Assembly: GCA_030650605.1 (NCBI GenBank) | Contig: JAUSDP010000100.1 | Coordinates: 16,383-80,382, forward strand | DNA: 64,000 bases | Reading direction: 5' to 3' | DNA from: a bacterium | GTDB taxonomy: Bacteria > Patescibacteriota > Minisyncoccia > Phycocordibacterales > Zambryskibacteraceae | Translations under genes and position numbers: made by a program | The notes under the pieces: model-generated | What the model saw: only the letters and a program-made list of their open reading frames with translations | The model's database searches: none | What the model was told of the DNA's origin: nothing | Shown: piece by piece, positions 1-64,000 of the stretch | Layout of the letters: the number at the start of each line of letters is the position of its first letter | Position numbering within the stretch: position 1 is the first letter of the stretch

Positions 1-33
1 GATATAAATTAAGCTTTAAAAGAAAGTAATTTT

Positions 34-1116
34 ATGATCACTACAGAAAGTCAACAAAAAGACGATTTGAAACTTCTATACCTTTTGGTACGTATTAATC
101 GTTTTTCATCGTATCGCCAAGTGAAAGAAGCGTACGAAGCCGTAGTCAAGAAAACCGAAAAGGACTACGCGTTTATCTTCAATAAAAAGGAGCGTGAAGT
201 TGAAATTCGCAATGCTCTGAATAAGTACATTACAGAAGAAATGCGTGAGTTTGAAGACCATGCGTTGGTTAAGCAGTATTACGCGCAAAAAGATCTGGAA
301 AATGAACTGCATAGTCGTAATGATTTTGAAAAACAACGTGACGAGATAAAACGATTTGATGAAATGCAAAAGGATCGTAAGAGCGAGGACGCACGAGATA
401 AAAAGTCAGAAAGAATTAAAGAAGAAATGACTGATGAACTCAAGTCAAATCAAAATCAAAAAATCTCCAAAACCGAAATTAAAGCCCAGGACATCAAAGG
501 CTTTACAGCCGTTGTCCTAAAAAATGGAATCGAGTACAGGAATGCTGAAGATAAATCTCTAGCTTTTGTGGATTCAGGCGCTCGCATAAAAATAGTGATG
601 TCAAAGAATGAAGCATCACGCCATGCAGCATTAAAGCTGGCATCGGAGAATTTCAATGACGGCTTCGTCTTTAAAGGAAGCGATGAAAAGAAGCGTCAGC
701 TTGCGAAAGACTGTGTTGCGTTGAACCTCGAGGACAAAATTAAAAATCCAGAGCTGAAAGAATTCATTGCGCAGCAGGTTAAAGAACGTGATTTGATAAA
801 TGGAAGAGATGCAGCCAAAGCCAGCGTTCAAGAGACAGTAAAAGAAGACGCGGTAAGTGAACTGAAATCTAAAGTCGAGCAAGTAAATGAAGTCTCGAAG
901 CAAGAGCGCGAAGTTGAACAAGTCTCTGAAAAAATTTCACTACCTGAACAAAAGAAAGAGCAAATTACAGCGTCCGATTCGACCCCTGAAAACTCGACAG
1001 TGCAAACAAATGGATTTGTATTCGATACAGCCAAATTACGCGAAATGGATCCAGCGAGAACGCAAGTGCAAGAAAATCAAAAACATCGCGAACAAGAACA
1101 AGAAATTGAACGATAA
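34..1116 (+). CDS. Hypothetical Lys/Glu-rich (coiled-coil-like) protein, 360 aa
   Basis: Long ORF with highly charged K/E-rich low-complexity composition and an ATG at 34 preceded by a purine-rich stretch. No recognisable catalytic motif. Confidence 0.4.
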   Translation: MITTESQQKDDLKLLYLLVRINRFSSYRQVKEAYEAVVKKTEKDYAFIFNKKEREVEIRNALNKYITEEMREFEDHALVKQYYAQKDLENELHSRNDFEKQRDEIKRFDEMQKDRKSEDARDKKSERIKEEMTDELKSNQNQKISKTEIKAQDIKGFTAVVLKNGIEYRNAEDKSLAFVDSGARIKIVMSKNEASRHAALKLASENFNDGFVFKGSDEKKRQLAKDCVALNLEDKIKNPELKEFIAQQVKERDLINGRDAAKASVQETVKEDAVSELKSKVEQVNEVSKQEREVEQVSEKISLPEQKKEQITASDSTPENSTVQTNGFVFDTAKLREMDPARTQVQENQKHREQEQEIER

Positions 1117-1331
1117 CATCAATCTCACCAAGGAATGAAAATGAATGCAAGCGAAATCTATGGCGTTAAGGCCGCAAAAAAAGTTCAAGCGGAAAATGTA
1201 AAACTTTGGGGTACGACTCAGGTAATAGAAAACCTACGTCTTGCACCGGCCGCAATTGCCAATATTCGTGCTCTTGAAAAAGAACGTGACCTCGAATTGC
1301 AAAAAGAAAAGACACCTCAGCGAGAACTGTA

Positions 1332-1673
1332 ATGAGAAAACTCATACTCATCATTTTGTTGGCCTTGAGTTTTCAGGCGACAGCTGGCATTAAGTTATCC
1401 AAGCCTGCTGCACCGGTTACTACGCCGACTGTGGCGCCCTCTTCAGTTCCCGCTTCGGCGGTTGCAGTGTCTACGCCAGAGCCAACCACAAAGCCAGAAG
1501 TAACTCCAGAAGCAAAGACTGAGAAAACATCAAAGGCAAGTGTTCCAACTGGTGAGAAGAAAGTAAAACAAGCCGCAAGTAAGCGTACAAAATCTGCAAT
1601 CAGAAACACTACTCAATACAAAGAGCAAGTGACCTACCTGAAAGCTGGCGCAACAATTTGGGGACAACACTAA
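1332..1673 (+). CDS. Secreted Pro/Thr/Ala-rich low-complexity protein
   Basis: N-terminal signal-peptide-like hydrophobic segment (MRKLILIILLALSFQATA), followed by a PTVAPSSVPASAV...PEPTTKPEVTPE linker-like sequence. Confidence 0.35.
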   Translation: MRKLILIILLALSFQATAGIKLSKPAAPVTTPTVAPSSVPASAVAVSTPEPTTKPEVTPEAKTEKTSKASVPTGEKKVKQAASKRTKSAIRNTTQYKEQVTYLKAGATIWGQH

Positions 1674-1977
1674 TGGTTAGCAAATCCGTTCTTGCCGCCG
1701 TTAAAGCACACGACCACGAGTATCCGAATCCAATTTTGGCGGGTCTGGCAGTTGGCAACGCTTTAAGAGAAAAAGTTAGACAAAGGAACGAAAGTGAAGG
1801 TGCTCAACAGCATTCGCAACTTGTCGCCAGGTGCGAGTCGCACAACGAAAAGACCCACAACGAGGAATTGTCGAAAGGCCTTGCGATAACAACTGAGAAG
1901 AAGCAAAACGCAGAAACGCGTAGCGCTAATGCAAATCAAAAAACACAATCTACCTTCGAACCATCGCCTTAGAAAGC

Positions 1978-2595
1978 ATGATCATGTTCAAATTAACAAA
2001 ACTGATATCAGCTATGTGCGTAATTGCCACAATTACTGGCTGTGCAGAAATGAAGAACCTTCAATCTGCGGCCAGCCAACTGCCACAAACGGCATCGAAG
2101 GCTTATCGCAATATCGTACCTGCAGAACCGCCCGAGCTCATTCGATTGCGCGAGGTATCAAAGGAAGATGACTCCATTTTGAATGCGCTCAATATGGTGA
2201 ACAAAGAGCATCCTGAACTCTCAAAACAAAAACTCTTGTGCGGTGGCACTTCGGATCCAGTTGAATTCAAATCGCAATCATATTCCTGGTCACCAGTACA
2301 GAAATTTCAGCTTTTTTGTACGTTGCCTGAAGACGTTCTTCGAGAGCGTGATACCGATTTGATAGCATATTCAAAAGCCATGGCAACTTATGCTGTTAAG
2401 CGTGGATCCAGAGAGCTTACTGGATTCGCAGTTCAAGCCCGCACAAAAGAGGATGCAGCCTTTCTCGAGACCGCTGTGGCATCCATCCTCAAAAATAAAG
2501 GGGTCCATTTAAATGTATTGGTCAACCCAAATGCCATGCCAACTTTGGCCATTCTGTCGCCAGGTCTGATCAAGCGCACTGTACGAGATCAGTAA
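1978..2595 (+). CDS. Putative lipoprotein, 205 aa
   Basis: Signal peptide ending in a lipobox-like ITGC (MIMFKLTKLISAMCVIATITGC). No catalytic motif recognised. Confidence 0.4.
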   Translation: MIMFKLTKLISAMCVIATITGCAEMKNLQSAASQLPQTASKAYRNIVPAEPPELIRLREVSKEDDSILNALNMVNKEHPELSKQKLLCGGTSDPVEFKSQSYSWSPVQKFQLFCTLPEDVLRERDTDLIAYSKAMATYAVKRGSRELTGFAVQARTKEDAAFLETAVASILKNKGVHLNVLVNPNAMPTLAILSPGLIKRTVRDQ

Positions 2596-2596
2596 A

Positions 2597-3271
2597 ATGA
2601 CACCAGAAATGACGAAATCAAGAAACACGCGAACGCGCGTACAGGTGTCGCCAATGATCACTCGAGCTGGTTCCGAATCGATTCGGGATTACAAGTTCTT
2701 AGCATCGCATCCAGACGTGCATTGCAATTCGGTTAGTGAATTTTCAAATATCGTCATTCGAGAATTCATCGATGCCAAGCCGTGGATGCAAACGTCTTGG
2801 AAATGGCAGATATCTCGGGCGAGCGAACGGATGTCAGGGAATACTGGCTGCCCACAATTTAATTTCATGGTATCAAACGACATTGAATTCGCTGTAAAAA
2901 ACGTGACGTCACGATTAATCATTGAAGCCGAAAAGGCTGCATGGAAGCAGACACTCGGCAATGGGGAAATCTCTTTTAACGATATCGAGACGCGCGTGAA
3001 TGCTAAGCTGGTATTACTGCAATCGAAAAGCAATTGCTTGGACACTGAAATAGAAGCGACATCGTGGAAGTATGTGCGATTGCATGATGACACCGTTGAT
3101 GCCATCATGAACGTTACCAAGCGACGTGTCTCATCTCTTCTTTCGAGCCAACAAAAGAATGGCTATGTTTGCAAAAATATTAGTGGATTCCTGCTCAGTG
3201 CGATGACATGGGCAACTCGTGGCGACAGTAGATTTTCGAAAATACTTAAACAGAGCTTGCGACAACAATGA
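2597..3271 (+). CDS. Hypothetical protein, 224 aa, translationally coupled to the downstream HAD-like gene
   Basis: ORF overlaps the next gene by 4 nt (ATGA-type coupling). No recognisable domain. Confidence 0.4.
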   Translation: MTPEMTKSRNTRTRVQVSPMITRAGSESIRDYKFLASHPDVHCNSVSEFSNIVIREFIDAKPWMQTSWKWQISRASERMSGNTGCPQFNFMVSNDIEFAVKNVTSRLIIEAEKAAWKQTLGNGEISFNDIETRVNAKLVLLQSKSNCLDTEIEATSWKYVRLHDDTVDAIMNVTKRRVSSLLSSQQKNGYVCKNISGFLLSAMTWATRGDSRFSKILKQSLRQQ

Positions 3272-3714
3272 TTGTATTCCTTGATATTGATGGTGTGCTG
3301 CATCCGGATCCCTGCTATGACAGAGACCTGCTACTTTCATGCTTGCCGAAGTTTGAGTCCGTGATCCGTGAGTTCCCAGGAGTTGAAATCGTAATAAGTA
3401 GCACCTGGCGTGAGAAAAGATCACTCACAGAATTGAGGGATCTTTTCTCACCCGATATCGCGCAAAGAATTATAGGAGTGACGCCCAGCTGGAAGGATCA
3501 TCAGGGCATTTTTAATAGAATTGGCTACCAACGTCATGCCGAAGTCGAAGCATGGCTGCGTGGGTCCTCAGAGCCATGGCGACGATGGGTGGCAATTGAT
3601 GACAAGCCATATTTGTTTCGACCATTTTCAAATCTCGTAAAGACCAAATCTGAGGTTGGATTCGATGATTTAAGTGAAATCGCACTACGCGATAAGCTAT
3701 CTGAAGCTGATTAG
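3268..3714 (+). CDS. Small HAD-superfamily hydrolase (phosphatase/5'-nucleotidase-like), paralog of 8593..9012
   Basis: N-terminal MIVFLDIDGVLH matches HAD motif I (DxDGV). The downstream ISSTWRE segment is shared with the paralog 8593..9012 (MIIFLDFDGVLH ... VISSSWRE). Confidence 0.55.
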   Translation: MIVFLDIDGVLHPDPCYDRDLLLSCLPKFESVIREFPGVEIVISSTWREKRSLTELRDLFSPDIAQRIIGVTPSWKDHQGIFNRIGYQRHAEVEAWLRGSSEPWRRWVAIDDKPYLFRPFSNLVKTKSEVGFDDLSEIALRDKLSEAD

Positions 3715-4019
3715 TTATCCACAAATTCTGTGTATAAGTTCAGTAAAAGCCATATGGGATCTAGCTGTTATCGTTAAATTAAAAATTAAGCAAAATGGTG
3801 CTTCTTTGTGCATAAACACTCGGTATGCTAAAGTCGGGAGGATATTTAAGTGCATTGAAAATTTAATGACGTAGTGAAAGCTGTACCGATCATTTGTCAT
3901 AGCTCTTTAAATCGAATCATCTACCTTTTGGCATGAGCTCGTAAAGTGCGCATTCCTTTTTTACCTACTCGCGTCTTCTGCCAAAGAGACGGCGCTCATT
4001 CATCGGTTTCTAAAATCCA

Positions 4020-6917
4020 ATGCCAGGAATTACAACTAGAATGCAGATTGGTCGCCTTCACGAAATGAAGGGACTCCCTATAAGAACACGCAATCAGGTA
4101 AGAGCCATCCTCGCAGTCGACAGCGACGTATCATTGAAACTCCTAAATCAACTTCGGGTCGAGAAGTCGGCAGGAGAACTACTTCAAATAGAACGAGTTT
4201 TACGCTACGATTTTTTGAAAACCATCCCAATGGTCCCAGATCTCTTCCCTGAATTCCCACAGACGGGTGAAGAATATGATCGACTGGCTAAAATAGATAT
4301 TGCCAAAGAGATTGAAATACTCGATCTTTTGACGTTGCGATGGCATGAGAAACTTGTTTTGCTCCTTGCGGCTATGCGGCGCCTTGACTCGGCAATTACG
4401 ATGAGAAACTTCAACGAAGGTTCTGTTCTTGTTGGCCAGATATATGCTGAATTTGGTTACAGTCATTTTCTTATTCGTAAAGCAGCTTTACTTTATACCC
4501 ATGCTGCAGGAATTACGGCAATACCTGAAGTTGACTCGATTCTGAGCGAGGCAGGACTCGATAACAAAAATATCGCAATGTCCTCGCTTATCCATTGCTT
4601 TAAAGAGGAGCAGGACTTTCTCAGTTTGAAGCGCTCGATAATGAATTTGCCCCAAAGAGGTATTGCTAATAAATTTACGAGGGATGTGTGTCGACTCCCG
4701 TTTCATCCGTTCGCGAAGGATGCCGCTGACTTTGGTGAACTTCTACAAAGTTGGCGCCAATCGTCGCTTATCGATGCAATTATTGGTGCCAAGGTGAACG
4801 TCCATTTAGTGGAGGCTGAAAATGGACGTTCAGTAAATCTGCGGGCATTGTTCGCTCATATAGATTCAAACGCATTGTCCATCGATCGCATCTTATCTAT
4901 CTACGATCTGGAGGATCCGGATAGCGAGACAACATTCTACAAGCAATCGAGTGCTTGGCTAGAAAATGCATGCATAGTTAAGTATCGCACGCTCGTCGAC
5001 CATTTTTACAATTTTCCGGAGTCTGACTATTTTGAATTTAATCAGGAATTGATCGCAAGAATTGCCAATTGGGCTGCCCCAATTGACTTGGCGGTACTCG
5101 CTACCACTTCTAAACTTTCTCACACTGATTCTGCGAGCATGATGGCCCTTGAGAGCCTTGGAACAGTGACGCGATCAGCGATGTTTAACTTCTCAGTATT
5201 TAATGTCGAAGGGTATGCAAAAATCAGTGAGACAGAATTGTTATCATTGATGGGTAGCACTAGAGATTTGGCGAAAACAATTAACCACAAATTTCTAAGT
5301 AATATGGCAAAAATGTCAACGTCGAAGTTGTCGCGTCTGATACTCTATTTTTTAATTGCAAAAAAGAGCAAAAACGAACTCGATGATCACCAGCTAAGGC
5401 GAATTTTCCAGGGGATTGTCCTAACAGAACACAATGGAAGCATAGTAGAACTGTTTGATGCTTTAAGTAAGATGTCACGAGTTGTAGCTGAGTATGCGTA
5501 TGAGATTTGCACAGAGGACTTCATCGCAAAATTATTTCATATCATAAAAACATCTTCCGAAATCACTGAAACGCGAGCTAGTCTACATAAGTGGATGGGG
5601 AAACTTACTGGGGAAAAGGCGTACCTAGACCGTGCCAGGACTCTTTTGATCGACCACCAACTAAACAAAATTCGTAACGAGATCGATGACAACCGCATCT
5701 ATGTGGACGCAGCCCGATTTGCAGAGTGGATGAACGATGAGGTAGGGCGCGACTTGAACGGCATCTTGACAAGTATTGAACACAAAAGCGCATTACTAGA
5801 AGCTGCGGATCCTCAGCTCATGGCTATTGTGGAGCGATGCTATGTCAACTTTTGTTCAAATAAGATTTTTGGCATCGCTTCATATTTGGGGCGACGTATC
5901 CGTCATGGAACGTTCAAGGGGCACTTGTTTTCGAACGTTGTTTCCATCGAGAGAAAGAAGGAATATGAATATCTTCTTTCAGATCCAGTAGTCGCCTCGA
6001 AGTGGGTACGTTGGAAAGCCGATTACGAGAAGATTATCGATGAGATAATCGTTAGTCGCCTGCATATCGAATCGCCAGGCAAGCGCGAGGGGCTATTAAA
6101 ACCTAGCGTTAATACTGCATTGAAGCTAGAAACGCTTTCAGCGTGTGCGAGAAACATCGCCCGAGACTTTTCTGAATCAAATAGCTCGTTTGGTGCGATC
6201 CCCATCATCACCGAATATTGCTGGCGTTTGGCTGAACATGATTTGAAGGATATCAACGGGTATTTGAAGAGTAAAAAGGCGGCGTTGATAAACACTGACC
6301 TTTTAACAGATTTGAAATCGTGTGTTTACGGTTCAAACTTGGGTGTCGCTCGTGATTTTTGTCGGGAACTTGTTCGCCTTATTGACGACAAGTTATTGTC
6401 AATGTACAACTGGTTCAAAAAACCTGCGAACGTTTCGCCGCAAGCGTCATTATCACTACTATATAAAGCAGTCGTAGCAGAGGTGCGCGAGGCATTTCCC
6501 GAATTTGACACGAGCACTGATTTTGACGATGCCAGAGATATTAAACTAGTTGGTGGTGCGTACCATGTTCTGTACGACTCATTCTATGTCATTGTTTATA
6601 ACGCAGCGAAGCATGGCAAGGCAGGCGAGGAACTTGAGCGGAATTTCGAGCTCATTGATGATACCGTTGAGCGGCGAAAAATGCTGAACATTAATGTCAC
6701 GTCGCTGATTAAGGACAACGAAAGCGAGGACTATGTTAGGAGTAGACTCGTCTTGGATAGGACACAAGATCTTGATGATGCTCAGGTCTCAGAGGATCGG
6801 AGTGGAATCCGAAAATTGTATTTCCTGGAGCATTGGAATCGAGATTTTTGTATCGGTGATATTTATTGTCGAAATCGTAAAGTAACTGTGAACCTAACCC
6901 ATGCTTTGGAACACTGA
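4020..6917 (+). CDS. dtcA: Detocs DtcA-like sensor histidine-kinase-like protein, 965 aa
   Basis: Large N-terminal region without known domain. C-terminus carries a histidine-kinase ATPase N-box-like motif (VIVYNAAKHGKAGEE). Stop overlaps the start of the next gene (TGATG). The gene order matches the Detocs three-gene architecture. Confidence 0.55.
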   Translation: MPGITTRMQIGRLHEMKGLPIRTRNQVRAILAVDSDVSLKLLNQLRVEKSAGELLQIERVLRYDFLKTIPMVPDLFPEFPQTGEEYDRLAKIDIAKEIEILDLLTLRWHEKLVLLLAAMRRLDSAITMRNFNEGSVLVGQIYAEFGYSHFLIRKAALLYTHAAGITAIPEVDSILSEAGLDNKNIAMSSLIHCFKEEQDFLSLKRSIMNLPQRGIANKFTRDVCRLPFHPFAKDAADFGELLQSWRQSSLIDAIIGAKVNVHLVEAENGRSVNLRALFAHIDSNALSIDRILSIYDLEDPDSETTFYKQSSAWLENACIVKYRTLVDHFYNFPESDYFEFNQELIARIANWAAPIDLAVLATTSKLSHTDSASMMALESLGTVTRSAMFNFSVFNVEGYAKISETELLSLMGSTRDLAKTINHKFLSNMAKMSTSKLSRLILYFLIAKKSKNELDDHQLRRIFQGIVLTEHNGSIVELFDALSKMSRVVAEYAYEICTEDFIAKLFHIIKTSSEITETRASLHKWMGKLTGEKAYLDRARTLLIDHQLNKIRNEIDDNRIYVDAARFAEWMNDEVGRDLNGILTSIEHKSALLEAADPQLMAIVERCYVNFCSNKIFGIASYLGRRIRHGTFKGHLFSNVVSIERKKEYEYLLSDPVVASKWVRWKADYEKIIDEIIVSRLHIESPGKREGLLKPSVNTALKLETLSACARNIARDFSESNSSFGAIPIITEYCWRLAEHDLKDINGYLKSKKAALINTDLLTDLKSCVYGSNLGVARDFCRELVRLIDDKLLSMYNWFKKPANVSPQASLSLLYKAVVAEVREAFPEFDTSTDFDDARDIKLVGGAYHVLYDSFYVIVYNAAKHGKAGEELERNFELIDDTVERRKMLNINVTSLIKDNESEDYVRSRLVLDRTQDLDDAQVSEDRSGIRKLYFLEHWNRDFCIGDIYCRNRKVTVNLTHALEH

Positions 6918-7366
6918 TGAAAAACGTTCTGATTATTGAAGACGATAGCTTCAAAAGCGATAATCTCGCGACTTTTCTGAAGGCAAATATAGGAAATGCG
7001 AATATTTCGCTTGCTTCAGACGTTGCGAGCGGCGTTTCGGCTGTCGAACGAAAAATATTTGACCTAATAATAATTGACATGGCCTTGCCAAGCCACCCTG
7101 TGGTGTCTGGAGGAGGCGCGCCAATGTCTTTACTAAGTGGTGGGTTGGAAATTCTATTTGAACTACGCTCGCTCGATCGTACTGATTTTTGCATCATAGT
7201 CACTCAATATCCAGAAGTGGAAATCTCGGGAAATTACTTTCCGGTTGAAAAAGCAGCGGCAGCTATTAAGACTCATTTTGACTGTGATGTCGGGGCATGC
7301 ATAGAATACGCCGAAGCATCTAATGCCTGGAAATTCGAGTTAATAAACTTAATTAAAAACATATGA
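6917..7366 (+). CDS. dtcB: Detocs DtcB-like stand-alone receiver (response-regulator receiver domain only), 149 aa
   Basis: MKNVLIIEDD ... DLIIIDMALP is a CheY-like receiver with the phospho-acceptor Asp context. There is no output domain. It is coupled to both neighbouring genes. Confidence 0.6.
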   Translation: MKNVLIIEDDSFKSDNLATFLKANIGNANISLASDVASGVSAVERKIFDLIIIDMALPSHPVVSGGGAPMSLLSGGLEILFELRSLDRTDFCIIVTQYPEVEISGNYFPVEKAAAAIKTHFDCDVGACIEYAEASNAWKFELINLIKNI

Positions 7367-8580
7367 AGATTCTTGTACTCGAAGACGACTCAACTAAAAG
7401 TGAGCTCGTCAAAGCAGAGATATCCAGCGTAGACCTTGCTGTCAGCGTTGAGATTGTTAGTAATTTACGTGACTACACGATAAAGGTGGGGCAAAACGTT
7501 TACGATCTGATCATAGTTGATCTCGTCGTTCCGCAGTTTCCATTTGACGCCCAGGCGATCGACGTAACTGGTCAAATTATTGACATTACCAGAGACCAGG
7601 ACTGTCTGAATTTTCGCTCTCCGGTTCTCGCACTCACACGATACAACGAAAAGGCTGAGGCGCAATTCGAAGATCTCAACCGAAAAGACATAACGATCGT
7701 TACGTTCGATGAGGATTCTGGACGTTGGAAAGAGAGTATTCGTGAAAAGGTCCGCAGTTGCGAACCTCCGGTTCACTACCCGTTTGTGATAATTTGTGCG
7801 CTGGCCAAGGAGGCTGACGCATACGCTGCGGCCGGTTATCAAGTCGGGGAGCGCCAAACAATAAAAGGTCTAGCTTGCAGAGAGATTTCAATCGGATTAG
7901 TAGTAGGGGTAATTATTACGGCGCCAAGAATGGGATTGGTTAGCTCTGCTATAACCAGTACCCAAGCGATAGAGGCATTTAAACCTAAATTAATTTGCAT
8001 GAGTGGGATTTGTGGAGGAGTTCCGGAAAAAACAAAGATATACGATGTTGTGATACCAGATATCTGTCACCAAAACGATTCCGGAAAATGGACGAACGCT
8101 GGCTTTGAATCTGAAGGGTACAGTGTACAGCTTGAGCATGGTATGAAATTAAAGATAGACGAGCTCATATCAAAGCCTGCCTTTCTTGAAACGGTGAAGC
8201 GTGACGTGATCCTTCGACGTGCCGAATTCCCTGAAGGAGCTGACGTACTAGATTTCAAAATTATTATTGCACCTACTTCTAGTGGCAGTGCGGTCATTGC
8301 CGATAAGGAAATGGTAGAAATTCTTAAAGAGCAACACAGAAAACTATCAGCCTTCGAAATGGAATCTTTTGCTGTCTTCGAGGCTGCCCGTTTGGCGCCG
8401 ACAAAACCCCAGTATTTCAGCGCAAAGGCAGTTGTCGATGATGGATCTCCAAGCAAAGGTGATCTCTTCCATAGGGTGGCGTGTATTCTTTCTGCGAAAG
8501 TAGTCTATGAATGCATTAAGTCCGGCTTGCTTCTAAGCGGAGGGGTAAGTCTCGAAACAAAACGGGGGAACATCAGTTAA
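7363..8580 (+). CDS. dtcC: Detocs DtcC-like effector: N-terminal receiver domain fused to a purine nucleoside phosphorylase (PNP_UDP_1-like) domain, 405 aa
   Basis: N-terminus MKILVLEDD ... YDLIIVDLVVP is receiver-like. The C-terminal half has a PNP/MTA-nucleosidase-like glycine-rich loop (MSGICGGVP) and the hallmark EMES motif (SAFEMESFAVFEAA). 4-nt overlap with dtcB. Confidence 0.65.
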   Translation: MKILVLEDDSTKSELVKAEISSVDLAVSVEIVSNLRDYTIKVGQNVYDLIIVDLVVPQFPFDAQAIDVTGQIIDITRDQDCLNFRSPVLALTRYNEKAEAQFEDLNRKDITIVTFDEDSGRWKESIREKVRSCEPPVHYPFVIICALAKEADAYAAAGYQVGERQTIKGLACREISIGLVVGVIITAPRMGLVSSAITSTQAIEAFKPKLICMSGICGGVPEKTKIYDVVIPDICHQNDSGKWTNAGFESEGYSVQLEHGMKLKIDELISKPAFLETVKRDVILRRAEFPEGADVLDFKIIIAPTSSGSAVIADKEMVEILKEQHRKLSAFEMESFAVFEAARLAPTKPQYFSAKAVVDDGSPSKGDLFHRVACILSAKVVYECIKSGLLLSGGVSLETKRGNIS

Positions 8581-8592
8581 GGCGAAAGTGAT

Positions 8593-9012
8593 TTAACTTG
8601 CTAAAATTTTTCTCAGTTTAAGCTCTATGATTTCGTCAAGGCCTGAATTTGACTGACATAGCAATAAGTGTGGACATCCATCAGGAAACTCGGCATGTGC
8701 ATCATCAATAGCAAGCCAGGGTCCACCATAATGATTTAGAGTTATCCAGGCTAAAATTTCTTCATAGCGCGAATATGGTGGTTTACCGTCACCATTGGGC
8801 GTCATGCCAAGGATTCTATCCTGAATATCTTCCGAAAATAGTCCCCAAATAACTTCAGAAGGATAGGCCTCGCGCCAGGATGAGGAAATTACGACCATCA
8901 GAGAGGGAAATTCTCGAAGAATATTTTCAAACCTCGTTAAATGATAAAAATGGCCACGTTCTCCAGCTGGCGATGAATGCAAGACACCATCAAAATCCAG
9001 AAAGATGATCAT
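8593..9012 (-). CDS. Small HAD-superfamily hydrolase, paralog of 3268..3714, coupled to the hipA-like gene
   Basis: MIIFLDFDGVLH (HAD motif I) and VISSSWRE. The start overlaps the HipA-like stop by 4 nt. Confidence 0.55.
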   Translation of the reverse strand: MIIFLDFDGVLHSSPAGERGHFYHLTRFENILREFPSLMVVISSSWREAYPSEVIWGLFSEDIQDRILGMTPNGDGKPPYSRYEEILAWITLNHYGGPWLAIDDAHAEFPDGCPHLLLCQSNSGLDEIIELKLRKILAS

Positions 9013-10352
9013 CGCCGCAATTCCTTAAGCTGATTTATTTGATTCTGAATTGCATAATACCGGGCTCCAATAATATCGCTATCAACTCCTTGTTCCGCCA
9101 TCACATCCGATAGCCCTTCAATTTTGGACCCAAAAATTCGTAATGCATCGGTCACAGTCGCAAGCTCATCTGGATCCAGTTCCAATGACGCCAGCACGTC
9201 AGCCCAGTTGGTAATCTCTGTTTTGCCACGTTTCCATCTCAGTGCCCGGGCAATGCCTTCTTTATCTAGATTCATCGGGGCGAAATCAAATAATGGTGTC
9301 AGCTGCACCCGACCATTCACAATCTGGACAGCAGTATTTCTTGCATGGTTATCTGTGTTGCCCATGGCCAGATTGAGCACATCACGCTTTATGAACTCAA
9401 TGGTAGCAGCAGTTTTATCGGTGACATGCAAACGTATTGCCGCCAATAGATCATTTTGTGACGGTCTCTGATCAAAGCCAATCTGGCCAACCAACGAGGC
9501 GCCACTTTCTTGATGGCGCCGTTCTATGCCTGATTCCGTCACCAACCTATCGAAGCGCGGGATAAATAGCATATCCGCATGCCATTCGGGAAGCTCATCA
9601 ACAGCGAGCCCCAGAGCTTTCGTTGTACGCATAAATGCAGCTTCATTTTTGAGGATTTTCAAATCAGATGGGTCCCGTCCGCGCGAAAGCTTAACTAGAT
9701 AATGCTTCTTTGCGTGGGCATCAGGAATGGCACCATCAAGATAAAACAAATCATCTTTACCTAGCGTCAGCATGAATTTTGGTGCCACGCCTTGCAGGCC
9801 TGTGGTGCCGGCAGTGAGCATATTGTGACCAAAGATATTTTCAAGAAATTCATCCTTGCGCTCCAGGATGTCTTGAAGCTTGAATCCACGTTTTGTCAAC
9901 TCATCTTGACGCTCTGGATGGACCTCATAAAAACGTGCGGACTCTCTTACTCGTAACCTGCCTATTGGATTGATTGCGCCGGCACAAAGGAGCTGCCAGT
10001 CTGCTGAGGGGCCATCTTGCAGGTTGAGTTCGCCCAGGAGATATTTGCGTCCTTTGCCCTGCGGAATGAGATCAAATAGAAAAGATGGCCAGCGGTCTAA
10101 ATGTGTGGAATTCCTACTGACTGGAATGCGAAGAGATGCCGGAGAATTCTTGTAGTTGTGCACAAATTCAGAATCATAAGTTATCCGTGATGCACCGGTA
10201 CCGCCCAAGGCCGGTTTATCGATTTCGATAGTGCAGCATTCCCTCCACTGGCCATCAATATGAATTTCGAATTCGCATGTGTTCATAAACGTAGATTCAT
10301 GAATTTTGAGTTCGTGGATCAACGGAGCAGCCAACCAAAAATTAGTGTCCAT
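9009..10352 (-). CDS. hipA: HipA-family serine/threonine kinase toxin-like protein, 447 aa
   Basis: C-terminal HipA catalytic-loop signature GNTDNHARNTAV (GNxDxHxxN). The overall length and N-terminal region are consistent with full-length HipA. Confidence 0.7.
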   Translation of the reverse strand: MDTNFWLAAPLIHELKIHESTFMNTCEFEIHIDGQWRECCTIEIDKPALGGTGASRITYDSEFVHNYKNSPASLRIPVSRNSTHLDRWPSFLFDLIPQGKGRKYLLGELNLQDGPSADWQLLCAGAINPIGRLRVRESARFYEVHPERQDELTKRGFKLQDILERKDEFLENIFGHNMLTAGTTGLQGVAPKFMLTLGKDDLFYLDGAIPDAHAKKHYLVKLSRGRDPSDLKILKNEAAFMRTTKALGLAVDELPEWHADMLFIPRFDRLVTESGIERRHQESGASLVGQIGFDQRPSQNDLLAAIRLHVTDKTAATIEFIKRDVLNLAMGNTDNHARNTAVQIVNGRVQLTPLFDFAPMNLDKEGIARALRWKRGKTEITNWADVLASLELDPDELATVTDALRIFGSKIEGLSDVMAEQGVDSDIIGARYYAIQNQINQLKELRR

Positions 10353-10382
10353 TCAAATCTTCGATACACCATGAACCACATT

Positions 10383-10730
10383 TTATGTTTTGTAAGTTGC
10401 ATTGATTCCGTTGGCAGAGAGTACCAATAATATCTCAGACACATCTTTTCCCTGATCGGTATTAGGTACACTTTTCCCAAATTGTATTTTGGGATCTTGG
10501 TTTGCTTCAAGAATTACCGTGCGATTTCTCTCTGAAGTTAAATGAAGAACCAATGGGTCAGAATTTGGATCGTTGGCTTGTCTATCAACCAAATACTTTA
10601 AAGCAGAATGTACTGTTGAAATTTCAGACGTTTTCCATAATTTGATGAACACCTGTGTTTTATTGAGGCCCCTGTTCGAATCAGACAAATATTCGTATAG
10701 AGGGACATCTGGCGCCGTCGTTTTATCCAT
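10383..10730 (-). CDS. Hypothetical protein upstream of hipA-like gene (sits where HipB would be, but has no obvious HTH)
   Basis: 115-aa ORF 30 bp upstream of the HipA-like gene. No XRE-type helix-turn-helix detected. Confidence 0.35.
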   Translation of the reverse strand: MDKTTAPDVPLYEYLSDSNRGLNKTQVFIKLWKTSEISTVHSALKYLVDRQANDPNSDPLVLHLTSERNRTVILEANQDPKIQFGKSVPNTDQGKDVSEILLVLSANGINATYKT

Positions 10731-10735
10731 TATTC

Positions 10736-10936
10736 CTATCTCGGGTTGTAACCAGCTTCGACCAGTGCATTAGCGATCTTGTCGCATCCATCTCGCATTA
10801 AATATGCTTCTTCGTCATCCACTGCGTTTTGACGCCACTCCGAAAATCCGACACGCTTCAAAAATTGTGCTAGAGCTTGTGCTTCTTCGTCAGACAAAAG
10901 TGCTGTGATAGTTACCATAAGTTTTTCCTCTTTCAA
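10736..10936 (-). CDS. Small hypothetical protein, 66 aa
   Basis: Short ORF immediately upstream of and co-oriented with 10383..10730. Confidence 0.3.
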   Translation of the reverse strand: MKEEKLMVTITALLSDEEAQALAQFLKRVGFSEWRQNAVDDEEAYLMRDGCDKIANALVEAGYNPR

Positions 10937-11014
10937 TTAAATCTGCTTGCGATATTCATGGGGCATTAAGGTAGTTCATGGCTGGTTTTCTCGGCCATCA
11001 TCTACTGGGAGTAA

Positions 11015-11785
11015 TTATTGTTTAATTTTCCAGAAGACTTCAGCAACGCCTTTTGAAACACGCAATGCTACAAAGAACATTAATAAAAGAGGCCAAGTCC
11101 GGGTTCTTTGACTCCAATCTTCAGTGTCTTTTTTATCCAACATGACTGGAAGTTGAAGTACATAAGCTACTGTGTTGGCCTTCATACACCCGTAAACTCG
11201 AGTATGGCTGTAACCACTCGGCAATGCCACAGATAGGTCAATTGGAAACGGAGGGCAGGCAGCATTTAGCAGGGAAGCATCAATGATTCCATGACTCGAT
11301 AAGGCAGTGATAAGTACAGCCAATCGCCCGCATCCTTTTGCCTCTGTAGGTTGCTGCTCATTGCATTCTTCGTTTGCGGCCAATTTGAGCAGTTGAATGG
11401 CATCGTTACGGCTTTCTGACCATTGGCGTTCTATGCGCGCCCTAGATTCGTCAGCGGACACGACGAACAATTGAATAATAGCGAACACCACACCAATTGC
11501 GGATGCAGATACCCACAATAGATCGATAACTTTGAGATGAAAGGAAGTAATGCGCCTTGAAGCGATGCCCACAATCGAAGACAAGGTCACGATCGTGACA
11601 AGCATGTTTGTTGCAGCCCATTTACTTACTTGCATTACAGGGGCATCAATTCCAGGAAGACGCATGAAGCAGTAATACATTCCCGCAAGACCAATAAATG
11701 CTCCAAAGTAAGCCAGCTTTATTCTTGACGGCAATATTGACCACTGTGTAAACGATCTCTTAGCGAATTGAATTCCGTTGGCCAA
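11015..11785 (-). CDS. Integral membrane protein, 256 aa
   Basis: Several hydrophobic helices (e.g. LAYFGAFIGLAGMYYCF, NMLVTIVTLSSIVGIA, LLWVSASAIGVVFAIIQLFVV). Confidence 0.45.
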   Translation of the reverse strand: MANGIQFAKRSFTQWSILPSRIKLAYFGAFIGLAGMYYCFMRLPGIDAPVMQVSKWAATNMLVTIVTLSSIVGIASRRITSFHLKVIDLLWVSASAIGVVFAIIQLFVVSADESRARIERQWSESRNDAIQLLKLAANEECNEQQPTEAKGCGRLAVLITALSSHGIIDASLLNAACPPFPIDLSVALPSGYSHTRVYGCMKANTVAYVLQLPVMLDKKDTEDWSQRTRTWPLLLMFFVALRVSKGVAEVFWKIKQ

Positions 11786-11880
11786 CTTGGACTCCTTTGA
11801 TTTATTAAGTTACGAAAATAATTTCGCTGAGCTGAAATGTTAATCGCATTTAGAACTCTTGCGTAAGGGATTCTGAAATT

Positions 11881-14800
11881 CTACATTTCGCGACCGTAAT
11901 ACTTTTCCTTTTCTCTCTCTCTTACTGGCTCAATTTTTACGACTTCAATCTCTTTGATTTTTGTCTTCTCTACTTCTGGTTCCGCTAAATTGATTGCAAA
12001 TTCTTTGAGTGCTTCCTTATTATTTTTTGTTGCCCACAGCGTGTCCTGGAGAGCTTGTAGACCACCCTTTTCATTCGTAATCCTGATGTCCAAATTGTTT
12101 TCAACTATCAATTCGATTACCTGCTTTTTAAATTTAGGCGAGCCCATTAGGCCGATTTCGGGACCAATAGTTTCTCGGGCAGACTTCAATTGCTCAAGCA
12201 AGGAAGGTGGTTTAGAAAATTGTCCCGTTATAAGATCCTTTTCAGGCCGAATATATTCACATCGAGTTTTAGAATTCCATGCATCATTTCCATTTACAAA
12301 TGCGGACTTTAAAAGAATCGGTTTCTCGTCATTTAATCTTTTCGCTAGCTCTTCTTTTGTGGGTTCAATCGCTCGATCGTGCACAAGTTTTACGCCGACT
12401 TCCAAAAACGTTTTTTCTACATCTTCAACATTGCGAGCGTCAGTAAATAGCACAACAGATCGCGGCCCCATTACTGATCGCGTGGAGTTTGTGTATATCG
12501 AGTTGTAATCGCCCCGGTCCTTTCTTGGGACGTACATTAGAACTTGAGCGCGGTTGCTTATTGTGGGATCCTCTTTAGTCCCATCGGGATTACTAAAAAT
12601 TTTTGTTGAAGCTGTCCCGCCCTGGCTTGAGTGACCAGTTGCACTGTAGCCCCATCGAATAGAAAGTCCTCTACCTTGGTCGGGCAAAGGTACTTTGATA
12701 ATTTTACTTGTGCTCACAATTTTTACGGTAGCAATTCGCTTTTCAAAATCAATATTTTCAACGATTCCTCTATCGCCATTAAGTATTCCTAATTTTTCAT
12801 TTGCCGCAGTAAAACGAATGCGTTCACCAGGACAAATCTTAATGCGTTCCTCAACGCCCAGCGAGACACCAGCGCTTTGCGTCATCGGAGAATAGTCGTA
12901 TTCGACAGTTTTAGGGTTGAGTCCATTTTTATCAGTAATTGTGCGTGCAAGCTTAACGATGGATCCTTCTACGCGTAAAACTTCGCACGCTTCACCTTTT
13001 TGGAATGGTGAATGTGGAGAATTCATATTAAAAAATACAGTGCTGCCTGACTCGTATTGCGCAGGATTCCGCAAGTCTTGAGTCGTCAGATTTCCGAACC
13101 GTTCAAATGAATTGATTTCTAATCCACGAGTTTTTTCGATTCCAATTTTTTCACGGATGGCGATATTTAACAGTCTCCGATCTTCATTTGTTTTCGTGAT
13201 GCAGAAAGTGTTATCTCGTGCTGCTTCAGTGAGTTCGTTGTAATACGTTGCCATTTCTTTTAAGCATTCGTCTTCTGTGTTCCTCACCACAATTCGATTT
13301 TTCTCACTCATATAAACCAGTCCTTCTGCCGGACTTTTAAAGCATAAACTATGAATTTTAATTGTCTCCTGATCTTTTCCCCGTTGCATTTCGGTGAGCT
13401 CTTTAAATGCATTTTCTGATGGATTGCCTCTTATAAAATCCGAAACATGTTTTAACGGTGCTCCGGCGCCCACGGAGTGATACTGATCATAATCTCCTGA
13501 AAGAATTATTCGACACTGGTGCTCGTTTGCTTTTTCTAAAAGTTCCAACATAGATCGAGCATCAACTAAACCTGCCTCATCAATAATTACAATCGAACCC
13601 TTTTGGATATTCTCTTCCCACCATTTTTCACTGAGCGCAGCCTTTTGGGTGGTTATTACATGAGGAAAATATGTATCCATCCCTGATCCATTAGTTTTCT
13701 CCCTAAGATACACAGAGTCAGCAAGTGCTTCCTTGGCTTTCCCAGACGGTGCCTGGCCAAACACGCGAACCCGAGAGGCCTCTGCGCAGCGCTGTAAAAG
13801 ATCCATCGATGTGCTCTTGCCAGTGCCAGCGCGACCAAGAACAACTGAAATCCCAGAGGTAGTAGTGAGCGCCATGTAGGTAGCTTCCTTCTGCCCCTTA
13901 CTAAGTTTGAAACCTTTTTCTGCTTCATATTGCAACACAATGGCATCAAACAATGCCCGGTCGCAAACCGGTTTAAAACGAGCGAAATTTTCTTTTACTA
14001 GTCTCTCAATTTTTTGTTCGCACTCGACCAGCTCGCGAGTAGTGAGTGAGCGACCATCGTTTTGCATAATGAGTTCACCTGAGAGTATTTTCTCCTCAAT
14101 TTTTTGTTGGAGAATCTCTGGCTCCAGTTGATAGAGTCCTTCTTTCAACATTTGTGTAAGCAGGGCTTCTTTGCTGCGTATCGTCGAAATTCTCTCAGTG
14201 AGACCTTGAGAAGCCATTTGATAGGCCAGCTCGGGCGTTCGCTTCTCCAACCTATGTGCTCGCCCATATTCTTGTGCGAGCTCAACTCGTTTTCGAAGAT
14301 CCTCTATAAAGACTGGATGGAGTTCTTTGTTCAGCGGATTCTCAGCCTTATATTTCCACCATGCTTGAGCGGCCGCCAATCCCGTGGCGGCATCATTAAT
14401 TGGATCGTCAAACGCACTGAAATCGAAAGAATCTTTGCCGCCGCGAGAGGCAGCATTTGCGGTATCTCGATCATGCTTGCTATTTATATCGAGATAGATA
14501 CCGTGCTTAGGATGAGATGGGTCTTCTCGTAATTTGTTCTGGGAAGAGATCCATTCTGGAATTCTCAGAGAGGAGCCGTCCGCGAAGACTTCGATGTCGT
14601 TCCTGGAGAAACCAGATAATTCATAGCCGTCCTTGGTATCATAAAATACGTAACCTTTATCTTCCAGAAAGAGACGTTCGGCTGTTTTTCCGATTGCATC
14701 AAGCAAGTGCTGGTTTTCATAAACTTTACCGAATGCGATGGCCCTTAAACTGCCAGCGCAATCTACAGTGTGCGTAGCTCTAGTGGAGTGAGAATGAATT

Positions 14801-15603
14801 TGTGGATCCAAGCCTCCATCGCCCTTTTCGTTTGGCCTGGATACAGTGTGCATGCACTGCACCCACATCATATTGTCGCCTTTGACCATCCATACATCTT
14901 TTTTGGGATCCACCAATTTAAGTACAGGAACATCAACTCCTGCTTCCTGGCATGCTTTGATTTCAGTGCCTGTCATTCTGTACTCAAGCAAGTATTTCTC
15001 TGTGAATTCAGCTATAGCGGTATCGCCGGCAAGGTGGCCTTTCAAGAAGTTTTCATCGTCAAACACGAGACCTTGCACTGACAAAGACTTTGAATTCGCC
15101 CAATTTCCTTCGAAGCCAATCGTAGAATTTCGTGTTTTTTTAGCGTTTTCTTTGAACGCATTGAGGTCCTTTTTTTGTGCATCTGTGAACGATTTTAGTG
15201 CTTTCTTTTGCTGGCTTTTGAACTCAGTTTTATCGATATTGGAGAGATTTTGATTTCGCAAAAAGCGATCTTTTGTTTTCTCTTGGGCGTTCACAAACTC
15301 TGCTTTTGCTAACTTATGTATGAGCTTCTGTTTCGCCAGGTCTTCATTGGGGCCTCTTTTATAGTCGCGCCTGGTAACTTGCAGCTCCGGTGAATCACCG
15401 AATTTTCCATCGAGAATTTCTGAAAAACGCTCTTCTGAATACTTTGCAAAGCGATCTCCTCCAAGTTTTTCAAGCATTTTTCCTTTAAATTGGTTGGCAT
15501 AATCAGCATGATCTCCTTCCCGATATTTCTGTTGATAGTTATCTGATTTCCTATAACTAGCTATTTGACTCGAGTTGCCAGCAAGTGCATTTTCTGTGTA
15601 CAT
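11881..15603 (-). CDS. traI: MOBF-family conjugative relaxase-helicase (TrwC/TraI-like), 1240 aa
   Basis: N-terminal Tyr-rich relaxase motif I (SYRKSDNYQQKYREGDHADYANQFKGK...LG, matching the TrwC YY...WxG pattern). 3-His motif III (LDPQIHSHSTRATH). Internal Walker A (VVLGRAGTGKST) of the TraI/RecD-like helicase domain. A K-rich insertion separates motif I from motif III. Confidence 0.85.
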   Translation of the reverse strand: MYTENALAGNSSQIASYRKSDNYQQKYREGDHADYANQFKGKMLEKLGGDRFAKYSEERFSEILDGKFGDSPELQVTRRDYKRGPNEDLAKQKLIHKLAKAEFVNAQEKTKDRFLRNQNLSNIDKTEFKSQQKKALKSFTDAQKKDLNAFKENAKKTRNSTIGFEGNWANSKSLSVQGLVFDDENFLKGHLAGDTAIAEFTEKYLLEYRMTGTEIKACQEAGVDVPVLKLVDPKKDVWMVKGDNMMWVQCMHTVSRPNEKGDGGLDPQIHSHSTRATHTVDCAGSLRAIAFGKVYENQHLLDAIGKTAERLFLEDKGYVFYDTKDGYELSGFSRNDIEVFADGSSLRIPEWISSQNKLREDPSHPKHGIYLDINSKHDRDTANAASRGGKDSFDFSAFDDPINDAATGLAAAQAWWKYKAENPLNKELHPVFIEDLRKRVELAQEYGRAHRLEKRTPELAYQMASQGLTERISTIRSKEALLTQMLKEGLYQLEPEILQQKIEEKILSGELIMQNDGRSLTTRELVECEQKIERLVKENFARFKPVCDRALFDAIVLQYEAEKGFKLSKGQKEATYMALTTTSGISVVLGRAGTGKSTSMDLLQRCAEASRVRVFGQAPSGKAKEALADSVYLREKTNGSGMDTYFPHVITTQKAALSEKWWEENIQKGSIVIIDEAGLVDARSMLELLEKANEHQCRIILSGDYDQYHSVGAGAPLKHVSDFIRGNPSENAFKELTEMQRGKDQETIKIHSLCFKSPAEGLVYMSEKNRIVVRNTEDECLKEMATYYNELTEAARDNTFCITKTNEDRRLLNIAIREKIGIEKTRGLEINSFERFGNLTTQDLRNPAQYESGSTVFFNMNSPHSPFQKGEACEVLRVEGSIVKLARTITDKNGLNPKTVEYDYSPMTQSAGVSLGVEERIKICPGERIRFTAANEKLGILNGDRGIVENIDFEKRIATVKIVSTSKIIKVPLPDQGRGLSIRWGYSATGHSSQGGTASTKIFSNPDGTKEDPTISNRAQVLMYVPRKDRGDYNSIYTNSTRSVMGPRSVVLFTDARNVEDVEKTFLEVGVKLVHDRAIEPTKEELAKRLNDEKPILLKSAFVNGNDAWNSKTRCEYIRPEKDLITGQFSKPPSLLEQLKSARETIGPEIGLMGSPKFKKQVIELIVENNLDIRITNEKGGLQALQDTLWATKNNKEALKEFAINLAEPEVEKTKIKEIEVVKIEPVREREKEKYYGREM

Positions 15604-15655
15604 ATATATTATCCTAATTATTTTATAGCTTAAAAGCAGTAAAAAATTGACGTGA

Positions 15656-16048
15656 TTACTCTGCGTATCCGGATTCCAAAAGCAATTTTTCCAGCCGACC
15701 TACTGTGCCTTCTATTGAATTCAGACGATTTGCGAGAAGCCTTAATGTCCGATTGACCTCTCCAGTCGAGAGTTCATTAGCAACCACGATTAGCTTATCT
15801 TGCAGCTCCAATCTACTTTGTTGATTCAAATAGTCGTCTAGCATTAATGATAAAACTCGTGATGAGGCGATCCCACGAACCTCTGCTAACTGTTCAATTC
15901 TTTGCTGTTGTGGGCCCGATAATCGAACTGAAACCACCTTGCTTTCGGCGGCTCCAGTGCCTGAATTTGATCGCGTTTTCGATCTCGATACGGGCTGGGT
16001 TGGAATGGTTTCGTTTTTGGCTTGGTTTTGAGTATTCATTTTAGTCAT
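15656..16048 (-). CDS. Relaxosome accessory protein (MobC/TraJ-like ribbon-helix-helix)
   Basis: 130-aa basic protein directly upstream of the relaxase. VSVRLSGPQQQRIEQLAEVRG is RHH-like. The position is typical of nicking accessory proteins. Confidence 0.5.
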   Translation of the reverse strand: MTKMNTQNQAKNETIPTQPVSRSKTRSNSGTGAAESKVVSVRLSGPQQQRIEQLAEVRGIASSRVLSLMLDDYLNQQSRLELQDKLIVVANELSTGEVNRTLRLLANRLNSIEGTVGRLEKLLLESGYAE

Positions 16049-16189
16049 CTAAAATATTTGTTATATTTACTAAGTATTCGATTTTATTGCAATCATTCAT
16101 GTTTACAATATATTTTTTATGATTACATAGTAGTCTTTACGTTTCCGAATTGCAAGTCGCCCTACAATTCTTTTGAATTTTGGGATGCC

Positions 16190-16540
16190 TTTGACACACC
16201 GATTCCCCTATGAGGGGAAGGCATCGCGAAGCGATGCAGGTGTGTTTTACTTTAGGAGAAATTACGTAGTAATTTTGAACGGTTCTAATTATGCTCTTGA
16301 CGTTATGTTTTCATGATGATTCTCTCTATGAGAATCATCATTTTTGTGTGCTTTTGAATTCCTTTGATATGAGGTTGCTTTTGATTTTTATGGAGACTTG
16401 AATATTTTGAGAGGGTGTTACTGAAGGTGTCAGGCTAGGTGTTATCTAAGGAGTTATTGGGGTGTCATTCGGGAGTTACTCAGGTGTCATCGAGGGGTTA
16501 GCTGGGTGTTATTAGTGGTGTCACAGGGGTGTTACTCCGA
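16190..16540. promoter_or_regulatory. Candidate origin of transfer (oriT): nested palindromes plus about 11 helically phased GGTGTYA repeats
   Basis: At 16194..16245 there are two adjacent perfect hairpins (ttcccctatgaggggaa and gcatcgcgaagcgatgc) enclosed by acacacc/ggtgtgt arms. At 16413..16537 there are about 11 direct repeats of GGTGTTA/GGTGTCA/GGAGTTA with 11-12-bp periodicity. The region lies between the RHH accessory gene and the divergent + strand operon. Confidence 0.5.
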
Positions 16541-16603
16541 ATCCACACAAAATATTTCTTGCATAAACTCTTTAAACGGATACACTATAACCATTAATAT
16601 TTA

Positions 16604-16879
16604 GTGACACAAAAAAAGCACTTTATGAATCCAGAATCAAATCCAATTTCGATCGACGACTTCCTCGAGAAACTGAAAACTCGTGGCCAACGTCGTCGCC
16701 AATACAAATTGGATCCTCTGATCAAAGAAGTGGATTCGATTTTGAAAGCCGGCCATGGCGCCCTGGATGTTCATGAGTTCGCATTGGAGAGTGGTCTCGC
16801 AATAAGCAAAAGCACAGCATACAAATATGTTGCCAAAAGAAAACAAGTGACGTCGCCGAAAAAGGGATCGCCAAAATGA
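16604..16879 (+). CDS. Small basic hypothetical protein, 91 aa (possible DNA-binding)
   Basis: ORF divergent from the relaxase operon and next to the candidate oriT. Lys/Arg-rich. Confidence 0.35.
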   Translation: MTQKKHFMNPESNPISIDDFLEKLKTRGQRRRQYKLDPLIKEVDSILKAGHGALDVHEFALESGLAISKSTAYKYVAKRKQVTSPKKGSPK

Positions 16880-17406
16880 CGCCAAAAACAATTCATGAAA
16901 TCTTGCTTGATCGGCAGCGCCGAAATAAAGAAGCCAATACTAAGAAATCAAAGTTTTGGCCACATGCAAAAGAAATTTTAATGATTCTGAATGGAGATCC
17001 TGAAAGTGGTTTGCCACCAGGCTTATGGTCTGACGTATTGCAATATTTACAAGGACGTCTTATTGATCCTGGGACCGGAACTCTTGAAGAAGTATCCACT
17101 GCAAAGCATCGCAGCTTACTTTTAAAATTCGTACGGACTCATATCAAAGCACTCGACGAAAAATTTGGAACAACGGATGCTCAAAAAGCAAATCGGGTTG
17201 TTGACTTAAAAATGCCGGCATCCAAAAAAATAAGCAGCCTGGTACCAGAATCAAAGTCCACAAGAAGTTCCGGTACCGGAATTGCAGTTCCCAATATTTT
17301 AGTTACCGAAAATGAAAAGTCCAAAAATTCAAACCCAACACGCGAGGAAACCCTGGCAATAATTAATAGTGAGCGAGACCGAAGAAAAAAGGAATTGGGA
17401 TTTTAA
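16876..17406 (+). CDS. Hypothetical protein, 176 aa
   Basis: 4-nt overlap with the upstream ORF. No domain recognised. Confidence 0.35.
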   Translation: MTPKTIHEILLDRQRRNKEANTKKSKFWPHAKEILMILNGDPESGLPPGLWSDVLQYLQGRLIDPGTGTLEEVSTAKHRSLLLKFVRTHIKALDEKFGTTDAQKANRVVDLKMPASKKISSLVPESKSTRSSGTGIAVPNILVTENEKSKNSNPTREETLAIINSERDRRKKELGF

Positions 17407-17494
17407 TAAAATATTTTAAATTTAAATGCTTTTTCTTAACTGATACAATATAATCTTATATACACATATCAAAACCAACAACTTGGAGCATCAA

Positions 17495-18385
17495 ATGAGC
17501 AAGAAAAATACGGTAGCAAATGAAGCAATTGAAACAATTGAAATGAACGCAGTTTTGCGTAAGCCTGTTTTACGTGTCCTGGTCACATCTGGATCCGATA
17601 CTCGTCAAACCAAGACATCCACTGCGACACACGGCATCAAGCCCTTCCTCGAGAATTATTATGACGAAGTCGATCTCTGGGGTGTTGAGCTCGAAGCTCA
17701 CGCACGCGGCGTAGAGAGTCGTCTTTACTTGCCCTCCGACATCGAAATGTTAGCAAAAGATCTTACCTACGCTCGCCCAACTGTGCCTGGTGGTCGCCGA
17801 GCCCTGATAGTTGATTTGGGTGGCGATCTTTTCCGCGACTTGATGTCCGAAATGGAGGCGATTGATGGCGGCGGATTAAAATTCGATGTTGTCATATATC
17901 CGATCACGACGACAGCTGACGTACGTAAATTCGAGACCATGTTGCTCTCTCTAATAGATGCCGGCATTGAACTGTCCACAGTTCACGTGGTTTTCAATTT
18001 AATCAAAAAAGATGATGCTAAAAGTGGTTTCCAAGGAATTACAAAAAAATTCCAGGCTCTAGGAAACATTGCAGCGCTAGGACGCAAAATGGGCGTGAAC
18101 GTCTCAGAAGCTTTTATTCAAGAAAACGGTTTGCAAAGTCAGCTTACACAACTCGAGATGGAAGCCGATGAAAGTGGATCTCTGCAACTTAAGTATCCCG
18201 AACTTTCGTCAATGCATCGACTAGCGAATTCTGAGATCGATTATGAAGCGCTGGCAAATAAGGCTTTGGACGAAGACGACACAGAAACTTTTGATCGCAT
18301 GTCCAAAATGGCATATTGGAAAAAGACTGCGATCATCGCGTCTAAGCAGTACGCGCTCGCAATGCAAAAAGTCTTCGAGGGTTGA
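17495..18385 (+). CDS. Hypothetical protein, about 296 aa
   Basis: The ATG at 17495 is in frame with the longer ORF from 17483. It is the first gene of a translationally coupled series (the stop overlaps the next start). Confidence 0.4.
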   Translation: MSKKNTVANEAIETIEMNAVLRKPVLRVLVTSGSDTRQTKTSTATHGIKPFLENYYDEVDLWGVELEAHARGVESRLYLPSDIEMLAKDLTYARPTVPGGRRALIVDLGGDLFRDLMSEMEAIDGGGLKFDVVIYPITTTADVRKFETMLLSLIDAGIELSTVHVVFNLIKKDDAKSGFQGITKKFQALGNIAALGRKMGVNVSEAFIQENGLQSQLTQLEMEADESGSLQLKYPELSSMHRLANSEIDYEALANKALDEDDTETFDRMSKMAYWKKTAIIASKQYALAMQKVFEG

Positions 18386-19041
18386 TCATGAGCGACCACG
18401 AAGCAGATTATGAAGACGATGAGCTATCAATTGAAGACGTCAACCTCACAATTCCGGTGCGGTCGCAAAAAATTAGCGATCTCGACCTGATGGTGCATTC
18501 TGATGCGATTGAAGCTATCAAAATAATTGTGAGAAGCAACCACGACGCATCCATCAACAACAAGGAATCCGCCCTCCTCTTGTCCGATATCCCCACGCAG
18601 CTGGGGATTCACATGGAGGAGATGCAAGAAAAATTCTTTAATGAGCTCGATCGAACATTGGATCCTCGGTCTGAGGATTCAATTATCGTGCAGATGAAAT
18701 TGTTCGCTGACGCGCTCACAAAAGATGCCGACGAAAATATCAGAGAATCCAGCACTTCTCATCTCGAAAGCGTCCGTGATGAGGGTAATCGTCAATTCGG
18801 TCGCCTGGCGGCACTCAGTGACAAGATTGAATCCGAAATTGCTGGGGCGCTCAAACAGAACGCAGAGGCGACCAAGGCTATTTTCGAACTCGTGAGCTCG
18901 CTGGCCTCACGCGAAGCTGCGCTCAAAACTGCAGAATCCGCTTTTAATACTGAACGCCAAAAATTTGTTACTGAATCCGGCAATTCTGTTTCGAAACCAC
19001 GTGGATTTTGGGCTGAGCTCATTGGGACGAATCCAAAATGA
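18382..19041 (+). CDS. Hypothetical protein, 219 aa
   Basis: ATGA-type overlaps with both neighbours. Confidence 0.4.
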   Translation: MIMSDHEADYEDDELSIEDVNLTIPVRSQKISDLDLMVHSDAIEAIKIIVRSNHDASINNKESALLLSDIPTQLGIHMEEMQEKFFNELDRTLDPRSEDSIIVQMKLFADALTKDADENIRESSTSHLESVRDEGNRQFGRLAALSDKIESEIAGALKQNAEATKAIFELVSSLASREAALKTAESAFNTERQKFVTESGNSVSKPRGFWAELIGTNPK

Positions 19042-19718
19042 GCATCGACATGAGTCTGTTTGATGACATGCTCGATGTCGACGATGACACTCCTCCTGAG
19101 CCGGTAATGCCTGAGTATCCTGACGGCCCCGAGGAGCCTCCAGAACTCGAGGAGCGGCCTCGTCCAGCCCAGGTGACTGGGCTGGACTCGGTTGAAAGCA
19201 CTCAGGCTTCACCTGAGAAAATTGAGCCACTAAGCGATGAAGCCGTTGAAGCCCAAATTGCTTCCGCACGTCGGATTCTTGCTCTGTGCAGTGCTCCTGC
19301 GATACCGAGGGCACCTCGCCTGGACACAAAAAAGCTTTTTGAGATCGCATCAAAAACGGCTATTGAGCTCGTTAAAAAACGTGCTTTGGATGCTCAGAGT
19401 GCAATTCAGAATCCTGAGGAATCTCTTGATATCTTGGGTTCTGATGATGCTGATGGCCGATCCGAAAGTGACTCGCAGGCGTCAAATATTGCGATCTCAA
19501 AAAAATCTGAGGGCGCCCAAAAGCCATATGCGAAACAACTGTTCGCGCCGACTGGCGAAGACACGTATGGAGTGATGGCTGCACGGAGGGTTATTGAGCG
19601 CAATCAAAAAACCGTTACGTTCGAACCGACTGAATTCACGCTGCACGAAGTTGCACGTTTACGCATTTTGAATGATGCCACCGCGCGCGGTGAAGGCATC
19701 CCTAAAGAGTCTTCGTAA
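19038..19718 (+). CDS. Acidic Pro/Glu-rich hypothetical protein, 226 aa
   Basis: Coupled to the upstream gene. The N-terminus is DDMLDVDDDTPPEPVMPEYPDGPEEPPELEE. Confidence 0.4.
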   Translation: MSIDMSLFDDMLDVDDDTPPEPVMPEYPDGPEEPPELEERPRPAQVTGLDSVESTQASPEKIEPLSDEAVEAQIASARRILALCSAPAIPRAPRLDTKKLFEIASKTAIELVKKRALDAQSAIQNPEESLDILGSDDADGRSESDSQASNIAISKKSEGAQKPYAKQLFAPTGEDTYGVMAARRVIERNQKTVTFEPTEFTLHEVARLRILNDATARGEGIPKESS

Positions 19719-19745
19719 TCAAATTCAATATTTGGGAGAAATCAC

Positions 19746-19913
19746 ATGCTTAAGAAATTTTTACACGGCGCATTGATGTGCGCATTAACGCTTTTGGCAG
19801 CAGCCTTTTTATATTGGCTCCTTATCAAAATGGGAATTAGTTTTGAAGGCTTTGACAATAACTGCCTTTGTTTCCCTGAGTATCCTGAATATTTAAAAGG
19901 AGACATTAAATGA
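19746..19913 (+). CDS. Small membrane protein, 55 aa (not in the supplied ORF track)
   Basis: ATG at 19746. Hydrophobic N-terminus ALMCALTLLAAAFLYWLLI. The stop overlaps the ATG of the next small membrane-protein gene (ATGA). Confidence 0.3.
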   Translation: MLKKFLHGALMCALTLLAAAFLYWLLIKMGISFEGFDNNCLCFPEYPEYLKGDIK

Positions 19914-20122
19914 GCCAATCTCGTAGGGGGTCTTTTATTGAGAATCTTGTGGTCATGGCTGGAAGCCTGGTTATAAGCATCCTCGCACAAACTTTTTTGT
20001 TTCCATTGTTCGGAGTTTATGTGCCAGGCATCAGTACAAATTTGTATTTGACGTTGATTCTGGGTGTAGTCGGTTTCAGTTACAAATATATGATCCGGCG
20101 CGTCTTTAATGCGCGTGAATAA
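19910..20122 (+). CDS. Small membrane protein, 70 aa
   Basis: Two predicted TM helices (LVVMAGSLVISILAQTFLFPLF and LYLTLILGVVGFSY). Confidence 0.35.
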   Translation: MSQSRRGSFIENLVVMAGSLVISILAQTFLFPLFGVYVPGISTNLYLTLILGVVGFSYKYMIRRVFNARE

Positions 20123-20143
20123 TTAATTTCAGTAAAGGCAATC

Positions 20144-21100
20144 ATGTCACAAGCTATCGATACTTCTGCAACTCAACTATTCACAATCGAACAACTCAAG
20201 ACAGCATCTTGGACTTGGTCTAGACATGATATTTATTTAGACGACGACGATGAATACCCCATCGATGATGATGGTGAGTCGGCGTTCAGATTCGCCATTG
20301 GCAAAGCGTCTGTCTTCGCATTAATAGATGGTTTCCGCGCTGAAATCTCATATTACTTTAATCTTCACGTAGGTAATTATTTCGAGACTAATGATGACAT
20401 TGATGGAGAATCCGTAGATTTGTCGGCGGAACAAACGACTCCCATTGAGAAAAATTTTAAATTAATTTCAATAGATAGTTCAGGCGAGATCAAAGAAAGT
20501 GAATTTTGTGATTTAAGAATGTTTGTCGATAATTTGACAATTGACTTGCGTAACATGGATCGAAACACTACTGAAGAATATTTAACTTCAACAAATGATG
20601 AAGTTCAGGATGACTTGGAAGATCGAGAGCGATTGTTTAGCGAGCTTATTGAAGCGTATACATCTACTGGCTGCTCATCACTAAGAACCAGCTTCTACAA
20701 TGCCGATTTAGTTCAAAATTGTCGCAACCTTGGCGGCAGGTGGGATACAGAAGAAAAGGCGTGGATGTTCTGGGGCACTGTCGCTGACAAAATTAAGGTT
20801 CAAAGATTGGACGAAAAATACAATTCAGCGATGGTTCTAATTGAGGTTAAAGCACTTGAACAAATTGACGCTTGGTGCGCGCCAGTTTTTTTGGCGGGAT
20901 TCAAGTTTTGCACTGCAACAAGTTGCGGCTCAGGTGCAAAGTTAGCTGCTAGGATCAATTTTATTTCTGGTGAAATTACATCATCTGGATCTCCAAAAGG
21001 CTGGTACACAACGATTCGGAAAGAATCCGTTTTTAGACTTGAAGTTCCTCAAAATTGCATTGAAGATTTCGGTTCAAATGTTTTCGTTACCTTGCTTTAA
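20144..21100 (+). CDS. Hypothetical acidic protein, 318 aa
   Basis: Long ORF with an ATG start. Contains the motif NLGGRWDTEEKAWMFWG. No confident family assignment. Confidence 0.4.
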   Translation: MSQAIDTSATQLFTIEQLKTASWTWSRHDIYLDDDDEYPIDDDGESAFRFAIGKASVFALIDGFRAEISYYFNLHVGNYFETNDDIDGESVDLSAEQTTPIEKNFKLISIDSSGEIKESEFCDLRMFVDNLTIDLRNMDRNTTEEYLTSTNDEVQDDLEDRERLFSELIEAYTSTGCSSLRTSFYNADLVQNCRNLGGRWDTEEKAWMFWGTVADKIKVQRLDEKYNSAMVLIEVKALEQIDAWCAPVFLAGFKFCTATSCGSGAKLAARINFISGEITSSGSPKGWYTTIRKESVFRLEVPQNCIEDFGSNVFVTLL

Positions 21101-21134
21101 TCTAAAACATCGAATTTTGAAGATCGCTCAATTA

Positions 21135-21839
21135 ATGCTAGTTCCCTCGATGTTCATCGCTGCCTTTTCTAGCGTGATGCTATTAAAAGCAGTTAATTTG
21201 AAGTTTGAATATATTTTGGTTTTTGAAGTTATTCTTGGAGTACTGATGATGATATTAATTACTAAAGACAAAAGCGAATCCGATACAAACAAGCCTTCTG
21301 AGAGCCTGTTGAAAAACCTTACGGACCCGAATTTTGAATTCAGTATTCAAGATCCAGAAATCGCAAAACTAATTTTTCAGAATCAGGAAGACGACGATGC
21401 ATTGTGTGACGAGCGCAACCGCATCATAAATGCATGCGCACTCATCATGCAGGCCGCGGGAAAAACTGATTTCGGTCACAGAAAAATGCTTGAAAACGGC
21501 TGTCGATACAACTCAGTTTTCACACTAAATCGATTGCTATACACGCTTAGAAATGTGACCGGCGAAGCGATCTTGGCATGCCAGACGATTTTAGATGCCG
21601 AAAATATTCAGATTGGATCCGAATTGGCTGTTGCAATCGAATTCGTATTTCGAGGTAGTTTTGAAATGTCTCGATCGCTATTTTTATTACAGATCGGTTC
21701 CAGAAAATTGGCAAAGTTGGTTCATCGATGCGAAGAATTCAAAGCGAAAACTGAATGGCCACTCAGTTTTATGGACTATGCGGATTACACAGATAATTAC
21801 AGCGAAGACTCTTATCTTGAATTCATAAGTTGTATTTAG
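21135..21839 (+). CDS. Hypothetical membrane-anchored protein (internal start of the longer ORF 20970..21839)
   Basis: The ATG at 21135 gives an N-terminal TM segment (MLVPSMFIAAFSSVMLL ... VILGVLMMILI). The upstream part of the ORF overlaps the preceding gene and is probably not translated. Confidence 0.35.
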   Translation: MLVPSMFIAAFSSVMLLKAVNLKFEYILVFEVILGVLMMILITKDKSESDTNKPSESLLKNLTDPNFEFSIQDPEIAKLIFQNQEDDDALCDERNRIINACALIMQAAGKTDFGHRKMLENGCRYNSVFTLNRLLYTLRNVTGEAILACQTILDAENIQIGSELAVAIEFVFRGSFEMSRSLFLLQIGSRKLAKLVHRCEEFKAKTEWPLSFMDYADYTDNYSEDSYLEFISCI

Positions 21840-21970
21840 TTCACAATTAAAAAGATATCAAATAAACTTAAATAAATACACATATGCGCCCGAATGGGCG
21901 TATAATAAATCTATAGACACAACGCCTATATCGACACCAGACGAATTCTGGCGCTTTGAGGAGATTTAAA

Positions 21971-22309
21971 ATGCTGACCCAAGATCAACGCAACACCTTT
22001 AGGCTCGCTCTTGCATCGTTCAACGCGTATTCCGTCAAGAATGTCGAAGAACTCGACATCAACCATATGTTGTCGGATGACCAGATCGTCGAAACCCGCG
22101 AAACAATCGAAAATTTTTTTGAGGCGAAAGGCCGGAAATTGAACCGTCGGAGCGAGCGGCCAGAAGTGCCTTTTGAACAGGAAACCACTTTACTTGGCAT
22201 TATTTTTAAGTGGGACGACGTTCAAGCGCGCAAAGGCGCTCGCCGTGGCACTCTTTACGTCATGGATTTTGGTGTTGCTCGTGCCGCCTTCTTCGATGGC
22301 GAGGCATAA
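21971..22309 (+). CDS. Hypothetical protein, about 112 aa
   Basis: The ATG at 21971 is in frame with the ORF from 21956. Confidence 0.3.
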   Translation: MLTQDQRNTFRLALASFNAYSVKNVEELDINHMLSDDQIVETRETIENFFEAKGRKLNRRSERPEVPFEQETTLLGIIFKWDDVQARKGARRGTLYVMDFGVARAAFFDGEA

Positions 22310-22442
22310 CAGGCAAGCAAGCAAAATATCAATCAATTTGGAGAATTAAGATCAAAAAAGAATGCTTGCTCAATTGGAAGCGAAACGACATTTTGGCGTT
22401 GAAATATAATGTTCCCAATCAAAACCAAAGACCCCATAAAAA

Positions 22443-22676
22443 ATGAGCGATACCAATTCCAAAATCCCTACGGGCGCCGAAGTCAAAGCAATGCGAATTG
22501 CGGCCGGAATGACGCAGAAAGAGTGCGCGGAGCGTTTTGGATACCAGGTCGTGCGCAGCTGGCAAAAGAAAGAAGAGACTGGTCCCAGTGCTCGTGAGCT
22601 CACTCTGGGGGAGTGGGAGCTCCTTATGCTCTTAGCTGGCCAGCATCCAGAATTTACTCTGGAACCCAAAACTTAA
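22443..22676 (+). CDS. Small XRE-family helix-turn-helix protein, 77 aa
   Basis: AMRIAAGMTQKECAERFGYQVVRSWQKKE is a classic HTH_XRE pattern. Confidence 0.5.
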   Translation: MSDTNSKIPTGAEVKAMRIAAGMTQKECAERFGYQVVRSWQKKEETGPSARELTLGEWELLMLLAGQHPEFTLEPKT

Positions 22677-22881
22677 GTAAATTCAAGAATAATTTGGTTC
22701 CAAGTTGCGTATTTAATTATCTGAGATATCCTTTAAGCATAAAATAGAAATAATTGTAAATGATTAAAAATAATCTTAAATACTTCTTGCATAACGCCCA
22801 TTTGGGCGTATATTTTAATCATTGGGAGTTGCAAATCAGTCGCTTATATCTTCCAGTTAACGGACCACCAAGGAGAATTTC

Positions 22882-23115
22882 ATGAATGCAATAAAATCAA
22901 TCAGCACTATTAATACCACTGCAGGGTGGGCAATTCGAGTGCGACTAACGACAGGCAAAGAATTATTTAGTGGCATGACTGGTGAAAACGGACATAAGCT
23001 GACGTTACACGAAGCCGAAGCAACTGCTGTTTCACTCCGCCGCGATATCGCTCGACATGGGACAAGTCAGATTCGTGGTGATGAGCTTCCTTCCGACGTG
23101 AGAATTATTAAATAA
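22882..23115 (+). CDS. Small hypothetical protein, 77 aa
   Basis: ORF with an upstream GGAG-like ribosome-binding site (accaaggagaatttc ATG). Confidence 0.35.
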   Translation: MNAIKSISTINTTAGWAIRVRLTTGKELFSGMTGENGHKLTLHEAEATAVSLRRDIARHGTSQIRGDELPSDVRIIK

Positions 23116-23181
23116 ATTAGTTAGCATGTTTTTATGCTTATGCTCAACCGCACTAAATGAACATTAAGTGGAGAATTAAAA

Positions 23182-23601
23182 ATGACCGCCTTATCAAAAC
23201 AAGATTTCTTAACAAAAACATCATTTGAACCAGCTTTTAAATTGGTAGTTACTGATACACAAAAAAAGGCATTATTGGATTTCTACCAAGAATCTGTTTA
23301 TGAAGAATTTAGAGCTAGCTTAATTGCAAGTGGATTTTCTATCGAAGCAGCAACCGAAAGTGTTGAGGGACACAAAGAAAAGCTGACGGCAATCTTTAAT
23401 CACATGACAAAAAGAACAGACGAATTCTTCGAACTTGTATCTGCAGAAGACGGGTTTCCAAGTACTAATTTCTCAGCTCCAGAATCTAAAGAGAAAATGA
23501 TTTACCTTTTTGAAAGTATTACGCATCAAACTTATAATCCAGCAATATCTTATTACACGAGTGATAACAACGCATGGAATGAAGTGTTGCAAGCAATATA
23601 G
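23182..23601 (+). CDS. Hypothetical protein, 139 aa
   Basis: ORF with an upstream RBS (ggagaattaaaa ATG). Followed by a hairpin terminator. Confidence 0.35.
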   Translation: MTALSKQDFLTKTSFEPAFKLVVTDTQKKALLDFYQESVYEEFRASLIASGFSIEAATESVEGHKEKLTAIFNHMTKRTDEFFELVSAEDGFPSTNFSAPESKEKMIYLFESITHQTYNPAISYYTSDNNAWNEVLQAI

Positions 23602-23625
23602 AGTTCAAAACCAAAAGACAGCCTG

Positions 23626-23655
23626 GAGCCACACTTTTTCGTGTGGCTTTTTCTT
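23626..23655. terminator. Bidirectional rho-independent terminator between convergent genes
   Basis: gagccacac tttttc gtgtggctt followed by a T-run. Lies between the stop of 23182..23601 (+) and the stop of 23670..25715 (-). Confidence 0.45.
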
Positions 23656-23669
23656 GTGACACCACAAAC

Positions 23670-25715
23670 TTAATCAGAACTTTTCTTAAGCTCTTGCAAA
23701 TTGAGTAATTGCTCGTATGAGGCATAAAAGTCTCGACTGGTGATGCTAATATGAGCGGTCCTCAATAGCTCCCTAACGAAGTCGTCTGCACTCGCAGTCC
23801 GCTCCAATAGCAACAGTATTTGAAACAGCGAGAGGCTCCAGCACCGACTAAACGGAAACCGATTCGTTAAGTCGTACTCACCTGCGCGTTTTGCTGCATC
23901 CTTAAATTTGCGGAACCATTCGTGCAGCGGCTCTAGATTTTTCTGCTGCGTAGGATCGGTTGTTTCGAAATCCATTTCGCACCCAGCGAGCAAGTAGTGC
24001 CATAAATATGGGCGGTCATGGAGGCTGAGTAGTTCCCCTCTTGTTACAGAAACTTTTAGAACTTCCTTGGAGCCAAGTTCAATAACAGATAGCTCTTCGT
24101 TAAATCTCAGCTCAATCGTTTTGTGTTCTTTGAGGAATGCATGCCGCTCCATTGCTTGTGCCTGCGGACGTGCTAGCGAATCTGCGAGATCCTCTAGCGC
24201 TTTGAGGACATCGCCTGATCTTGATTGTCTGGTTAGCACCTTCCCTTTGAGTTCAAAAAAGATAATATGGGATTCTGTCTGAATGGCCAGATCGCACTCA
24301 CTTCTCTCTGAATTATTACCATAAATACCGTAATGAATCTTTACGCCTTTTGCGGAGAACTGATCGCGTACAAACTGCTCTAATGCAAGCCCGAGTGTTT
24401 CGTCGAAGCCCTTTTTATCAGGCCATGCACGACGGCACCACTCTATGACCGCATTCAGCGTGGCGCGCGCAGCGATATTTGGAGGCAAGCGTAACAACGA
24501 TCCTTGCTCATCTATGAGAAGCGGTCGAAATGCTGCATTGACTTCGCTATCTTGAAGTGGGAATGTTAGCTTTAGATTTATTTTGCCGAAGTCGTGAGCA
24601 AATATGCGAGTGAGTAAGCGCTGAGCAGAGGGGGAATCCATTCCTCCAAGTTCCGCAAGTGCCGCAGGTGGAATTCTCTGAATCCCCGTTGGGCCGCAGG
24701 ATGTCTCCTTAAGTAGAACTATTGCCGCTGCAAGAATGTGGGGCGAATTAAATCCATCCTTATCGACCAATTTTGAAAACTGCTGATAAGTGAGCAACCA
24801 ACGAACGAAGGTTTCAACATGGTTTGGTTTTGCTTGGACGAGACAAAATGTTGCATCGTAAAGCAACGATTTTCGTGTTGTCTCTAGGATGTCTCTCGAA
24901 CGCGCAAATATCATCCCCATCGTATCGTCGGCTTCCAAGTCGAGGATTCCGACAGCAAAGGTCAGCAATCCTAAGAGCCGGGTAAATTCCGCTTGTCCAG
25001 CATCGTGGGTCTGCTTACAGTGGAAGTACTTCAGTCCCAACTGGAATAGAAATGCGAATGGAACCTGTGGCGAAGCGTCAAGACGAACCTGTTGGCCATG
25101 TCTACCTAAATTGAAACGATCTGTTGTACTGCTATATGTTGGCTCTATTTCAGCCATTGCAGTAGCTACCAGTGCTTCACCACCTAGCTTTCGCGCCAGC
25201 GTGTCAATATCTTCCTGCAGGCGTGCAACCTCTGGATCAGGCATATCTAGCCCTCCAATTTCGGGAAGAAGAATCTGGTAGCCACTATCTCGTAGGCCGT
25301 TTATCGATTTTGAAACAACCTGCGCACGCACGTCGCTTACAAGCTCCTGTTCAGGAGAACGCCAAGGCGGAAAATGCAAGTGATATCGGACTGCCGCTAG
25401 TATCGCTGATTCCCAATTTATTACTTCAGCTGCGGAAGTACCATGGACTCGTAGCGCAATTTTCAGTGCTTGCGCTACGTTTCGGTAAGGCTGCAATAAT
25501 TGTTTATCGCAAAGATGTCTAATCGCCAGCTCATGAATTATGGTCCTAACTTTTGCAAGTGCCTCCGAGGATTTTACTGGCGGAAAGTAGCTCCGAATCT
25601 CTTCAAAGAGCGCGGCTTCAGTGATGCGTTGTGCGGCTTGTGTTGTTGTTTCGAGGTGAGCGTCTGTCAGCGTCCTGAATTTTATTAAATCCATCTCATT
25701 TCCTTTTAGCCGCAT
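23670..25715 (-). CDS. Large stand-alone protein (681 aa) with a PD-(D/E)XK-nuclease-like motif
   Basis: Motif ECDLAIQTESHIIFFELKGK (D ... E-x-K), typical of the restriction-endonuclease fold, in the C-terminal half. The rest has no known domain. Monocistronic and flanked by terminator-like hairpins. Confidence 0.45.
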   Translation of the reverse strand: MRLKGNEMDLIKFRTLTDAHLETTTQAAQRITEAALFEEIRSYFPPVKSSEALAKVRTIIHELAIRHLCDKQLLQPYRNVAQALKIALRVHGTSAAEVINWESAILAAVRYHLHFPPWRSPEQELVSDVRAQVVSKSINGLRDSGYQILLPEIGGLDMPDPEVARLQEDIDTLARKLGGEALVATAMAEIEPTYSSTTDRFNLGRHGQQVRLDASPQVPFAFLFQLGLKYFHCKQTHDAGQAEFTRLLGLLTFAVGILDLEADDTMGMIFARSRDILETTRKSLLYDATFCLVQAKPNHVETFVRWLLTYQQFSKLVDKDGFNSPHILAAAIVLLKETSCGPTGIQRIPPAALAELGGMDSPSAQRLLTRIFAHDFGKINLKLTFPLQDSEVNAAFRPLLIDEQGSLLRLPPNIAARATLNAVIEWCRRAWPDKKGFDETLGLALEQFVRDQFSAKGVKIHYGIYGNNSERSECDLAIQTESHIIFFELKGKVLTRQSRSGDVLKALEDLADSLARPQAQAMERHAFLKEHKTIELRFNEELSVIELGSKEVLKVSVTRGELLSLHDRPYLWHYLLAGCEMDFETTDPTQQKNLEPLHEWFRKFKDAAKRAGEYDLTNRFPFSRCWSLSLFQILLLLERTASADDFVRELLRTAHISITSRDFYASYEQLLNLQELKKSSD

Positions 25716-25901
25716 CGTTTTGATTAATGTGATTTTATCTTCGCAAGCTCTTTTCCAGTTGGAAAATTCTCTGTCTGAGCGAATGCGAGTCGAAATCTAA
25801 AAAGGTTTTTTGAATCCGCAAAATATATCTGGAGCGCCTCGAGGACTTTCTTAATGTAAAGCCAGTACAATTGCCTATAGCTCAATCTGTGAGACGGAAA
25901 A

Positions 25902-26651
25902 ATGATTAAATTGACGATAGCGACCGCTTTGGCCGCAATGGCTTCACTTGTAAGTTTTGCTGTTTATGGCCAAGATTTGAGCAACGCTCTATCTAGATCA
26001 GTAGGAGTTGAGATCTCGTATGATTTTAAAACGTTTTCCGGTGGCGGCGTTTGGCTTGGAAACGGTGAAGTGTTGAGTGCATCTCACATTTTCATGGATG
26101 CAAAGTCTTTAACGGATCCAATCTTCGTCGTGACGCATGGAAAGAAATACAAGGCCACGCCAATTTTTCATGGCAACCCGCCTCACAACGACCTAATACT
26201 GTTGAAGATTGATGCCGCATTGGTCCCTGATTTTTTAACGAAGGCACCTGCACCACAAGTTTGTGACGAATTCGAGCCGGTGGGTGCGCAGTTGTATGTG
26301 ACCGCGCGCGAAGTTATCTACAACACCTACGCGTCACCTTATGGCGCGGTTACGTATAAGGGGAAAACGTGGGCCACATCGACAACAGCTATGTTGAGCC
26401 ATGGTGTCTCAGGAAGCCCTGTTTACGATACCGAAACAAGTTGCCTTGCCGGGATTGTTAGCCTGGGTGAATGGCGACCGATCGGGAATGTAGCGGATCC
26501 GAAACGCCTCGAATGCGAAATAGCGACGCTGCAGTTGAGGGATTCAGGAGATGGGATAACGTGCGCAGCTGAAACCAAATCTGTATTCATGACTGCTGAT
26601 GTTATTCGTGTTTTTTTGAAGGCCGCCAAGGAGTACCAGCGAACTCACTGA
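25902..26651 (+). CDS. Secreted trypsin-like (S1 family) serine protease, 249 aa
   Basis: Signal peptide. Catalytic triad contexts LSASHIF (His), NDLILLKI (Asp) and GVSGSPVYD (the GDSGGP equivalent). Confidence 0.55.
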   Translation: MIKLTIATALAAMASLVSFAVYGQDLSNALSRSVGVEISYDFKTFSGGGVWLGNGEVLSASHIFMDAKSLTDPIFVVTHGKKYKATPIFHGNPPHNDLILLKIDAALVPDFLTKAPAPQVCDEFEPVGAQLYVTAREVIYNTYASPYGAVTYKGKTWATSTTAMLSHGVSGSPVYDTETSCLAGIVSLGEWRPIGNVADPKRLECEIATLQLRDSGDGITCAAETKSVFMTADVIRVFLKAAKEYQRTH

Positions 26652-26809
26652 CGCCGTATTAATAATGGGGTGTGCGGAAAATTTGATTGATTTGCTTGTG
26701 TGCACCGCACAACAAATTAATGAAAATAGTTCTTGTATGTTCGTAAAATACGAACTAATATAACTACATCGGCAGCAATTGTGCAAACCGATACTCCAGG
26801 AGATTCAAA

Positions 26810-27076
26810 ATGTCTTACTCAAAAATCACTACCATCTGCGGTCACACATCACAAAAACCTGCAAACTGGTCTGATATGACAGCTGATCAGCGTTATGAAT
26901 GGTCGAATAAAAATCCAATGGTCAGCACTCATCGCAACGGCTTCTGGAAAACAGAAACAATCTCAAAAGTTGCGCAAAAAATGGGAATTGTTAACGAAGC
27001 TTCAGCCTCGCATTGTGTCATCGACCATTCTGGAAAAGGTCGCGGATCTAGCAAGCAATTCAAAGTATCAATTTAA
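26810..27076 (+). CDS. Small hypothetical protein, 88 aa
   Basis: ORF with the RBS ggagattcaaa ATG. Confidence 0.3.
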   Translation: MSYSKITTICGHTSQKPANWSDMTADQRYEWSNKNPMVSTHRNGFWKTETISKVAQKMGIVNEASASHCVIDHSGKGRGSSKQFKVSI

Positions 27077-27115
27077 ATTTAAAACGGCGGGGCAACCCGC
27101 CTATCGAGAAAGCAC

Positions 27116-27577
27116 ATGAACGGATCAACTCTTAAGGCTCTGCGCAGCCTTTTATTTTTCACGCAAGAAGAAGCGTCCATCTTGATTGGTGGCGTTTCTC
27201 TGCGCTCCTGGCAATATTGGGAAGTCGATAAACGGACCATCCCACAGGACGTGATCGACCGCGTTACCAGCCTCATTCTATGGCGTAAGAAGGCTATAGA
27301 AACTGTTGAGCTTGCGCTTGGCGATATGCTGGCGCATATACCAGCAGACCAACCGGTAGAGCCGCTTACCATCATTGTGTACGGCTCAGTGGAAGACTGG
27401 ATGACACTGCCAGACCGTGAACCTGTCATGTGGAAGCCACATTGTTCGGCGGTTGCGAATCTGTGTGCCTCATTCGCGGCCAGATCGATTGTATTTGACG
27501 CACCGGCCTATGCGCGATGGCTAGGCAAACGCAAAGACAATGAAACCATGCGCGGTCAATGGGCTGCTTCTGTTTAA
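27116..27577 (+). CDS. Putative HTH DNA-binding protein (DUF1870/YdiL-like N-terminus), 153 aa
   Basis: LKALRSLLFFTQEEASILIGGVSLRSWQYWE resembles a phage-type HTH. Confidence 0.35.
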   Translation: MNGSTLKALRSLLFFTQEEASILIGGVSLRSWQYWEVDKRTIPQDVIDRVTSLILWRKKAIETVELALGDMLAHIPADQPVEPLTIIVYGSVEDWMTLPDREPVMWKPHCSAVANLCASFAARSIVFDAPAYARWLGKRKDNETMRGQWAASV

Positions 27578-27644
27578 TTTTTGCAGCGCAGCACAAAATA
27601 ACGTCATCAATCATAAAATCCGCATACCCTAATAATGAAAATCC

Positions 27645-28850
27645 TTATCTGGATGAACTGTTTTTTTCTAATTTCGCTGTTTTGGGATCATAAATAAATT
27701 CAGTAATCGATCCATCCCGAATCCGATGCACAGCCTCATCGATTACACTCAACGGCACCAGGAACCACTCTCTCGGTTTCACAGGATTCCCAAATCGGTC
27801 ATCAATAGTTAAATCAAGTTGGGCGCCGGCGAAGATCCGATGAAATAAGTTTTCCAAACTGATGCGGTTCAAATTGTGAAGCTTATACGTGGCCACTACG
27901 TCGACATCAGCCAACAAATAAGTGGCATCCTTCGATGCGTTTGCAATCCTGGTCTCAACCTTCCCTCCGGTCACTCCTATTTTATGGATCAGCTCGCGAT
28001 GTTCAGTAACAAATGGATGCGTTGATTTACTCTGGAGTACATAGATGGTCCCAGTCGCAATGTCTGCCGGCTCGGCAACACTACCAAACAGTGGTCCGTC
28101 ATCCTTGCGAATGAGGCGCCGTCCAACAGGCGTGTCACCATCTGGATACAGGGATCTGGAAAGAGATCTCAATAACAAGTTACCTTCAGTCCCGTTATCA
28201 AAAATAACCCGCAGCCGAGGGTTATCGCGCCCATCCTTGGTCTTATTGGCGTCGTTCATTTCGGCGACGTAAGATGTCTGGCCACTGACAATATAGAAAT
28301 CTCCCACATTGATACTGGCATCCTTAGCGAATGGCTTCGTCATCCAGGTGCCGGCTTTGAGTCCAGATATGGCTTCATCGAACAAATGTTTGAAATTATC
28401 GAAATCCGCGCACGGAGTTCGATTTGCGACTTCTTCAGCGGCCTGAATTTCAACACTGGAGCGAACATGGCGCAAAACTCGGATGTCATTTTCATCCGTG
28501 AGCTCAGTGCTAATCCCGAGCTCAGCAAGTAATGCGTCCTCGTCTAAGCTATCGACATCAACTGCATTTGCTACGACACCAGAAAGCAGCCCGGGTCCAT
28601 CCATAGCGCCCAGCAGAGATTGAGCTTCTGGTAACTTACGAATTTGATCGAGCCGAACAGCATAAATGCGCTCGAAAATATCACCGCTCTCTCCATGCAA
28701 TGGGGCTCGGCCGTGTGCCTGATGGAATCGCAGAATATCTTCGAAGCCAGCAATAATGCGTTCTTCGCGCGCAGTTCGACTTGATACCTTAATCGGAGTG
28801 GCATCAATGCCAAGCGCATCTAGAAGTTCATCATCATTCATTTCAGCCAT
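27645..28850 (-). CDS. T5orf172 / GIY-YIG-like (MUG113-type) domain protein, third gene of the MTase-helicase operon, about 401 aa
   Basis: C-terminal GIY-YIG/T5orf172 signature (GTIYVLQS ... HKIGVTGG ... REWFLV). The chosen ATG at 28850 overlaps the helicase stop (ATGGCTGA). The longer ORF from 29015 would run 170 bp into the helicase gene. Confidence 0.6.
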   Translation of the reverse strand: MAEMNDDELLDALGIDATPIKVSSRTAREERIIAGFEDILRFHQAHGRAPLHGESGDIFERIYAVRLDQIRKLPEAQSLLGAMDGPGLLSGVVANAVDVDSLDEDALLAELGISTELTDENDIRVLRHVRSSVEIQAAEEVANRTPCADFDNFKHLFDEAISGLKAGTWMTKPFAKDASINVGDFYIVSGQTSYVAEMNDANKTKDGRDNPRLRVIFDNGTEGNLLLRSLSRSLYPDGDTPVGRRLIRKDDGPLFGSVAEPADIATGTIYVLQSKSTHPFVTEHRELIHKIGVTGGKVETRIANASKDATYLLADVDVVATYKLHNLNRISLENLFHRIFAGAQLDLTIDDRFGNPVKPREWFLVPLSVIDEAVHRIRDGSITEFIYDPKTAKLEKNSSSR

Positions 28851-30954
28851 TGCTTGAATCCTTTTGCGATTGAGCTGCTTTAGCTTGGGAATATCTGGTA
28901 AAAGCAGCGACGCCTTCGGCCATACGTTTTTCCCAGGCATCCGACGAATTGATATCCGGCAGGCGGCCTCGTTCATTTTTAAACTGAACCGCTCGCCTCG
29001 CAAGGTCGCGAGCATCTTCTTCAGAAATATTTACTCTCTTAGCAGCAATTGTCGCTTGGACTTGTCTTAAAGATTTTTCGTCCATCGCCTTCGCTAAAAC
29101 AGCGTAGGCGGCATCGAAAGGGTTAATGCGATCGATCAGATCGATATCAAGATCACGAACATTAATGAATTTACGGACCCCATCAAGAAACGCTGAGTTA
29201 CCTGGTGGCGTGCCATCATTAGCATCAACTTTAGCCAACTCCAGCTTCGCTTGCTGGGTTACATTCATCGCCGCGATGGCATGTTGACGGATTGATTCCT
29301 GATCAGTATCACTTAAATCTGGGTAACGCTCCCGCACGATCTTACCCATATGGAGTTGAGTGAGTTCTTCTGGTAACGTGTTTTCTTTATCAAAGAGACC
29401 GCGCTCCAAAACTGTTTTCTCTTGTAAAAAACTGGTCACAACTTCGTTTAGGTCTTCCTTGCAGATACGTGTAGCCTCGGGGCTTTGAGGTTTTACCAGC
29501 CCATTGATCTCCACGTGGATCTGACCGGTTTCTTTGTTGACGCCAACGTTTTTACCGTCTTCCTTGTAGCCATCGTCACCGTAATCAAAACCTTCCTTCG
29601 GTCCTGCATTTTTAGGCGTGAACTCATACCGTGGTGCCAAAACTTGTTCCATCAGAAGACTGGCAGAGATTGCCTTGAGCATGTCATTCACGGCTTCAGC
29701 GACAAGTGATTGCTCGGCTGCCGGTTCTGCAATCAAGTTTGTGAAACGGGAACGCTCTTTACCCTCAGCATCACGAGTCGCACGACCAATAATCTGAACG
29801 ATTTCAGTTAAGCTGCTTCTGTAACCTACTGTCAAAGCGTGCTCACACCAAATCCAATCGAAGCCTTCTTTTGCCATGCCGAGGGCAATAATGACATCCA
29901 CGAAATCGCGGTTATTTTTTTGTTTAGGATCTTTTAACGCCGTGAGTACATTCGATCGCTTAGCTTGATCGCTGTCATCTACCAGATCGGCTACTTTCAA
30001 TATGCGGCCATCTTTAGTTTGGACCAGATGAAAACCTGTAATAGGGTCGACACCTTTCCAGTCTCCCATTCCGTGCATGATGTCATTCACTTCGCGCTGC
30101 TTGTCTTTGAGGCTTTCACGCGCATTCACGTTAGGAATGTGAACGATAGTTTTCAAAGAGGGATCTAAAACTTTGTGGATTGCATCAACATAAGGACCGG
30201 TGTAGAAAAAATAACCGATGTCCAGTGATTTGAGCCATTGATACCCATTGAGCTGCTCGTAATACGTGTATGTGATCGTTTCGAATTTGGACTCATCTGT
30301 TGGTGACATCACCGCTTCACTGTCACCACGGAAGTAGGAGCCCGTCATAGCAACCAAGTGCGCCTTATCTCGGGCGATGAGAGCACCTAATTGAGCGCCC
30401 AACTTATTGTCGGGGTTGCTGGAAACATGGTGAAATTCATCAATAGCAACCAGGCGGTCATCAAACGCTTGAATGCCTAGCTCTTCCACCGCGAACCTGA
30501 ATGTGGCATGAGTACAAACGAGAACCTTATCGGCTCCTTCCAAAAACTGTTTTACCGCGTCCACTTTTGACTTAGCCACACGTGGCTCATCGACGCCTGG
30601 TGCGTTGCACAGGTTCCATTGTGGTTCGACTTTCCAATCCCAATAGAACCCAAACTTACTCAAAGGTTCATCGGCAAAGCTGCTTCCAATGGAGCGCTCT
30701 GGTACCACGACGATTGCTTGTTTGAGACCTTGATTATTGATTTTATCGAGCGCGATGAACATGAGGGCTCGGGATTTACCAGATGCCGGAGGTGACTTGA
30801 TCAGCAGATATTGTTCACCACGTTTGGCATAAGCGCGCTCTTGCATGGTACGCATCCCCAGCTCGTTTGCTTTGCTGGATGCGCCGGTGCACGCAGTCGC
30901 AATCGATACTGATGGAACCGTGTATTTATTCGTCGGATTGCTCGATTGATCCAT
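28843..30954 (-). CDS. SF2 DEAD/DEAH-box helicase (restriction Res/HsdR-like motor without a recognisable nuclease domain), 703 aa
   Basis: Motif I KSPPASGKS, motif II VAIDEFHH and motif VI QIIGRATRD. The start codon overlaps the MTase stop (TAATG). Confidence 0.75.
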   Translation of the reverse strand: MDQSSNPTNKYTVPSVSIATACTGASSKANELGMRTMQERAYAKRGEQYLLIKSPPASGKSRALMFIALDKINNQGLKQAIVVVPERSIGSSFADEPLSKFGFYWDWKVEPQWNLCNAPGVDEPRVAKSKVDAVKQFLEGADKVLVCTHATFRFAVEELGIQAFDDRLVAIDEFHHVSSNPDNKLGAQLGALIARDKAHLVAMTGSYFRGDSEAVMSPTDESKFETITYTYYEQLNGYQWLKSLDIGYFFYTGPYVDAIHKVLDPSLKTIVHIPNVNARESLKDKQREVNDIMHGMGDWKGVDPITGFHLVQTKDGRILKVADLVDDSDQAKRSNVLTALKDPKQKNNRDFVDVIIALGMAKEGFDWIWCEHALTVGYRSSLTEIVQIIGRATRDAEGKERSRFTNLIAEPAAEQSLVAEAVNDMLKAISASLLMEQVLAPRYEFTPKNAGPKEGFDYGDDGYKEDGKNVGVNKETGQIHVEINGLVKPQSPEATRICKEDLNEVVTSFLQEKTVLERGLFDKENTLPEELTQLHMGKIVRERYPDLSDTDQESIRQHAIAAMNVTQQAKLELAKVDANDGTPPGNSAFLDGVRKFINVRDLDIDLIDRINPFDAAYAVLAKAMDEKSLRQVQATIAAKRVNISEEDARDLARRAVQFKNERGRLPDINSSDAWEKRMAEGVAAFTRYSQAKAAQSQKDSSNG

Positions 30955-33734
30955 TATGCTTTCTTCCCTTTTTTTGTAATTTTGGCGCCAACAGCTGTCA
31001 TCTTTGTGTATAGATCAAATAGTTTTTCTAATCGTTCTGTATCGTTCTTGAAGCGCCGTCCAATATAGATCCGCTCTATAACTTCGTCGTTTCGTTCATG
31101 GGCAAGACGCAGGTTTTCAGGCATCTTATCCGGATCGTACAAGTCGGCGATGGTAGATGGAAAATGTGTCTCGCGTGCCAATAAAATGTTTTCGGCGCTT
31201 GCGGTCAGGTCTGCCTTGTTCTGTTCAGTGAGAAGAGGGATGGGGAAGGTGTTCCAGCCAAGTTCGTTTGAGTAGCGAAAATCAGTCTTCAGCTGCCCAC
31301 AAATAGTTGCAATCCACGATAAATGCAGCTTTGAAACTAGAATCGCAAGTTGCCAAAGCGGGGCATCAAAAATCGCAAACGCCTCACTAGAAACTGTGCT
31401 ATCTGTTGCTATCAAACCAGCGGGTAAGTAACGGCGAGACTCTGAAGATGTTCTTGGCATCACTACCGTGTGGACGCTGGCACCACGCATTTCTCTCAAT
31501 TGATGTGCCCGCGCAGCCATTGCTCTTCCACCTGAATCGGTACTATTCAAGCGCATTTCTTTTACCGCATTCACACGAAGTCTAATGCCAGGTATTAGCA
31601 TCGCTTCTGGAAAATTTTCGTCTTCAATCCAAAGACAGTATCTACTTAATCCGTTTGTGAACTCCTTCGACCCGTAAATCCTTCGAATAAAGCTCTGACG
31701 CTGTGCTTTAGTCAGATTTAACTCGATGAGTTCATCACGGGAAAGTAGCAGGCTGCCACCGTCATACGGCATGTTGCCCAAGTCCATATTTGACAAACCG
31801 TTTATAGGTTTTGAACTCTTTTCAATGAGTACGTTTGCCCCCCCAACAAGATAGGCATTTATGAATGAAACATCCTTTGCCAGTAACTCACCTTCGTCTG
31901 TTATCGAGTAGATCTTTCGGGCAGTCCGTGCCTCTCTCGAAAGTCCGATGATTGCGACTATCACGCCAGCATTGTGGGCGGCTAAATTTTTCCACTTAAA
32001 GGACGTGTGTGCAAAGCTGATCTCATACTGATCTCCAAAAATCTGCGGCCAAATCAATGGAACTTGATGACCTCTGGAAATAGAATTTGTTGAAACAAAA
32101 GCACATGATGCGTTGGTGCTTTTACCGTAGTCAACAGCTTTAATAAACCAACATCCGACATAGTCGATATAGCCATGCTTGACACCACGTGGGCCAAAAA
32201 TATTTTCCATGTCGGAGATCTGCTGCGCTGATTTCTTACCTTTGCCCGCATATGGTGGATTGCCGCAAATGTACGTTTCCCCCCCTTCGTTCTCGAAGTC
32301 AATTTCTACCTGATTCAGCGGAGTACCAAACAAATCATCTGCCACCAGCTTCACGCCTGTTCCCGTGGGCGGGCAAATACTTAGCCAATCCAAACGAAGG
32401 GCGTTACCGCAAACAATCCAGTTTTGCGCATCGAGCGGAAGAAACTCTGCCAAGGCATCCTGTTGACCTCGATAAAGTACGTCACACTGAAACTCTGCAA
32501 TGATGAGCGCCAGGCGTGCTATCTCCGCAGGAAAGTCACATAGCTCAATTCCTCTATAGTTCGTTAGTGGAATTTCACTGCCTTGATGTTGTTCACCGCG
32601 CCGCCGATTAATTTCACCTTCGATCTCACGCATCTGCTTATAGGCGATAACTAGGAAGTTCCCGGATCCACACGCCGGATCGAAAACACGAATCCGCGCA
32701 ATACGTTTCCGCAGATTCAAAAGCTTCCGATCGTTTTCCCCGGCCTCGTCCAACTGCGCCCGCAGGTCATCAAGGAATAGAGGATTCAACACCTTCAAAA
32801 TATTGGGCACACTGGTGTAGTGCATTCCAAGAGAACCACGCATTTCCTCATTGGAAACAGCCTGGATCATGCTTCCGAATATATCCGGATTGATCTCTTT
32901 CCAATTCAATCCACCGGTATGCAGCAGGTAGGTACGCGCCATACGAGTGAATCGTGGAACATCTGTACTGCCAGAGAAGAGACCACCATTCACATAAGGA
33001 AATCCGGCAATCCAAGTAGCCAAACGAGGTTTGGCTCCAGCACGTTCGGCAACCTTAATATTCATGGATCTGAAAATTTCGGATACCACTTCATGAGTGT
33101 TCAAACCATCGCGGTCACTAATTTGCTCGACAGTTTTCGTAAAGAGGCCGTTACCTTCGAAGATATTAGTATCCTCAGCAAAAAAACAGAACACAAGGCG
33201 CGCCATAAAGTGATTCATGTCTTGGCGGCGCTCTTCTTTTGCCCACTCTGGATTCTCACGCAAGAGCTCGACATACAGCTTGTTCAGGCGCCCAGTCGCA
33301 CGTACGTCAACTGGATTGTCTTTGATCTCTTTGATCGTCGAGATGCCAGCCAGTGGCAGGAAGAAACCAAAATGGTTTGGGAAATCTTGATAAGCGCACG
33401 CGATTGTCTCGCCACCATTTAAATCTTCGGATTCCAGACTCTGACCATCGGTGGCCAAAATGAATTTGGCTTTAGCTTTTGTTGTTGTCGAGCTGGCGCG
33501 CAGCGCTTTAAGGGTTTCGCCCACACTACCGGCATCACAAACTGCGATATGGATATTATTCCGTTGGAGTACGCCGCCAGAAACATCGGAAGCGTTGTTA
33601 TTTCCCGATCGCAGACGCTGAAGTGTTGTGTCCTTATTTCCAAAGGCGGCAAGAAAGTGATACGGGAACTCAGTAGCATCAAAGGGTTGGAGCGCTAAAT
33701 TCGAAACGGCTTCTTCTATTTCTACAGCGTTCAT
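30954..33734 (-). CDS. Gamma-class N6-adenine DNA methyltransferase with a long C-terminal target-recognition region (MmeI/PglX/type IIG-like architecture), 926 aa
   Basis: AdoMet motif I VFDPACGSGNFLV and catalytic motif IV CGNPPYAG. Roughly 300 aa N-terminal to the MTase core and roughly 350 aa C-terminal to it. Confidence 0.8.
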   Translation of the reverse strand: MNAVEIEEAVSNLALQPFDATEFPYHFLAAFGNKDTTLQRLRSGNNNASDVSGGVLQRNNIHIAVCDAGSVGETLKALRASSTTTKAKAKFILATDGQSLESEDLNGGETIACAYQDFPNHFGFFLPLAGISTIKEIKDNPVDVRATGRLNKLYVELLRENPEWAKEERRQDMNHFMARLVFCFFAEDTNIFEGNGLFTKTVEQISDRDGLNTHEVVSEIFRSMNIKVAERAGAKPRLATWIAGFPYVNGGLFSGSTDVPRFTRMARTYLLHTGGLNWKEINPDIFGSMIQAVSNEEMRGSLGMHYTSVPNILKVLNPLFLDDLRAQLDEAGENDRKLLNLRKRIARIRVFDPACGSGNFLVIAYKQMREIEGEINRRRGEQHQGSEIPLTNYRGIELCDFPAEIARLALIIAEFQCDVLYRGQQDALAEFLPLDAQNWIVCGNALRLDWLSICPPTGTGVKLVADDLFGTPLNQVEIDFENEGGETYICGNPPYAGKGKKSAQQISDMENIFGPRGVKHGYIDYVGCWFIKAVDYGKSTNASCAFVSTNSISRGHQVPLIWPQIFGDQYEISFAHTSFKWKNLAAHNAGVIVAIIGLSREARTARKIYSITDEGELLAKDVSFINAYLVGGANVLIEKSSKPINGLSNMDLGNMPYDGGSLLLSRDELIELNLTKAQRQSFIRRIYGSKEFTNGLSRYCLWIEDENFPEAMLIPGIRLRVNAVKEMRLNSTDSGGRAMAARAHQLREMRGASVHTVVMPRTSSESRRYLPAGLIATDSTVSSEAFAIFDAPLWQLAILVSKLHLSWIATICGQLKTDFRYSNELGWNTFPIPLLTEQNKADLTASAENILLARETHFPSTIADLYDPDKMPENLRLAHERNDEVIERIYIGRRFKNDTERLEKLFDLYTKMTAVGAKITKKGKKA

Positions 33735-33840
33735 GCTTTCGTTACCTTAATTATTATTTTAATAGAACAGTAAGAGCAATATTATAGCTAGGGCTGCGCC
33801 AGGAGCGGATAAATAAGGATTCGAGAGTATTTTGCTTGCC

Positions 33841-33876
33841 TACGGTACATGATAATTATTATTATCATGTACCGTA
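33841..33876. promoter_or_regulatory. 36-bp perfect palindrome about 105 bp upstream of the MTase-helicase-T5orf172 operon (candidate operator)
   Basis: tacggtacatgataat tatt attatcatgtaccgta has 16-bp perfectly complementary arms. It is the only such element in the 550-bp leader. Confidence 0.45.
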
Positions 33877-34290
33877 AAAATAGCCGTCAATTCGACAAGT
33901 CTTCATTTGAGTGGCACCCAAAACCCTGCTCACATATGCTGAGAGTGACGTCCACATTGAGTTTGCGAGGCATTAAGGCGCGGAGATGGAAAGCAAACAT
34001 TATTTGTGGCTGTCTATTTGCAGAGTTATCATTGATATCTTAAATCCTAAACTATGCGAGATGATAATGAGCGATAAGAAGGTGCCTGAGGTCGCCAAAG
34101 ACCTCAATGCAAAAACGATATTGTCAACGTAGGACGCAGCCGAGTTGATGCATGAAACGCGGGGACCTAGGTAACTTAGACGATATACCGACAGGGGCAG
34201 TTCATGCGCCTCTTGAGCGATAATATCTAGGGCAGAAATGAAGAAAGCCGCCCGTAGGCGGCTTTTAGGTGTTAATTGTCGGAACGCCGA

Positions 34291-34746
34291 CTAAGCTGCT
34301 TCCTCAGTCTCTTCAATTTTAGAAATCCATTTATTTCTGGATTCTTTCACAATGATTTTTGTATTGGAAATGCGGTCCAGTAAATTCATGGTGTTGATCA
34401 TGGCTGACACTTTTTCATTGCCATTAGCGTCTGCTGAGTATAATGAGCGCAAGTAAAATTCAATCGCTTTAGGTATCTTTCCGCTTTTTTCCCATATCGC
34501 TACGGCTTGTTCTGTATAACCAAGTTTTTGACCAATTGCCTTTTGAGAAAGCAGCAACGCGCTACGAATATAGCGAAATTCCGCTCCCGTCAATTTGCTT
34601 GGTTTTTTAATTAAAGCAAGGCAAATAGCTTTGGTCAGTCCATCAGCATCATGAAAAGAAACACCTTTCCCGTACTTGGTGTCGCATTCAACGTAACCAT
34701 TCTCTAACCATACATTGCGCAAGCCACCGTCAGTATAGTGAAACAT
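34291..34746 (-). CDS. HTH (XRE-type) antitoxin-like protein, 151 aa
   Basis: LTGAEFRYIRSALLLSQKAIGQKLGYTEQAVAIWEKSGKIP is an HTH. It lies immediately downstream of, and co-oriented with, the small toxin-like gene. Confidence 0.5.
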   Translation of the reverse strand: MFHYTDGGLRNVWLENGYVECDTKYGKGVSFHDADGLTKAICLALIKKPSKLTGAEFRYIRSALLLSQKAIGQKLGYTEQAVAIWEKSGKIPKAIEFYLRSLYSADANGNEKVSAMINTMNLLDRISNTKIIVKESRNKWISKIEETEEAA

Positions 34747-34756
34747 AATAATCCTC

Positions 34757-35068
34757 TTAAAAGGCTGTAATCAGCACCAGATATGGGTCGTCGTCATCAA
34801 GCGCAACAACCATTTTTATTTCCTGCCCTGCAACAAAATATTCCATTCGACATTCAATATTTCCCTTTGCGTAATTAATCTCAGGCGTCAAATTAATTTT
34901 ACCGTTGCGCAATGTTTCAAAGGCCATACTGTTTGTAATCTTTCTTTCCTTCATTCGTTTCAGCGCATGAATAGTAAATACAACATTGACTGATTGAATG
35001 GACTCAGAGCGAATATGCGCTTGCAACTGCGGAGTTGACCATTTTAGTTTTGAATGTTTGGAAGCCAT
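34757..35068 (-). CDS. DUF4258-like small toxin-like protein, 103 aa
   Basis: FTIHALKRMKERKIT matches the conserved H..RM.ER.I segment of the DUF4258 family. The toxin-first gene order resembles HigB/HigA and MqsR/MqsA. Confidence 0.4.
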   Translation of the reverse strand: MASKHSKLKWSTPQLQAHIRSESIQSVNVVFTIHALKRMKERKITNSMAFETLRNGKINLTPEINYAKGNIECRMEYFVAGQEIKMVVALDDDDPYLVLITAF

Positions 35069-35499
35069 AATTTTTATATGTTTAGCCTATAAAAAGTATA
35101 GCTAAACAAAATTCCAAAAGCAAGGTATTTATTGAAATATCAACAGGGGTGATATCCATTCAGAGGTTGGAATTGGCATTATTTTAACCCGGCGCACCAA
35201 TACTCAAGGATTAAAAGTATTAAGAGCAATCGCAAGACAGCCCCCGTGGCTTTTCCTAAAGACTGTCAATATTGCTTACTGAAGCAATTTAACACTGAAC
35301 GATAGGGGCTGTTATACAGAATTATATTGATTATTGAAGTACGAAACGCCTGTTAAATTGGTGTTTTATTCTTCAAATCGGTGAATGAATTTGCCGCTTA
35401 TTTTGATGAAACATAATGGATAATTGCAACAATTAGCGCGGAACTTTTATAGATGCAGTTTAAGTTTTTGACTCAGTTGATCAATTTCACGAAACCAAA

Positions 35500-37569
35500 A
35501 TGACAGAGACAGAACCCAAAAAATTAGACTTCAACAATTCGGCCCCAACTACCTCCCCCACCCGAGCACGCAAACTCCATCTCGGCCACTTCGCCTTTAT
35601 GCGTGCAGTAGTTCAAGGCCTGGACGCCCAATCAAGTTGGAACCGCTACTTACGACTTGACGGTGACTATAGCGATTTAAGAATCACAAAAAAGACTATC
35701 GCTTGGATCCGAGATGAATTCGCTGCGGCCGCACGTCGGTACGATAGACATGGTACCGCCAGGCTTGTTCTCATGGATGCAACTACGATTTCCGATAAAT
35801 CAGGTGAACTACAATCCCTGGACGAATTCGTCGTTGAAATGGGGCTAGAGGATTTCTCTGAAACCGAACAGATTGAAGCCTACCAAGAAAAATTTGGAAA
35901 CAAAACTCAGCAGCAATCCAGACGCGCTAAGCTGATTTCAAAGCAACTTGAAGCTCTGAAATGGCTTGAAGAATTGGTAGCCCAACCGCCATTATCCGGA
36001 GATGCAATTGCATCCTGGTTTAACCCAGACTTGGTTACCCATTTAGAAGCGGCAGACATTTTTACTGTCCGAGCGCTCGTTGAGAGAATCAACGGATCCG
36101 GCTTACGATGGTGGTCAGGTATCAAGGCAATCGGAGCTCTCAAAGCGAAACGAATTGTTGAGTGGTTAAGTGTGCACGAGGTGACTATCGGGTTACGAAT
36201 AGGTACCCACACACTTGTTCAACGCTCAAAACTGCAGCCGGAAGAATTGGATCGAGTTGTCGCAAGAAAGACCGGAATCGTCCCATTAGAAAAGTTTGTA
36301 ATGCCGGCAGAGCTGAATGGCACCGACGGAATGTACCGGGCACCACAACGTCTCTGTTTGATGCGCGCCGATAATGACTACGATGCCATACTGACCTGGC
36401 TGAAATCGAAGCATGGGCCGTCTGAAGCGGTGATAGCTAAGAAAAAGGCATCAAGTTCTAGCCAAAAAATGGATCCATCAAATCCGCTTGCCTGGCTAAG
36501 TAGTCTTTCTAATACACAGCGTGCCTACAAGAAGGAAGCAGAACGATTCCTGCTTTGGGCCATCGTGCAGCACAAGAAACCCTTGTCTTCGATGACGTTG
36601 GAAGATTGCGAATCCTACCGTGAATTTCTGGCCAACCCGGCACCGGCTGACAGATGGTGTGGGCCTCGGTGGCGAGAGAAATGGAGCCCATTATGGAGAC
36701 CATTTGAAGGCCCTTTGGCGCCGCGCGCACAGCGACAATCCGTTACTATTTTGAAGTCAATGTATCGCTTCCTGGTCGATCAATGCTATTTGATTGGAAA
36801 CCCATGGAACGGGGTTTTGACGCCAAAATCGAATCAAAAAATCAATAAGGGTCACAGCTTCTCACGATCACAATGGAAATTCATTAACGAATATCTTTAT
36901 ACGTTGCCTGATCACTCGGCGAATATTCGAATTAGTTTCGCCATACATTTCCTGTATGCAACTGGACTAAGATTATCTGAAGCTGTCATGTCGAAGGTGG
37001 ATCATTTGAATTGGATGAGTTATCCTGCCGATGAAGAATCTGATGGCGTTGAAGGGTGGGAACTTACTGTTATTGGCAAGGGGGACAAGGAAAGAACTAT
37101 TCCGATCCCAATTGAAATCGTCGCAGAGCTTTCCCAATATTTGGAGTCCAGAGGTTTGGACTCCGATCCTACGGATCCATCGAATGTTGGAGTTTTCCTG
37201 TTTGGCAAGACCACAGACGTAGCCGAGAGAGCACCATGGTCACCGAAATCTACATTAGATGTTGACCCTAAGTCAGGGATCGTAGCGAGTACGCTCGCAG
37301 ACCAATTGAAGAGATTCTTCGCTAATTGTTCTGACGCCATGATGCTTGTTGATCCCCAAAGTGCAAGTAAGCTTGCATCTGCCAGCACTCACTGGATGCG
37401 ACACACACATGGATCCCATTCGCTTGCATCCGGAATGCCGCTTGAAATCCTTCAACAAAATCTGGGACACGCTTCGCTTAATACCACCACTGTGTATTCC
37501 TCAAGCGAAGAAAGTCGTCGGATGAAGGAAGTTCAGAAATTCTGGCAGAAGAATCGGACGGGATCGTAA
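35500..37569 (+). CDS. Tyrosine recombinase / integrase (large, 689 aa)
   Basis: C-terminal catalytic signature HWMRHTHGSHSLASGMPLEILQQNLGHASLNTTTVYS (the R ... HxxR ... H ... Y pattern). Confidence 0.8.
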   Translation: MTETEPKKLDFNNSAPTTSPTRARKLHLGHFAFMRAVVQGLDAQSSWNRYLRLDGDYSDLRITKKTIAWIRDEFAAAARRYDRHGTARLVLMDATTISDKSGELQSLDEFVVEMGLEDFSETEQIEAYQEKFGNKTQQQSRRAKLISKQLEALKWLEELVAQPPLSGDAIASWFNPDLVTHLEAADIFTVRALVERINGSGLRWWSGIKAIGALKAKRIVEWLSVHEVTIGLRIGTHTLVQRSKLQPEELDRVVARKTGIVPLEKFVMPAELNGTDGMYRAPQRLCLMRADNDYDAILTWLKSKHGPSEAVIAKKKASSSSQKMDPSNPLAWLSSLSNTQRAYKKEAERFLLWAIVQHKKPLSSMTLEDCESYREFLANPAPADRWCGPRWREKWSPLWRPFEGPLAPRAQRQSVTILKSMYRFLVDQCYLIGNPWNGVLTPKSNQKINKGHSFSRSQWKFINEYLYTLPDHSANIRISFAIHFLYATGLRLSEAVMSKVDHLNWMSYPADEESDGVEGWELTVIGKGDKERTIPIPIEIVAELSQYLESRGLDSDPTDPSNVGVFLFGKTTDVAERAPWSPKSTLDVDPKSGIVASTLADQLKRFFANCSDAMMLVDPQSASKLASASTHWMRHTHGSHSLASGMPLEILQQNLGHASLNTTTVYSSSEESRRMKEVQKFWQKNRTGS

Positions 37570-37667
37570 CTAGTAGTTACGTTGCATTTCTAACTTCAAT
37601 CAAATTCAAGTTAGCTTTTGGCAAAGTCTATTTACCTTTAAAAGAAAAAAGACAACCAATTTTGAGA

Positions 37668-38280
37668 TTATAAGCTGCTTATAATTGTTTATTTATTAGC
37701 CGATTGAACTCAAAAATATTCGTTAATATAGTCTACTTCATACACTATCTATTCTTCTTCATAGCTGAATTTTAGAACCCAATTATAAGCAGCTTATAAA
37801 CCGTAAAATATGCTCTTTGAAATTCATTCAACAATCATAGCTTTTACCGGTCCGATTAATTTCTAAAATATAAGCCGCTTATAAACCGTAAAATATGCTT
37901 TTTAAGGTTTCACTGGAATATTTGGTAACAACAAAGAAGATAAAAATTGAAAAATAGATTTTGTGATTACGTATTTGACGCAAATGTTGAAAATTTACTG
38001 AAAATCCAAACCGTAAAATATGCTCTTACATAAATTCTATATGGAAATCGTTCATATTTATGGAAGAAATTTTATAAGCAGCTTATAAACCTAAAACTAT
38101 GCTGTTTCAATTTGCAATTGCATCAAATAGAGCAGCTGAAGTATTTTAAAGAAATTGAATAAAACCACATAGCTGAATATTCTTAAGGCAATAAGTAAAA
38201 CTATAATTATTATTTCACACAATGTGAAAGTCATAATAATCAAAACAAGTCCTGAAACGAACGGTAAATGTATAACCGTA
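37668..38280. repeat. Composite repeat array: 17-bp palindromes TTATAAGCWGCTTATAA (x4) abutting 16-bp iteron-like repeats AACCGTAAAATATGCT (x5)
   Basis: Palindromes at 37668-37684, 37783-37799, about 37869-37883 (shorter arms) and 38072-38088. Iteron-like units at 37799-37814, 37884-37899, 38009-38024, 38088-38103 (variant) and 38265-38280. The reverse complement AGCATATTTTACGGTT resembles the oriV iterons AGCATAGTTTCAGGGA / AGCAGAGTTTACGGGA. Confidence 0.6.
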
Positions 38281-38324
38281 AAATATGCTATCTCATACAC
38301 TATAATTTTAAAAAAAGCATGGCC

Positions 38325-38352
38325 CGAAAAAAACCCCGCATAAAGCGGGGCA
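38325..38352 (-). terminator. Rho-independent terminator of the parAB operon
   Basis: On the minus strand, ccccgctttatgcgggg is followed by tttttttcggg, 27 bp downstream of the parB stop. Confidence 0.55.
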
Positions 38353-38378
38353 TCTTGTAAGTGAGTACTTAGTATGAA

Positions 38379-39365
38379 CTACTGATTGCTAAGAACAAGA
38401 TTTCTTAAGGCGTCAATCATTAGGCTGTTAACCACATTCTTATCTATATTTTCGTCCTTTATATCAATAACGATTTGATTATTTTTAATTTTCACAGTGA
38501 ACATAGAATCTCCCTGTAAATTTGAAACAATCGTAGGCTTAACAATCGGACTACGACTACGGTTCAATAATGCTCGTTCCACGAATGATCGTAAATCATC
38601 ACTGTTAAGTTCGTTATTATCAATAAGCTGCTCAATGCCCTGAGTTATTGTATCGATGCCTAACGGAAATTCCTTCATTAAATCTGAGACGACAACTCCA
38701 TATCGATATCCAAAAAGCCCAGGATATTTATCAAGAATATCTTTGACTTCGAGTGGCAAAGATAAAAGACTTAAACATTGCGAGACTCGAGCTTGAGTGC
38801 AACCAAATAAACGAGCAACCTCAGTTTGGTTTTTTGCAAATCCACGATCCACACTTTTGCGGTAGGCTAAACCCTTTTCATAGTCAGTAAGGTCTACCCG
38901 TCCTTCATTGCTAACTAAAGTTGCAAGCTCGGCATCGCGGTCATTTAAAACAACTATTTGGGCCTTTATGGTGCTCCAGCCAATTAACCTGGCAGCACGT
39001 ACTCGACGATGGCCTGCAATAAGCTCAAAACGCCCCGTAGGGAGTTTTCTAACGATAATTGGATCGTCTTGCCCTCGATCCTGAAGCATCTCTCCTAATG
39101 CCTGAATATAACCTTCATCGTACCTAGAACGTGGTTGCCATGGCGAGTCATCAACTAAATTGACTGCAATTGTTTCAATGTAGTTATTACCATCTTGATT
39201 TACTAATTGAGCATTTTGAGTGTCTTCGATTAAAGCCTCTAAGCTTTTCGAATTGGTAGATGGAGGCTTGGTCATTACCATGCCATTATTTTTTGTCGCC
39301 ATATCTTGCTGAAACTTCCTTCTCAGCTCATCGTTAAATTCAGCTTCGGTTTTCTTTTGATTCAT
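38379..39365 (-). CDS. parB: ParB-family partition protein, 328 aa
   Basis: ParB N-terminal box IVRKLPTGRFELIAGHRRVRAARL. 4-nt overlap with parA upstream. Confidence 0.8.
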   Translation of the reverse strand: MNQKKTEAEFNDELRRKFQQDMATKNNGMVMTKPPSTNSKSLEALIEDTQNAQLVNQDGNNYIETIAVNLVDDSPWQPRSRYDEGYIQALGEMLQDRGQDDPIIVRKLPTGRFELIAGHRRVRAARLIGWSTIKAQIVVLNDRDAELATLVSNEGRVDLTDYEKGLAYRKSVDRGFAKNQTEVARLFGCTQARVSQCLSLLSLPLEVKDILDKYPGLFGYRYGVVVSDLMKEFPLGIDTITQGIEQLIDNNELNSDDLRSFVERALLNRSRSPIVKPTIVSNLQGDSMFTVKIKNNQIVIDIKDENIDKNVVNSLMIDALRNLVLSNQ

Positions 39366-40441
39366 AAGACACCCATACGGCCAACGAGAGCCTGTGCAAC
39401 AGCACGCAACTCCACAGAAGCATTACTGCTTGGTTTCGCGACAGCTAATGGCAATTCATAATCTTCAGAAGATAGAACCTTTTTAAATTCTTCAGAGCTA
39501 CTAATCGATTTATCAACCCAAGAATCTTTATATTGATTCACCAAAGTAATAACTTGGGCGGCAACTCGCAATCTAGTCTTATCGTAGAAATTACCCAGAA
39601 TTAACAACTCAGGATACTTTCCTAAGCTACTTTCCATTTCTCCCAAAACTTTCGCTAAATAAGAAACCGATTTTGTACTGTATCTTTCCATAGATACTGG
39701 AGCTACTACATAATCACTGGCTAATAATGCACCCCTGGTCGTTTGATTTTTAGCTGGGGGAGCATCAAAAAGAATAACGTCGTAGGACGATAAATCAAGA
39801 TCAGGATTTGTTCCGTTCATACCTTCATACAAAAATTTGGCAATTGTAGTTTCAGGATTTTTACCCATGATCGTGTCAAGTGTGAAAAGTGCTTCTAGTC
39901 TGTCCAAGCTGACCTCGCTTGGTATCAGATGAGGACCGAATTCTCCGAAGGGCTTTTTGATAACATCATTTAACGGTGGAGTTGATGAAGCCTGCCATTG
40001 CGGCATCAAATGTCCGAAATGATAGTCAATACATTTATCGATTGGAATGTTGTCGTCTAGAGCTTGTTCATGCGTAAGTTCTGCGTCATAACCGAATGAC
40101 ATAGATAAATTAGCTTGAAAATCGAGATCAATAACTAAGGTTTTCAGCCCCATTAATGGGAAAAGTGTGCTTAAATTTGAAGCTACCGTAGTTTTTCCAA
40201 CCCCACCTTTTGGAGCGTAAATTGTCATAATGACTTTACGTTTTGGTGTGAGACCAATTTTCTTAGCTCTAAATCTCGCTAATTCAAAAATGTTTTCAAT
40301 ACTGAAAAGACGAGTTTTAGGACCATCACCAGTCTGTCTTTGAATAAGAATTCCTGATTCGTCTGTATCACGTCGAATGGAATCTACAGTTGTTCCGAGC
40401 AAGTTTGCAACTGCTTGAACCTTGAAAGGTTTGCGTTCCAA
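39362..40441 (-). CDS. parA: ParA-family partition ATPase (type Ia, with N-terminal HTH-like extension), 359 aa
   Basis: Deviant Walker A box TIYAPKGGVGKTTVASN. About 100-aa N-terminal extension. Confidence 0.85.
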   Translation of the reverse strand: MERKPFKVQAVANLLGTTVDSIRRDTDESGILIQRQTGDGPKTRLFSIENIFELARFRAKKIGLTPKRKVIMTIYAPKGGVGKTTVASNLSTLFPLMGLKTLVIDLDFQANLSMSFGYDAELTHEQALDDNIPIDKCIDYHFGHLMPQWQASSTPPLNDVIKKPFGEFGPHLIPSEVSLDRLEALFTLDTIMGKNPETTIAKFLYEGMNGTNPDLDLSSYDVILFDAPPAKNQTTRGALLASDYVVAPVSMERYSTKSVSYLAKVLGEMESSLGKYPELLILGNFYDKTRLRVAAQVITLVNQYKDSWVDKSISSSEEFKKVLSSEDYELPLAVAKPSSNASVELRAVAQALVGRMGVL

Positions 40442-40671
40442 GATAAGTCTCCAGTATTTAAGAGACTAAATGGTAGCCAATAAAAATTGTTTTTGCAAGG
40501 ATTTTTAGTTTTTTTTAGAAATATCCTAGCAAACAAATATTTTTCTGAATCTATAGACTAATCATTGAAAACAACAACAAGCATCTGTTGTTGTTTATTT
40601 TTAAAAACAACATCTTTAAAAACGTTTACGTTACTAAGACCCTTTATACATGCGGCTCTCAGCTTAGATAC

Positions 40672-40860
40672 AGCATAGTATCCGGGTTGAAATGACATAG
40701 TTTTAGGGAAAAAGTCGTTTCAAATAGCAGAGTTTACGGGAGGTAAAATTGTCAGAAAGCATAGTTTCAGGGATGATTTGCAAGTAAAAGCATACTTTCA
40801 GGGATGTCGCAAAAATGATACTGAAATAGCATATTTCTAAAAAATGGAATATGCTATTTC
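40672..40860. repeat. Replication origin iterons (about 5 copies of AGCATAGTTTCAGGGA-like 16-mers) plus inverted-repeat operator upstream of the rep gene
   Basis: Units begin near 40672, 40695, 40723, 40759 and 40790. The inverted repeat aaatagcatattt / aaatatgctattt at 40824-40858 contains the AGCATA half-site. An AT-rich tract with the hairpin aacaacaaca ... tgttgttgtt lies at 40572-40600. Confidence 0.6.
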
Positions 40861-40885
40861 AAAATTTATATAATTCTTAAAATTA

Positions 40886-42094
40886 ATGTCAAACGAAATT
40901 ATCCCAAAAAAAGAATTAAAAAAACACGTCGCGACCATACACACGAGCGGTGTCCTTTCGTTCACAGAGCGTAAGCTTTTAAACGTATTGTTGCTGAATG
41001 CATTCGATAATTTACTCGATAAAAGAATTCATAGTATCCCTGTAAAGTTATTGCTGCCGCTCATAGGCTGGGCCGATAGTTTGAATACGGTGGATCTCAA
41101 AAAATCTCTCTCCAAACTGACAACTACAGAAGTCAAATTTGACTTGCTTGGTGATTCAAAAGAGGAATGGGGTACTACTGCTTTTCTTGCGCACGCAAAA
41201 ATTAAAGATGGCGTTTGTACGTACGAATATAGTTCGTTTCTTTCTACAAAAATGGCGAACCCAGAAATTTATGGAACCATTAATGTGTCAATGCAAAATC
41301 AATTTTCAGGTGGCTATGCTCTGAACCTTTATGAGAACTGTAAGCGTTTCAGAAAAGTGGGTTCCACTGGGTTTATTGAAGTCAGCAAGTGGAAAGATTT
41401 ACTGGGTGCCTCTGCTCCGATGTATGACGACTTTAGACATTTCTCAAATCACGTCATCAAAAAAGCGATGAATGAGATCAATAAGGTCTCCGATATTCAT
41501 ATTGAAGTCGTATATCAAAGACACATGAGGAAAGTTACTCATTTAAAATTTTTGATTACTGATAATTCGCAGCGGTCGATCTATGAAATTGCGATGGAAA
41601 CGCAAGAAAGCGGGTTAGATTTACTCCGTGAAACTAAGGCTTATAAACGATTATTTGAACATGGTATAGGCGATAAACTTGCTCTCTCAATGATCAACGA
41701 GCAGGGTGAGAATAAGATAAATGATCTTATCGATTACGTAGAAAACAAGGACAAGAAAAAGCAAATAAAAGGATCTACCGCTGGATATATTCGGGTACTT
41801 GTTGAGTCCGGTGCGACGGTGACCACTACTGCATATGAAGCCGGAAAACGAAAGAAAGAAATCGAAGAGAATGCGGCGATTAATACGATTGAAAAATCTG
41901 AAATTTCAAAGCAAGAAACCTTTAAGAAATTATTAAAGGTAATGACACTAGAGCAGAAGATTGAATGGGCTCAGAAATATTTTTCGTTAGAAGGCGCCGG
42001 GAAAGAAGCAAATTTCAATGTTGAAAAAGGTGAGTTTTCTAAGGGGGAGCCAAACATTCATTTCATGAGTTGGATGAGAAAACAAAATATTTGA
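40886..42094 (+). CDS. Rep_3-like iteron-binding plasmid replication initiator, 402 aa
   Basis: N-terminal LSFTERKLLNVLLLNAF resembles the conserved winged-helix segment of the Rep_3 family. Sits directly downstream of the iteron cluster. Confidence 0.65.
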   Translation: MSNEIIPKKELKKHVATIHTSGVLSFTERKLLNVLLLNAFDNLLDKRIHSIPVKLLLPLIGWADSLNTVDLKKSLSKLTTTEVKFDLLGDSKEEWGTTAFLAHAKIKDGVCTYEYSSFLSTKMANPEIYGTINVSMQNQFSGGYALNLYENCKRFRKVGSTGFIEVSKWKDLLGASAPMYDDFRHFSNHVIKKAMNEINKVSDIHIEVVYQRHMRKVTHLKFLITDNSQRSIYEIAMETQESGLDLLRETKAYKRLFEHGIGDKLALSMINEQGENKINDLIDYVENKDKKKQIKGSTAGYIRVLVESGATVTTTAYEAGKRKKEIEENAAINTIEKSEISKQETFKKLLKVMTLEQKIEWAQKYFSLEGAGKEANFNVEKGEFSKGEPNIHFMSWMRKQNI

Positions 42095-42196
42095 TAAGTT
42101 TGTTCTTGTTGTTTTTATTAATCGTTATTTCGCAATATTTTGTTCAAGTGAAGTTCCATTTTATTTCCAAGAAATAGATATCTAAAAGAAAAATAC

Positions 42197-43213
42197 ATGC
42201 CACAAGCGCTGACACTAACTACAGAACTTGAAACAATATCCCAAAATTTGATTGATGCATTTGATCTCAAGTTTGAGGAAGAAGATCAAAATTTAATGGA
42301 TCCAATTATTCGATGGCTTGATTATCGATTGCGTTACATTGATCCACGACCAAGAAAGATAATGAAATCGGATGGATTTGATGCGCGCATTCCGATCGAG
42401 GCTCTACCGGTTCTAAAAGCATTTATTAAACTTGTGAAAACCGGGAAAAACCTCAATGCATTTCAAACGGAAACAATTAAGCGTAACGATACTAGCGGCA
42501 CTAAACGTCAATTGCGAACTGATGGATTGTGGGCAGATTGGGGGATACACCACGTTCACCTAACAGATGTGCCATTAAAAAGTGGTAAAGAATTTTCTGC
42601 TCGTTCTGATTGGCTGCTATTTTTCTTAGTAACGGACAATCATCTTGCTCTTATTGATGTGCGACCTCATGGTGAGCAAGGTGTATTTCAGGCCAACGAC
42701 CTGGTTGAAAAAATGATTCGAAGTTGGCCACAAATCACAAAGAGATTCGAGTTGAAGGGAGTATTGGGATTAGCTCGCTCACCGTCAACCGACGCAAATT
42801 CAATTAAAGATCTTAGAATGGGTGGAGTGACTCAAATGATAGAGGTTGATGGTAAGGTATATTGTCCACCAGGATATGGAGTAACAACGGCAGCTACTTC
42901 TACGAAGGTATCTTTAGCTCGCCTCCAAGTTAGGCGGAATGTTGAATCGATTTTGGACTTCTACAATATGCCAGAGGGCCAAATAATGAAGGCTGCTTCT
43001 CTAAAGGGGGTTACAAATCCAGTCCTCTCATTCACGTTGTCGTCGGCGGGGCGACTTGCGATTTCATGCTCTGAGACAGGCGAAAATATTCCGTTTCCAT
43101 CACGCCCTATACAAGGGGACGCGCGTTCCGAACTAGAATATTTATTATTACCTCAGTGGGCTGGTCTGAAACTATTTAAGTATCTTTCAACAAGGCCGGA
43201 TTCTGAATTATGA
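42197..43213 (+). CDS. Hypothetical protein, 338 aa
   Basis: Long ORF. No confident domain. Confidence 0.35.
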   Translation: MPQALTLTTELETISQNLIDAFDLKFEEEDQNLMDPIIRWLDYRLRYIDPRPRKIMKSDGFDARIPIEALPVLKAFIKLVKTGKNLNAFQTETIKRNDTSGTKRQLRTDGLWADWGIHHVHLTDVPLKSGKEFSARSDWLLFFLVTDNHLALIDVRPHGEQGVFQANDLVEKMIRSWPQITKRFELKGVLGLARSPSTDANSIKDLRMGGVTQMIEVDGKVYCPPGYGVTTAATSTKVSLARLQVRRNVESILDFYNMPEGQIMKAASLKGVTNPVLSFTLSSAGRLAISCSETGENIPFPSRPIQGDARSELEYLLLPQWAGLKLFKYLSTRPDSEL

Positions 43214-43311
43214 ACAAATAGTTAATGGGAAATTATCACTTTACAGTCTGTGCATTCTCAAAGTGTATCATTAAAAATAGGTCAATTGATCGTAAATAGG
43301 ATGACTGAATT

Positions 43312-43575
43312 GTGACTAACAAAAATGACGCAGCATATTGTTTGGTGCCCACTGGGTTGACGCAAACAGCTATCTTTTCACCTACATTGAAGCCGAATGA
43401 AAAGCGGAAAGTTAATGTGAAAAATTCTGCACATCCATTTGATGAAATGGTTGTAGATAGTTGGATTTCCGAAGATCAAGGATATAAGTATTTCCATTAT
43501 GAAGATGGAAAGCTTGGTGATGATATAACGATTCCATTTGATGACGCGGTTCGTCAAATGCTAAATGATGATTAA
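43312..43575 (+). CDS. Small hypothetical protein, 87 aa
   Basis: ORF only. Confidence 0.25.
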   Translation: MTNKNDAAYCLVPTGLTQTAIFSPTLKPNEKRKVNVKNSAHPFDEMVVDSWISEDQGYKYFHYEDGKLGDDITIPFDDAVRQMLNDD

Positions 43576-43623
43576 CCGGGATATCTTAGGAGAAATTTTT
43601 CTAAAAAATTCTGAGAGAATAAA

Positions 43624-43872
43624 ATGGACAATGAAAAAATCGAGACACTAAATAAGGGATTTTTAGAGCATGCCCAGGCATTGTTTGGTCCAATTCATAG
43701 TGGATGGAAATTTGTCGGAGTTGAATTCGGAGCGGGACCGCATTTGGTATATCTACCAGAGTCGAAAGAGGTCTTAATTTCGTTAAGTGATCGTGCTCGC
43801 ACAGATGATGTTCAACTTTGGTTTCAGTTGTCACATGAAATGTTGAAATTTTCAATAATTAAAACCATCTAA
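43624..43872 (+). CDS. Small hypothetical protein, 82 aa
   Basis: ORF with the RBS gagagaataaa ATG. Confidence 0.3.
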   Translation: MDNEKIETLNKGFLEHAQALFGPIHSGWKFVGVEFGAGPHLVYLPESKEVLISLSDRARTDDVQLWFQLSHEMLKFSIIKTI

Positions 43873-43882
43873 ATTACAAACC

Positions 43883-44173
43883 ATGGCGAGCAATCTCACG
43901 TCAGAGAAAAAAGTCAATATTGACGAAAGCACCAAGGTTCCTCAGTCAGGACTAAAAGAATACATTGTTAGCCTCGCATTACGGCGCGATGTGGCTTACG
44001 TTAAAACGTATTCCGATGAGTGGGCAGCTACAGTCACTAGGCTTGTGGGTGATGATGTCGAGATGGACGATATCGAATGTACACTGATCGCCTTGAGGCG
44101 GGCCGGAGTCATAAACACAAAACAGATGGGCATACTCCTCGTGGCTTATCTACGGGAGAATTTTAATGTTTGA
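43883..44173 (+). CDS. Small hypothetical protein, 96 aa
   Basis: ORF only. Confidence 0.3.
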   Translation: MASNLTSEKKVNIDESTKVPQSGLKEYIVSLALRRDVAYVKTYSDEWAATVTRLVGDDVEMDDIECTLIALRRAGVINTKQMGILLVAYLRENFNV

Positions 44174-44281
44174 GTTTGGTGATCGTATTGAAAAATACGA
44201 TCACTGATTTGTGCCGTGGCATTTACACAGAATTTCTTACAGGCTCGTCTGAAAAATTGTGTTGCTAGATAGTCGAAAAGT

Positions 44282-45088
44282 CTATTCAATCTCCAAGACT
44301 TCAATTAAGCAAGCCCACTGAAATCCCGGATTCTCAAATTTAAGTTCTTTCGTCGATGCAGCATTGTTACGATTTCTGGCATATCCGAGGGGGTTCGCTA
44401 CAACCCGGCATCCATTTACGACATAATCAAAACTATCGTGCACATGCCCGTGCAGCCATAGGCTTGTTTTCCCTAATAGCTCTTCGAGATTCCCGCTAAC
44501 GAATGCGGCATTCAACGGTTCCCCGATATAGCGCGGGTGGACCGACGATGGGTGAGGTCCGTGATGGGTTACGACAACTGTCTTGCCGTCGTAAGGGGTA
44601 TTCAATTGGTTTAGCAGCCATGCTCGTGACTTATTATGTTCTCCTAGCGCGTGGGCTGGCATAAACACACCTCCGCGTGTTTTTATAATGCGATGGTCAT
44701 TTAGGCTTAGTTCTGCCACTTCCATTAACTGTCGTTGCGTCCTATTACATGGCAGTAGGTAGTCAGTCCACATCGTGCAGCCTAAGAACCTAACGCCGCC
44801 GAAATCCACTACAGAGTTATCCATAAATCGAACAGATGTGCCCTCAGCAGCGCGGTGGAGATCTTCGCGTAGCTTTTCGAACGAATACCCATAGAATTCA
44901 TGGTTGCCAGCTAAATACAGCACAGGCACCGGCCAGTCGTGGAACAACTCTATCGCCTCGGTGCCATTCGATATATCTCCAGCGAGCACGAGTGCGTCTG
45001 CGCCAGCTGCCGGCGAAATTAGCCGTGTTCCAGGAGAATCCCTCTGAAAAAACTCGAGATGTAAATCGGATGCAAGTTGAATTTTCAT
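44282..45088 (-). CDS. Calcineurin-like metallophosphoesterase, 268 aa (paralog 1 of 4)
   Basis: The five MPP motifs in order: SDLHLE, LAGDISNG, LAGNHEFYG, VVTHHGP and HGHVHDS. Confidence 0.7.
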   Translation of the reverse strand: MKIQLASDLHLEFFQRDSPGTRLISPAAGADALVLAGDISNGTEAIELFHDWPVPVLYLAGNHEFYGYSFEKLREDLHRAAEGTSVRFMDNSVVDFGGVRFLGCTMWTDYLLPCNRTQRQLMEVAELSLNDHRIIKTRGGVFMPAHALGEHNKSRAWLLNQLNTPYDGKTVVVTHHGPHPSSVHPRYIGEPLNAAFVSGNLEELLGKTSLWLHGHVHDSFDYVVNGCRVVANPLGYARNRNNAASTKELKFENPGFQWACLIEVLEIE

Positions 45089-45483
45089 GAGATCTCTTCC
45101 ACCAAAGGATTCAAAAAATTCTTCAAGATCTCAAGCCCCCGACATTGGTCATCAATAACAGCTTGATTCTGTTTTCTCAATCCCATTTTGTGAACAATCG
45201 AAAACAAAGGTCTGTATGTTAAATTAAAATTTTTGATCTCTTTTTCATTTCGCATACGCTCTAAAATTAATTTTTGGGCATCCACAAAATCATCTTGAAA
45301 TCGATTGGCCAGGACATCGATTTGCTCATACAAAGAAAGATTCTTGATACCAAAATCAGCCTTCATTTTGCCTGCAAGAGTTTTGATCTCTTCGTGGAGC
45401 TCCGTCAATTCAGAAATTCGGTTATGGATATCAGAATGAAATATGTGATCTGAATTTGAGTCTGAGGAAAGCTGATTAATCAT
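45085..45483 (-). CDS. Hypothetical protein, 132 aa
   Basis: Coupled (4-nt overlap) to the MPP gene downstream and to the 212-aa gene upstream. Confidence 0.35.
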   Translation of the reverse strand: MINQLSSDSNSDHIFHSDIHNRISELTELHEEIKTLAGKMKADFGIKNLSLYEQIDVLANRFQDDFVDAQKLILERMRNEKEIKNFNLTYRPLFSIVHKMGLRKQNQAVIDDQCRGLEILKNFLNPLVEEIS

Positions 45484-46118
45484 TTTGAGAGAGCGCTTTC
45501 AAATATCGATTTTTCTTCAGCTGTTAGTTCAATTAAATCATTATCTTCATCGGATGCCGGAAACTTAACATGATCCATTTTGATTGAGATCGCAGAGAGC
45601 ATCTCGGCTAGCAATCTAAGATCCAAATCTGAGATATACATCTCATATTTTTCTCTGTCGTCGAGTACAAATAGGTGTGCTACATAAATGCCTGCGCTGT
45701 TATAAATCTCGACTTCAATAGCGGCATCTTCGATGAGATCAAGTAATTTATTCCGTACTCCTTCCGAAAAATGATGTGGGCATAGGGGTGAGAGATACCC
45801 ACCGATTTGAGCCGGGGAACCGCGGGATCCGCAAGCCGTGCAAGTAAAAGCCGAACGCCTGATGGCGTCGTTAATCAGATCTTCTATTATTGGGAGCCTG
45901 GTTGCTCCGAAACGAAGTCTTCCAAACTTTTCTTTAATTTGGGTAACTGAGAATTTGGCATCAGTTTCCGCTAGGGCTACCTCAATTTTTGAGCAAAGCT
46001 CATCCAAAAGATTCCCCCAACCTGTTGGAATACAGCTGCCATACAGCTCCTGGTTCCTAATGGATTGTTTAGTAAAACATCGGGGGTGTTTTTTAATGAT
46101 TTCTTCAAATGTGATCAT
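45480..46118 (-). CDS. Hypothetical Cys-rich protein, 212 aa
   Basis: Contains CTACGSRGSP and CPHH motifs suggestive of a metal-binding site. Confidence 0.35.
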   Translation of the reverse strand: MITFEEIIKKHPRCFTKQSIRNQELYGSCIPTGWGNLLDELCSKIEVALAETDAKFSVTQIKEKFGRLRFGATRLPIIEDLINDAIRRSAFTCTACGSRGSPAQIGGYLSPLCPHHFSEGVRNKLLDLIEDAAIEVEIYNSAGIYVAHLFVLDDREKYEMYISDLDLRLLAEMLSAISIKMDHVKFPASDEDNDLIELTAEEKSIFESALSK

Positions 46119-46373
46119 GATTAGTCCAGTTAGATTACTTTCTTAATAAAGCATATTAAAGCAATTTTTTGAGCGAAAACATTGACATCTTCTGTATTTC
46201 AGAGCCGAAAAGCATATGAGATATTCGATAAGCTATAACGCATTCAAATTTATTCAAATAGCAATCCTTCTATCTCATCGCCAAAATTATTTTCAAGAAT
46301 GCTAAAAATCAATATGCGCAAATGAATCATGTGATATATTATATACATATAGTATATAAAAAGGGATTCACAA

Positions 46374-47207
46374 ATGAAAAAATTAACTCAACTGGTAGCC
46401 GGCATCTCACTAATCCTCGCGGCTTCATCTGCATTTTCCCAGGAATACACAGAAGAATGGCGCGTGCTCGGACCAGCATTTTCCAAACACATGAGCAAGT
46501 CTGGAGCGCTCATTACACATAGAGCGTCGAACTACGATTGCAGGATTGGTTCCTGGATGCCTCCAGGTCAAACGGCTTCCGATCTAGAAAAGTTGGGAAT
46601 TCCATCCCAAGTTTGTTCGCTCACTTCGCACGACATGCAATCAGAGCATGACGCGGGCAGATTAGATTGGAAATGTGATTTCTTTGTGAAAGAAATCGGC
46701 ATAGCTTCTTGTAAATTCACAAAGATTGAGGACGTGCCGACTTGGTCCCAAAACAACCCAGCACTTGGTCTGCAATATAGCCGGCGTTATGGCACCCACA
46801 CTGACCAGGTGTTCGGCACTTTCGTCAAGGACTCCTACGGCACGTCCAGCTTCATGGCTGGAGCAGGGCGCCTTTGGCCAGTGGCATCTATCTCGACGTT
46901 TTCAGTTGATGCTGGCATCATTGGTGGCGCCTGGTATCGCAGTGTGCTCAACATCGAGAAGAACACACTATCAAATCGTTTGGTGCCATATGTTTTGCCG
47001 GCGTTGTCGATTACTGAATCCAGAACTGGGCTAGGTATCAATGTCGCATTCGCACCCAAAACTAGATATAAGGGGAAACATGTTGTTCCGACGAATACGT
47101 TTATGTTTCAGACAACATATTTGATAACAAGTAAGAAACATGCGACCTTGTTAAGTGTAGACGTGGGAACAGAAAAACTTGGGGCTTCAGTTAGTACGAG
47201 TTTTTGA
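46374..47207 (+). CDS. Putative outer-membrane beta-barrel protein, 277 aa
   Basis: Signal peptide (MKKLTQLVAGISLILAASSAFSQE), alternating amphipathic strands, and a C-terminal aromatic residue (SVSTSF) typical of OMPs. Confidence 0.4.
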   Translation: MKKLTQLVAGISLILAASSAFSQEYTEEWRVLGPAFSKHMSKSGALITHRASNYDCRIGSWMPPGQTASDLEKLGIPSQVCSLTSHDMQSEHDAGRLDWKCDFFVKEIGIASCKFTKIEDVPTWSQNNPALGLQYSRRYGTHTDQVFGTFVKDSYGTSSFMAGAGRLWPVASISTFSVDAGIIGGAWYRSVLNIEKNTLSNRLVPYVLPALSITESRTGLGINVAFAPKTRYKGKHVVPTNTFMFQTTYLITSKKHATLLSVDVGTEKLGASVSTSF

Positions 47208-47387
47208 AAATGTGGTACCTGTAAGGTCTCACCTTGATTCAGTTTTTCGAAATTATCAAATAACCGTCAGATAGCATAAATACGATACGAAACACTGTAT
47301 GGGCTGATGGATTTACCTGTGTCGCTTAGTATATTATTGAAATCCCAGATGGGACTTCGCTTACCAAAACACTAGGCTCCAATCACA

Positions 47388-48377
47388 ATGCTATCGCTAC
47401 CTGCTGCCTTTCTTGCTGAATTTGGAACTCCAATGGCACCGCCTTCAGCGGATCAGATAATCAGTGGAAGTGATGAGGAGATCACATTCGTACTACTTGA
47501 GCGGTGCCAAGCTTTAGTTATAAAAGCTTTAAGTGATAGCCGATATAAAGACATTCGAGTCAACGCGATATGCTTACCAAAATTTGAACCTCGGGTATTC
47601 ACTTATTGGAGGCAAGACGATCCCAATAACTATGTAATCTCATGCAACATTGGTACCGCAGCGCTCATTCGACGAATCCTGGTCGACGCGAATTTTCATG
47701 AGCTGCTCCCGAATAGCTGCGTCCTACTGCGCACGCTGCATCCCGATGATGTTTTGACCATTGCAATCTCACTGATACTTTGCACACTTCTCTACCACGA
47801 GCTGGCACACGTTGTTCGTTTTCACCTGCCCTATAAGATCTCATGTGCTGGTGAAATGAATCGAAATATGGAAGAGATAAAAGGTATGTGTGAGGTCGAT
47901 GCTGATAAGTGGTGTTCATATTTAATTGCACCAGAGATTTCATCTCAAGCAGCAGGAATTAAATGTGCAATAGCGAACGTTTTAAATATGGAACAGGAGC
48001 ATATTCTCAGAGAAGTATTGTCGTTGTATGGTCTGGTGCTTCACTTGTGGTTTAGCTTTTTTAACAAAACGATGTTCCGCATATCCTCCTTCTATCCACA
48101 TCCCCTCATAAGATCAACCAGAATTGCTGTTGGGGCCGCAGACAACATTGATCGCAAATTAATTGCTCCGCACCTCGCCATAGAGCGGGCCGCATTTGTA
48201 TTAGAGGAATTAGCAAGCATAGAGGAGTTACTACTATCGAAAGCGGGTATCGATCAGAAACCATTTGATCTGGCAGATGAAATGAGTGCGATTGAAACCC
48301 GCTTCGATGAGGTTTCACGAGTACTTGATCCTGAACTCGCAGAAATGGTTCTAAAATGGAGTAAGAGTTCTGTCTAA
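47388..48377 (+). CDS. Hypothetical protein with an HExxH motif (possible ImmA/IrrE-like zinc metallopeptidase)
   Basis: LLYHELAHVV contains HExxH. No other support. Confidence 0.3.
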   Translation: MLSLPAAFLAEFGTPMAPPSADQIISGSDEEITFVLLERCQALVIKALSDSRYKDIRVNAICLPKFEPRVFTYWRQDDPNNYVISCNIGTAALIRRILVDANFHELLPNSCVLLRTLHPDDVLTIAISLILCTLLYHELAHVVRFHLPYKISCAGEMNRNMEEIKGMCEVDADKWCSYLIAPEISSQAAGIKCAIANVLNMEQEHILREVLSLYGLVLHLWFSFFNKTMFRISSFYPHPLIRSTRIAVGAADNIDRKLIAPHLAIERAAFVLEELASIEELLLSKAGIDQKPFDLADEMSAIETRFDEVSRVLDPELAEMVLKWSKSSV

Positions 48378-48378
48378 A

Positions 48379-48729
48379 TTAAGTTGAATCGTGCACCGCA
48401 CCTTCAGCAATCGCCAGTGCGAACCCCCTTTCAATACTTCTTATTATGCGTTCTAGCTTAACTACCCGTTCTGCATCAATATCGCCGTTTTTTTGTAGTT
48501 GCTGCATTTGTGCTCGAACAAAGCCAATACCATCAACCGCGGCCGATTCGAGTATTGCATAGAAGCGCCCTTGTAGAAGCGCGTTACGCAACAGCACATC
48601 TTCTTTTGCATGGGGATTCATAGAGGCTAAGCCAAATCGCGGATGAGCCAATGCTGCAATGCTTGTCGTTGCGTTTTCAGTTGCGCCCGAGGGATGGACA
48701 TTAAGTGATTTGACGTCGATATTGGACAT
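48379..48729 (-). CDS. Hypothetical protein, 116 aa
   Basis: ORF only. Confidence 0.3.
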   Translation of the reverse strand: MSNIDVKSLNVHPSGATENATTSIAALAHPRFGLASMNPHAKEDVLLRNALLQGRFYAILESAAVDGIGFVRAQMQQLQKNGDIDAERVVKLERIIRSIERGFALAIAEGAVHDST

Positions 48730-49059
48730 GATGCATTGTCTGAAATATGCAGCGATTTGTCCAGAAAGTACTTGGACAAATCGATTTCGAGGAATTTATT
48801 AGACCAAAATTTTCCAATCTAATTAAAATTGCCACATATTTTGTGGCTAATTTCAATTGGCTTCCACAAACCTTTAACTACGTTTCCGAACTCGACTTTC
48901 GATGAGATTCAGCTTCACGACCAAATGAATGGCCAACTTACAAAACTCTTCCGGTTCAAAACCGACTGATTCGGCCGCAGCTGTCATTGAACCGAAATCA
49001 GTAGGGTGACACTCAAGAAATAAGGGAACCGATTGTGGCGGTGTTGGCAATGTCATAAA

Positions 49060-49467
49060 TCACTCTCTGGGAATCAAATCTATAATTTTTGCGGCCACGT
49101 TTTTCTGAACTCGGACAGACAGATAGTCGCAATTACTGGAAATTTCTATTGCGGGGTCATTCAGCGCTGTTCTAAGATCCGTCATTTTGTTTACTGATGC
49201 CTCGCATATGTTTCTGTATTCTTTTCGAAGGCTTCGGATAAGTGCTACATCGTCACCGTCATCGACATTAGTTATGACCGCATTTCCCAACATTTTCCCT
49301 GGAACCAAATCAGCTAGGATTTTGGAATTCTCTGCTTCACCCGCTGGCAAACGAATCACAACGGATACATATTTTTCAGATCCAGGATTGATGTTGGCCG
49401 CGCTCGAAAAATTTGGTGACATCAACAAAGTTGATAGCAAAAATAACATACATGGATTCTTAAACAT
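49060..49467 (-). CDS. Secreted hypothetical protein, 135 aa
   Basis: Signal peptide MFKNPCMLFLLSTLLMSPNFSSAAN. Confidence 0.35.
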   Translation of the reverse strand: MFKNPCMLFLLSTLLMSPNFSSAANINPGSEKYVSVVIRLPAGEAENSKILADLVPGKMLGNAVITNVDDGDDVALIRSLRKEYRNICEASVNKMTDLRTALNDPAIEISSNCDYLSVRVQKNVAAKIIDLIPRE

Positions 49468-49497
49468 TTGAAGCTCCTAATAATTACTTCGTTAAAA

Positions 49498-49836
49498 TTA
49501 AAGTGAGGCCGCGATAGAAATTGCAAGTAATGCAAGGAAAATTGCAGCAATTTTGATACCAAAAAGAACTGAAATCAGAACGACACCGGCCAGGATACAA
49601 ATGGTCTTTGGAAAAGCTTTTACGACGTCGAAACAAATGTGAGCAATCGGACGCACTATTTCTAGCGCTAGGTTCTGCAAGTTTCGAGACGTCCCGATCA
49701 TGAGAACAAAAAACAAAGTGGCAATCTGGACTGAGGGACCGAAAAATAAAGATGTGAGTGCGAAGCCCATCAAGAGGGGGATCACGTAAGGGAAATCCAG
49801 TGCAATGTCGAATGTGGATGGTCTTTTGTTTTTCAT
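49498..49836 (-). CDS. Small integral membrane protein, 112 aa
   Basis: Three hydrophobic helices. Confidence 0.35.
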   Translation of the reverse strand: MKNKRPSTFDIALDFPYVIPLLMGFALTSLFFGPSVQIATLFFVLMIGTSRNLQNLALEIVRPIAHICFDVVKAFPKTICILAGVVLISVLFGIKIAAIFLALLAISIAASL

Positions 49837-50037
49837 TTTAAATCTCCAAGTTGTTTGTCAGTAACTACAGTATAGTATAAGTTATTAATTAAGTATAGTA
49901 TAAAAACATAATAATATACATTGTTGTTGTTTGGCTTCAATAATATATTTCAGCTCCGAAAATAGCGTCCGTAAACGTCAATGTTGTGTTGTCAGGAAGC
50001 TTTTTACTATATAGACTATTAATTACTTAGTTTATAA

Positions 50038-51051
50038 ATGAAATCTATGCCACACCACACTTTTCAAATGAATCCCTTACGCGCTGCGCGCAAAGCACGG
50101 AATCTGACACTTCAATATGTTGCGGACATAATGCGCATCCGCGGACATAGGTATCCCCTAAGCGAAATCTGCAATCTAGAAAAACACACGGATACTAATG
50201 CTGAAACCAAATTTAAGATTGCTGAAATCATCGAGGCAATAGAGTCCAGCTCAAATATCAAAATGATTTCATCGGATTTCGATAACTTAAAACTCACAAA
50301 AGAGAACCTAAGAAGATTGCGACAGCATTTGGGATTCACGACAAATGAGGTTGCTCAAGTTTGCAGAGCGGTTGGGATTCGTGACGGAAAAGGTCTCTCA
50401 AATATCAGTTACGTTTTGTACGAGACCGGAAAACTGACCCCGAATCCTGAGGTGTGGGATCTTTTAAATTCATTTCTTTCGGAGCCGAAACCAGTGGCGA
50501 AACTATATAAAATGTTAGACAAAGATATCCCTGAAAATCGCCGTGGACCCAAGTCAAGCATAGGCCCAGTTAGTCTTCGTATAGTGGAAAACGTTGTCGA
50601 TCTTGATGGCACATTTGCGACGCTGATGGGACTCGGCAACATCGCAAGAATCCAAAAAGACGATTTGTACTCAATTTTTGGAAGCGTGAACTTAGGGGAA
50701 CTGGATGCAAAGAAGGATTTGAATTCAGGCCTTTCGAGACTCGATGACTTGGTAGTCCTGAGAGCTAAGAAAATAGAAGAGATCGCGGGAATGCTTCCGT
50801 CGCCAGCATCTTTAAAAGAGATCCGCGGATGGCACAAGATCACTCAAAGCGAGTTGGGCGACAAGATTTTGGCCGATGATCTCCCGAATTTAAATGCGGA
50901 CTACATTTCGCGTTTCGAGAACAATGCCGCCAAGTTTTCAGAGGAAACTTGGAGTCAAATTTTGAAAACATTAAAAAAGTTTGCACAAAAAATTGATGAT
51001 GATTACAACCAGTCTAGGTTGTCTGTGAAAGAAAAATATGGCAACAAATAA
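50038..51051 (+). CDS. Protein with three XRE-like helix-turn-helix repeats, 337 aa
   Basis: HTH-like segments LRAARKARNLTLQYVADIM, LRRLRQHLGFTTNEVAQVC and LKEIRGWHKITQSELGDKI. Confidence 0.4.
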   Translation: MKSMPHHTFQMNPLRAARKARNLTLQYVADIMRIRGHRYPLSEICNLEKHTDTNAETKFKIAEIIEAIESSSNIKMISSDFDNLKLTKENLRRLRQHLGFTTNEVAQVCRAVGIRDGKGLSNISYVLYETGKLTPNPEVWDLLNSFLSEPKPVAKLYKMLDKDIPENRRGPKSSIGPVSLRIVENVVDLDGTFATLMGLGNIARIQKDDLYSIFGSVNLGELDAKKDLNSGLSRLDDLVVLRAKKIEEIAGMLPSPASLKEIRGWHKITQSELGDKILADDLPNLNADYISRFENNAAKFSEETWSQILKTLKKFAQKIDDDYNQSRLSVKEKYGNK

Positions 51052-51399
51052 TAATAAATTTAATCCGAAATCGTTCAGTGTCCGATTGGAGAATGTTTTC
51101 AGGTTTATTCGCGAGAGACCAAAAACGGCTTTAGTTCTCTTCGTTCTGTTGTGTGCGGTTCCCTTGATTTTAATTTTTGGGTCCTCGCATCAAACAAAAG
51201 TGGAGCCTAAGAAATCTGGCCTTGGGGGCATGTATGAGCGGGCAGCGGAAACGATTGATCAGAAAAATCAATAAGGTCGGTAGATTTAGAATATTAGTTG
51301 TTGTCCATCGCAGATGCATTGATTTTCATTACACACGCGGTCTAACAATTCTAAAAATAGTGCAATAATAGTTCATACAAAGTGCATAGAGGAGCAGAT

Positions 51400-51816
51400 A
51401 TGGCTACAGCAGAAATAGCCGTCCCAGCCGGTGAGACAGTTCCTGTATTTGATCGAAATTTTGATGGGTTCATGAATTTCCTCAATTCGGAGGCGAGCCC
51501 GTCGATTTCCCCAAAACAATTCGGACTTGTTTTCAGGATTGATATGCAGACCCTCGCAGCGCAGGCACACGTTCACATGAACACCGTCAGGCTGGCACCG
51601 AACACCGAGACCATCCAGTCGCACCTGCGTGAATCGGTGCGCGTGATACGCGCTGCCGCCGATATTTCTGGCAGCATCGAAAAGGCGATTTACTGGTTCA
51701 AGAATCATCCGCTGCCGACTTTCGATTATAAGATGCCGCAGGACCTCGTTGCAGAAAAGCGCACCGAAGCACTCATCAAGTATATCCAGTCGCTCCAGGC
51801 CGGTTACACCGGATGA
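51400..51816 (+). CDS. ParS/MbcA/Xre-like antitoxin (DUF2384 C-terminal domain), apparently orphaned
   Basis: C-terminal SIEKAIYWFKNHPLPTFDYKMPQDLVAEKRTEALIKYIQSLQAGY matches the DUF2384 toxin-neutralising domain pattern. No intact RES toxin gene follows. Confidence 0.45.
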   Translation: MATAEIAVPAGETVPVFDRNFDGFMNFLNSEASPSISPKQFGLVFRIDMQTLAAQAHVHMNTVRLAPNTETIQSHLRESVRVIRAAADISGSIEKAIYWFKNHPLPTFDYKMPQDLVAEKRTEALIKYIQSLQAGYTG

Positions 51817-52322
51817 TTTTGGGTCTAAAACTAAACGACTAGGGTCTAAAACTAAACGATTCAAATTCTAATTCCCCCAAATTCGAGGGAATTAGAAATG
51901 AGGTTGGGCGAAACAGTTTCTTTATATCAGCCAAGAAATGGATAGGCGCGACCGATGCTATTGGTTTGCATGCCAAGACAGGGAGCTACGGCGGCTCTTA
52001 CGCCCATAAAGATGTCGCACAGCCGTGGTGTATGCCAGGGCGAGGACGACTTGCTCAATTCCACTGTTGCCATTCCAAATCAGGGTCTAAAACTAATACA
52101 AAACAGACTATTATTAGTGATTCACACATCCAGTATTCGCTTACTTATTATTCAACTTTTCAGCTTGGTATAAATCATATTGCAATCCCCGCAGCGCCAG
52201 TAACGACACGTTGAAGTGTAACGCGGCCTACACCAAGACGTATTGGCTGTATTATGAACTATGATCGAAGCACAATTACCCCGATGGCTTATCTAGTAAC
52301 CTCAGGGCGTTATCTAGTAACC

Positions 52323-52634
52323 TCAGATGCCTGAGGGATCATTGCTCAAAGCAAGAAGTTCGCCAACCATCAAATCAATTTGTGTTTGCGGAAGAGATGG
52401 GAACGGTAAATTGGTCCGTCCAAGTAAATCCAGTAATTGCCCGTGATATCTAAGTCGAAGCGAATCCATTGCTTCGACTGAGCTGATTTCAGCATTTGAA
52501 TATTGAACGAGAGTGTTGATCGTGTGTTTGTCGCCGGCAATCAAATTTACGACCGCTTTGCGCATGCCAGTCGGATGCGATTTCCATATTTTGTAAACTC
52601 TATATTTAGCTTTTCGATTTTTCATCTTCGGCAT
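52323..52634 (-). CDS. Hypothetical small protein (possible toxin-like partner of 52606..53112); start uncertain
   Basis: ORF 52323..52703 trimmed to the internal ATG at 52634. It overlaps the upstream gene by about 29 nt. Confidence 0.25.
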   Translation of the reverse strand: MPKMKNRKAKYRVYKIWKSHPTGMRKAVVNLIAGDKHTINTLVQYSNAEISSVEAMDSLRLRYHGQLLDLLGRTNLPFPSLPQTQIDLMVGELLALSNDPSGI

Positions 52635-53112
52635 CCAGTGCACTGTGCATCTGCGCAGAGATTGTAAGCGGCGCATCAAAATCAGCAGCAATAGAAATAG
52701 CACCCTTCAGCGAGCCAGCTCGTCTCGTTGGTTTTTTTTCATTTTGAGCGATAATTTTAAGTTTTTGAACAATAACATTGTTGCTCTCCGCTTTTAAGGC
52801 AACAGCTTCCGGAACTGGAAATCCCAAGTCCAGAAAAACATTTCCACCAACAGGCGTAACGATAGAGGATTGCACTGACGCTGCAAAATCTGATTCCTCC
52901 AAAGCAGGCTTCTTTAACGCCTCTGCCATCTTTTCGAGTACAGAACTGAGTCCATCAATTCCTTCATTGGAAAAAACGCTGACGGGATTTTCGGTATAGC
53001 CGTTTGGATGCCCATCTTTGTCATAGTAAACTTCATGAATCTGATGATAGGGTTCTCCATCTTCGTCGATGAATTTCATCACGCGGTAGTTCCAAGTCAT
53101 TGGCTTTTTCAA
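52606..53112 (-). CDS. Hypothetical protein with C-terminal AbrB/MazE-like antitoxin-type motif
   Basis: The C-terminal RRAGSLKGAISIAADFDAPL resembles the conserved swapped-hairpin (...GKIWIADDFDAPL) segment of some type II antitoxins. N-terminal domain unknown. Confidence 0.3.
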   Translation of the reverse strand: MKKPMTWNYRVMKFIDEDGEPYHQIHEVYYDKDGHPNGYTENPVSVFSNEGIDGLSSVLEKMAEALKKPALEESDFAASVQSSIVTPVGGNVFLDLGFPVPEAVALKAESNNVIVQKLKIIAQNEKKPTRRAGSLKGAISIAADFDAPLTISAQMHSALDAEDEKSKS

Positions 53113-53114
53113 GT

Positions 53115-53921
53115 TTAAATTTCTATTATAAAATTAGGATCGAAATCAACGTTTTCCCCTTGTCCACTCGATAAATGATACCCGCGCGGATTGCATACAA
53201 CCCTGCAAGAACCGATTTCATAATCGGATGACGTATGCATATGGCCGTGCATCCAAAGATCCGCCTGCGATGCCAATTCATCCAAATTGGACGCATAGGC
53301 GGCCGAGATAATGTCCGCTAAAAACCGTTCTGGAACCGATAGCATTGACGGTGCCATGTGCGTAACGACTACCGTCTTGCCGGCGAATGGTTCCGCGAGC
53401 TTGTCTCGAATCCAATTGCGCTGCTCTGCATGAAAACGTGCGGTATCTGGCGTCCTCATTTTTTTGTATCCACGACTCTCCAGGCGGATACGGTGGTAGT
53501 CGTTCATACCATTCTCGGCTTCATACATCGCGGCTTGTCTTTTATCGGCGCCAAACAAATTGAAGTCTGTCCAGAGCGTCGCGCCTAGGAACCGTACATC
53601 GCCTAGGCGCCATTCTTTGGAATTCAAAAATTGGACATTCTCAGTAAGCTGGCAGGCATCTTCAATATCTCTTTGTGCTTGCTCCAGCTTGTGTCCATAG
53701 CCTTCGTGGTTACCATGCACGTACAGCACCGGAATCCCAGAAAACGTCTGTGTTGCCCAAGGAATTGCTTTGGCGCCAGTATGAATGTCGCCAGCCAGGA
53801 TCACCACATCGGGCCGACTCAAATTGATATCGACCTGCAGTGCGGTTTTTCCCCAATGCTCCAGATGGAGATCCGATAGAACTAAGAGTCTCAATTCAGT
53901 GCTCTCCTGGGCGCCATGCAT
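53115..53921 (-). CDS. Calcineurin-like metallophosphoesterase, 268 aa (paralog 2 of 4)
   Basis: SDLHLE, LAGDIHTG, VHGNHEGYG, VVTHMAP and HGHMHTS. Confidence 0.7.
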   Translation of the reverse strand: MHGAQESTELRLLVLSDLHLEHWGKTALQVDINLSRPDVVILAGDIHTGAKAIPWATQTFSGIPVLYVHGNHEGYGHKLEQAQRDIEDACQLTENVQFLNSKEWRLGDVRFLGATLWTDFNLFGADKRQAAMYEAENGMNDYHRIRLESRGYKKMRTPDTARFHAEQRNWIRDKLAEPFAGKTVVVTHMAPSMLSVPERFLADIISAAYASNLDELASQADLWMHGHMHTSSDYEIGSCRVVCNPRGYHLSSGQGENVDFDPNFIIEI

Positions 53922-54076
53922 TCAAGTGCCATCTGCAAAGCTTTTACGATTTCTGGCTGAGTTGGTGAATACCCGTCCTGGCGTTGGACACTAATAGTCA
54001 CAGTTTCGGGATCACTGATCATGGTTTCGCGCTGCTTGCCGACGGCAATAATTTCGATTTTTAAGGTCATTATTAT

Positions 54077-54427
54077 TTACTTTTTAAGTTGCATCGATAT
54101 CGTAAAATTTGGAGAGCCTGGCTTGCTTAACCAAGAGCCCATGCGCACGATTTTTGTTTCGAAAACCAATCCTGATAACTCGATTTCAAGTTCGTAGCGG
54201 GTGTTTTGCGATGGTGAAATGGTGTTATCGGAACGGTTATCCGCAATACATATATTTTCTGTTTCCTCAATGGTCTGCACAAACGTAAGTAACAAAGCAG
54301 AGTCGAAATGATTATTCAATTTTGCTTTAACTTTTCTGTTTTCTCGATCTATGACGTATTCGACGAATAGATCTGGGATTTGGAGCCCAATGTGTTTAAA
54401 GTAAATTCGATTCCCATTCATACTCAT
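54077..54427 (-). CDS. Hypothetical protein, 116 aa, last gene of the MPP-exonuclease operon
   Basis: 4-nt overlap with the exonuclease gene upstream. Confidence 0.35.
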   Translation of the reverse strand: MSMNGNRIYFKHIGLQIPDLFVEYVIDRENRKVKAKLNNHFDSALLLTFVQTIEETENICIADNRSDNTISPSQNTRYELEIELSGLVFETKIVRMGSWLSKPGSPNFTISMQLKK

Positions 54428-54933
54428 AATTCGTCCGCGCCTTTTTTTAATAGTTGTGCAAGCAGTGTTTCAGAATCGCGCGGGCGATAAGCAAACCTAT
54501 TCGCTCTGGCATCTGACAGCGCATGGTGTTGGACCTCTGAAGGATTTTTTTTAAAATATTCGTACAAGAGCAATTCATTAAAATCTGATCCACAAAGTCT
54601 CGGCTTCACCCAACTCGGAATCCGGTATTGAATCACCTGAGAAAACAGATCCCAATCTGCTGTGTAATCAAAACAGACTATGATGTCTTCATCTTTTCTT
54701 CTTATAATTTCAAGCCATGTCTGAATCCTCCGCGGCATTTCACTGAGTGAACAAAAGGCGTTTGGTTCTCGCCCCAAGTATGGGATCACCGCCTCTCTCA
54801 CAAATGCAGTGCATTTATTGTCCGGGTACGGAACTTCGGCATAAAACTCTTCACCTGTGTCCGCGACCATGCCAATGCTGATAAGGATCGGATCCAATAG
54901 GTCGGTGAATTCAGTATCAATGAATACGTTCAT
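54424..54933 (-). CDS. DEDDh-family 3'-5' exonuclease (DnaQ/RNase T-like), 169 aa
   Basis: Exo I FIDTEFTD, Exo II CFDYTADWDLF and Exo III HHALSDARAN (H-x4-D). Confidence 0.6.
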   Translation of the reverse strand: MNVFIDTEFTDLLDPILISIGMVADTGEEFYAEVPYPDNKCTAFVREAVIPYLGREPNAFCSLSEMPRRIQTWLEIIRRKDEDIIVCFDYTADWDLFSQVIQYRIPSWVKPRLCGSDFNELLLYEYFKKNPSEVQHHALSDARANRFAYRPRDSETLLAQLLKKGADEL

Positions 54934-55682
54934 TTGGAAACCATCTTTTCTCTATGTTGTTGACGTTGTGCATCCTGTTCACCAGGCCTTATGATTTCGA
55001 TTTCCCATGTCTCGGTATCCAAAGACGTGATGCCTCGCAGACCCACGCCATAGGGCCGGAATCCTTCCTGCGCTGGATACTTTAAGCTGTCGTGTTGATG
55101 GCCGTGGAATGATTTTAGAAGCCGTTGGTTGCCGATACCTAAGTTGCGGGCGAGGTCACTGATCAAATCGGATCCATACGGATGGGCCCCTGGCGCGTCG
55201 TGCGTAATCAGGACATCCGCGCGTTCACCAATCAGGCCGAAATACTCATTTGGGAAAATGGTACTGCGATGTTTAAGCGGCAGCCCACCACGCCAATGAT
55301 TACCTTTTCCACATTTCTTAAGGTATTCGGCCGGTGATTCGAATTCAGGATTGTCCTGGGGCATCCATACCTTCGATCTGAATACTCCTCCGAGTCCAGC
55401 AATACGGATTCCGGCGATTTCGACAACGCGTGAATGTAGATTTCTATCTGAAAGTTTTGAGTGGAATAGGTTGTCGTAATCTGACTCAGAGTCCGTGTCG
55501 TGATTTCCAGGGATCCACCAGATTTCAGTTAGTGAGATGATCTCGACTAGTTCAATTTCTAGCGATCGCAGCGCCTGTTGATCACCCAATAAAATGACAG
55601 CTGCCGGCCTGTGGTCTCTCACAGCTTTGATGATGTGATTAAAGTGGCCGTGAGGATCGCCACAGAAAAAGATTGTGCCCAT
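54930..55682 (-). CDS. Calcineurin-like metallophosphoesterase, 250 aa (paralog 3 of 4)
   Basis: CGDPHGH, LLGDQ, IPGNHD, LITHDAP and HGHQHDS. Confidence 0.65.
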   Translation of the reverse strand: MGTIFFCGDPHGHFNHIIKAVRDHRPAAVILLGDQQALRSLEIELVEIISLTEIWWIPGNHDTDSESDYDNLFHSKLSDRNLHSRVVEIAGIRIAGLGGVFRSKVWMPQDNPEFESPAEYLKKCGKGNHWRGGLPLKHRSTIFPNEYFGLIGERADVLITHDAPGAHPYGSDLISDLARNLGIGNQRLLKSFHGHQHDSLKYPAQEGFRPYGVGLRGITSLDTETWEIEIIRPGEQDAQRQQHREKMVSK

Positions 55683-57280
55683 TAGAAGTCGTTGTCCCAG
55701 GTTCGAAGAAATTTCTTCGGGATGACATCGTCTCGTTTCGATTCAGCTTTCAAAAGTCTTTTCATCGATGCCAAATTTTTGGATTTGAAGAAGACAAGTC
55801 TCGATAGTATAAATTCTCTGAACTCGATTTTAAACTTGACGGCATCAGAGATTGATCCCAGAACTTCAGGATCCAGTTCCTCTTCAAAATCTGCATTTTC
55901 AAAATCTTCATATCTCCAGTAGTCATATATTTGGAACCTAAAATTTCCTTCAATATCTTTGGTATTTTCGGTTACTTCAGAATCAAAGGAGTTGACCAGG
56001 CGATCGAACTCGGTGAATTTTTCGCGAAGCTTGTCCGCAATCGTTGCAACGATTTCTGGATCATTGTTATCACAGTGTTTTGAAAGCGATTTGCATTTGT
56101 TTAAGATAGCGATTAACTGGGGTTCAAGAGATTCAATTGATCCACGAATGACGGGCGAAATACCCTCGTTTACATCTATAACAAAGTAAGGGTCGAACTC
56201 CTGGTTCTCCCCCAAATATGGGCTCAGTTCATGAGCTGCTTTGGATCGTAGAACATCGGCCTCGGTATAGCCAATACCAAATAAATTCATTGCTGCCGCA
56301 CTCTCGAGAGTGAGTGGATGAGTGTACCGACCGCGTGGATTACAGCATACTCTGATACCCTGTTCGATGTAATCCAAGCTGTCATGCAGGTGCGCACAGA
56401 GCCATGCTGTCACCATTTTTTTATGGCTTTGCTTATGCTTAGCATTAAATGAAAACGGAAAATTATTAAGATCCAGATTGCTTGCATATGCTGCGACTTT
56501 GTACATGTTATTTTCGGCCGGGCGCTTCCAGTGTGCTTCGAAGTGTTTGCTTTCGATAATTGTTTTTTCGCTTACTTCACCAGACAGCAATAAAGACTTC
56601 CAGAACGGATGATGGTGCGTGACGATTACATTTTTGATTCCGGGTTGAATTTTTACAGGGTCCCCCCATGCGTCAGTATGAATAAATTTTCGTAAAAATT
56701 TCATGGATCGACGATGGAGTACAAGCCCTACAATTGGGTTCCATCCTTTTGATTCAACAATTTGATAGCGAATCTCTTGTTGTCGAGTTAAATCGATGCG
56801 GGCATGCTCAAAATATTTTTTGAGTAATCGATCGAACTCGGCAAGCAAATCTTCATCTTCGAAGAATTCCCCGCAATGGATACAGGAATCATTCATGAAT
56901 TTTGCTTCGTCGACCAAACCGCTATTTATGGACGCTCCAGTGCTACCCAAATTCGTCCACAAGGTGCATCCTATAAATCTTACATCCCCAATAACGACTG
57001 ATTCGTTTTCTAAAAAATGTACGTTTGATCCCTCTGCAGATTTTTTGATGTCTCGGGCTATCTGGAACATGTCTACTGGGTTGTCACGAGTACTCCAAAA
57101 TTCATGATTTCCAGCGGTATATATGATTGGGACATCTGTTTTGAGCGTCTTCAACCACTCGACGCCTTTCGTGCCATTTGAGATATCACCCGCTGCGACG
57201 ATAACATCGCAATCTAAATCTGTTGGGATTTCATACGGGCCAGATTCTAAATGGAGGTCGCTAAGTAAGTGGATTCTCAT
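55682..57280 (-). CDS. Calcineurin-like metallophosphoesterase with about 250-aa C-terminal extension (paralog 4 of 4)
   Basis: The ATG at 57280 gives MRIHLLSDLHLE at the N-terminus, followed by AAGDISNG, TAGNHEFWS, VIVTHHHP and CAHLHDS. The longer upstream ORF start is less likely. The stop abuts the next MPP gene. Confidence 0.6.
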   Translation of the reverse strand: MRIHLLSDLHLESGPYEIPTDLDCDVIVAAGDISNGTKGVEWLKTLKTDVPIIYTAGNHEFWSTRDNPVDMFQIARDIKKSAEGSNVHFLENESVVIGDVRFIGCTLWTNLGSTGASINSGLVDEAKFMNDSCIHCGEFFEDEDLLAEFDRLLKKYFEHARIDLTRQQEIRYQIVESKGWNPIVGLVLHRRSMKFLRKFIHTDAWGDPVKIQPGIKNVIVTHHHPFWKSLLLSGEVSEKTIIESKHFEAHWKRPAENNMYKVAAYASNLDLNNFPFSFNAKHKQSHKKMVTAWLCAHLHDSLDYIEQGIRVCCNPRGRYTHPLTLESAAAMNLFGIGYTEADVLRSKAAHELSPYLGENQEFDPYFVIDVNEGISPVIRGSIESLEPQLIAILNKCKSLSKHCDNNDPEIVATIADKLREKFTEFDRLVNSFDSEVTENTKDIEGNFRFQIYDYWRYEDFENADFEEELDPEVLGSISDAVKFKIEFREFILSRLVFFKSKNLASMKRLLKAESKRDDVIPKKFLRTWDNDF

Positions 57281-57857
57281 GATCAATATCGATAATTCTG
57301 GAAGCAATTTTAAGTGGAATTTCAACTTATCATAGATTTCATCGGGAATTATCGATTCTAGTGTTGGAGATATCTGCAACACTATTTGAACGAAGATTTC
57401 GTTGGATTATTTAAATGGATTTAGCTTCAAGGAGGACTTGATCTCGAAATTTTTGAGGTAGATCGGCTGGCGTCTTGATGTCGACAGGAACACCTAAAAT
57501 CTCTTCGAGCTCTTCCATAGCGGCCCAGTCGCTGAGAATTGTTGGTCAGATGGCCCCATTGGAAAGGGGTGGAGCACTCCGTCAAAGTCCAAAAAAAATA
57601 ATCATGTAATTCTTAACGTTCTATCTGCTGAATCTGAAGATGCTGCTCATGCCAACCTTTCAATCTCAATCACGATTGGATTCTTCATGTGGAAACGGCC
57701 CACCAAAGCGGGCCGTCTGTATATCGATTGTCTCCAGGGGGAGGCTTTCACCCACGAAACCCAGAGCTAACGAATGAATAATACAATGAAACATTGTCTT
57801 TTGTTTTTCTATTTGTGCAGCAAGCCTCTGCACAAATTAGCAGATGGTGTGACAACT

Positions 57858-59084
57858 CTATTTCAGATGACCCAACAACGCATTTGCAAGCACGGAATTA
57901 AGGCTCCATTTGCGCTCATGCTCGCTAAGTATTGTATGCGGCGCCAGGGCGTGAATGATCTCTTCAATACGTCCCTTTGAAACGCGTATTTTGGCGCCGG
58001 CAACAACGATCTCAACACTATCATCGATCGCTATTTGAGGCTTGAGCGGAACCGGAGCAGATGCGATCGTATTTGTTTTGGCACTGAGTAAAAATTCAGT
58101 CGGATCCGGGGCTACAAATTTTCCAACACGATTTTTGAATGGACTCAGAGATTCGAATGCCTTTCCGCGATCAAAATTTGGATCTCTAATGCTCTCTGTC
58201 AGATGTCTAATATCTGAGTTCGCCGTCGTTGCAGATGGAGCCTGAATTAAACGTGACGTCACGGAATTTGATAACGGACTATCAGCAATGCTTTTGCTTG
58301 TATCCCGATCGTGTTTCAGCTTGTTTAGTGTGCCCAGCTCCATCGAGCGTGATGCCAAAATCTTTTGAGCACTAAGATCGTCGGCATAGGATACATAGAG
58401 CTTTATTTTTTTGAGATCTGTTTCTGTGTACCTGGTGCCAGTTAAATTGAATTCATCCAAAAGAATATTTTTGTGCGCGTCACTTAGGCTCCGAAATTGG
58501 GAGAGCACGTGTGGGCTGTTTCCGCAGGCCGCTAAAAATGCCCGATTTTTTGGATCGCTCAGCATCAGTATTTTCGAAATCGTTGCCTCTGATTTCCCGC
58601 TCAGTTTGGCGATTTCTTTACGGTCCACATTGGCATCAGATAGCTTTTGAATGGTGTCCGCGACGTCTGAGTCAGCTAGATCCTTCCGATGAATGTTCTC
58701 GACTAACTGGGCGATCTGTCTTTCAGTCTTGTCGTCACAAAGCTTCTTTGAAGCTATCACTGCAGGAATTGTTTTGAGTCCAGCAAGGCCGGAAGCGGTG
58801 AATCGACGTTCCCCGAAAACTATCATCCATTTAATTATTGGGCTCGATGGATCTGTGAAAGGCCTCACGGTAATTGCCTGGAGAACCCCGTTTGAGCGGA
58901 TTGAATCCACCATTTCTGAAAGCGGGTCCTTGTCGTCGGACCCATACTTTAGGCTCGCTGTCCTGAGTTTAGTTTCAGTCTCAACATCCGAATGGGGGCG
59001 CGGGTTCTCTGGGTCTACTATGATTTCCCCAAGCGGGATTTCGAGAACCGTTTTTTGATCTTCTTGCTTCATTTTTCGTTCCAT
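57858..59084 (-). CDS. ParB/KorB-like protein (second ParB-family gene), 408 aa
   Basis: ParB N-domain GVLQAITVRP ... IVFGERRFTASGLAGLKTIPAVI and VENIHRKDL. The C-terminal half is unrelated to the parB at 38379. Confidence 0.55.
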   Translation of the reverse strand: MERKMKQEDQKTVLEIPLGEIIVDPENPRPHSDVETETKLRTASLKYGSDDKDPLSEMVDSIRSNGVLQAITVRPFTDPSSPIIKWMIVFGERRFTASGLAGLKTIPAVIASKKLCDDKTERQIAQLVENIHRKDLADSDVADTIQKLSDANVDRKEIAKLSGKSEATISKILMLSDPKNRAFLAACGNSPHVLSQFRSLSDAHKNILLDEFNLTGTRYTETDLKKIKLYVSYADDLSAQKILASRSMELGTLNKLKHDRDTSKSIADSPLSNSVTSRLIQAPSATTANSDIRHLTESIRDPNFDRGKAFESLSPFKNRVGKFVAPDPTEFLLSAKTNTIASAPVPLKPQIAIDDSVEIVVAGAKIRVSKGRIEEIIHALAPHTILSEHERKWSLNSVLANALLGHLK

Positions 59085-59094
59085 TTTTATTGTT

Positions 59095-59559
59095 TTAACG
59101 ATTACCTTGTGGAGGGAACTTCTCCGTGACTAACCAGAGGATGAAGTTGTAAGCAAGCGCCCTGCCAGACATCTCTCCAAAATGGAACAGCTTAAGTTCG
59201 GGATAATCAGGGTCATCGCTGCTTATGCACATTGCAGCCGCATTCAAATTGTCTTTAATTTGCTGTGCTGTGACGATTTCACCAGAAGGAAGGGTCACAT
59301 CCTCAAGATAGATAGTGAACTGTTTGTATGGATTTTCAGGATCCTTGGACGGTGTCCCAGGTTGAATTAAATACTGCTTATTCAACGGCCTACTTGGGTC
59401 TTTTTTATAAGCCTTTTTTGATAGGTATTCGCACAAGAGAACGGAGAAGAAAGTTGTTGATTTCTGTCCATATGGCAGTGACTGTGAAGACCAGACTTCT
59501 TTAAGATATCTAACGATCGAAGGCTCGCATCCAGTAGCTATGATTGTATGTTTCCGCAT
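59095..59559 (-). CDS. Hypothetical protein, 154 aa, downstream of the second rep gene
   Basis: ORF only. Confidence 0.3.
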   Translation of the reverse strand: MRKHTIIATGCEPSIVRYLKEVWSSQSLPYGQKSTTFFSVLLCEYLSKKAYKKDPSRPLNKQYLIQPGTPSKDPENPYKQFTIYLEDVTLPSGEIVTAQQIKDNLNAAAMCISSDDPDYPELKLFHFGEMSGRALAYNFILWLVTEKFPPQGNR

Positions 59560-59660
59560 TTTTTGAATTCTAATTTTAGTGTGTGGAGATAGTTGTGTAC
59601 CTTAAACACTATTATATTAGATTTTAATAAATTATTAAGTTTTCATAGCATCTATTTTTT

Positions 59661-60680
59661 TTAAAACTCTTCACATAATTTTGTGAGTTTTTGAGCCGGT
59701 TTTAAGATCTCTTTAGTGATTTTTTTTGCACCAAACTGGTGTTTTCTGAATACAAAGCGGATGGCAACCACCTCGCGTTTTGAATTCCGTTCTGTTTCGT
59801 ATTCCAAGCCGAGATTGAGGCCTTCAGGTTTGTTGAGTTCTTTAACAGCGGCGTTGATTGTGCGCTGATTAAATTGTTTGAATGAATTCATGTCAGATGT
59901 AGAAGCATCTAAAACTGAATGCAATTGTTCTAATGTCAGCCTAAATTTTCCGAATGAATTGTTCATGGCACACACTTCCATGAGTCTCCAGGAGCCAACC
60001 TTTTTAAGGGTGCCGGCCGCTCCGATTTGATACCTGGTGAAGCCGCCCTTTTCGCGCATGTTCCTTAGCATAGGAGTTGTGAACTTAGTGAAGCGCATCG
60101 CGACCATGCCAGATCCGGGTTCGTAGTTTGAATCTGTCTCGTCAATCCATCTGCGTCTTTTGGTCTCAATTTGAATTTGGGCATCAAACAGGCCGTTGAC
60201 ACCAATTTTAAGCTGTCTGTATGCCTCTGCTTTGTCTATGTTAAATAGAGCTGCATACTCATCAGCTGAGATCGTTACGAGCGGTTCCGCGTCTGTTGTC
60301 GGGTAAAGTTTTGAGATGCCAAGGAAAAGAACTCGTTTCTCCACAAGTGAGAGCATTTGGGCTTCGAAAACCAGTGCATTTGCCATGTTCACATTGTTTT
60401 TTGCAATGGCAGTTTCGAATCCAGCAAGTTTTTCTTGTTGCCGTACTTGCTGCAATCTCTTGCTAATTGTGACCGCTGCATTCGCCAGTTTGTTTATTTT
60501 TGCTTGCTCGACGTCTTGTTGCCTGGCTGCTGCCCTTAAGGTTTCTGACTCAAAGTTGATTGTTAACTGCGCTTTTTCAGCTATCTGCTTGAGCTCATAA
60601 ATGGCATGAATTCCCGCATCAATTTTTGTTTGAATTCCAGACTTTGACTTGGGACTTTTACTTGTTATGTCGGATTGCAT
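59661..60680 (-). CDS. Second Rep_3-like iteron-binding replication initiator, 339 aa
   Basis: LSLVEKRVLFLGISKLYP matches the Rep_3 winged-helix segment. The second WH-like segment is TLEQLHSVLD ... INAAVKELNK. Four 22-bp iterons lie immediately upstream. Confidence 0.6.
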   Translation of the reverse strand: MQSDITSKSPKSKSGIQTKIDAGIHAIYELKQIAEKAQLTINFESETLRAAARQQDVEQAKINKLANAAVTISKRLQQVRQQEKLAGFETAIAKNNVNMANALVFEAQMLSLVEKRVLFLGISKLYPTTDAEPLVTISADEYAALFNIDKAEAYRQLKIGVNGLFDAQIQIETKRRRWIDETDSNYEPGSGMVAMRFTKFTTPMLRNMREKGGFTRYQIGAAGTLKKVGSWRLMEVCAMNNSFGKFRLTLEQLHSVLDASTSDMNSFKQFNQRTINAAVKELNKPEGLNLGLEYETERNSKREVVAIRFVFRKHQFGAKKITKEILKPAQKLTKLCEEF

Positions 60681-60761
60681 GATTGCTCCGTTTGTAAAAT
60701 AAATAATGTATATGTAGTATATACGAATTGTAGAATTTGTGCATAAACTTACCTAAAAACA

Positions 60762-60849
60762 ACGAGGGAAAGTGCTACTTTTGACGAGGAAAAGTGCTAC
60801 TTAAGGAGAGGAATGTTGCTACTTTGGGCGAGGATAATTGCTACCTATC
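60762..60849. repeat. Four contiguous 22-bp direct iterons (aCGAGGaaAgTGCTACtt) upstream of the second rep gene
   Basis: acgagggaaagtgctacttttg / acgaggaaaagtgctacttaag / gagaggaatgttgctactttgg / gcgaggataattgctacctatc, in head-to-tail order. Confidence 0.7.
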
Positions 60850-61323
60850 TGTCCGGAGCGTCAATATTTATGCGGCTCTACAAAATCGTAAATAAGTAAA
60901 TATTTAAATCTATCAATTCCTTATTCTGATTTCTTTAACTGCAACGTCAAAAACAAAAAAATAAATCATATTTCGGATCCGAAAAGCAAAAGACAAAGCA
61001 AATGCAAAATTTATCTAACTGGAAAGGAATGTTGACTTTTTCATTGCAAACATATCGGCCTATTAACGATTAAATTTCCTGTTCTTTTCCAGTTGAATAT
61101 TTTATGTCTGAGCGAATGCGAGTCGCCCCCAAAAAATAAGACTTTTGAATTCATATAATTGTTTGAAATATTGATCCACTTGAAAAGTTTAAGGATTTGG
61201 AATATGTGTAAAAATTACTACACATAAACTATTTTTAATTTTTTTATGCAATTTACGATTTGTTGGTATATGCTATAAATAATAAATACAAGACATTTAA
61301 AGAGCATTAACAACGGACATTAT

Positions 61324-61824
61324 ATGAAACTAAATTTCGCATTATTCGCCCTTGCAACATCTATATTCAGCTCATCTTTTGCTGCTAATACAAATGAAAG
61401 CAAGATTCAAAAACCAACTTACTTATCAAATAGTAATGTTGAAGCCGATCTGAATTCTTTCAAAATTCCTAATACTGGCATCGCCAATCAGACCTATTTG
61501 ATAGACATCAAAAATTTGAATTTTTCAGATTTCGTCATTGCAAATTTGTTGGACACGGTATTAGCACAACGACAAACGGAAATTGATCTGGTTGCTGATT
61601 TGGAATTTGTGGCATCGGTGAATACCGATCCGAACGTTCTCAAAAAGATTAGTAAGCGTCTCAAAATCATAAAAGAGGCTCAACTAAATAATTGCAATGC
61701 GTATGGGTCCATTTTCTTTTATTACAAAGCGATTCCTGAGAACACAAAATTGAGGGCACAAACAGAAATTTTGAGCACGGAGGTAAGCAACCACTGCAAT
61801 TTATTAGCTAGATCTCTGAAGTAA
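61324..61824 (+). CDS. Secreted hypothetical protein, 166 aa
   Basis: Signal peptide MKLNFALFALATSIFSSSFAANT. Confidence 0.4.
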   Translation: MKLNFALFALATSIFSSSFAANTNESKIQKPTYLSNSNVEADLNSFKIPNTGIANQTYLIDIKNLNFSDFVIANLLDTVLAQRQTEIDLVADLEFVASVNTDPNVLKKISKRLKIIKEAQLNNCNAYGSIFFYYKAIPENTKLRAQTEILSTEVSNHCNLLARSLK

Positions 61825-61866
61825 ATATTTAACTCCCATTTTTTAACTTAAGAAAGCAGGAAAATC

Positions 61867-62367
61867 ATGAAATTTAAAATCTTATCGGTAGCAATAACAA
61901 CATTAATCTCAACTGCTGCTTTTGCTGGCAACTACAACAATGGAGATCGCGCCCACGTCTACAACGCATTCGTGCAAGACGTCCAGATCAACTATCGCAA
62001 TGTCAACAGAACACAGCGTGTGTGTGACAACAATGTCACCCAACAGCGCCAGGGCTCGAACTCAAGCCCACTGGGATTGATCATTGGCGGCGTTGCCGGC
62101 GGATTACTCGGCAATCAAGTGGGCGGCGGCAACGGTCGCGTAGCAGCAACAGCAGTTGGTGCCGTGGTCGGTTCTGCAGTAGGAAACAATATGCAAAATC
62201 AGAACCAAAATAATGTCGGCTCCGAAATAAACAATAACGGATCCTGCCGCGATGTCACCGTACAAGATAGGGTCCCGACTTCGAGACAAGTTGTCCTCAT
62301 CATCAATTTGGAAGGAGATGAACAAGCGCCACAGATTGGTGCCAATTTTGTGGCCCAACGCCAATAA
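61867..62367 (+). CDS. Glycine-zipper (2TM-type) outer-membrane/surface protein, 166 aa
   Basis: Signal peptide followed by GLIIGGVAGGLLGNQVGGGNGRVAATAVGAVVGSAVGN (Gly-zipper). Confidence 0.5.
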   Translation: MKFKILSVAITTLISTAAFAGNYNNGDRAHVYNAFVQDVQINYRNVNRTQRVCDNNVTQQRQGSNSSPLGLIIGGVAGGLLGNQVGGGNGRVAATAVGAVVGSAVGNNMQNQNQNNVGSEINNNGSCRDVTVQDRVPTSRQVVLIINLEGDEQAPQIGANFVAQRQ

Positions 62368-62437
62368 CGAATTCAAACTTTTAACGCAATCTACTATATT
62401 TAGTAGCTACTATTTTCACTCCATTTAGGAATTCAAA

Positions 62438-63298
62438 ATGAAACATAAATTCAACAAAATCGCTATTGCTCTCTCTTTAGTATTTTCTGCTTCCACTGCA
62501 TTTTCTCAGCAAATTATCATTGGAAACGGAGTATCAAATCCTGCTGCGGATCCATCAACAATCGCCATTGGTGACTCAACTACCACAGCGACTGCGGGTG
62601 AGACCGGCCTTGGTCCCGCTGGTGGCGCAATTGCAATCGGAAATTCGCCAACCGGTAATCCAACGACGGCAATCAATGGTGGAGTAGCAATAGGTTATGG
62701 CGCGAAAGCCATCGGCTTTCTAAATTCAACTGCCGTGGGTCCAGCTGCAACGGCATCAGGCATTAGTTCCTCAGCTTTTGGTCAGAAATCTGAGGCCTCC
62801 GGAACCAACTCAGTTGCGATCGGTGTCTTTGCTAAATCGGCAAATTTTGGCAGCGTAGCCATCGGTTCCTTAAGCCAAACTACTCGCGATTTCGAGGTTA
62901 ACATTGGTTCCAGGCTGCTCGGTGGTGTCAACGACGGCGTATTGCAGACAGACGCGGTTAATGTCCGCCAAATGGAGGTGACAGCAGCAAAAACTCTGGC
63001 AGCGGCAAATGAATATACAGATGCCTCAGCTTATCGATTAAACTCTCGAATAGATACCGTTAGCAAAGAATCTCAGCGCGGTATCGCTGCTGCAATTGCC
63101 ATGTCCGCTGCCATACCAAGTTTGGCACCCGGCGAACGAGCTATTGCTGCCGGTGTTGCAAACTATGGCTCTCAGAGCGGATTAAGCGTCGTCGCTGCTT
63201 ACAATACACGCTCTGATATTTTGATTAGTGGTGGCGTTTCCTCTTCTATATCAGGAGGTCCGACGGCACTGAAAGCAAGCGCAGCGTTCAAGTTTTAA
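62438..63298 (+). CDS. Small YadA-like trimeric autotransporter adhesin, 286 aa
   Basis: Signal peptide. Repeated head motifs (AIAIGNS, GVAIGYGA, SVAIGVFA, SVAIGSLS). Neck-like DAVNVRQM. C-terminal anchor GIAAAIAMSAAIPSLAPGERAIAAGVANYGSQSGLSVVAAYN ... AAFKF. Confidence 0.6.
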   Translation: MKHKFNKIAIALSLVFSASTAFSQQIIIGNGVSNPAADPSTIAIGDSTTTATAGETGLGPAGGAIAIGNSPTGNPTTAINGGVAIGYGAKAIGFLNSTAVGPAATASGISSSAFGQKSEASGTNSVAIGVFAKSANFGSVAIGSLSQTTRDFEVNIGSRLLGGVNDGVLQTDAVNVRQMEVTAAKTLAAANEYTDASAYRLNSRIDTVSKESQRGIAAAIAMSAAIPSLAPGERAIAAGVANYGSQSGLSVVAAYNTRSDILISGGVSSSISGGPTALKASAAFKF

Positions 63299-63322
63299 GC
63301 ATTCAAGATTTCATATATAAAA

Positions 63323-63356
63323 GGGGAGGCATCACAAGATGCTTCCCCTTTTTTAA
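63323..63356. terminator. Bidirectional rho-independent terminator
   Basis: ggggaggcatc acaa gatgcttcccc followed by ttttttaatt, between convergent genes. Confidence 0.55.
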
Positions 63357-63367
63357 TTGCCTGCAAA

Positions 63368-63664
63368 TTATGGTTTAGGTTTTGAAGATGCATCACCAAC
63401 CCTAAATTTATCTCTACGATCCCCCATCAGAGCCCGCAATTCTTTAATACTCAAATCACTAATCTCGTGCATACGAATGAGTAGTGAGGCCCCAACAGGC
63501 AAACGACGGTGCCGAATTTTACTGATCACTGGCGGAGCTACTTCGAGAGCCCTCGACAAGGCGGCGTCATTTTTCAAGTGCAATTTTTTGACTAGTGTGT
63601 CCAACAAATTGTTGGGGTCATAATCGACGTGCTCTGAAATATCGATGTCTAATAAATTTGCCAT
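63368..63664 (-). CDS. Hypothetical protein, 98 aa
   Basis: ORF only. Confidence 0.3.
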   Translation of the reverse strand: MANLLDIDISEHVDYDPNNLLDTLVKKLHLKNDAALSRALEVAPPVISKIRHRRLPVGASLLIRMHEISDLSIKELRALMGDRRDKFRVGDASSKPKP

Positions 63665-63676
63665 TCAGTTCTCCTT

Positions 63677-64000
63677 CTATTGAATAATTTGTTTTCGTTT
63701 GTTTTTCTTGTCTTGGCGCCAATCCCACGGTGCCTGCGGATTGTCGTCTGCCCATAGTCCTAATTTGGCATCGCGGGCCTCATCTTGATCTGCATATAAG
63801 CTATTGTCGGATACGTACTTATCGTAGACCCATGCCATTCCGCGGCGTATTTGTTCTGCATTCGCATCGATTTCATCGCAGTAAATGCGTCCAAGTAATC
63901 GGCCGTATTTATCACTTTTCTTGGTAACGACAAGGGCGTCTTTCTGGAAGCATAGCTCAGATAGCGATTGCTTCGATTTTTGCCCGAATGCTTGCGATTT
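63677..64000 (-). CDS. Staphylococcal-nuclease (thermonuclease/SNase)-like protein, C-terminal part only (5' end lies beyond the window)
   Basis: Minus-strand translation ends ...DKYGRLLGRIYCDEIDANAEQIRRGMAWVYDKY ... LGLWAD ... KQIIQ, which matches the SNase DKYGR ... and LW motifs. The frame is open to the window edge. Confidence 0.5.
   Translation of the reverse strand, partial: KSQAFGQKSKQSLSELCFQKDALVVTKKSDKYGRLLGRIYCDEIDANAEQIRRGMAWVYDKYVSDNSLYADQDEARDAKLGLWADDNPQAPWDWRQDKKNKRKQIIQ

Follow-up and report, generated by a model that had tools for sequence, protein, structure and literature searches.

What is the role of the 555-bp gap separating a ribbon-helix-helix (RHH) gene from a divergently transcribed operon in the 64-kb stretch of bacterial DNA analysed here (hereafter the window; some 17 kb of the contig lie outside it)? 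Two adjacent hairpins and an array of short direct repeats are found in this gap, and the first-pass annotation, made from the sequence alone, had regarded the whole as the candidate origin of transfer (oriT) of a MOBF relaxase. From the present analysis, the region 16190-16540 is very probably such an oriT; the anatomy of the second hairpin and of the GGTGTGT that follows it matches that of R388 and R46, and the hairpins would most likely mark where DNA transfer starts on an environmental plasmid not characterised so far. Considering the gap as a whole, it probably combines an origin of transfer with functions in partition and regulation, following the R388/R46 (IncW/IncN) layout, where the array reads, by comparison with these plasmids, as an stbS-like centromere/operator.

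Gene order and relatives of the locus

The order of the elements, read directly from the DNA as are the sequence features, conservation, synteny and protein homologies reported below, is that of a MOBF relaxase gene and an RHH gene on the - strand, a hairpin with a G/T-rich 8-mer on the + strand, the array of about 11-bp period, and finally a divergent operon on the + strand encoding StbA-like and StbB-like proteins (Table 1). Regarding the relaxase, the earlier identification was right, as ascertained by the Pfam TrwC and AAA_30 matches, and the N-terminal Y17/Y23/Y27 together with the histidine triad H252...DPQIH270SH272 are invariant in the three full-length relatives; the relaxases of the two full-length relatives compared for identity share 46-47% with that of the window by alignment and 43% by BLASTP. 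The relaxase operon comprises only the RHH and relaxase genes, without the coupling-protein gene that R388, R46 and F have there, and no T4CP, VirB4 domain or T4SS gene was recognised among the scanned ORFs of the 64-kb window; as a T4CP is not essential to an oriT, this is compatible with the assignment, and the plasmid may be mobilisable or may carry its T4SS beyond the window. Besides, a separate ParA/ParB pair is encoded at 38379-40441.

Six loci were compared, i.e. the window and five related metagenomic loci (L001, L002, L004, L006 and L007). A blastn search in distant mode with 15600-16900 against PLSDB plasmids gave no match, nor did genome-contig searches with the relaxase and with the relaxase alignment, and a metagenome search returned one short locus, L004. 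With the 84-aa product of the divergent operon as query, a word-indexed protein search gave back that protein only; its relatives were found by an exhaustive phmmer search.

The RHH protein, located in the position of TrwA, has no Pfam match and no similarity to TrwA by BLASTP. The profile built from six orthologues matches the CopG and RelB RHH structures over the N-terminal part (E 0.004-0.04) and aligns weakly with the RHH of TrwA (hhalign E 9e-4, probability 22%). Its beta-strand, KVVSVRLS in the window, is predicted to face the DNA and is the same, KV[VF]S[VI]R, in the window, L001, L002 and L007, while the long N-terminal tail of the protein varies between loci.

Table 1. Features of the probable transfer and stb-like region, with coordinates in the window
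Feature	Position	Strand	Basis
MOBF (TrwC/TraI-type) relaxase-helicase, 1240 aa	11881..15603	-	Pfam TrwC 3e-10, AAA_30 5.5e-32, TraI_hel_assoc_N 3e-6
RHH accessory protein, 130 aa, in TrwA position	15656..16048	-	Profile of six orthologues
Candidate promoter of the RHH-relaxase operon, TTGTAA-16-TAAAAT	16081..16108	-	Consensus scan only
Three-way junction, outer stem around hairpins 1 and 2	16194..16245	+	Inverted-repeat listing and ssDNA folding
Hairpin 1, 17-bp palindrome TTCCCCTATGAGGGGAA, candidate RHH binding site	16203..16219	+	Inverted repeat and relatives
Hairpin 2, GCATCGC-GAA-GCGATGC, putative equivalent of R388 IR2 (relaxase recognition hairpin)	16221..16237	+	Inverted repeat and relatives
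Conserved 8-mer AGGTGTGT; predicted nic between 16243 and 16246	16238..16245	+	Conserved in relatives
Small inverted repeat AAATTAC-gta-GTAATTT	16259..16275	+	Just 3' of predicted nic
Conserved block TTATGCTCTTGAC (consensus TTTGCTCTTGA)	16289..16301	+	Alignment of five loci
Perfect 12-bp inverted repeat ATGATGATTCTC-tctat-GAGAATCATCAT, centre CTATGAG	16313..16341	+	Repeat listing
11 direct GGNGTYA heptamers, 11-12 bp apart, proposed stbS-like centromere/operator	16414..16534	+	Motif scan
Divergent-operon promoter, TTGCAT-16 nt-TACACT	16559..16586	+	Conservation among six loci
StbA-like HTH protein, short form, 84 aa, DNA-binding domain only	16625..16879	+	BLASTP, profiles
Second StbA-like paralogue, long form, 176 aa, helical N-terminal domain and variable tail	16876..17406	+	Profile-profile comparison
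StbB-family ParA-like ATPase homologue	17495..18385	+	NCBIfam NF041292 StbB

Hairpins, predicted nick site and flanking elements

The two adjacent perfect palindromes bracketed by ACACACC/GGTGTGT that had been described at 16194-16245 were recovered with every arm in place: ACACACC (16194-16200) pairs perfectly with GGTGTGT (16239-16245) to form the outer stem, and so do TTCCCCT (16203-16209) with AGGGGAA (16213-16219) in hairpin 1 and GCATCGC (16221-16227) with GCGATGC (16231-16237) in hairpin 2. Folding of 16185-16255 as single-stranded DNA yielded exactly this three-way junction at -20.2 kcal/mol, against a mean of -6.4 kcal/mol for shuffled sequences (z-score -7.1), none of the 200 shuffles folding as well. 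A junction pairing the nic 8-mer occurs in four of the six loci, that is, besides the window and with matching changes, in L002, L001 (ACATCC/GGATGT) and L007 (ACACACCC/GGGTGTGT), with 0-1 mismatches per helix, and is absent from L004 and L006. MAFFT alignments put the hairpin arms out of register; the pairs were counted by script on locus-checked sequences.

At the position of hairpin 2, a hairpin with a GAA loop is present in all five related metagenomic loci, five different stems being found among the six loci, and directly 3' of it RGRTGTGT is kept in 6/6 loci, divergence setting in right after this 8-mer. In other words, hairpin 2 and RGRTGTGT form an inverted repeat followed by a recognition sequence of about 8 nt, on the strand running 5' to 3' away from the relaxase operon. 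In R388, nic lies 8 nt after IR2 (PMC4176350). The choice of hairpin 2 and the ensuing GGTGTGT as the best nic candidate is upheld by a position, strand and anatomy that are those of R388 IR2-nic and of R46, as well as by conservation in 5/5 relatives with changed stems. The nick is predicted at 16243-16246 on the + strand; this position, like the assignment of proteins to sites and the functional consequences proposed below, is taken over from R388 by analogy. A second nic on the - strand, made of hairpin 1' and GGTGTGT, was considered and rejected: L004 and L006 do not retain this arrangement, and the ATGC/AGGC ending common to all copies of hairpin 2 is lacking from the proximal arm of hairpin 1.

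Regarding hairpin 1, its variants (TTCGCC..GGCGAA, TTCCCC..GGGGAA and TTTCC..GGAAA) occur only in loci whose RHH protein has the KVxSxR strand, and it is degenerate in L004 and L006; the RHH protein is its putative binder. Further 3', the small inverted repeat adjoining the predicted nic is replaced by a different small hairpin in each relative, and the block 16289-16301 is kept in 5/5 aligned loci, 45-60 nt 3' of the 8-mer. The inverted repeat 16313-16341, flagged as terminator-like by the scan, has its CTATGAG core in common with the loop of hairpin 1 and with the second inverted repeat of L001, and may be a second RHH site.

The repeat array and the divergent operon

The first-pass annotation had counted about 11 direct repeat units at 11-12 bp, and there are exactly 11 GGNGTYA heptamers on the same strand, starting at 16414, 16426, 16438, 16450, 16461, 16472, 16483, 16494, 16505, 16517 and 16528, i.e. 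with spacings of 12, 12, 12, 11, 11, 11, 11, 11, 12 and 11 bp (mean 11.4 bp). Elsewhere in the window GGNGTYA has 42 matches on both strands, with about 0.04 expected per 121-nt strand segment, and the chance of 11 units in the array is about 1e-23 (Poisson). Within the 64-kb window, there is no other pair of units at 10-13 bp, a single marginal pair at 21 bp being found at 54200/54221, and no small group of units at other promoters. The units had been said to lie all on one face of the helix, which holds approximately; the mean of 11.4 bp vs. 10.5 bp per turn amounts to a drift of 309 degrees over the array, so that the sites trace about one shallow superhelical turn. Nor is the array unusually regular for its class, as had been claimed, since R46 keeps to 11 bp throughout. 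It is plausible that a protein binds cooperatively along the array. The likeness between the GGTGT of the repeat units and the nic sequence probably reflects no relationship: in the relatives the nic 8-mer is retained, whereas the array units are CYGAYGC, CAGAYGC, GGGCGCAA and TAGGCAS.

Between nic and the StbA-like gene, 14 units are counted in L001, about 11 in L002, about 10 in L006 and about 17 in L007, and about 16 are present upstream of the StbA-like gene of L011. No locus for which the intergenic region is available has fewer than 10 direct repeats there; they are spaced by about 11-12 bp and the unit is locus-specific, as expected if centromere and binding protein co-evolve. About 10 or more direct repeats of about 11-bp period thus lie between nic and the StbA-like gene in the window and its relatives, as they do between nic and stbA in R388 and R46. 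Of note, the units of L001 and L002 (CYGAYGC and CAGAYGC) and the R388 stbDR (ATGATGCAA) have GATGC in common in the same orientation. A gap of 25 nt (25-65 nt in the relatives) separates the end of the array from the -35 hexamer downstream, and the array forms a single uninterrupted block instead of two sets flanking or overlapping the stbA promoter, so that simple promoter occlusion is not obvious. This promoter was not picked up by the consensus scan and was found by conservation, with TTGnnn-16..18-TAnAnT preceding the StbA-like start codon by 42-57 nt in 6/6 loci.

For the products of the divergent operon, the Pfam search gave no match, PDB sequence searches with single proteins (not profiles) gave none either, and no actin-like domain was found. 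A type II ParMRC centromere (parC) does not fit the array, as no actin-like product was recognised and, in all loci, the sole RHH gene is a member of the relaxase operon. The short StbA-like form matches R388 StbA by BLASTP (E 1e-4 over StbA 23-79) and its family profile does so by hhalign (probability 86%, E 5.2e-6); the best PDB sequence match of this profile is 7pc1, i.e. StbA (E 0.02), which is also the top Foldseek match of the AF2 model (pLDDT 79.5), at a non-significant level (E 2.2, TM 0.42-0.47). R46 StbA (NCBIfam StbA_2) has no detectable similarity to the window proteins, and members of the short family also weakly match transposase HTH models; from these sequence comparisons, the link of the 84-aa protein to StbA is of moderate strength. 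P0014, the most distant member of the short family, is encoded immediately before a strong StbB (E 2.4e-54), with a NikA-like RHH gene as another neighbour. The recognition helix of the short form is nearly constant (xSTxYKYxAKR) in loci with very different units, which argues against the short form as sole reader of the array.

The long form is related to the short family by profile-profile comparison (probability 96%, E 2.3e-9, 81 columns) and has an insignificant direct match to StbA; its putative recognition helix varies between loci. The best PDB sequence match of the 176-aa family is the CsoR repressor (E 7e-4), which is not reconciled with the 96% profile match, and its single-sequence AF2 model is unreliable (pLDDT 51.8) and too poor for a structure search. 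The StbB-like protein of the window matches NF041292 far below the curated cutoff of 200 (E 1.8e-10, 40.7 bits) and R388 StbB by BLASTP (E 5e-5), and its P-loop is non-canonical, a glycine being replaced by Thr. Its orthologues in L001, L002, L006 and L009 match NF041292 over nearly their full length (E 8e-19 to 2e-9), all under the curated cutoff as well.

In R388, StbA is the first product of the divergent operon and binds the stbDRs via its N-terminal HTH, one dimer per two repeats, stbS is required for stability/segregation and regulation but not for conjugation, and StbB counteracts StbA (PMC3098194; bioRxiv 10.1101/2022.04.29.490116). StbA is also a repressor there, the operators dedicated to regulation only having 2-5 repeats and the centromere alone 10 (bioRxiv 10.1101/2022.04.29.490116). 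The Stb system links plasmid segregation to conjugation, StbA ensuring partition without a plasmid-encoded ATPase and StbB freeing plasmids for transfer. Transposed to the window, the MOBF relaxase would recognise hairpin 2 and the 8-mer AGGTGTGT and nick the + strand at about 16243-16246, the strand being transferred 5' to 3' rightwards so that the array and the divergent operon would enter the recipient first. The RHH protein would probably act from the CTATGAG-centred palindromes (hairpin 1 and 16313-16341) as a relaxosome accessory factor and autorepressor. The 11 heptamers would serve as an stbS-like site bound cooperatively by one or both StbA-like HTH proteins, probably with one dimer per two units, generating a gently superhelical nucleoprotein filament; this filament would position the plasmid for segregation, autoregulate the operon from just upstream of the promoter and restrain conjugation, a restraint that the StbB-like ATPase would counteract. 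A bolder proposal is that the nic-proximal 8-mer is locked in the conserved three-way DNA junction, as a switch for relaxase nicking and re-ligation that could for example be opened by the RHH protein or be formed only on the transferred strand, and that the array is read by a heterodimer of the StbA paralogues on alternating TTA/TCA units. Neither a locked nic 8-mer nor a heterodimer-read array is known to have been described for the R388/R46 systems, and this proposal is tentative and rather unlikely.

Among the other ways to account for the array, it could be solely a transcriptional control element read by an HTH protein, with no centromere or positioning role and no effect on conjugation. 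Its location 25 nt upstream of a promoter conserved in six loci fits such a function, as does the repressor activity of R388 StbA, and the plasmid already has ParA/ParB, so that a second partition device is not obviously needed, which counts against the centromere interpretation. Yet 10-17 tandem sites are far above normal regulatory need, the regulation-only operators of R388 having 2-5, a StbB-type ATPase is co-transcribed in every locus, and the array does not overlap the -35/-10 hexamers, which makes pure control rather unlikely. The array could also belong to oriT proper as a phased platform for RHH polymerisation, DNA bending and relaxase loading, needed for efficient mobilisation. The distance between the predicted nic and the array is 170-290 nt, many oriTs have repeated sites to which RHH accessory proteins bind, the RHH protein ParR coats arrays of 10-11-bp repeats (bioRxiv 10.1101/2022.04.29.490116), and the RHH protein of the window might in principle gain specificity from its long N-terminal tail, which varies between loci. 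Against this, the equivalent array of R388 is bound by StbA and dispensable for conjugation, and the conserved nic-proximal palindromic motif CC(C)TATGAG suits the conserved reading residues better. The KV[VF]S[VI]R strand is moreover constant in four loci whose units are GGTGTYA, CYGAYGC, CAGAYGC and TAGGCAS, and for this reason the RHH accessory protein, put forward by the first-pass annotation as the reader of the array, is unlikely to be so; the role as mobilisation platform is itself decidedly unlikely.

An iteron function (oriV) for the array is extremely improbable: direct repeats with a weak 22-bp super-period are iteron-like, but none of the neighbouring genes is a rep gene, the two Rep3 genes, located at 40.9 and 59.7 kb, are 24 and 43 kb away, the one at 59.7 kb has its own 22-bp iterons at 60762-60844, and in all related loci the array travels with relaxase and stb-like genes, not with rep. 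As for the hairpins, they might act in RNA, as terminators or as a small RNA transcribed rightward from promoter-like sites at 16087-16131, rather than as a DNA-level oriT. The scan does call hairpin 2 and 16313-16341 terminator-like and places three + strand promoter-like sites upstream; however, no Rfam family matches (best E 0.44), it is RGRTGTGT and not a T-run that is conserved after hairpin 2, L001, L002 and L007 being without T-run, and the position and strand of the hairpin fit the relaxase sites of R388 and R46, so that an RNA element is very improbable.

Comparison with known systems

Work on the Stb system has so far essentially dealt with enterobacterial plasmids of the IncW and IncN groups; in the window and its five relatives, what is probably the same oriT-array-stbA-stbB module is found in uncultured plasmids of a very distant lineage, where the repeat units have completely diverged while the predicted nic site is fixed. 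In this lineage StbA would have been naturally split or duplicated, one form consisting of the domain only and the other being long, which makes a comparative set for finding the residues that read the repeats and the role of the C-terminal tail. Besides, a nic site is predicted for a MOBF subfamily that has not been studied, with the nic sequence inside a branched DNA structure. For annotation, the lesson is that phased arrays of about 11 bp beside MOBF oriTs point to stbS-like centromeres instead of relaxosome platforms or iterons.

The layout of oriT, array and stb genes is already known from the resistance plasmids R388 and R46, and the closest characterised equivalents of the array are R388 stbS and the 13 x 11-bp repeats of R46, to both of which StbA, encoded first in the divergent operon, binds. 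With R388, gene order and strands are identical, the relaxase operon begins with an RHH gene, and an IR2-type hairpin (GCGCACC-GAAA-GGTGCGT in R388, on the same strand relative to the genes as hairpin 2) precedes nic by about 8 nt on the strand leading to the stb side. In both, about 10 direct repeats of about 11-bp period separate nic from the divergent operon; the first product of this operon is StbA in R388 and probably a StbA-type HTH protein in the window, and a StbB-family ATPase is encoded further on in it. In detail, the R388 repeats (9 bp + 2) form two sets of five flanking the promoter, as against one block of 11 (7 conserved bp + 4-5) in the window, and further stbDRs occur at other R388 promoters, whereas none was found in the window. 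R388 has a single two-domain StbA (141 aa) and not two paralogues (84 and 176 aa), and the coupling-protein gene trwB, missing in the window, between trwA and trwC. The sequence preceding the nick is TGTCT/A in R388 and GGTGTGT in the window, where the 8-mer, unlike in R388, can pair with an upstream complement into a three-way junction; protein identities between both are at the detection limit. The variant features of the window are thus a single uninterrupted array upstream of the promoter, two StbA paralogues, the lack of a relaxase-side coupling-protein gene and a nic 8-mer paired in 4/6 loci.

In R46/pKM101 (IncN), stbA is separated from the accessory gene on the relaxase side by 13 direct repeats of 11-bp period, each made of a 7-nt conserved core and a 4-nt spacer ((A/T)TACAWCA); gene order is identical to that of the window, and so is the AGGTGT of the nic-homologous AGGTGT/ATAGC. 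R46 differs by strictly 11-bp spacing, by two sets of repeats placed around a TTGACA promoter and reaching the stbA ribosome-binding site, and by the presence of a T4CP gene.

The nic site of F-plasmid TraI, GGGTGT/GGTGC, is likewise G/T-rich 5' of the nick, with the GGGTGT-G of L006 and L007 identical over seven bases, and F also has a MOBF relaxase with a helicase domain. F nonetheless has TraM, TraY and IHF accessory sites and no stb-type array, and its leading-region genes face oriT, whereas the leading operon of the window faces away, as in R388.

In RP4 (IncP), TraK, treated as a StbA homologue by Guynet et al., binds the region between nic and its own gene, which the StbB-like traL adjoins (PMC3098194); this likeness is by published description, and the relaxase is of the MOBP family with a different nic type. 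Beyond transfer regions, parC of R1, pB171 and pSK41 and tubC of pBtoxis are arrays of 10-12-bp repeats upstream of a partition operon, on which a small DNA-binding protein assembles cooperatively to give a superhelical filament (bioRxiv 10.1101/2022.04.29.490116), and the 11.4-bp mean spacing of the window would give a slow superhelical drift too. While those systems rely on the cytomotive proteins ParM or TubZ and on the RHH protein ParR, the window has a StbB-type Walker ATPase and HTH proteins, encoded next to the probable oriT.

Relaxase, plasmid context and relatives

The 1240-aa protein encoded at 11881-15603 (-) matches Pfam TrwC (3e-10) and AAA_30 (5.5e-32) and carries N-terminal tyrosines and the H...HxH triad, by which the relaxase named in the first-pass annotation is recognised as a MOBF relaxase-helicase. 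The window is plasmid-like, with two Rep3 initiators, ParA/ParB, an integrase, an MmeI-type restriction-modification enzyme and HipA. One Rep3 gene (59661-60680, -) has 3.8 copies of a 22-bp iteron directly upstream (60762-60844); the second (40886-42094, +) lies beside ParA/ParB (38379-40441). The HipA-family kinase toxin gene (9009-10730, -) has a small upstream ORF (115 aa, without Pfam match) that may be its antitoxin, and is followed by a HAD_SAK_2 domain protein (8593-9012). Besides, a defence-like cluster (27645-33734, -) encodes an MmeI-type restriction-modification fusion (926 aa), a DEAD/ResIII helicase (703 aa) and a T5orf172/MUG113 protein (456 aa), and there are five calcineurin-like phosphoesterase genes (44282-45088; 53115-57382, -), four in one cluster. 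Unlike R388 and R46, the relaxase operon (11015-16048) holds no coupling-protein gene, and none of the scanned ORFs of the window gave a VirB4, T4CP or other T4SS domain; the plasmid may be only mobilisable, or may have transfer genes that escape recognition or lie beyond the window.

Neither PLSDB nor the genome collection contains a match to the region. Protein searches retrieved two metagenomic loci with full-length relaxase relatives, L001 and L002 (46-47% identical in alignment, 43% by BLASTP), as well as a short one, L004, in which a 69-aa ORF duplicating the relaxase N-terminus (656-865, +) lies between the RHH (ribbon-helix-helix) gene and the relaxase gene. Exhaustive phmmer with the first product of the divergent operon added six distant relatives, on contigs L006, L007/L008, L009/L010, L011 and L012/L013. 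L006 and L007 repeat the window arrangement: the relaxase and small RHH genes share one strand and, across a long gap, the operon occupies the opposite one.

The predicted nic and the junction around it

The hairpins and repeats announced in the first pass are both present in the 555-bp gap between the gene of a 130-aa protein (15656-16048, -) and the divergent operon (+, from 16625). Read in window orientation, hairpin 2 with its GAA loop is followed directly by RGRTGTGT in all six loci compared, and in the alignments divergence between loci begins immediately 3' of this 8-mer. In R388, the essential elements have been located in the IR2 proximal arm and in the nucleotides from IR2 to the cut (PMC4176350); there, IR2 (GCGCACC-GAAA-GGTGCGT) is followed by ATTGTCT/ATAGC on the trwA -> stbA strand, which corresponds to the window orientation, and R46 has AGGTGT/ATAGC at the place homologous to the window nic. 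Because hairpin 2 and the 8-mer are kept in the same orientation as these two sites, nic is predicted on the + strand. The R388 spacing would place it after T16245, the GGTGT/ motif of R46 and F after T16243. By analogy with R388, transfer would proceed rightwards from nic, so that the recipient would first receive the array and the divergent operon, as is stated for stbABC of R388 (PMC3098194). This comparison with relatives, R388 and R46 lends the oriT call good support; oriT proper would occupy about 16190-16350.

The outer stem enclosing hairpins 1 and 2 forms a three-way junction, which is exactly the predicted single-stranded fold of 16185-16255 (-20.2 kcal/mol; z -7.1 against dinucleotide shuffles); z-scores range from -5.1 to -7.1 across the three loci folded, the window, L001 and L002. 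The window, L001, L002 and L007 have both the outer stem and hairpin 1; L004 and L006 have neither. Inter-locus changes are matched on both arms, with at most one mismatch per helix: the outer stem reads ACACACC/GGTGTGT (window), ACATCC/GGATGT (L001) or ACACACCC/GGGTGTGT (L007), and hairpin 1 reads TTCCCCT/AGGGGAA (window), TTCGCC/GGCGAA, TTCCCC/GGGGAA or TTTCC/GGAAA. Such matched changes in an inverted DNA repeat fit intrastrand pairing and dyad-symmetric protein binding alike and do not separate the two.

Features of the intergenic region in the window and in related metagenomic loci
Feature	Position or locus	Sequence	Remark
Outer stem	16194-16200 with 16239-16245	ACACACC with GGTGTGT	perfect inverted repeat (repeat finder)
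Hairpin 1	16203-16209 with 16213-16219	TTCCCCT with AGGGGAA	perfect inverted repeat (repeat finder)
Hairpin 2	16221-16227 with 16231-16237	GCATCGC with GCGATGC	perfect inverted repeat (repeat finder)
Hairpin 2 + 8-mer	window	GCATCGC-GAA-GCGATGC AGGTGTGT	
Hairpin 2 + 8-mer	L002	GCATTCC-GAA-GGAATGC AGGTGTGT	
Hairpin 2 + 8-mer	L001	GCATTCC-GAA-GGAATGC GGATGTGT	
Hairpin 2 + 8-mer	L007	GCATGGCGC-GAA-GCGGCATGC GGGTGTGT	
Hairpin 2 + 8-mer	L006	GCATCC-GAA-GGATGC GGGTGTGT	
Hairpin 2 + 8-mer	L004	GCCTAC-GAA-GTAGGC GGATGTGT	
Small hairpin	16259-16275	different in each locus	just 3' of nic
Block	16289-16301	TTTGCTCTTGA	near nic; in all five loci aligned
Inverted repeat	16313-16341	centred on CTATGAG	perfect, 12 bp
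Array	window	GGNGTYA	11 units, spacing 11-12 bp
Array	L001	CYGAYGC	14 units, spacing 10-12 bp
Array	L002	CAGAYGC	about 11 units, spacing about 11-13 bp
Array	L006	GGGCGCAA	about 10 units
Array	L007	(T)AGGCAS	about 17 units
Array	L011	ACTAAG	about 16 units, pairs 9 and 13 bp apart

The repeat array and its candidate readers

The array copies of GGNGTYA lie on the + strand within 16414-16534, at spacings of 12, 12, 12, 11, 11, 11, 11, 11, 12 and 11 bp; since the remaining 42 matches are dispersed over both strands of the window, this cluster is far beyond chance. No second cluster was found in the 64 kb, including at other promoters, unlike in known stb systems. Of the earlier description of the units as all on one face of the helix, the spacing of about 11 bp is real, but the mean of 11.4 bp drifts by some 310 degrees over the array relative to 10.5-bp B-DNA; the sites trace a slow superhelix and not a single face. 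In L001, L002, L006 and L007, an array sits between the nic region and the operon's first gene; in L011, for which the region is known only in its gene-proximal part, the array is found upstream of that gene. A conserved promoter (TTGnnn-16..18-TAnAnT) follows the end of the array after 25-65 nt in every locus. Because arrays recur throughout the family but each locus has its own unit, the likeness of the window unit to the 8-mer is probably coincidental. At the same position, R388 has 2 x 5 units of ATGATGCAR on the same strand, exactly 11 bp apart, and R46 has 13 units of (A/T)TACAWCA (seven-base core plus four, 11 bp); GATGC is common to the L001/L002 and R388 units, in the same orientation.

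The divergent operon resembles that of stb systems. Its first product (84 aa) matches R388 StbA residues 23-79 by BLASTP (E 1e-4), with no detectable similarity to R46 StbA; its family profile matches StbA with 86% probability (E 5e-6), and the best PDB sequence match of this profile is the StbA DNA-binding domain 7pc1 (E 0.02), also the top, non-significant Foldseek match of the four-helix AF2 model (pLDDT 79.5). The second product (176 aa) is paralogous to the first (profile-profile probability 96%, E 2.3e-9) with a variable C-terminal tail, resembling in its organisation StbA proteins, described as two-domain and 135-175 aa long. Among PDB sequences, this long family (16876-17406) matches best not an HTH protein but a CsoR-type copper repressor (3aai, E 7e-4), at odds with its profile match to the short family. 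In L002 (5950-6240, -), the short gene carries a frameshift and continues in frame into the second, through either genuine decay or faulty assembly. The third gene (17495-18385) matches NCBIfam StbB (E 1.8e-10), as do its orthologues over nearly their full length (E 8e-19 to 2e-9); because all scores fall below the curated cutoff, these proteins are classed by sequence as distant StbB relatives. In the window protein, residues about 36-47 read SGSDTRQTKTS against xGK[ST] in relatives, and its ATPase activity may be altered since threonine replaces the Walker-A (P-loop) glycine. P0014, the most distant short-family member, has a strong StbB (E 2.4e-54) directly downstream and adjoins a NikA-like RHH gene, which shows the family accompanying StbB beside transfer origins that belong to more than one MOB type. 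In L012/L013 (4347-6140), a more distant StbA-like gene and a strong StbB neighbour a NikA-like RHH gene and an LPD7-domain protein, a relaxase context different from that of the window; the intergenic region has few GGTTTGGGT repeats and no long array.

As to what reads the array, the first-pass annotation had proposed the 130-aa protein. Although without Pfam match, its six-orthologue profile matches CopG and RelB ribbon-helix-helix structures and aligns weakly to the TrwA RHH, which makes the label of RHH accessory gene reasonable. Its beta-strand reads KV[VF]S[VI]R in the window, L001, L002 and L007 and S[SV][IL]P[VL][RK] in L004 and L006, the two loci without junction. A platform for this protein is disfavoured because its predicted DNA-facing strand is constant across four different repeat units; our best guess for its sites is hairpin 1, whose 17-bp palindrome has CTATGAG at its centre, together with the 12-bp inverted repeat. 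CC(C)TATGAG, a candidate RHH motif, occurs in palindromic surroundings to either side of the predicted nic, at 16206-16216, 16324-16334 and 16368-16374, and in relatives too, as in L001 (-) at about 4812-4798. An stbS-like centromere/operator explains the array better than an RHH relaxosome platform does, and sequence comparison points to the StbA-like pair as its putative readers without choosing a paralogue, since the recognition helix of the short protein is likewise rather constant (xSTxYKYxAKR, the first residue varying most: K, M, M, S, I, L) and that of the long one more variable. TTA and TCA units tend to alternate in the window array, for which TRF reports a 22-bp period; together with the paired L011 units, this would fit one dimer per two units, as proposed for StbA (bioRxiv 10.1101/2022.04.29.490116).

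Proposed function and comparison with R388 and R46

By analogy with R388, from which the mechanism is inferred beyond sequence anatomy, conservation and homologies, the StbA-like protein(s) would coat the array cooperatively (PMC3098194; bioRxiv 10.1101/2022.04.29.490116). The complex would serve in positioning the plasmid for inheritance and in regulating the operon, close upstream of whose promoter it would sit; it would also keep the plasmid off the transfer apparatus until release by the StbB-like ATPase. On this view, conjugation would be modulated by the array but would not require it.

The locus represents a known module in a distantly related variant, not a new kind of element, and has moderate value as a comparative resource. 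Whereas R388 and R46 have two sets of repeats flanking the promoter, the window array is one uninterrupted block upstream of the -35. Unlike known stb systems, the window plasmid has a separate ParA/ParB pair, its operon encodes two StbA paralogues, and the nic 8-mer lies within a branched structure in four of the six loci; the junction and the paralogue pair are two small puzzles.

Follow-up and report, generated by a model that had tools for sequence, protein, structure and literature searches.

The three-gene operon at positions 27645-33734 of a 64,000-nt stretch of bacterial DNA (GCA_030650605.1 JAUSDP010000100.1:16383-80382; hereafter the window) is almost certainly, as judged by sequence comparison, an ordinary member of the DnmA/YeeA-YeeB-YeeC cluster. 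An initial annotation had put it forward as undescribed; the triad had already been named YeeA/YeeB/YeeC (PMC2731913), and YeeB and YeeC have direct homologs in genes 2 and 3. We think it probable that this YeeABC member is a three-subunit restriction-modification-like defence system on a plasmid-like replicon, acting by the mechanism proposed below. For the mode of action, we lean towards type I/III-like, ATP-dependent restriction with single-strand m6A protection.

Results

Three overlapping reading frames form the operon

The operon comprises the following genes and gene 1 domains:

30954..33734, minus strand: gene 1, YeeA/DnmA-like methyltransferase, 926 aa, intact ORF
33258..33734, minus strand: gene 1 N-terminal domain (residues 1-159), strongly conserved, without (D/E)xK
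31233..31841, minus strand: gene 1 target-recognition domain (residues 632-834), Pfam MmeI_TRD match of 1e-76
28843..30954, minus strand: gene 2, YeeB-like SF2 DExH helicase/translocase, 703 aa, intact ORF
27645..28850, minus strand: gene 3, YeeC-like protein, 401 aa, intact ORF

The longest ORF for gene 3 spans 27645..29015 on the minus strand. However, the start codon is most likely the ATG at 28850: homologs have a length of about 396 aa, and for the identical contig an independent gene call yields 401 aa. The gene 1 stop and gene 2 start overlap as TAATG, and the gene 3 start and gene 2 stop overlap as ATGGCTGA. These junctions, together with the intact ORFs, uphold the proposal that the three genes are chained as one operon, and the stop/start overlaps are kept in related loci. 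All the motifs on which the initial annotation drew are present in the translations: FDPACGSGNFLV, GNPPYAG, KSPPASGKS, DEFHH, QIIGRATRD, GTIYVLQS, HKIGVTGG and REWF.

Gene 1 is an MmeI-like methyltransferase that lacks nuclease residues

Judged by its domain content, gene 1 is a gamma-class N6-adenine DNA methyltransferase of the MmeI family with a fused target-recognition domain. Pfam matches to MmeI_N, MmeI_hel, MmeI_Mtase, MmeI_TRD and MmeI_C (E-values from 1e-110 to 2e-18), together with the methyltransferase motifs listed above, bear out its earlier description as an MmeI-type N6-adenine methyltransferase. The DPACGSG and NPPY motifs are invariant in 64 gene 1 homologs. Close relatives are named 'type IIL restriction-modification enzyme MmeI' by NCBI, and PADLOC scores gene 1 as a complete type IIG enzyme, with a full-length match to REase_MTase_IIG (2e-279). 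Since nuclease-less YeeA-type proteins are scored in this way, they probably inflate type IIG counts.

Gene 1 aligns with MmeI in the PDB (5hr4) over residues 89-915 (phmmer, 1e-128). In single-sequence and profile alignments alike, the match begins at residue 89 of gene 1 and residue 108 of MmeI, which leaves residues 1-88 with no alignable counterpart in the part of MmeI where the catalytic residues lie. The catalytic PD-ExK residues of MmeI are D70, E80 and K82; gene 1 presumably has H62 and A64 at the positions expected for E and K. A search of residues 1-120 found no (D/E/Q)xK, in agreement with the earlier failure to recognise a PD-(D/E)XK nuclease in the N-terminus. Structure prediction models the N-terminal domain as a restriction-endonuclease-like fold, and we propose that it is the module through which gene 1 docks or communicates with the helicase and nuclease.

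The most variable part of the operon is the gene 1 target-recognition domain: conservation of 40-aa blocks is 0.29-0.47 across residues ~600-800, as against 0.75-0.87 in the methyltransferase core. A hypervariable recognition domain combined with invariant catalytic motifs is the usual pattern of specificity diversification in restriction-modification systems.

Gene 2 is a YeeB-like motor and gene 3 a YeeC-like candidate nuclease

Reference sequences of YeeB and YeeC were transcribed from Fig. S5 of PMC9973331. Gene 2 is 44% identical to V. crassostreae YeeB over 698 aa and 46% identical to B. subtilis YeeB over 636 aa (BLASTP; E = 0 for both). The alignment extends to near the C-terminal end of the Vibrio protein, through a stretch that is missing from B. 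subtilis YeeB. The GKS, DEFHH, TGS and QxxGRxxR motifs are invariant in 81 gene 2 homologs. Pfam matches are limited to DEAD, ResIII and Helicase_C, with no recognisable nuclease domain, as had been suggested for a DEAD/DEAH motor without a nuclease; the C-terminal region is conserved and has no domain match. A search of the PDB returned no sequence relatives of gene 2.

Gene 3 is 35% identical to B. subtilis YeeC (5e-51) and 33% identical to V. crassostreae YeeC (3e-50; both BLASTP), and aligns to near the C-terminal end of the latter. As originally described, it ends in a T5orf172/MUG113 domain, which Pfam places at residues 267-378 (nt 27717-28052). T5orf172 is a member of the GIY-YIG clan. 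The candidate catalytic Y, R and E of this GIY-YIG-like domain vary little or not at all among homologs, whereas the second GIY-YIG tyrosine is replaced by histidine in the gene 3 clade, which has HKIG where the Bacillus and Vibrio proteins have YK(I/V)G. The structure model of gene 3 is of low confidence (pLDDT 57.5), and the PDB holds no relatives of this YeeC-type protein. We presume that gene 3 is the nuclease subunit. The earlier suggestion that it supplies the missing nuclease agrees with a published hypothesis and with retention of the candidate Y, R and E, but is weakened by the HKIG replacement. Elsewhere, T5orf172 has been taken for a domain that binds DNA, not one that cuts it (PMC9973331).

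The triad belongs to a widespread, syntenic family

Morgan et al. (2009) described MmeI homologs without PD-ExK that "invariably" have a YeeB-like DEAD helicase and a YeeC-like GIY-YIG protein as neighbours; members of this 'second set' are highly similar to MmeI except over their first ~100 residues, which differ (PMC2731913). The triad has since been studied as dnmA-yeeB-yeeC, with conserved synteny (Nye et al. 2020, PMC7261158; Fernandez et al. 2023, PMC9973331). We assigned the operon to YeeABC because the MmeI domains of gene 1, without PD-ExK, fit the 2009 description, and because genes 2 and 3 match YeeB and YeeC; gene 1 was thus placed with YeeA by its domains and that description, and genes 2 and 3 by direct alignment.

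Co-occurrence of the triad across genomes, proposed at the outset as a check, was found: of 80 related loci, which a search with only gene 2 retrieved, 74 have gene 1, gene 2 and gene 3 in this order. Contig ends truncate five of the remaining six, and the last (L036) is a rearranged locus. Hosts include Alpha-, Beta- and Gammaproteobacteria, Acidobacteria, Armatimonadota and Tumebacillus. Gene 2 belongs to a very tightly conserved clade, within which it is 70-87% identical across phyla; its homologs occur on 266 plasmids, and its relatives at no fewer than 593 places in a species-representative genome collection. Gene 3 homologs form at least 8000 clusters at 90% identity. In PADLOC 2.0 and NCBIfam alike, neither the helicase nor the T5orf172 protein is matched at the family level.

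Between genes 1 and 2, about half of the related loci have additional genes of defence type, including YhcG/DUF1016, AlbA_2-HATPase and GmrSD. Type I operons likewise carry auxiliary defence genes between their modification and restriction modules.

The operon lies in a plasmid-like setting

Two Rep_3 initiators, ParA/ParB, a TrwC relaxase and HipA give the window a plasmid-like character and back the plasmid location given in the initial annotation. The toxin-antitoxin modules reported beside the operon correspond to two flanking toxin-antitoxin-like pairs with domain matches, one made up of a DUF4258 protein and an MqsA-like protein, the other of an 88-aa ORF and an Aca2/YdiL protein. The palindrome noted upstream is real (33841-33876, with 16-nt perfect arms), but a search upstream of homologous operons did not find it conserved there; it is a local feature outside the conserved system.

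Comparison with known systems

The operon shares with the YeeABC clusters of B. subtilis and V. crassostreae its gene order, its orientation, an MmeI-like methyltransferase without PD-ExK and a location among mobile-element and toxin-antitoxin genes. With the phage-protective V. crassostreae cluster, it also shares full-length C-termini of genes 2 and 3. It differs from both in being plasmid-borne, in having HKIG rather than YK(I/V)G, and in its target-recognition domain; because this domain differs, its specificity is presumably different as well.

In agreement with the initial annotation, the layout departs from the canonical type I, type III, ISP, BREX and DISARM systems, the defining features of each being absent. 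MmeI (5hr4) and gene 1 have homologous helical spacer, gamma-class methyltransferase, recognition and C-terminal domains, and single-strand m6A modification is expected of both. However, MmeI has an N-terminal PD-ExK that gene 1 lacks, and MmeI needs neither ATP nor helicase or GIY-YIG partners, whereas the partners of gene 1 are conserved in 74 of 80 loci. The missing (D/E)xK and the conserved partner genes argue strongly against a single-chain MmeI-type IIL/IIG enzyme.

Like type I (HsdMSR) and type III (Mod/Res) systems, the operon keeps recognition and modification in a component apart from its ATP-dependent SF2 motor; all of these withstand loss of the methyltransferase, and, as in type III systems, only one strand is expected to be methylated. 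Unlike them, it has its specificity domain fused to gene 1 in place of an HsdS, a motor without PD-(D/E)XK, and a presumed nuclease that is a separate protein of the GIY-YIG superfamily. We rejected type I, in which HsdR joins a PD-(D/E)XK nuclease to the SF2 motor, because the operon contains no hsdS-like ORF, the recognition domain lies in gene 1 and gene 2 has no nuclease. Type III, whose Res subunit carries a nuclease domain, and type ISP, which combines all activities in one polypeptide, were rejected because the operon divides its functions among three proteins, with a motor that lacks a nuclease domain and a candidate nuclease of GIY-YIG type.

BREX PglX and DISARM DrmMI are distantly related to gene 1, all being large gamma-class N6A methyltransferases. 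Gene 1 scores only 21-27 bits against NCBIfam PglX models with cut-offs of 400-900, and the operon has no PglZ, BrxC or BrxL; BREX was therefore rejected. DISARM was rejected because the DrmMI match is partial (5e-22, gene 1 C-terminal half) and DrmA, DrmB (DUF1998) and DrmC are absent. In PADLOC, gene 2 had no DrmA match and gene 3 no match of any kind.

Discussion

We propose the following mechanism for the YeeABC member described here. Gene 1 would recognise a short asymmetric site through its fused hypervariable recognition domain and methylate one adenine on one strand, like MmeI and B. subtilis DnmA, the latter of which places m6A at GACGAG on one strand (PMC7261158). Its N-terminal domain, having kept the fold but lost ExK, would bring in its two partner subunits or switch them on. 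When bound to its site in unmodified foreign DNA, the gene 1 protein would load the gene 2 DExH motor, which would translocate or remodel the DNA using ATP, and gene 3, which is tightly co-translated, would cut with its GIY-YIG-type T5orf172 domain. Because only one strand is methylated, cleavage would probably need two cooperating sites, as in MmeI and type III enzymes. Across 64-81 homologs, the catalytic motifs of the methyltransferase, the helicase and the GIY-YIG-like domain show little or no variation. A type I-like model in which only one strand is modified has already been proposed for the YeeA-type cluster (PMC2731913). The initial interpretation stands in part: the division into methyltransferase, motor and GIY-YIG protein fits both our findings and the published, type I/III-like hypothesis, whereas the claim of an undescribed operon does not hold.

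Published work on function points in two directions. Piel et al. (2021) attributed phage resistance in V. crassostreae to yeeAB, which alone, by single-gene inactivation, gave resistance to one phage group (bioRxiv 10.1101/2021.05.05.442762). In contrast, the B. subtilis cluster neither restricted transformation nor gave protection from three phages, and phage genomes show no depletion of the DnmA motif (PMC9973331). B. subtilis tolerates losing the methyltransferase (PMC9973331, PMC7261158), which would be predicted if restriction relied on this enzyme for targeting.

The system might also defend without cutting at recognition sites, through a BREX-like methylation-guided block of phage replication or abortive infection, in which case the helicase and T5orf172 protein would bind or remodel DNA, or degrade it non-specifically once triggered. 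The annotation of T5orf172 as a DNA-binding module (PMC9973331), the restriction of Vibrio protection to one phage group, and the weak matches of gene 1 to PglX (BREX) and DrmMI (DISARM) are consistent with such a defence. However, BREX and DISARM partners are absent, PADLOC models of those systems do not match genes 2 or 3, and the architecture of recognition methyltransferase, SF2 motor and nuclease parallels types I and III. Membership of T5orf172 in the GIY-YIG clan and the near-invariance of the candidate Y, R and E likewise argue for cleavage, and we consider a non-cleaving defence unlikely.

It is quite improbable that gene 1 is an orphan or epigenetic methyltransferase that regulates expression, with genes 2 and 3 decayed and no restriction. 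This conclusion has been drawn for dnmA-yeeB-yeeC of B. subtilis, which had no effect on transformation, phage killing or plating efficiency and whose DnmA motif was not depleted in phages (PMC9973331, PMC7261158). However, all three ORFs are intact here, and the near-invariant motifs are retained in homologs spread horizontally over phyla and plasmids. Moreover, genes 2 and 3 align almost to the C-termini of their active Vibrio counterparts, gene 2 keeps the C-terminal stretch missing from B. subtilis YeeB, and the Vibrio homolog protects against phage (bioRxiv 10.1101/2021.05.05.442762). Finally, the full-length type IIG match, the NCBI label of close relatives and the nuclease-like predicted fold of the N-terminal domain might suggest that gene 1 is a self-contained type IIG/IIL MmeI-type enzyme beside unrelated helicase and T5orf172 genes, but this is very hard to credit given the absent (D/E)xK, the unalignable residues 1-88, the lack of endonuclease activity of YeeA and its Moraxella homolog expressed alone (PMC2731913), and a triad that is both syntenic and translationally coupled.

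Returning to ATP-dependent restriction as the preferred reading, we raise one tentative extension, which we regard as possible but doubtful. YeeABC may be a mechanistically distinct class in which a catalytically dead PD-(D/E)XK-fold domain, carried by a hemimethylating MmeI-type methyltransferase, is the switch that licenses a separate DExH motor and a GIY-YIG nuclease, with the gene 1/gene 2 junction being a slot reserved for the insertion of auxiliary defence genes. If this were true, the mode of action of YeeABC would be unlike those of types I to III. The operon adds one member to a family known since 2009, and as an intact, plasmid-borne copy whose C-termini are full-length, as in the active Vibrio system, it would be a reasonable candidate for reconstitution.

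Gene 1 is an MmeI-family methyltransferase without a nuclease motif

The three minus-strand genes at 27645-33734 are joined by overlapping stop and start codons, as described in the initial annotation: both junctions are present as quoted, GCATAATGGAT (TAATG) between genes 1 and 2, and AGCAATGGCTGAAATG (ATGGCTGA) between genes 2 and 3. All eight of the peptide motifs quoted with them were found in the translations. The open reading frames are:

30954..33734, minus strand, gene 1, YeeA/DnmA-like methyltransferase, 926 aa
28843..30954, minus strand, gene 2, YeeB-like helicase, 703 aa
27645..29015, minus strand, gene 3, YeeC-like T5orf172 protein, frame in a mechanical ORF list, with the start extended back to 29015

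Given that gene 3 homologs are ~396 aa long, and that a separate gene call, made on a public contig of identical sequence (80.7 kb, Logan assembly of SRR13727527), yields a protein of 401 aa, we conclude that gene 3 starts at the ATG at 28850, overlapping the gene 2 stop codon. Genes 2 and 3 overlap by an identical 8 nt in 55 of 78 related loci retrieved with gene 2 as the query, and the gap between these genes is ≤32 nt in all but two (76/78).

Gene 1 matches five MmeI-specific Pfam domains, in order:

residues 1-159, MmeI_N
residues 171-253, MmeI_hel
residues 328-609, MmeI_Mtase
residues 632-834, MmeI_TRD
residues 838-914, MmeI_C

It also matches the PADLOC type IIG model (2e-279) and the sequence of the MmeI crystal structure 5hr4 (1e-128). 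The methyltransferase motifs DPACGSG and NPPY are invariant across homologs (64-81 per gene set), and conservation across the operon is lowest in the recognition domain (0.29-0.47). Alignment to MmeI, with either the single sequence or a 45-sequence profile, opens only at residue 89 of gene 1, opposite MmeI residue 108; hence, the MmeI stretch with the catalytic D/E/K has no detectable counterpart in gene 1. Consistent with the earlier failure to recognise a PD-(D/E)XK nuclease in this N-terminus, residues 1-120 contain no (D/E/Q)xK, and in the N-terminus of homologs this motif is scattered and non-conserved (6/64). D50, H62 and D96 of this domain are invariant.

Genes 2 and 3 encode a helicase motor and a T5orf172 protein

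Gene 2 has modest Pfam matches to DEAD, ResIII and Helicase_C and none to a nuclease domain, in agreement with its initial description as a DEAD/DEAH motor lacking a nuclease. Gene 3 ends in a T5orf172/MUG113-type domain, as had been proposed, matched at residues 267-378. NCBIfam has no family for either protein, and a PDB sequence search with both returned no relatives. PADLOC gave only marginal PbeA, Cas3 and SngC matches for gene 2, none at the family level, and no match for gene 3. The helicase motifs GKS, DEFHH, TGS and QxxGRxxR are invariant among homologs (64-81 per gene set), as are GxIY, HKIG, R301, E333 and H337 of the T5orf172 domain; E361 of gene 3 is retained in 75/76 homologs. 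The second tyrosine of the GIY-YIG signature is replaced by His, within HKIG (residues 287-290; 27981-27992), in all 76 close homologs of gene 3, whereas YeeC of B. subtilis and V. crassostreae has YK(I/V)G at this position. The His could be a putative general base.

The C-terminus of gene 2 (residues 640-685; 28843-29040) and the N-terminus of gene 3 (residues 22-70; 28640-28790) have a weak motif in common, F..(E/H)(R/H)GR.P....D.(W/F)E(K)R, which is too weak to be called a true repeat (hhalign E = 0.0016, probability 16%). Pfam scores the motif-bearing stretch of gene 2 as a 'pseudomurein-binding repeat', and some homologs have been so named by PGAP; this name is probably a misnomer. Among long YeeB representatives, none is a fusion to its partners, and one carries an LRR_5 tail.

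The operon belongs to the YeeA-YeeB-YeeC group

The layout had been judged unlike those of canonical type I, III, ISP, BREX and DISARM systems, and the operon indeed departs from the defining features of each. It lacks the HsdS of type I systems, and its motor lacks their nuclease; it consists of three separate proteins, in contrast to types III and ISP; PglX models of BREX score only 21-27 bits, against cut-offs of 400-900, and the BREX partner genes are absent; and there is only a partial match to DrmMI of DISARM, with DrmA, DrmB and DrmC absent. The operon likewise departs from MmeI-type type IIG enzymes, whose defining catalytic motif it lacks and which act without the obligatory partners seen here.

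By contrast, gene 2 is 46% identical to YeeB of B. subtilis and 44% identical to that of V. crassostreae, near full length, and gene 3 shares 35% and 33% identity with the respective YeeC proteins (E about 1e-50). Note that the YeeB and YeeC reference sequences were taken from machine-read text of Fig. S5 of PMC9973331, in which a few residues may be wrong. Gene 1 is placed in the YeeA group by its defining features and its partner genes. A C-terminal stretch of gene 2 (~residues 647-695) is kept in V. crassostreae YeeB but missing from B. subtilis YeeB, a difference proposed by the authors of the mBio study as a possible reason for inactivity in B. subtilis (PMC9973331).

The initial annotation regarded the operon as undescribed. 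However, the triad was already reported by Morgan et al. 2009 (PMC2731913), who distinguished two sets of MmeI homologs and suggested a system akin to type I in which a single strand is modified. In their hands, neither YeeA nor a Moraxella homolog had endonuclease activity when expressed alone. The triad was later described as dnmA-yeeB-yeeC. YeeA (DnmA) makes m6A at GACGAG on a single strand, and restriction of transformation was not seen in B. subtilis (Nye et al. 2020, PMC7261158). For dnmA-yeeB-yeeC, conserved synteny and a defence-island context were described by Fernandez et al. 2023 (PMC9973331), who found no phage protection by the B. subtilis genes. Methyltransferase deletions are viable (PMC9973331, PMC7261158). 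In V. crassostreae, resistance to one group of phages was traced to yeeAB by gene inactivation (Piel et al. 2021, bioRxiv 10.1101/2021.05.05.442762).

The triad is conserved, with cargo at a single junction

A scan of one genome per species gave at least 593 confirmed relatives of gene 2, the best 80 of which, at 70-87% identity, are spread over Alpha-, Beta- and Gammaproteobacteria, Acidobacteria, Armatimonadota and Tumebacillus. The triad, whose joint conservation the initial annotation had left to be checked, is kept together: genes 1 and 3 lie beside gene 2, with order and strand retained, in 74 of these best 80 loci (tblastn). Of the other six, five run into a contig end. The sixth (L036, 1708-4086, from an Aquabacterium MAG) has a truncated helicase that ends at ~residue 683 and is joined to unrelated sequence with no gene 3 after it; this locus is a decayed copy of the system. 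Relatives of gene 2 occur on 266 PLSDB plasmids, and on one plasmid with the triad, Acidovorax p1-T1, it adjoins a VapBC pair. At 90% identity, homologs of gene 3 fall into at least 8000 clusters. Clustering at 50% gives a compact YeeB family of 464 representatives (E ≤ 1e-30), many of which are fragments; the family is hardly present in phage genomes.

Same-strand cargo of one or more genes (0.4-3.2 kb) separates genes 1 and 2 in 39 of 73 related loci; it usually begins within the last 4 nt of gene 1 and thus overlaps the gene 1 stop codon. Examples among loci L004-L080 are:

L014, about 6880-8000
L004, 6154-8000
L061, 6245-8000

The cargo includes YhcG/DUF1016 PDDEXK proteins (17 loci) and SLFN_AlbA_2 + HATPase_c_4 proteins (8 loci), with GmrSD_N, FRG, RhuM, AAA_21 and PDDEXK_4 as further families. 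No cargo was found between genes 2 and 3 in these loci, and the operon in the window has none. Type I restriction-modification operons carry embedded auxiliary genes, and the slot between genes 1 and 2 of YeeABC resembles the one in those operons. The restriction of cargo to the gene 1-gene 2 junction suggests an organisation in two modules, with recognition and modification in gene 1 and restriction in genes 2 and 3.

The operon lies in a plasmid-like setting

The window looks like a plasmid, as the initial annotation had supposed, with Rep_3, ParA/ParB and relaxase genes. It also encodes a tyrosine recombinase with DUF3701. The features in question, and those beside the operon, are:

38379-42094 and 57858-60680, two Rep_3-type initiator genes, each near a ParB-like gene, one also with ParA
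11881-15603, TrwC/MobF-type relaxase
9009-10352, HipA
34291-35068, minus strand, DUF4258 (103 aa) and MqsA-like HTH protein (151 aa), toxin-antitoxin-like pair on the upstream side
26810-27577, plus strand, 88-aa ORF and Aca2/YdiL-like protein (153 aa), toxin-antitoxin-like pair on the downstream side, converging on the operon

The presence of two separate Rep_3 initiators suggests a cointegrate or multi-replicon plasmid. Megablast searches of PLSDB plasmids and E. coli genomes with the operon, and with 24 kb of flanking sequence, gave no match, and protein searches with the Rep_3 initiator and relaxase gave matches at 23-34% identity only, with no close relative in PLSDB. G+C content of the operon and near flank (26-34 kb) is 47-48%, against 36-46% across most of the window, which is compatible with separate acquisition.

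A toxin-antitoxin-like pair on each flank bears out the reported proximity to TA modules. Two minus-strand ORFs (27079-27429 and 27426-27614) are probably shadow frames opposite the Aca2/YdiL gene, which lies on the plus strand. Adjoining the downstream pair and the operon, a 681-aa ORF that neither Pfam nor NCBIfam matches is divergent from a gene for a 249-aa trypsin-like peptidase (23670-26651).

Two further groups of genes lie elsewhere in the window. Genes for three calcineurin-like metallophosphoesterases (268, 268 and 566 aa) lie at 44282-45088 and 53115-57382 (minus strand). Two of the three cluster on the minus strand with short ORFs that have no annotation; these may constitute another defence or nucleotide-signalling module. 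At 4020-8580 (plus strand), a 965-aa ORF without a Pfam match precedes the gene for a 405-aa PNP_UDP_1 phosphorylase-domain protein, a pair that recalls nucleosidase-type defence effectors.

The palindrome that had been noted upstream of the operon is present, as a perfect inverted repeat TACGGTACATGATAAT-N4-ATTATCATGTACCGTA with 16-nt arms (33841-33876), ~110 nt upstream of gene 1. However, it occurs once in the window and is absent upstream of all 63 homologous operons checked, which rules out a conserved operator; we conclude that it is a local element that does not belong to the system. The repeat overlaps a promoter-like site, TTGACG-18-GATAAT, at the -10 hexamer, and the DUF4258/MqsA-like pair ends in a terminator-like hairpin (34265-34244); neither the promoter nor the terminator scan showed enrichment over shuffled sequence, and we do not take them as evidence.

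A model for restriction

Beyond the gene order, domain content, ExK loss, YeeB/YeeC homology and conservation pattern that this analysis establishes, we favour, by a modest degree of confidence, a restriction mechanism in which gene 1 provides targeting, gene 2 the motor and gene 3 the cutting. Gene 1 would bind asymmetric sites that carry no modification, and through its inactive nuclease-fold domain it would recruit or license the gene 2 motor; ATP-driven translocation would then deliver the GIY-YIG domain of gene 3, resulting in DNA cleavage. Cooperation between two sites would prevent self-restriction after replication. The main rival, a non-cleaving or otherwise non-canonical defence, draws on the lack of motif avoidance in phages (PMC9973331), and we consider it unlikely. 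A relic or orphan methyltransferase is more doubtful still: this reading fits B. subtilis, but it agrees poorly with how strongly the catalytic motifs are constrained in homologs.

A defence or restriction function, as initially proposed, is a reasonable reading of this operon, although the claim of novelty fails. We conclude that the operon belongs to a known, genetically validated kind.

Follow-up and report, generated by a model that had tools for sequence, protein, structure and literature searches.

The repeat array at 37.67-38.29 kb of the window (the whole 64-kb stretch of DNA that was analysed) is probably a two-component, cis-acting maintenance locus of an iteron-type, ParABS plasmid of the Undibacterium/Oxalobacteraceae group, for which titration or handcuffing of Rep and interdependence of ParB and Rep are proposed. 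The array combines 17-bp palindromes, predicted to be ParB sites, with 16-bp units, predicted to be Rep sites, and the occurrence of these motifs is far above chance. It was compared with about 20 related plasmid loci (cited below by L numbers), in which the paired arrangement of the two sites is conserved.

An integrase gene and parB converge on the array, which is flanked by their 3' ends and lies behind the parB terminator (Table 1). Because of this placement, a role as operator was discarded; promoter-like sites are also not enriched (9 found versus 12.8 expected). An Rfam scan of 37.0-41.2 kb gave nothing above noise, its two sub-threshold matches being the parB terminator, and the DNA of the array had no match in PLSDB plasmids or phage records. 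A scan of viral contigs for GGTTTATWAGCNGCTWATAA returned 10 matches, all of them single chance occurrences in phage ORFs with no adjoining iteron. These 10 matches encode G-L-L-A-A-N/Y.

Table 1. Features of the partition and replication region. Coordinates are window positions except in the last row; parS and distal iteron are predicted assignments.
Feature	Position	Strand	Remarks
DUF3701 tyrosine recombinase (integrase)	35500..37569	+	convergent with parB; boundary of the array
parS palindrome 1 (TTATAAGCTGCTTATAA)	37668..37684	.	unfused; decayed iteron 32 bp away
Decayed sixth iteron copy	~37717..37748	-	flank in common with the 38274 copy
parS palindrome 2	37783..37799	.	fused to iteron
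Distal iteron (minus strand AGCATATTTTACGGTT)	37799..37814	-	overlaps palindrome 2 by 1 nt
parS palindrome 3 (ATATAAGCCGCTTATAA)	37868..37884	.	fused to iteron
Distal iteron	37884..37899	-	fused to palindrome 3
Lone distal iteron	38009..38024	-	
parS palindrome 4	38072..38088	.	fused to iteron
Distal iteron variant (AGCATAGTTTTAGGTT)	38088..38103	-	top-scoring distal unit, nearest to the origin iterons in sequence
Lone distal iteron	38274..38289	-	closest to parB
parB intrinsic terminator hairpin	38333..38351	-	conserved in L003, L011, L015, L041
parB	38379..39365	-	ParB_N, GHRRVRAA CTP-type motif, HTH
parA	39362..40441	-	Walker ATPase, roughly 70-aa N-terminal extension
Inverted repeat TTGCAAGGAT ... 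ATCCTAGCAA	40493..40532	.	parA promoter region; distinct from the 16-mer
Five origin iterons (AGCATAGTTTCAGGGA type)	40672..40804	+	starts 40672, 40694, 40726, 40758, 40789
Inverted repeat TGAAATAGCATATT / AATATGCTATTTCA	40822..40861	.	just upstream of rep; contains the iteron AGCATA half
rep	40886..42094	+	Rep3-family initiator, WH1 and WH2 domains (Rep3_N, Rep3_C)
CCCTGnnnnnnCTCACC iterons beyond parB	L009 3657-4170; L005 8597-8917; L024 7619-8506; L038 8593-9160		

The palindromes and the adjacent ParB

A scan of the whole window located three exact copies of TTATAAGCWGCTTATAA (palindromes 1, 2 and 4) and a fourth 17-bp palindrome, ATATAAGCCGCTTATAA, with two mismatches to it; no further copy was found elsewhere in the 64 kb, for a chance expectation of 0.22. 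At the centre of the palindrome is an unpaired base, for which all four nucleotides were seen, within a GCnGC core, and the site lies downstream of parB in every examined relative whose ParB is 41-80% identical. A near-identical contig (L025) reads TTATAAGCTGCTTAT at the position of palindrome 3 and then ends; this is the only informative variant from the contigs with a 100% identical ParB (L025 and L026), both of which end within the array.

The proteins encoded beside the array are those of a large-ParA ParABS system, in which a Walker-type ParA precedes ParB and parS lies downstream. ParA comprises 359 aa, with AAA_31, CbiA and ParA Pfam matches and an ATPase domain that starts at residue 71, and is encoded upstream of parB. 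ParB carries an N-terminal ParB/Srx domain with a CTP motif, followed by an HTH (Pfam ParB_N and HTH_ParB). Residues 60-213 align with Noc/Spo0J structures, which places the protein with the Spo0J/Noc-type CTPase ParBs and not with the Box A/Box B type.

The arms of the palindrome occur in two variants among the loci of the relatives, TTATAAGC or TTATTAGC. In 17 of 17 ParBs, arm TTATAAGC is found with Ala at residue 192 and TTATTAGC/TTATTAAC with Gly, and a neighbour-joining tree requires at least four independent switches of arm variant and residue 192. This residue aligns to the start of the recognition helix in solved Noc/Spo0J structures; the helix of the ParB studied here reads GCTQARVSQ (Ala192). 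Co-variation and conservation support the identification of the palindrome as the predicted parS of this ParB family, a repeated palindromic cis site beside the par operon that appears specific for its cognate ParB. The original prediction had named four palindromes as candidate parS; all four were recovered in place, their position after parB is conserved, and the co-variation with residue 192 strengthens the assignment.

The palindrome was also considered as the core site of the neighbouring tyrosine recombinase, a DUF3701 protein that is syntenic in L009, L015, L041 and L042. This was rejected: 8-bp arms with a 1-bp spacer are unlike such sites, and the palindrome co-varies with ParB and is present in loci where this recombinase does not adjoin it.

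The 16-bp units and the Rep initiator

The 16-bp unit is present as four exact copies of AACCGTAAAATATGCT and one variant with three mismatches, AACCTAAAACTATGCT at 38088 (chance expectation for matches, ~0.75), which agrees with the five irregularly spaced copies first described. The remains of a further copy lie 32 bp from palindrome 1, where 37724-37748 and 38279-38303 are 80% alike. All distal units share one orientation, which is inverted relative to the five origin iterons.

The reverse complement of the 16-mer had been said to resemble the oriV iterons. This resemblance was reproduced by a weight matrix derived solely from origin iterons of L003 and L011, two relatives: of ~128,000 window positions, the nine with the highest scores comprised all five distal units together with four of the window's origin iterons. 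A contiguous 12-base match links the 38088 variant to the origin iteron at 40694, and L003 has CACCGTAAAATATGCT among its own origin iterons. The motif also tracks the lineage of Rep. AGCATA units are absent in plasmids with an unrelated Rep (~24% identity), which instead have their own CCCTGnnnnnnCTCACC iterons beyond parB (Table 1); L042, with a Rep that is 55% identical, a ParA that is only 28% identical and a ParB that is 36% identical, has nevertheless kept AGCATAGTTT (AGCATA) iterons. These extra repeats outside the minimal origin, matching the iteron consensus, support the 16-mer as an iteron of the adjacent Rep3-family initiator, i.e., a predicted Rep site. A second iteron cluster past parAB is not peculiar to this plasmid, as this architecture recurs in three iteron lineages among the loci compared.

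The replication genes are consistent with this assignment, comprising a Rep3/RepA-type initiator, tandem origin iterons and an inverted repeat at the rep promoter. The latter has equivalents in L003, L011, L041 and L042 and is likely an operator for the Rep dimer. The motif upstream of parA, also present in L003, L005, L011 and L041, is likely the par operator. A 338-aa ORF after rep was considered as a second partition system and rejected, having no similarity to the actin-like (ALP_N) protein beside rep in L002.

Two other roles for the 16-mer were weighed. One is that of a second partition-protein element, either a Box B-like site for a second domain of ParB or an operator contacted by the N-terminal HTH of ParA. 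P1 ParB reads two motif types, and in most of the sample the lineage of ParA (95-97% versus 73-75%) is confounded with that of Rep, which favor such a role. However, the 16-mer is of the same family as the five direct repeats adjacent to rep and has its AGCATA half in common with the rep-promoter inverted repeat, whereas the parA promoter has a different conserved inverted repeat. L042 keeps AGCATA iterons despite its unrelated ParA and distant ParB; conversely, AGCATA units are absent from L005, L009 and L017, whose ParBs are 60% identical and whose palindrome is the same. L042, L005 and L009, together with the distinct parA-promoter repeat, were taken to rule out binding of the 16-mer by ParA or a second ParB domain, and the role is accordingly very improbable.

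The other role is that of a second replication origin, or of an enhancer acting through Rep-mediated looping in the manner of the R6K alpha/beta origins. The region is AT-rich, its iterons are inverted relative to the main cluster, and in R6K and P1 Rep is known to loop distant iterons together. Against this, the spacing of the iterons is irregular (79-186 bp), whereas those of an origin typically form a close tandem at 22-32 bp; no DnaA boxes were found in or near the origin or the array; and in all relatives the conserved elements of the origin (the AACAACATCTTTAAAAAC stretch, a hairpin and a block rich in AT) have remained next to rep. A role in initiation of this kind is hardly credible.

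Pairing of the two sites

Three of the palindromes had been described as directly abutting a 16-mer, and the contact proved closer still, as the two sites share one nucleotide; at 37799, for example, the final base of palindrome 2 also begins a 16-mer. Within the AGCATA Rep lineage, an iteron lies within 25 bp on the parB-proximal side of 19 of the 20 complete palindromes, 17 of them fused in one register, and all distal iterons point the same way. The resulting 32-bp module is conserved and is repeated three to six times in the plasmid clade. In L003, L015 and L016, 139 of 144 module columns are invariant, versus 1075 of 1303 spacer columns (p = 1e-6). When the window is compared with its relatives, the modules alone remain alignable, the spacers having turned over, and the register of the fusion persisted through the switch in parS specificity. 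The related loci come from few lineages, and such counts are not of independent events. The paired module is genuine, conserved and under selection.

Since an iteron lies directly parB-proximal of nearly every parS, usually with a 1-base overlap, interdependent occupancy of the two sites is expected. A Spo0J/Noc-like and probably CTP-dependent ParB dimer would bind and load at the odd-centred palindromes, while monomers of the adjacent Rep3 (WH1-WH2) initiator would bind the 16-bp units as auxiliary iterons; in the composite module, Rep would occupy AGCATATTTTACGG and ParB the palindrome. The distal cluster would titrate Rep, most likely reducing the frequency of initiation, and would handcuff the five inverted origin iterons 2.4 kb away, acting in trans or through a DNA loop that contains parAB. 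Rep would be impeded at these control iterons when ParB loads or spreads or, alternatively, Rep would stop ParB from moving toward parAB and the origin. The sensing of copy number and the assembly of the partition complex would then share one stretch of DNA. Both copy-number control by titration or handcuffing and ParB-Rep interference, with coupling of replication to segregation through the fusion, are proposed by analogy with P1, F, pPS10 and V. cholerae chromosome II; handcuffing of origins by iteron-bound monomers of WH1/WH2 Rep proteins is known (PMC4857107).

A simpler possibility is that the two functions are independent and their adjacency incidental, i.e., that a centromere and ordinary auxiliary iterons happen to form a composite unit that was duplicated, with no mutual influence. 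Some copies do share flanks (L015 5533 versus 6494; super-units in L041), which points to recent duplication and indicates that part of the regularity stems from duplication of the composite unit. Fusion is also not required for this type of replicon to work, as parS and the extra iterons lie in separate blocks in L009, L024 and L038, and distal iterons are absent from L012, L013, L023 and L042. The spacing between iteron and parS varies (-1, 0 or 24-27 bp), the wider intervals being those of pairs in L011 and L041, where one fused copy is shifted by one base; this variation argues against a strict stereospecific contact between Rep and ParB. However, the pairing is nearly universal in the AGCATA lineage, with constant side and orientation, and it outlasted both the divergence of the spacers beyond alignment and a change of parS type for which each copy had to be altered. 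Moreover, with a nucleotide in common between their sites, two bound proteins could hardly fail to affect each other. Independence of the two functions is therefore unlikely.

It could also be that the distal iterons serve partition and not copy control, with Rep beside parS acting as a one-sided roadblock or architectural partner that would confine ParB-CTP clamps to the array and away from parAB, the origin and the rep promoter. The iteron is always on the parB- and origin-proximal side of parS, and ParB, which carries a CTP motif of the GxxRxxA type, aligns with structures of ParB/Noc proteins that form clamps. Comparable behavior is documented for the RepE and RepA complexes of F and P1, which are roadblocks to ParB (PMC7725951), and for KorA of RK2, which captures KorB clamps when bound beside its site (PMC11790492). 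Every array, however, contains lone iterons with no parS (two in the window; two or three in L011, L015 and L041), and relatives that lack distal iterons retain parS beside parB. Extra iterons would be expected to titrate Rep in any case, so that effects on copy control are hard to avoid. A function confined to partition is quite improbable, and a combined role of the array in copy control and segregation is preferred.

Comparison with known replicons

P1 has a RepA-type initiator and oriR iterons, and its incA is the textbook locus for handcuffing and titration. The original prediction likened the array to incA, and the analogy may stand for function, given an iteron-type Rep that has a further cluster of iterons besides those of the origin; the large, N-terminally extended ParA and the parS downstream of parB are further likenesses. 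It does not extend to position or to the partition system. In P1, incA directly follows repA and is apart from parS, whereas here the cluster is 2.4 kb from rep and the origin, past parAB, and its iterons are interleaved or fused with parS; a matrix scan of the window found no iteron cluster downstream of rep. The parS of P1 is composed of Box A, Box B and an IHF site, in contrast to the simple 17-bp palindrome and Spo0J/Noc-like ParB found here. RepA-iteron complexes block the spreading of P1 ParB (cited in PMC7725951).

The F plasmid resembles the present replicon in having a WH1/WH2 initiator, RepE, with origin (ori2) and auxiliary (incC) iterons. In F, however, kilobases separate the centromere from the iterons, and none of the latter occur within sopC, which consists of 43-bp units in tandem; RepE-iteron complexes form roadblocks to ParB(F) about 3-4.5 kb from sopC (PMC7725951). 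A centromere site beside an initiator site is also found in V. cholerae chromosome II, where parS2-B adjoins an inhibitory initiator site (the rctA 39-mer) and replication is promoted by ParB2, which spreads over that site or out-competes the initiator for it (PMC3688505, PMC6090056). Here the corresponding sites overlap by 1 nt, the iterons being presumptively inhibitory. The chromosome II system differs in that RctB acts on 39-mers and methylation-dependent 11/12-mers, whereas this initiator is of the Rep3 family with ordinary 16-20-bp iterons, and in that one parS lies near one 39-mer, in place of a repeated module with a 1-nt overlap.

In the KorB-KorA system of RK2 (O_B TTTAGCGGCTAAA and O_A), as predicted here, a ParB-family CTPase reads an odd-centred palindrome. 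The T-type site has its TTAGCnGCTAA core in common with O_B, and the flanks differ. A second DNA-bound protein, either beside the ParB site or distant from it, captures the clamp in RK2 (PMC11790492), but this partner is the repressor KorA and not an initiator, and the purpose is transcriptional silencing. The ParB studied here has only the ParB_N and HTH_ParB domains, with no KorB-specific Pfam domain, and KorB is a weak PDB match to it (E = 2e-9); it is not an IncP-1 KorB with the 13-bp O_B site TTTAGCSGCTAAA.

The ori-par regions of B. cenocepacia c2 and c3 and the Bsr centromeres come from the same host order, Burkholderiales. They have repA-type initiators, clusters of 19-21-bp iterons and parS sites scattered around parAB, and the c2 iteron consensus, ctCCCGAAAAacCTCACCTtt, resembles the iterons of L005, L009 and L024 (PMC4948915). 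In Bsr systems parS is a perfect 16-bp palindrome centred on a CG dinucleotide (PMC5450999), unlike the 17-bp site with a free central base and GCnGC core found here, which is not a Bsr centromere. The fused iteron::parS module has not been described in those replicons.

Iteron-based copy control and ParABS partition are usually regarded as separate modules in low-copy plasmids. The one well-studied crosstalk, that of ParB2 with RctB in V. cholerae chromosome II, has been read as an adaptation to life as a chromosome that is 'neither necessary nor evident' in plasmids. The ParB-parS pairs compared here include a natural one-residue switch (at arm position 5, A·T goes with Ala192 and T·A with Gly192), which would be useful for studies of the evolution of incompatibility and for the design of orthogonal partition tags. 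As both sites fit on one oligonucleotide, the module also offers a compact system for examining competition, cooperation or blocking between ParB and Rep, and whether copy number is set in this way. By analogy with KorA and KorB, the fused iteron::parS might be a dedicated site for a Rep-ParB co-complex, in which Rep on the control iteron captures or gates ParB-CTP clamps that load at the adjoining parS, or ParB loading evicts Rep. This proposal is doubtful, but were it true, the level of free initiator would be sensed or fixed directly by the partition complex, and an ordinary plasmid would have a hard-wired checkpoint between replication and segregation of a kind previously thought confined to domesticated secondary chromosomes.

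Array structure and genetic context

The array lies between the convergent genes of parB and a DUF3701 tyrosine recombinase (see table). Its palindrome, TTATAAGCWGCTTATAA, is present in four copies, one of them with two mismatches, and no further copy was found in the whole 64 kb window, in which 0.22 would be expected. The 16-mer unit, AACCGTAAAATATGCT, is present in four exact copies and one variant with three mismatches, compared with approximately 0.75 expected matches. The last base of three of the palindromes is also the first base of the adjoining unit. Four palindromes, five units and three junctions were thus located, and the original prediction had described them correctly in every particular.

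The window also encodes a TrwC relaxase, a HipA toxin and an MmeI-type restriction system, and therefore represents a mobilisable or conjugative plasmid. Probable defence genes are arranged in series at 27645-33734: the MmeI-type restriction-modification enzyme (926 aa), a DEAD-box helicase and a T5orf172/MUG113-domain protein.

The interval between parA and rep contains five direct AGCATAGTTTCAGGGA-type repeats. To their left is an AT-rich block with a hairpin, AAACAACAACAAGCATCTGTTGTTGTTT, after which comes AACAACATCTTTAAAAAC; the hairpin and AACAACATCTTTAAAAAC are both conserved in the related loci L003, L011, L015 and L041. No DnaA box was found near this hairpin. Three DnaA-box-like 9-mers, one of them perfect (TTATCCACA), fall within 100 bp at 3715-3815, distant from the Rep origin. 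The window origin has the standard anatomy of a WH1/WH2 Rep replicon, in which the iterons are the sites of Rep monomers and an inverted-repeat operator at the rep promoter is the site of dimers (PMC4857107). A further inverted repeat, probably the par operator, lies in the parA promoter region; it bears no relation to the 16-mer, and both ParA lineages conserve it ahead of parA. Part of this region (40511-40528) matches the left arm and spacer of the rep operator (40827-40844) in inverted orientation at 17 of 18 nt, the single difference being AGGATA to AGCATA; the match is absent from L003 and may be coincidental. In two close relatives with 85% identical Rep, L001 (1-681) and L002 (1234-2611), an actin-like ALP_N protein is encoded close to rep and may represent a second partition system; on the equivalent side of rep, the window has an unrelated 338-aa ORF (42197-43213).

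Features of the window and of related loci (window coordinates unless a locus is named)
Feature	Position	Strand	Remarks
HipA-family toxin	9009-10352		within 9009-15603
TrwC-type relaxase-helicase	11881-15603		1240 aa
DUF3701 tyrosine recombinase	35500-37569	+
Array interval	37570-38378		809 bp, between convergent genes
Palindromes TTATAAGCWGCTTATAA	37668, 37783, 37868, 38072		two mismatches at 37868
Decayed sixth unit	~37717-37748		with shared flank
Units AACCGTAAAATATGCT	37799, 37884, 38009, 38274		exact
Unit variant	38088		three mismatches
parB terminator hairpin	38333-38351
parB	38379-39365	-	converges on DUF3701 recombinase
parA	39362-40441	-	after parB
Origin region			445 bp between parA and rep
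Inverted repeat TTGCAAGGAT...ATCCTAGCAA	40493-40532		parA promoter region
Hairpin AAACAACAACAAGCATCTGTTGTTGTTT, then AACAACATCTTTAAAAAC	40569-40625		left of iterons
Origin iterons	40672, 40694, 40726, 40758, 40789		AGCATAGTTTCAGGGA type
Inverted repeat TGAAATAGCATATT / AATATGCTATTTCA	40822-40861		directly before rep; has AGCATA half of iteron
rep	40886-42094	+	Rep3 family
L009 CCCTGnnnnnnCTCACC iterons	3657-4170		four direct and four inverted, after four parS sites
L005 CCCTGnnnnnnCTCACC iterons	8597-8917		after IS insertion
L041 repeated super-unit	4373-5411
L011 repeated super-unit	4545-5025

Assignment of the palindrome to ParB and the 16-mer to Rep

Relatives were found as homologues of ParB and of Rep, each traced to its contig. 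A set of species-representative genomes was also searched, which yielded L015 (Undibacterium seohonense KACC 16656), as were metagenomes and the PLSDB plasmids of Massilia, Janthinobacterium and Undibacterium.

Two to seven copies of a 17-bp, odd-centred palindrome lie downstream of parB in all relatives whose ParB is 41-80% identical. The arms are of two types, TTATAAGC or TTATTAGC (TTATTAAC in one case). In the ParB alignment, residue 192 (window numbering; motif GC(T/S)Q[A/G]R(V/I)SQ) is Ala in all plasmids with TTATAAGC arms and Gly in all those with TTATTA.C arms (T-type, TTATTAGC or TTATTAAC). The match held for 10 of 10 ParBs at first, was confirmed out of sample on L023, L024, L037, L038 and L041, and with L015 and L016 extends to 17 of 17 (the window, L003, L005, L009, L011-L013, L015-L019, L023, L024, L037, L038 and L041), with at least four independent switches in a neighbour-joining tree. 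Residue 192 aligns to the first turn of the recognition helix in the Noc and Spo0J structures, and the window ParB has the GHRRVRAA arginine patch of CTP-binding ParBs. Very likely, this ParB uses the palindrome as its parS, an assignment about as strong as sequence evidence by itself allows, and Ala192/Gly192 appears to be a natural one-residue switch of ParB-parS specificity. One member of the same ParB family, L013 (7528-7833), has another centromere architecture, in which T-type palindromes are repeated in tight tandem every 26-27 bp, separated by GTCYGG-rich spacers.

The reverse complement of the 16-mer had been described as resembling the origin iterons, and the units as a second, inverted cluster beyond parAB. 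Both strands of the window were scanned with a weight matrix built from ten origin iterons of L003 and L011, none from the window itself. Of approximately 128,000 positions, the best nine comprised the five distal units, without exception, and four window origin iterons; none of the distal units was on the same strand as the origin iterons, which bears out both claims. One origin iteron of L003, CACCGTAAAATATGCT, is the window distal unit itself. AGCATA-type iterons at the origin are accompanied by AGCATA units in the post-parB array in L003, L015 and L016 (each with Rep 85% identical to that of the window), L041 (75%) and L011 (72%).

Relatives with the same palindromes but an unrelated Rep (~24% identity) lack AGCATA units, and in three of these lineages the plasmid's own CCCTGnnnnnnCTCACC iterons recur beyond parB; in L024 and L038 the copies there are inverted and lie between parB and the parS block. 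These two Massilia plasmids also have more than 20 same-orientation iterons over ~2 kb between rep and parA (L024 2560-4671, L038 3563-5669). ParA lineage could be confounded with Rep lineage in these comparisons; L042 removes this ambiguity because it retains AGCATA iterons despite an unrelated ParA (28% identity; Rep 55%, ParB 36%); its thirteen AGCATAGTTTnGGGGG iterons and its AGCATA operator are all located next to rep. These observations suggest, with good confidence, that the 16-mer is a Rep iteron.

Conservation of the iteron-parS module

In the window, L003, L011, L015 and L016, an iteron ends within 25 bp of 19 of the 20 complete palindromes, on the parB-proximal side, and 17 of the 20 are fused to it with the same 1-nt overlap. 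The distal iterons of these five arrays have a single orientation throughout, and one to three in each array lack a palindrome. L041 has the same pairing pattern, with one fused copy (~4456) whose junction is shifted by one base and two pairs ~25-27 bp apart. The arrays of L041 and L011 are made up of a repeated super-unit, consisting in order of an iteron 25 bp from parS, a lone iteron ending GGTG and a fused iteron::parS.

Duplication of composite units is partly responsible for such regularity, since some copies share flanks. In the closely related arrays of L003, L015 and L016, 139 of 144 module columns are invariant, compared with 1075 of 1303 columns in the spacers (Fisher p = 1e-6), and when the window is set against any relative, alignment survives in the 30-45-bp modules but not in the spacers. 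In the neighbour-joining tree the window falls within the T-type relatives; its parS copies and ParB therefore switched type while the iteron junction was retained. As the pairing outlived both spacer turnover and a specificity switch, the comparisons indicate that the module is under selection, although duplication explains part of its regularity. At the level of sequence, the comparisons establish both motif families, the link of one to ParB and of the other to Rep, and their conserved pairing beyond parAB, inverted to the origin.

Possible function and relation to known systems

Iterons outside the origin depress initiation at P1 incA and F incC. The distal iterons would act in the same way, by titrating Rep and by pairing with the origin iterons; in pPS10, handcuffing occurs via WH1 (PMC4857107). 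By this analogy, a role in copy control is rather probable. Because the two sites overlap by one base, ParB and Rep would also be expected to interfere at the module. ParB binding or spreading could hinder Rep, as ParB2 hinders RctB at 39-mers beside parS2-B on V. cholerae chromosome II, stimulating replication (PMC3688505). Alternatively, Rep on the origin-proximal side of each parS could stop ParB clamps, much as RepE-iteron complexes block ParB in F (PMC7725951). Genuine coupling of this kind is a tentative reading, judged somewhat improbable. The iteron-parS spacing varies (-1, 0 or ~25 bp), which speaks against a rigid protein-protein contact and favours a proximity effect.

The nearest functional analogues are P1 incA with parS, F incC with sopC, and the rctA region of V. 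cholerae chromosome II. The incA/incC pattern is not matched in position, as the window array lies beyond parAB rather than beside rep, and the array falls outside the RctB system, the Bsr centromere family and KorB/O_B. Bsr centromeres of Burkholderia are 16-bp and CG-centred (PMC5450999), unlike the window parS; in its T-type form, the parS core TTAGCnGCTAA agrees with O_B, the RK2 KorB operator (PMC11790492). In the incomplete literature covered, no published account was found of iterons that follow parB or are joined to parS. The iteron::parS fusion comes as a moderate surprise and lends itself unusually well to testing, since one oligonucleotide holds both sites. Auxiliary iterons on the far side of parB seem to recur among Oxalobacteraceae plasmids as a so far undescribed feature.
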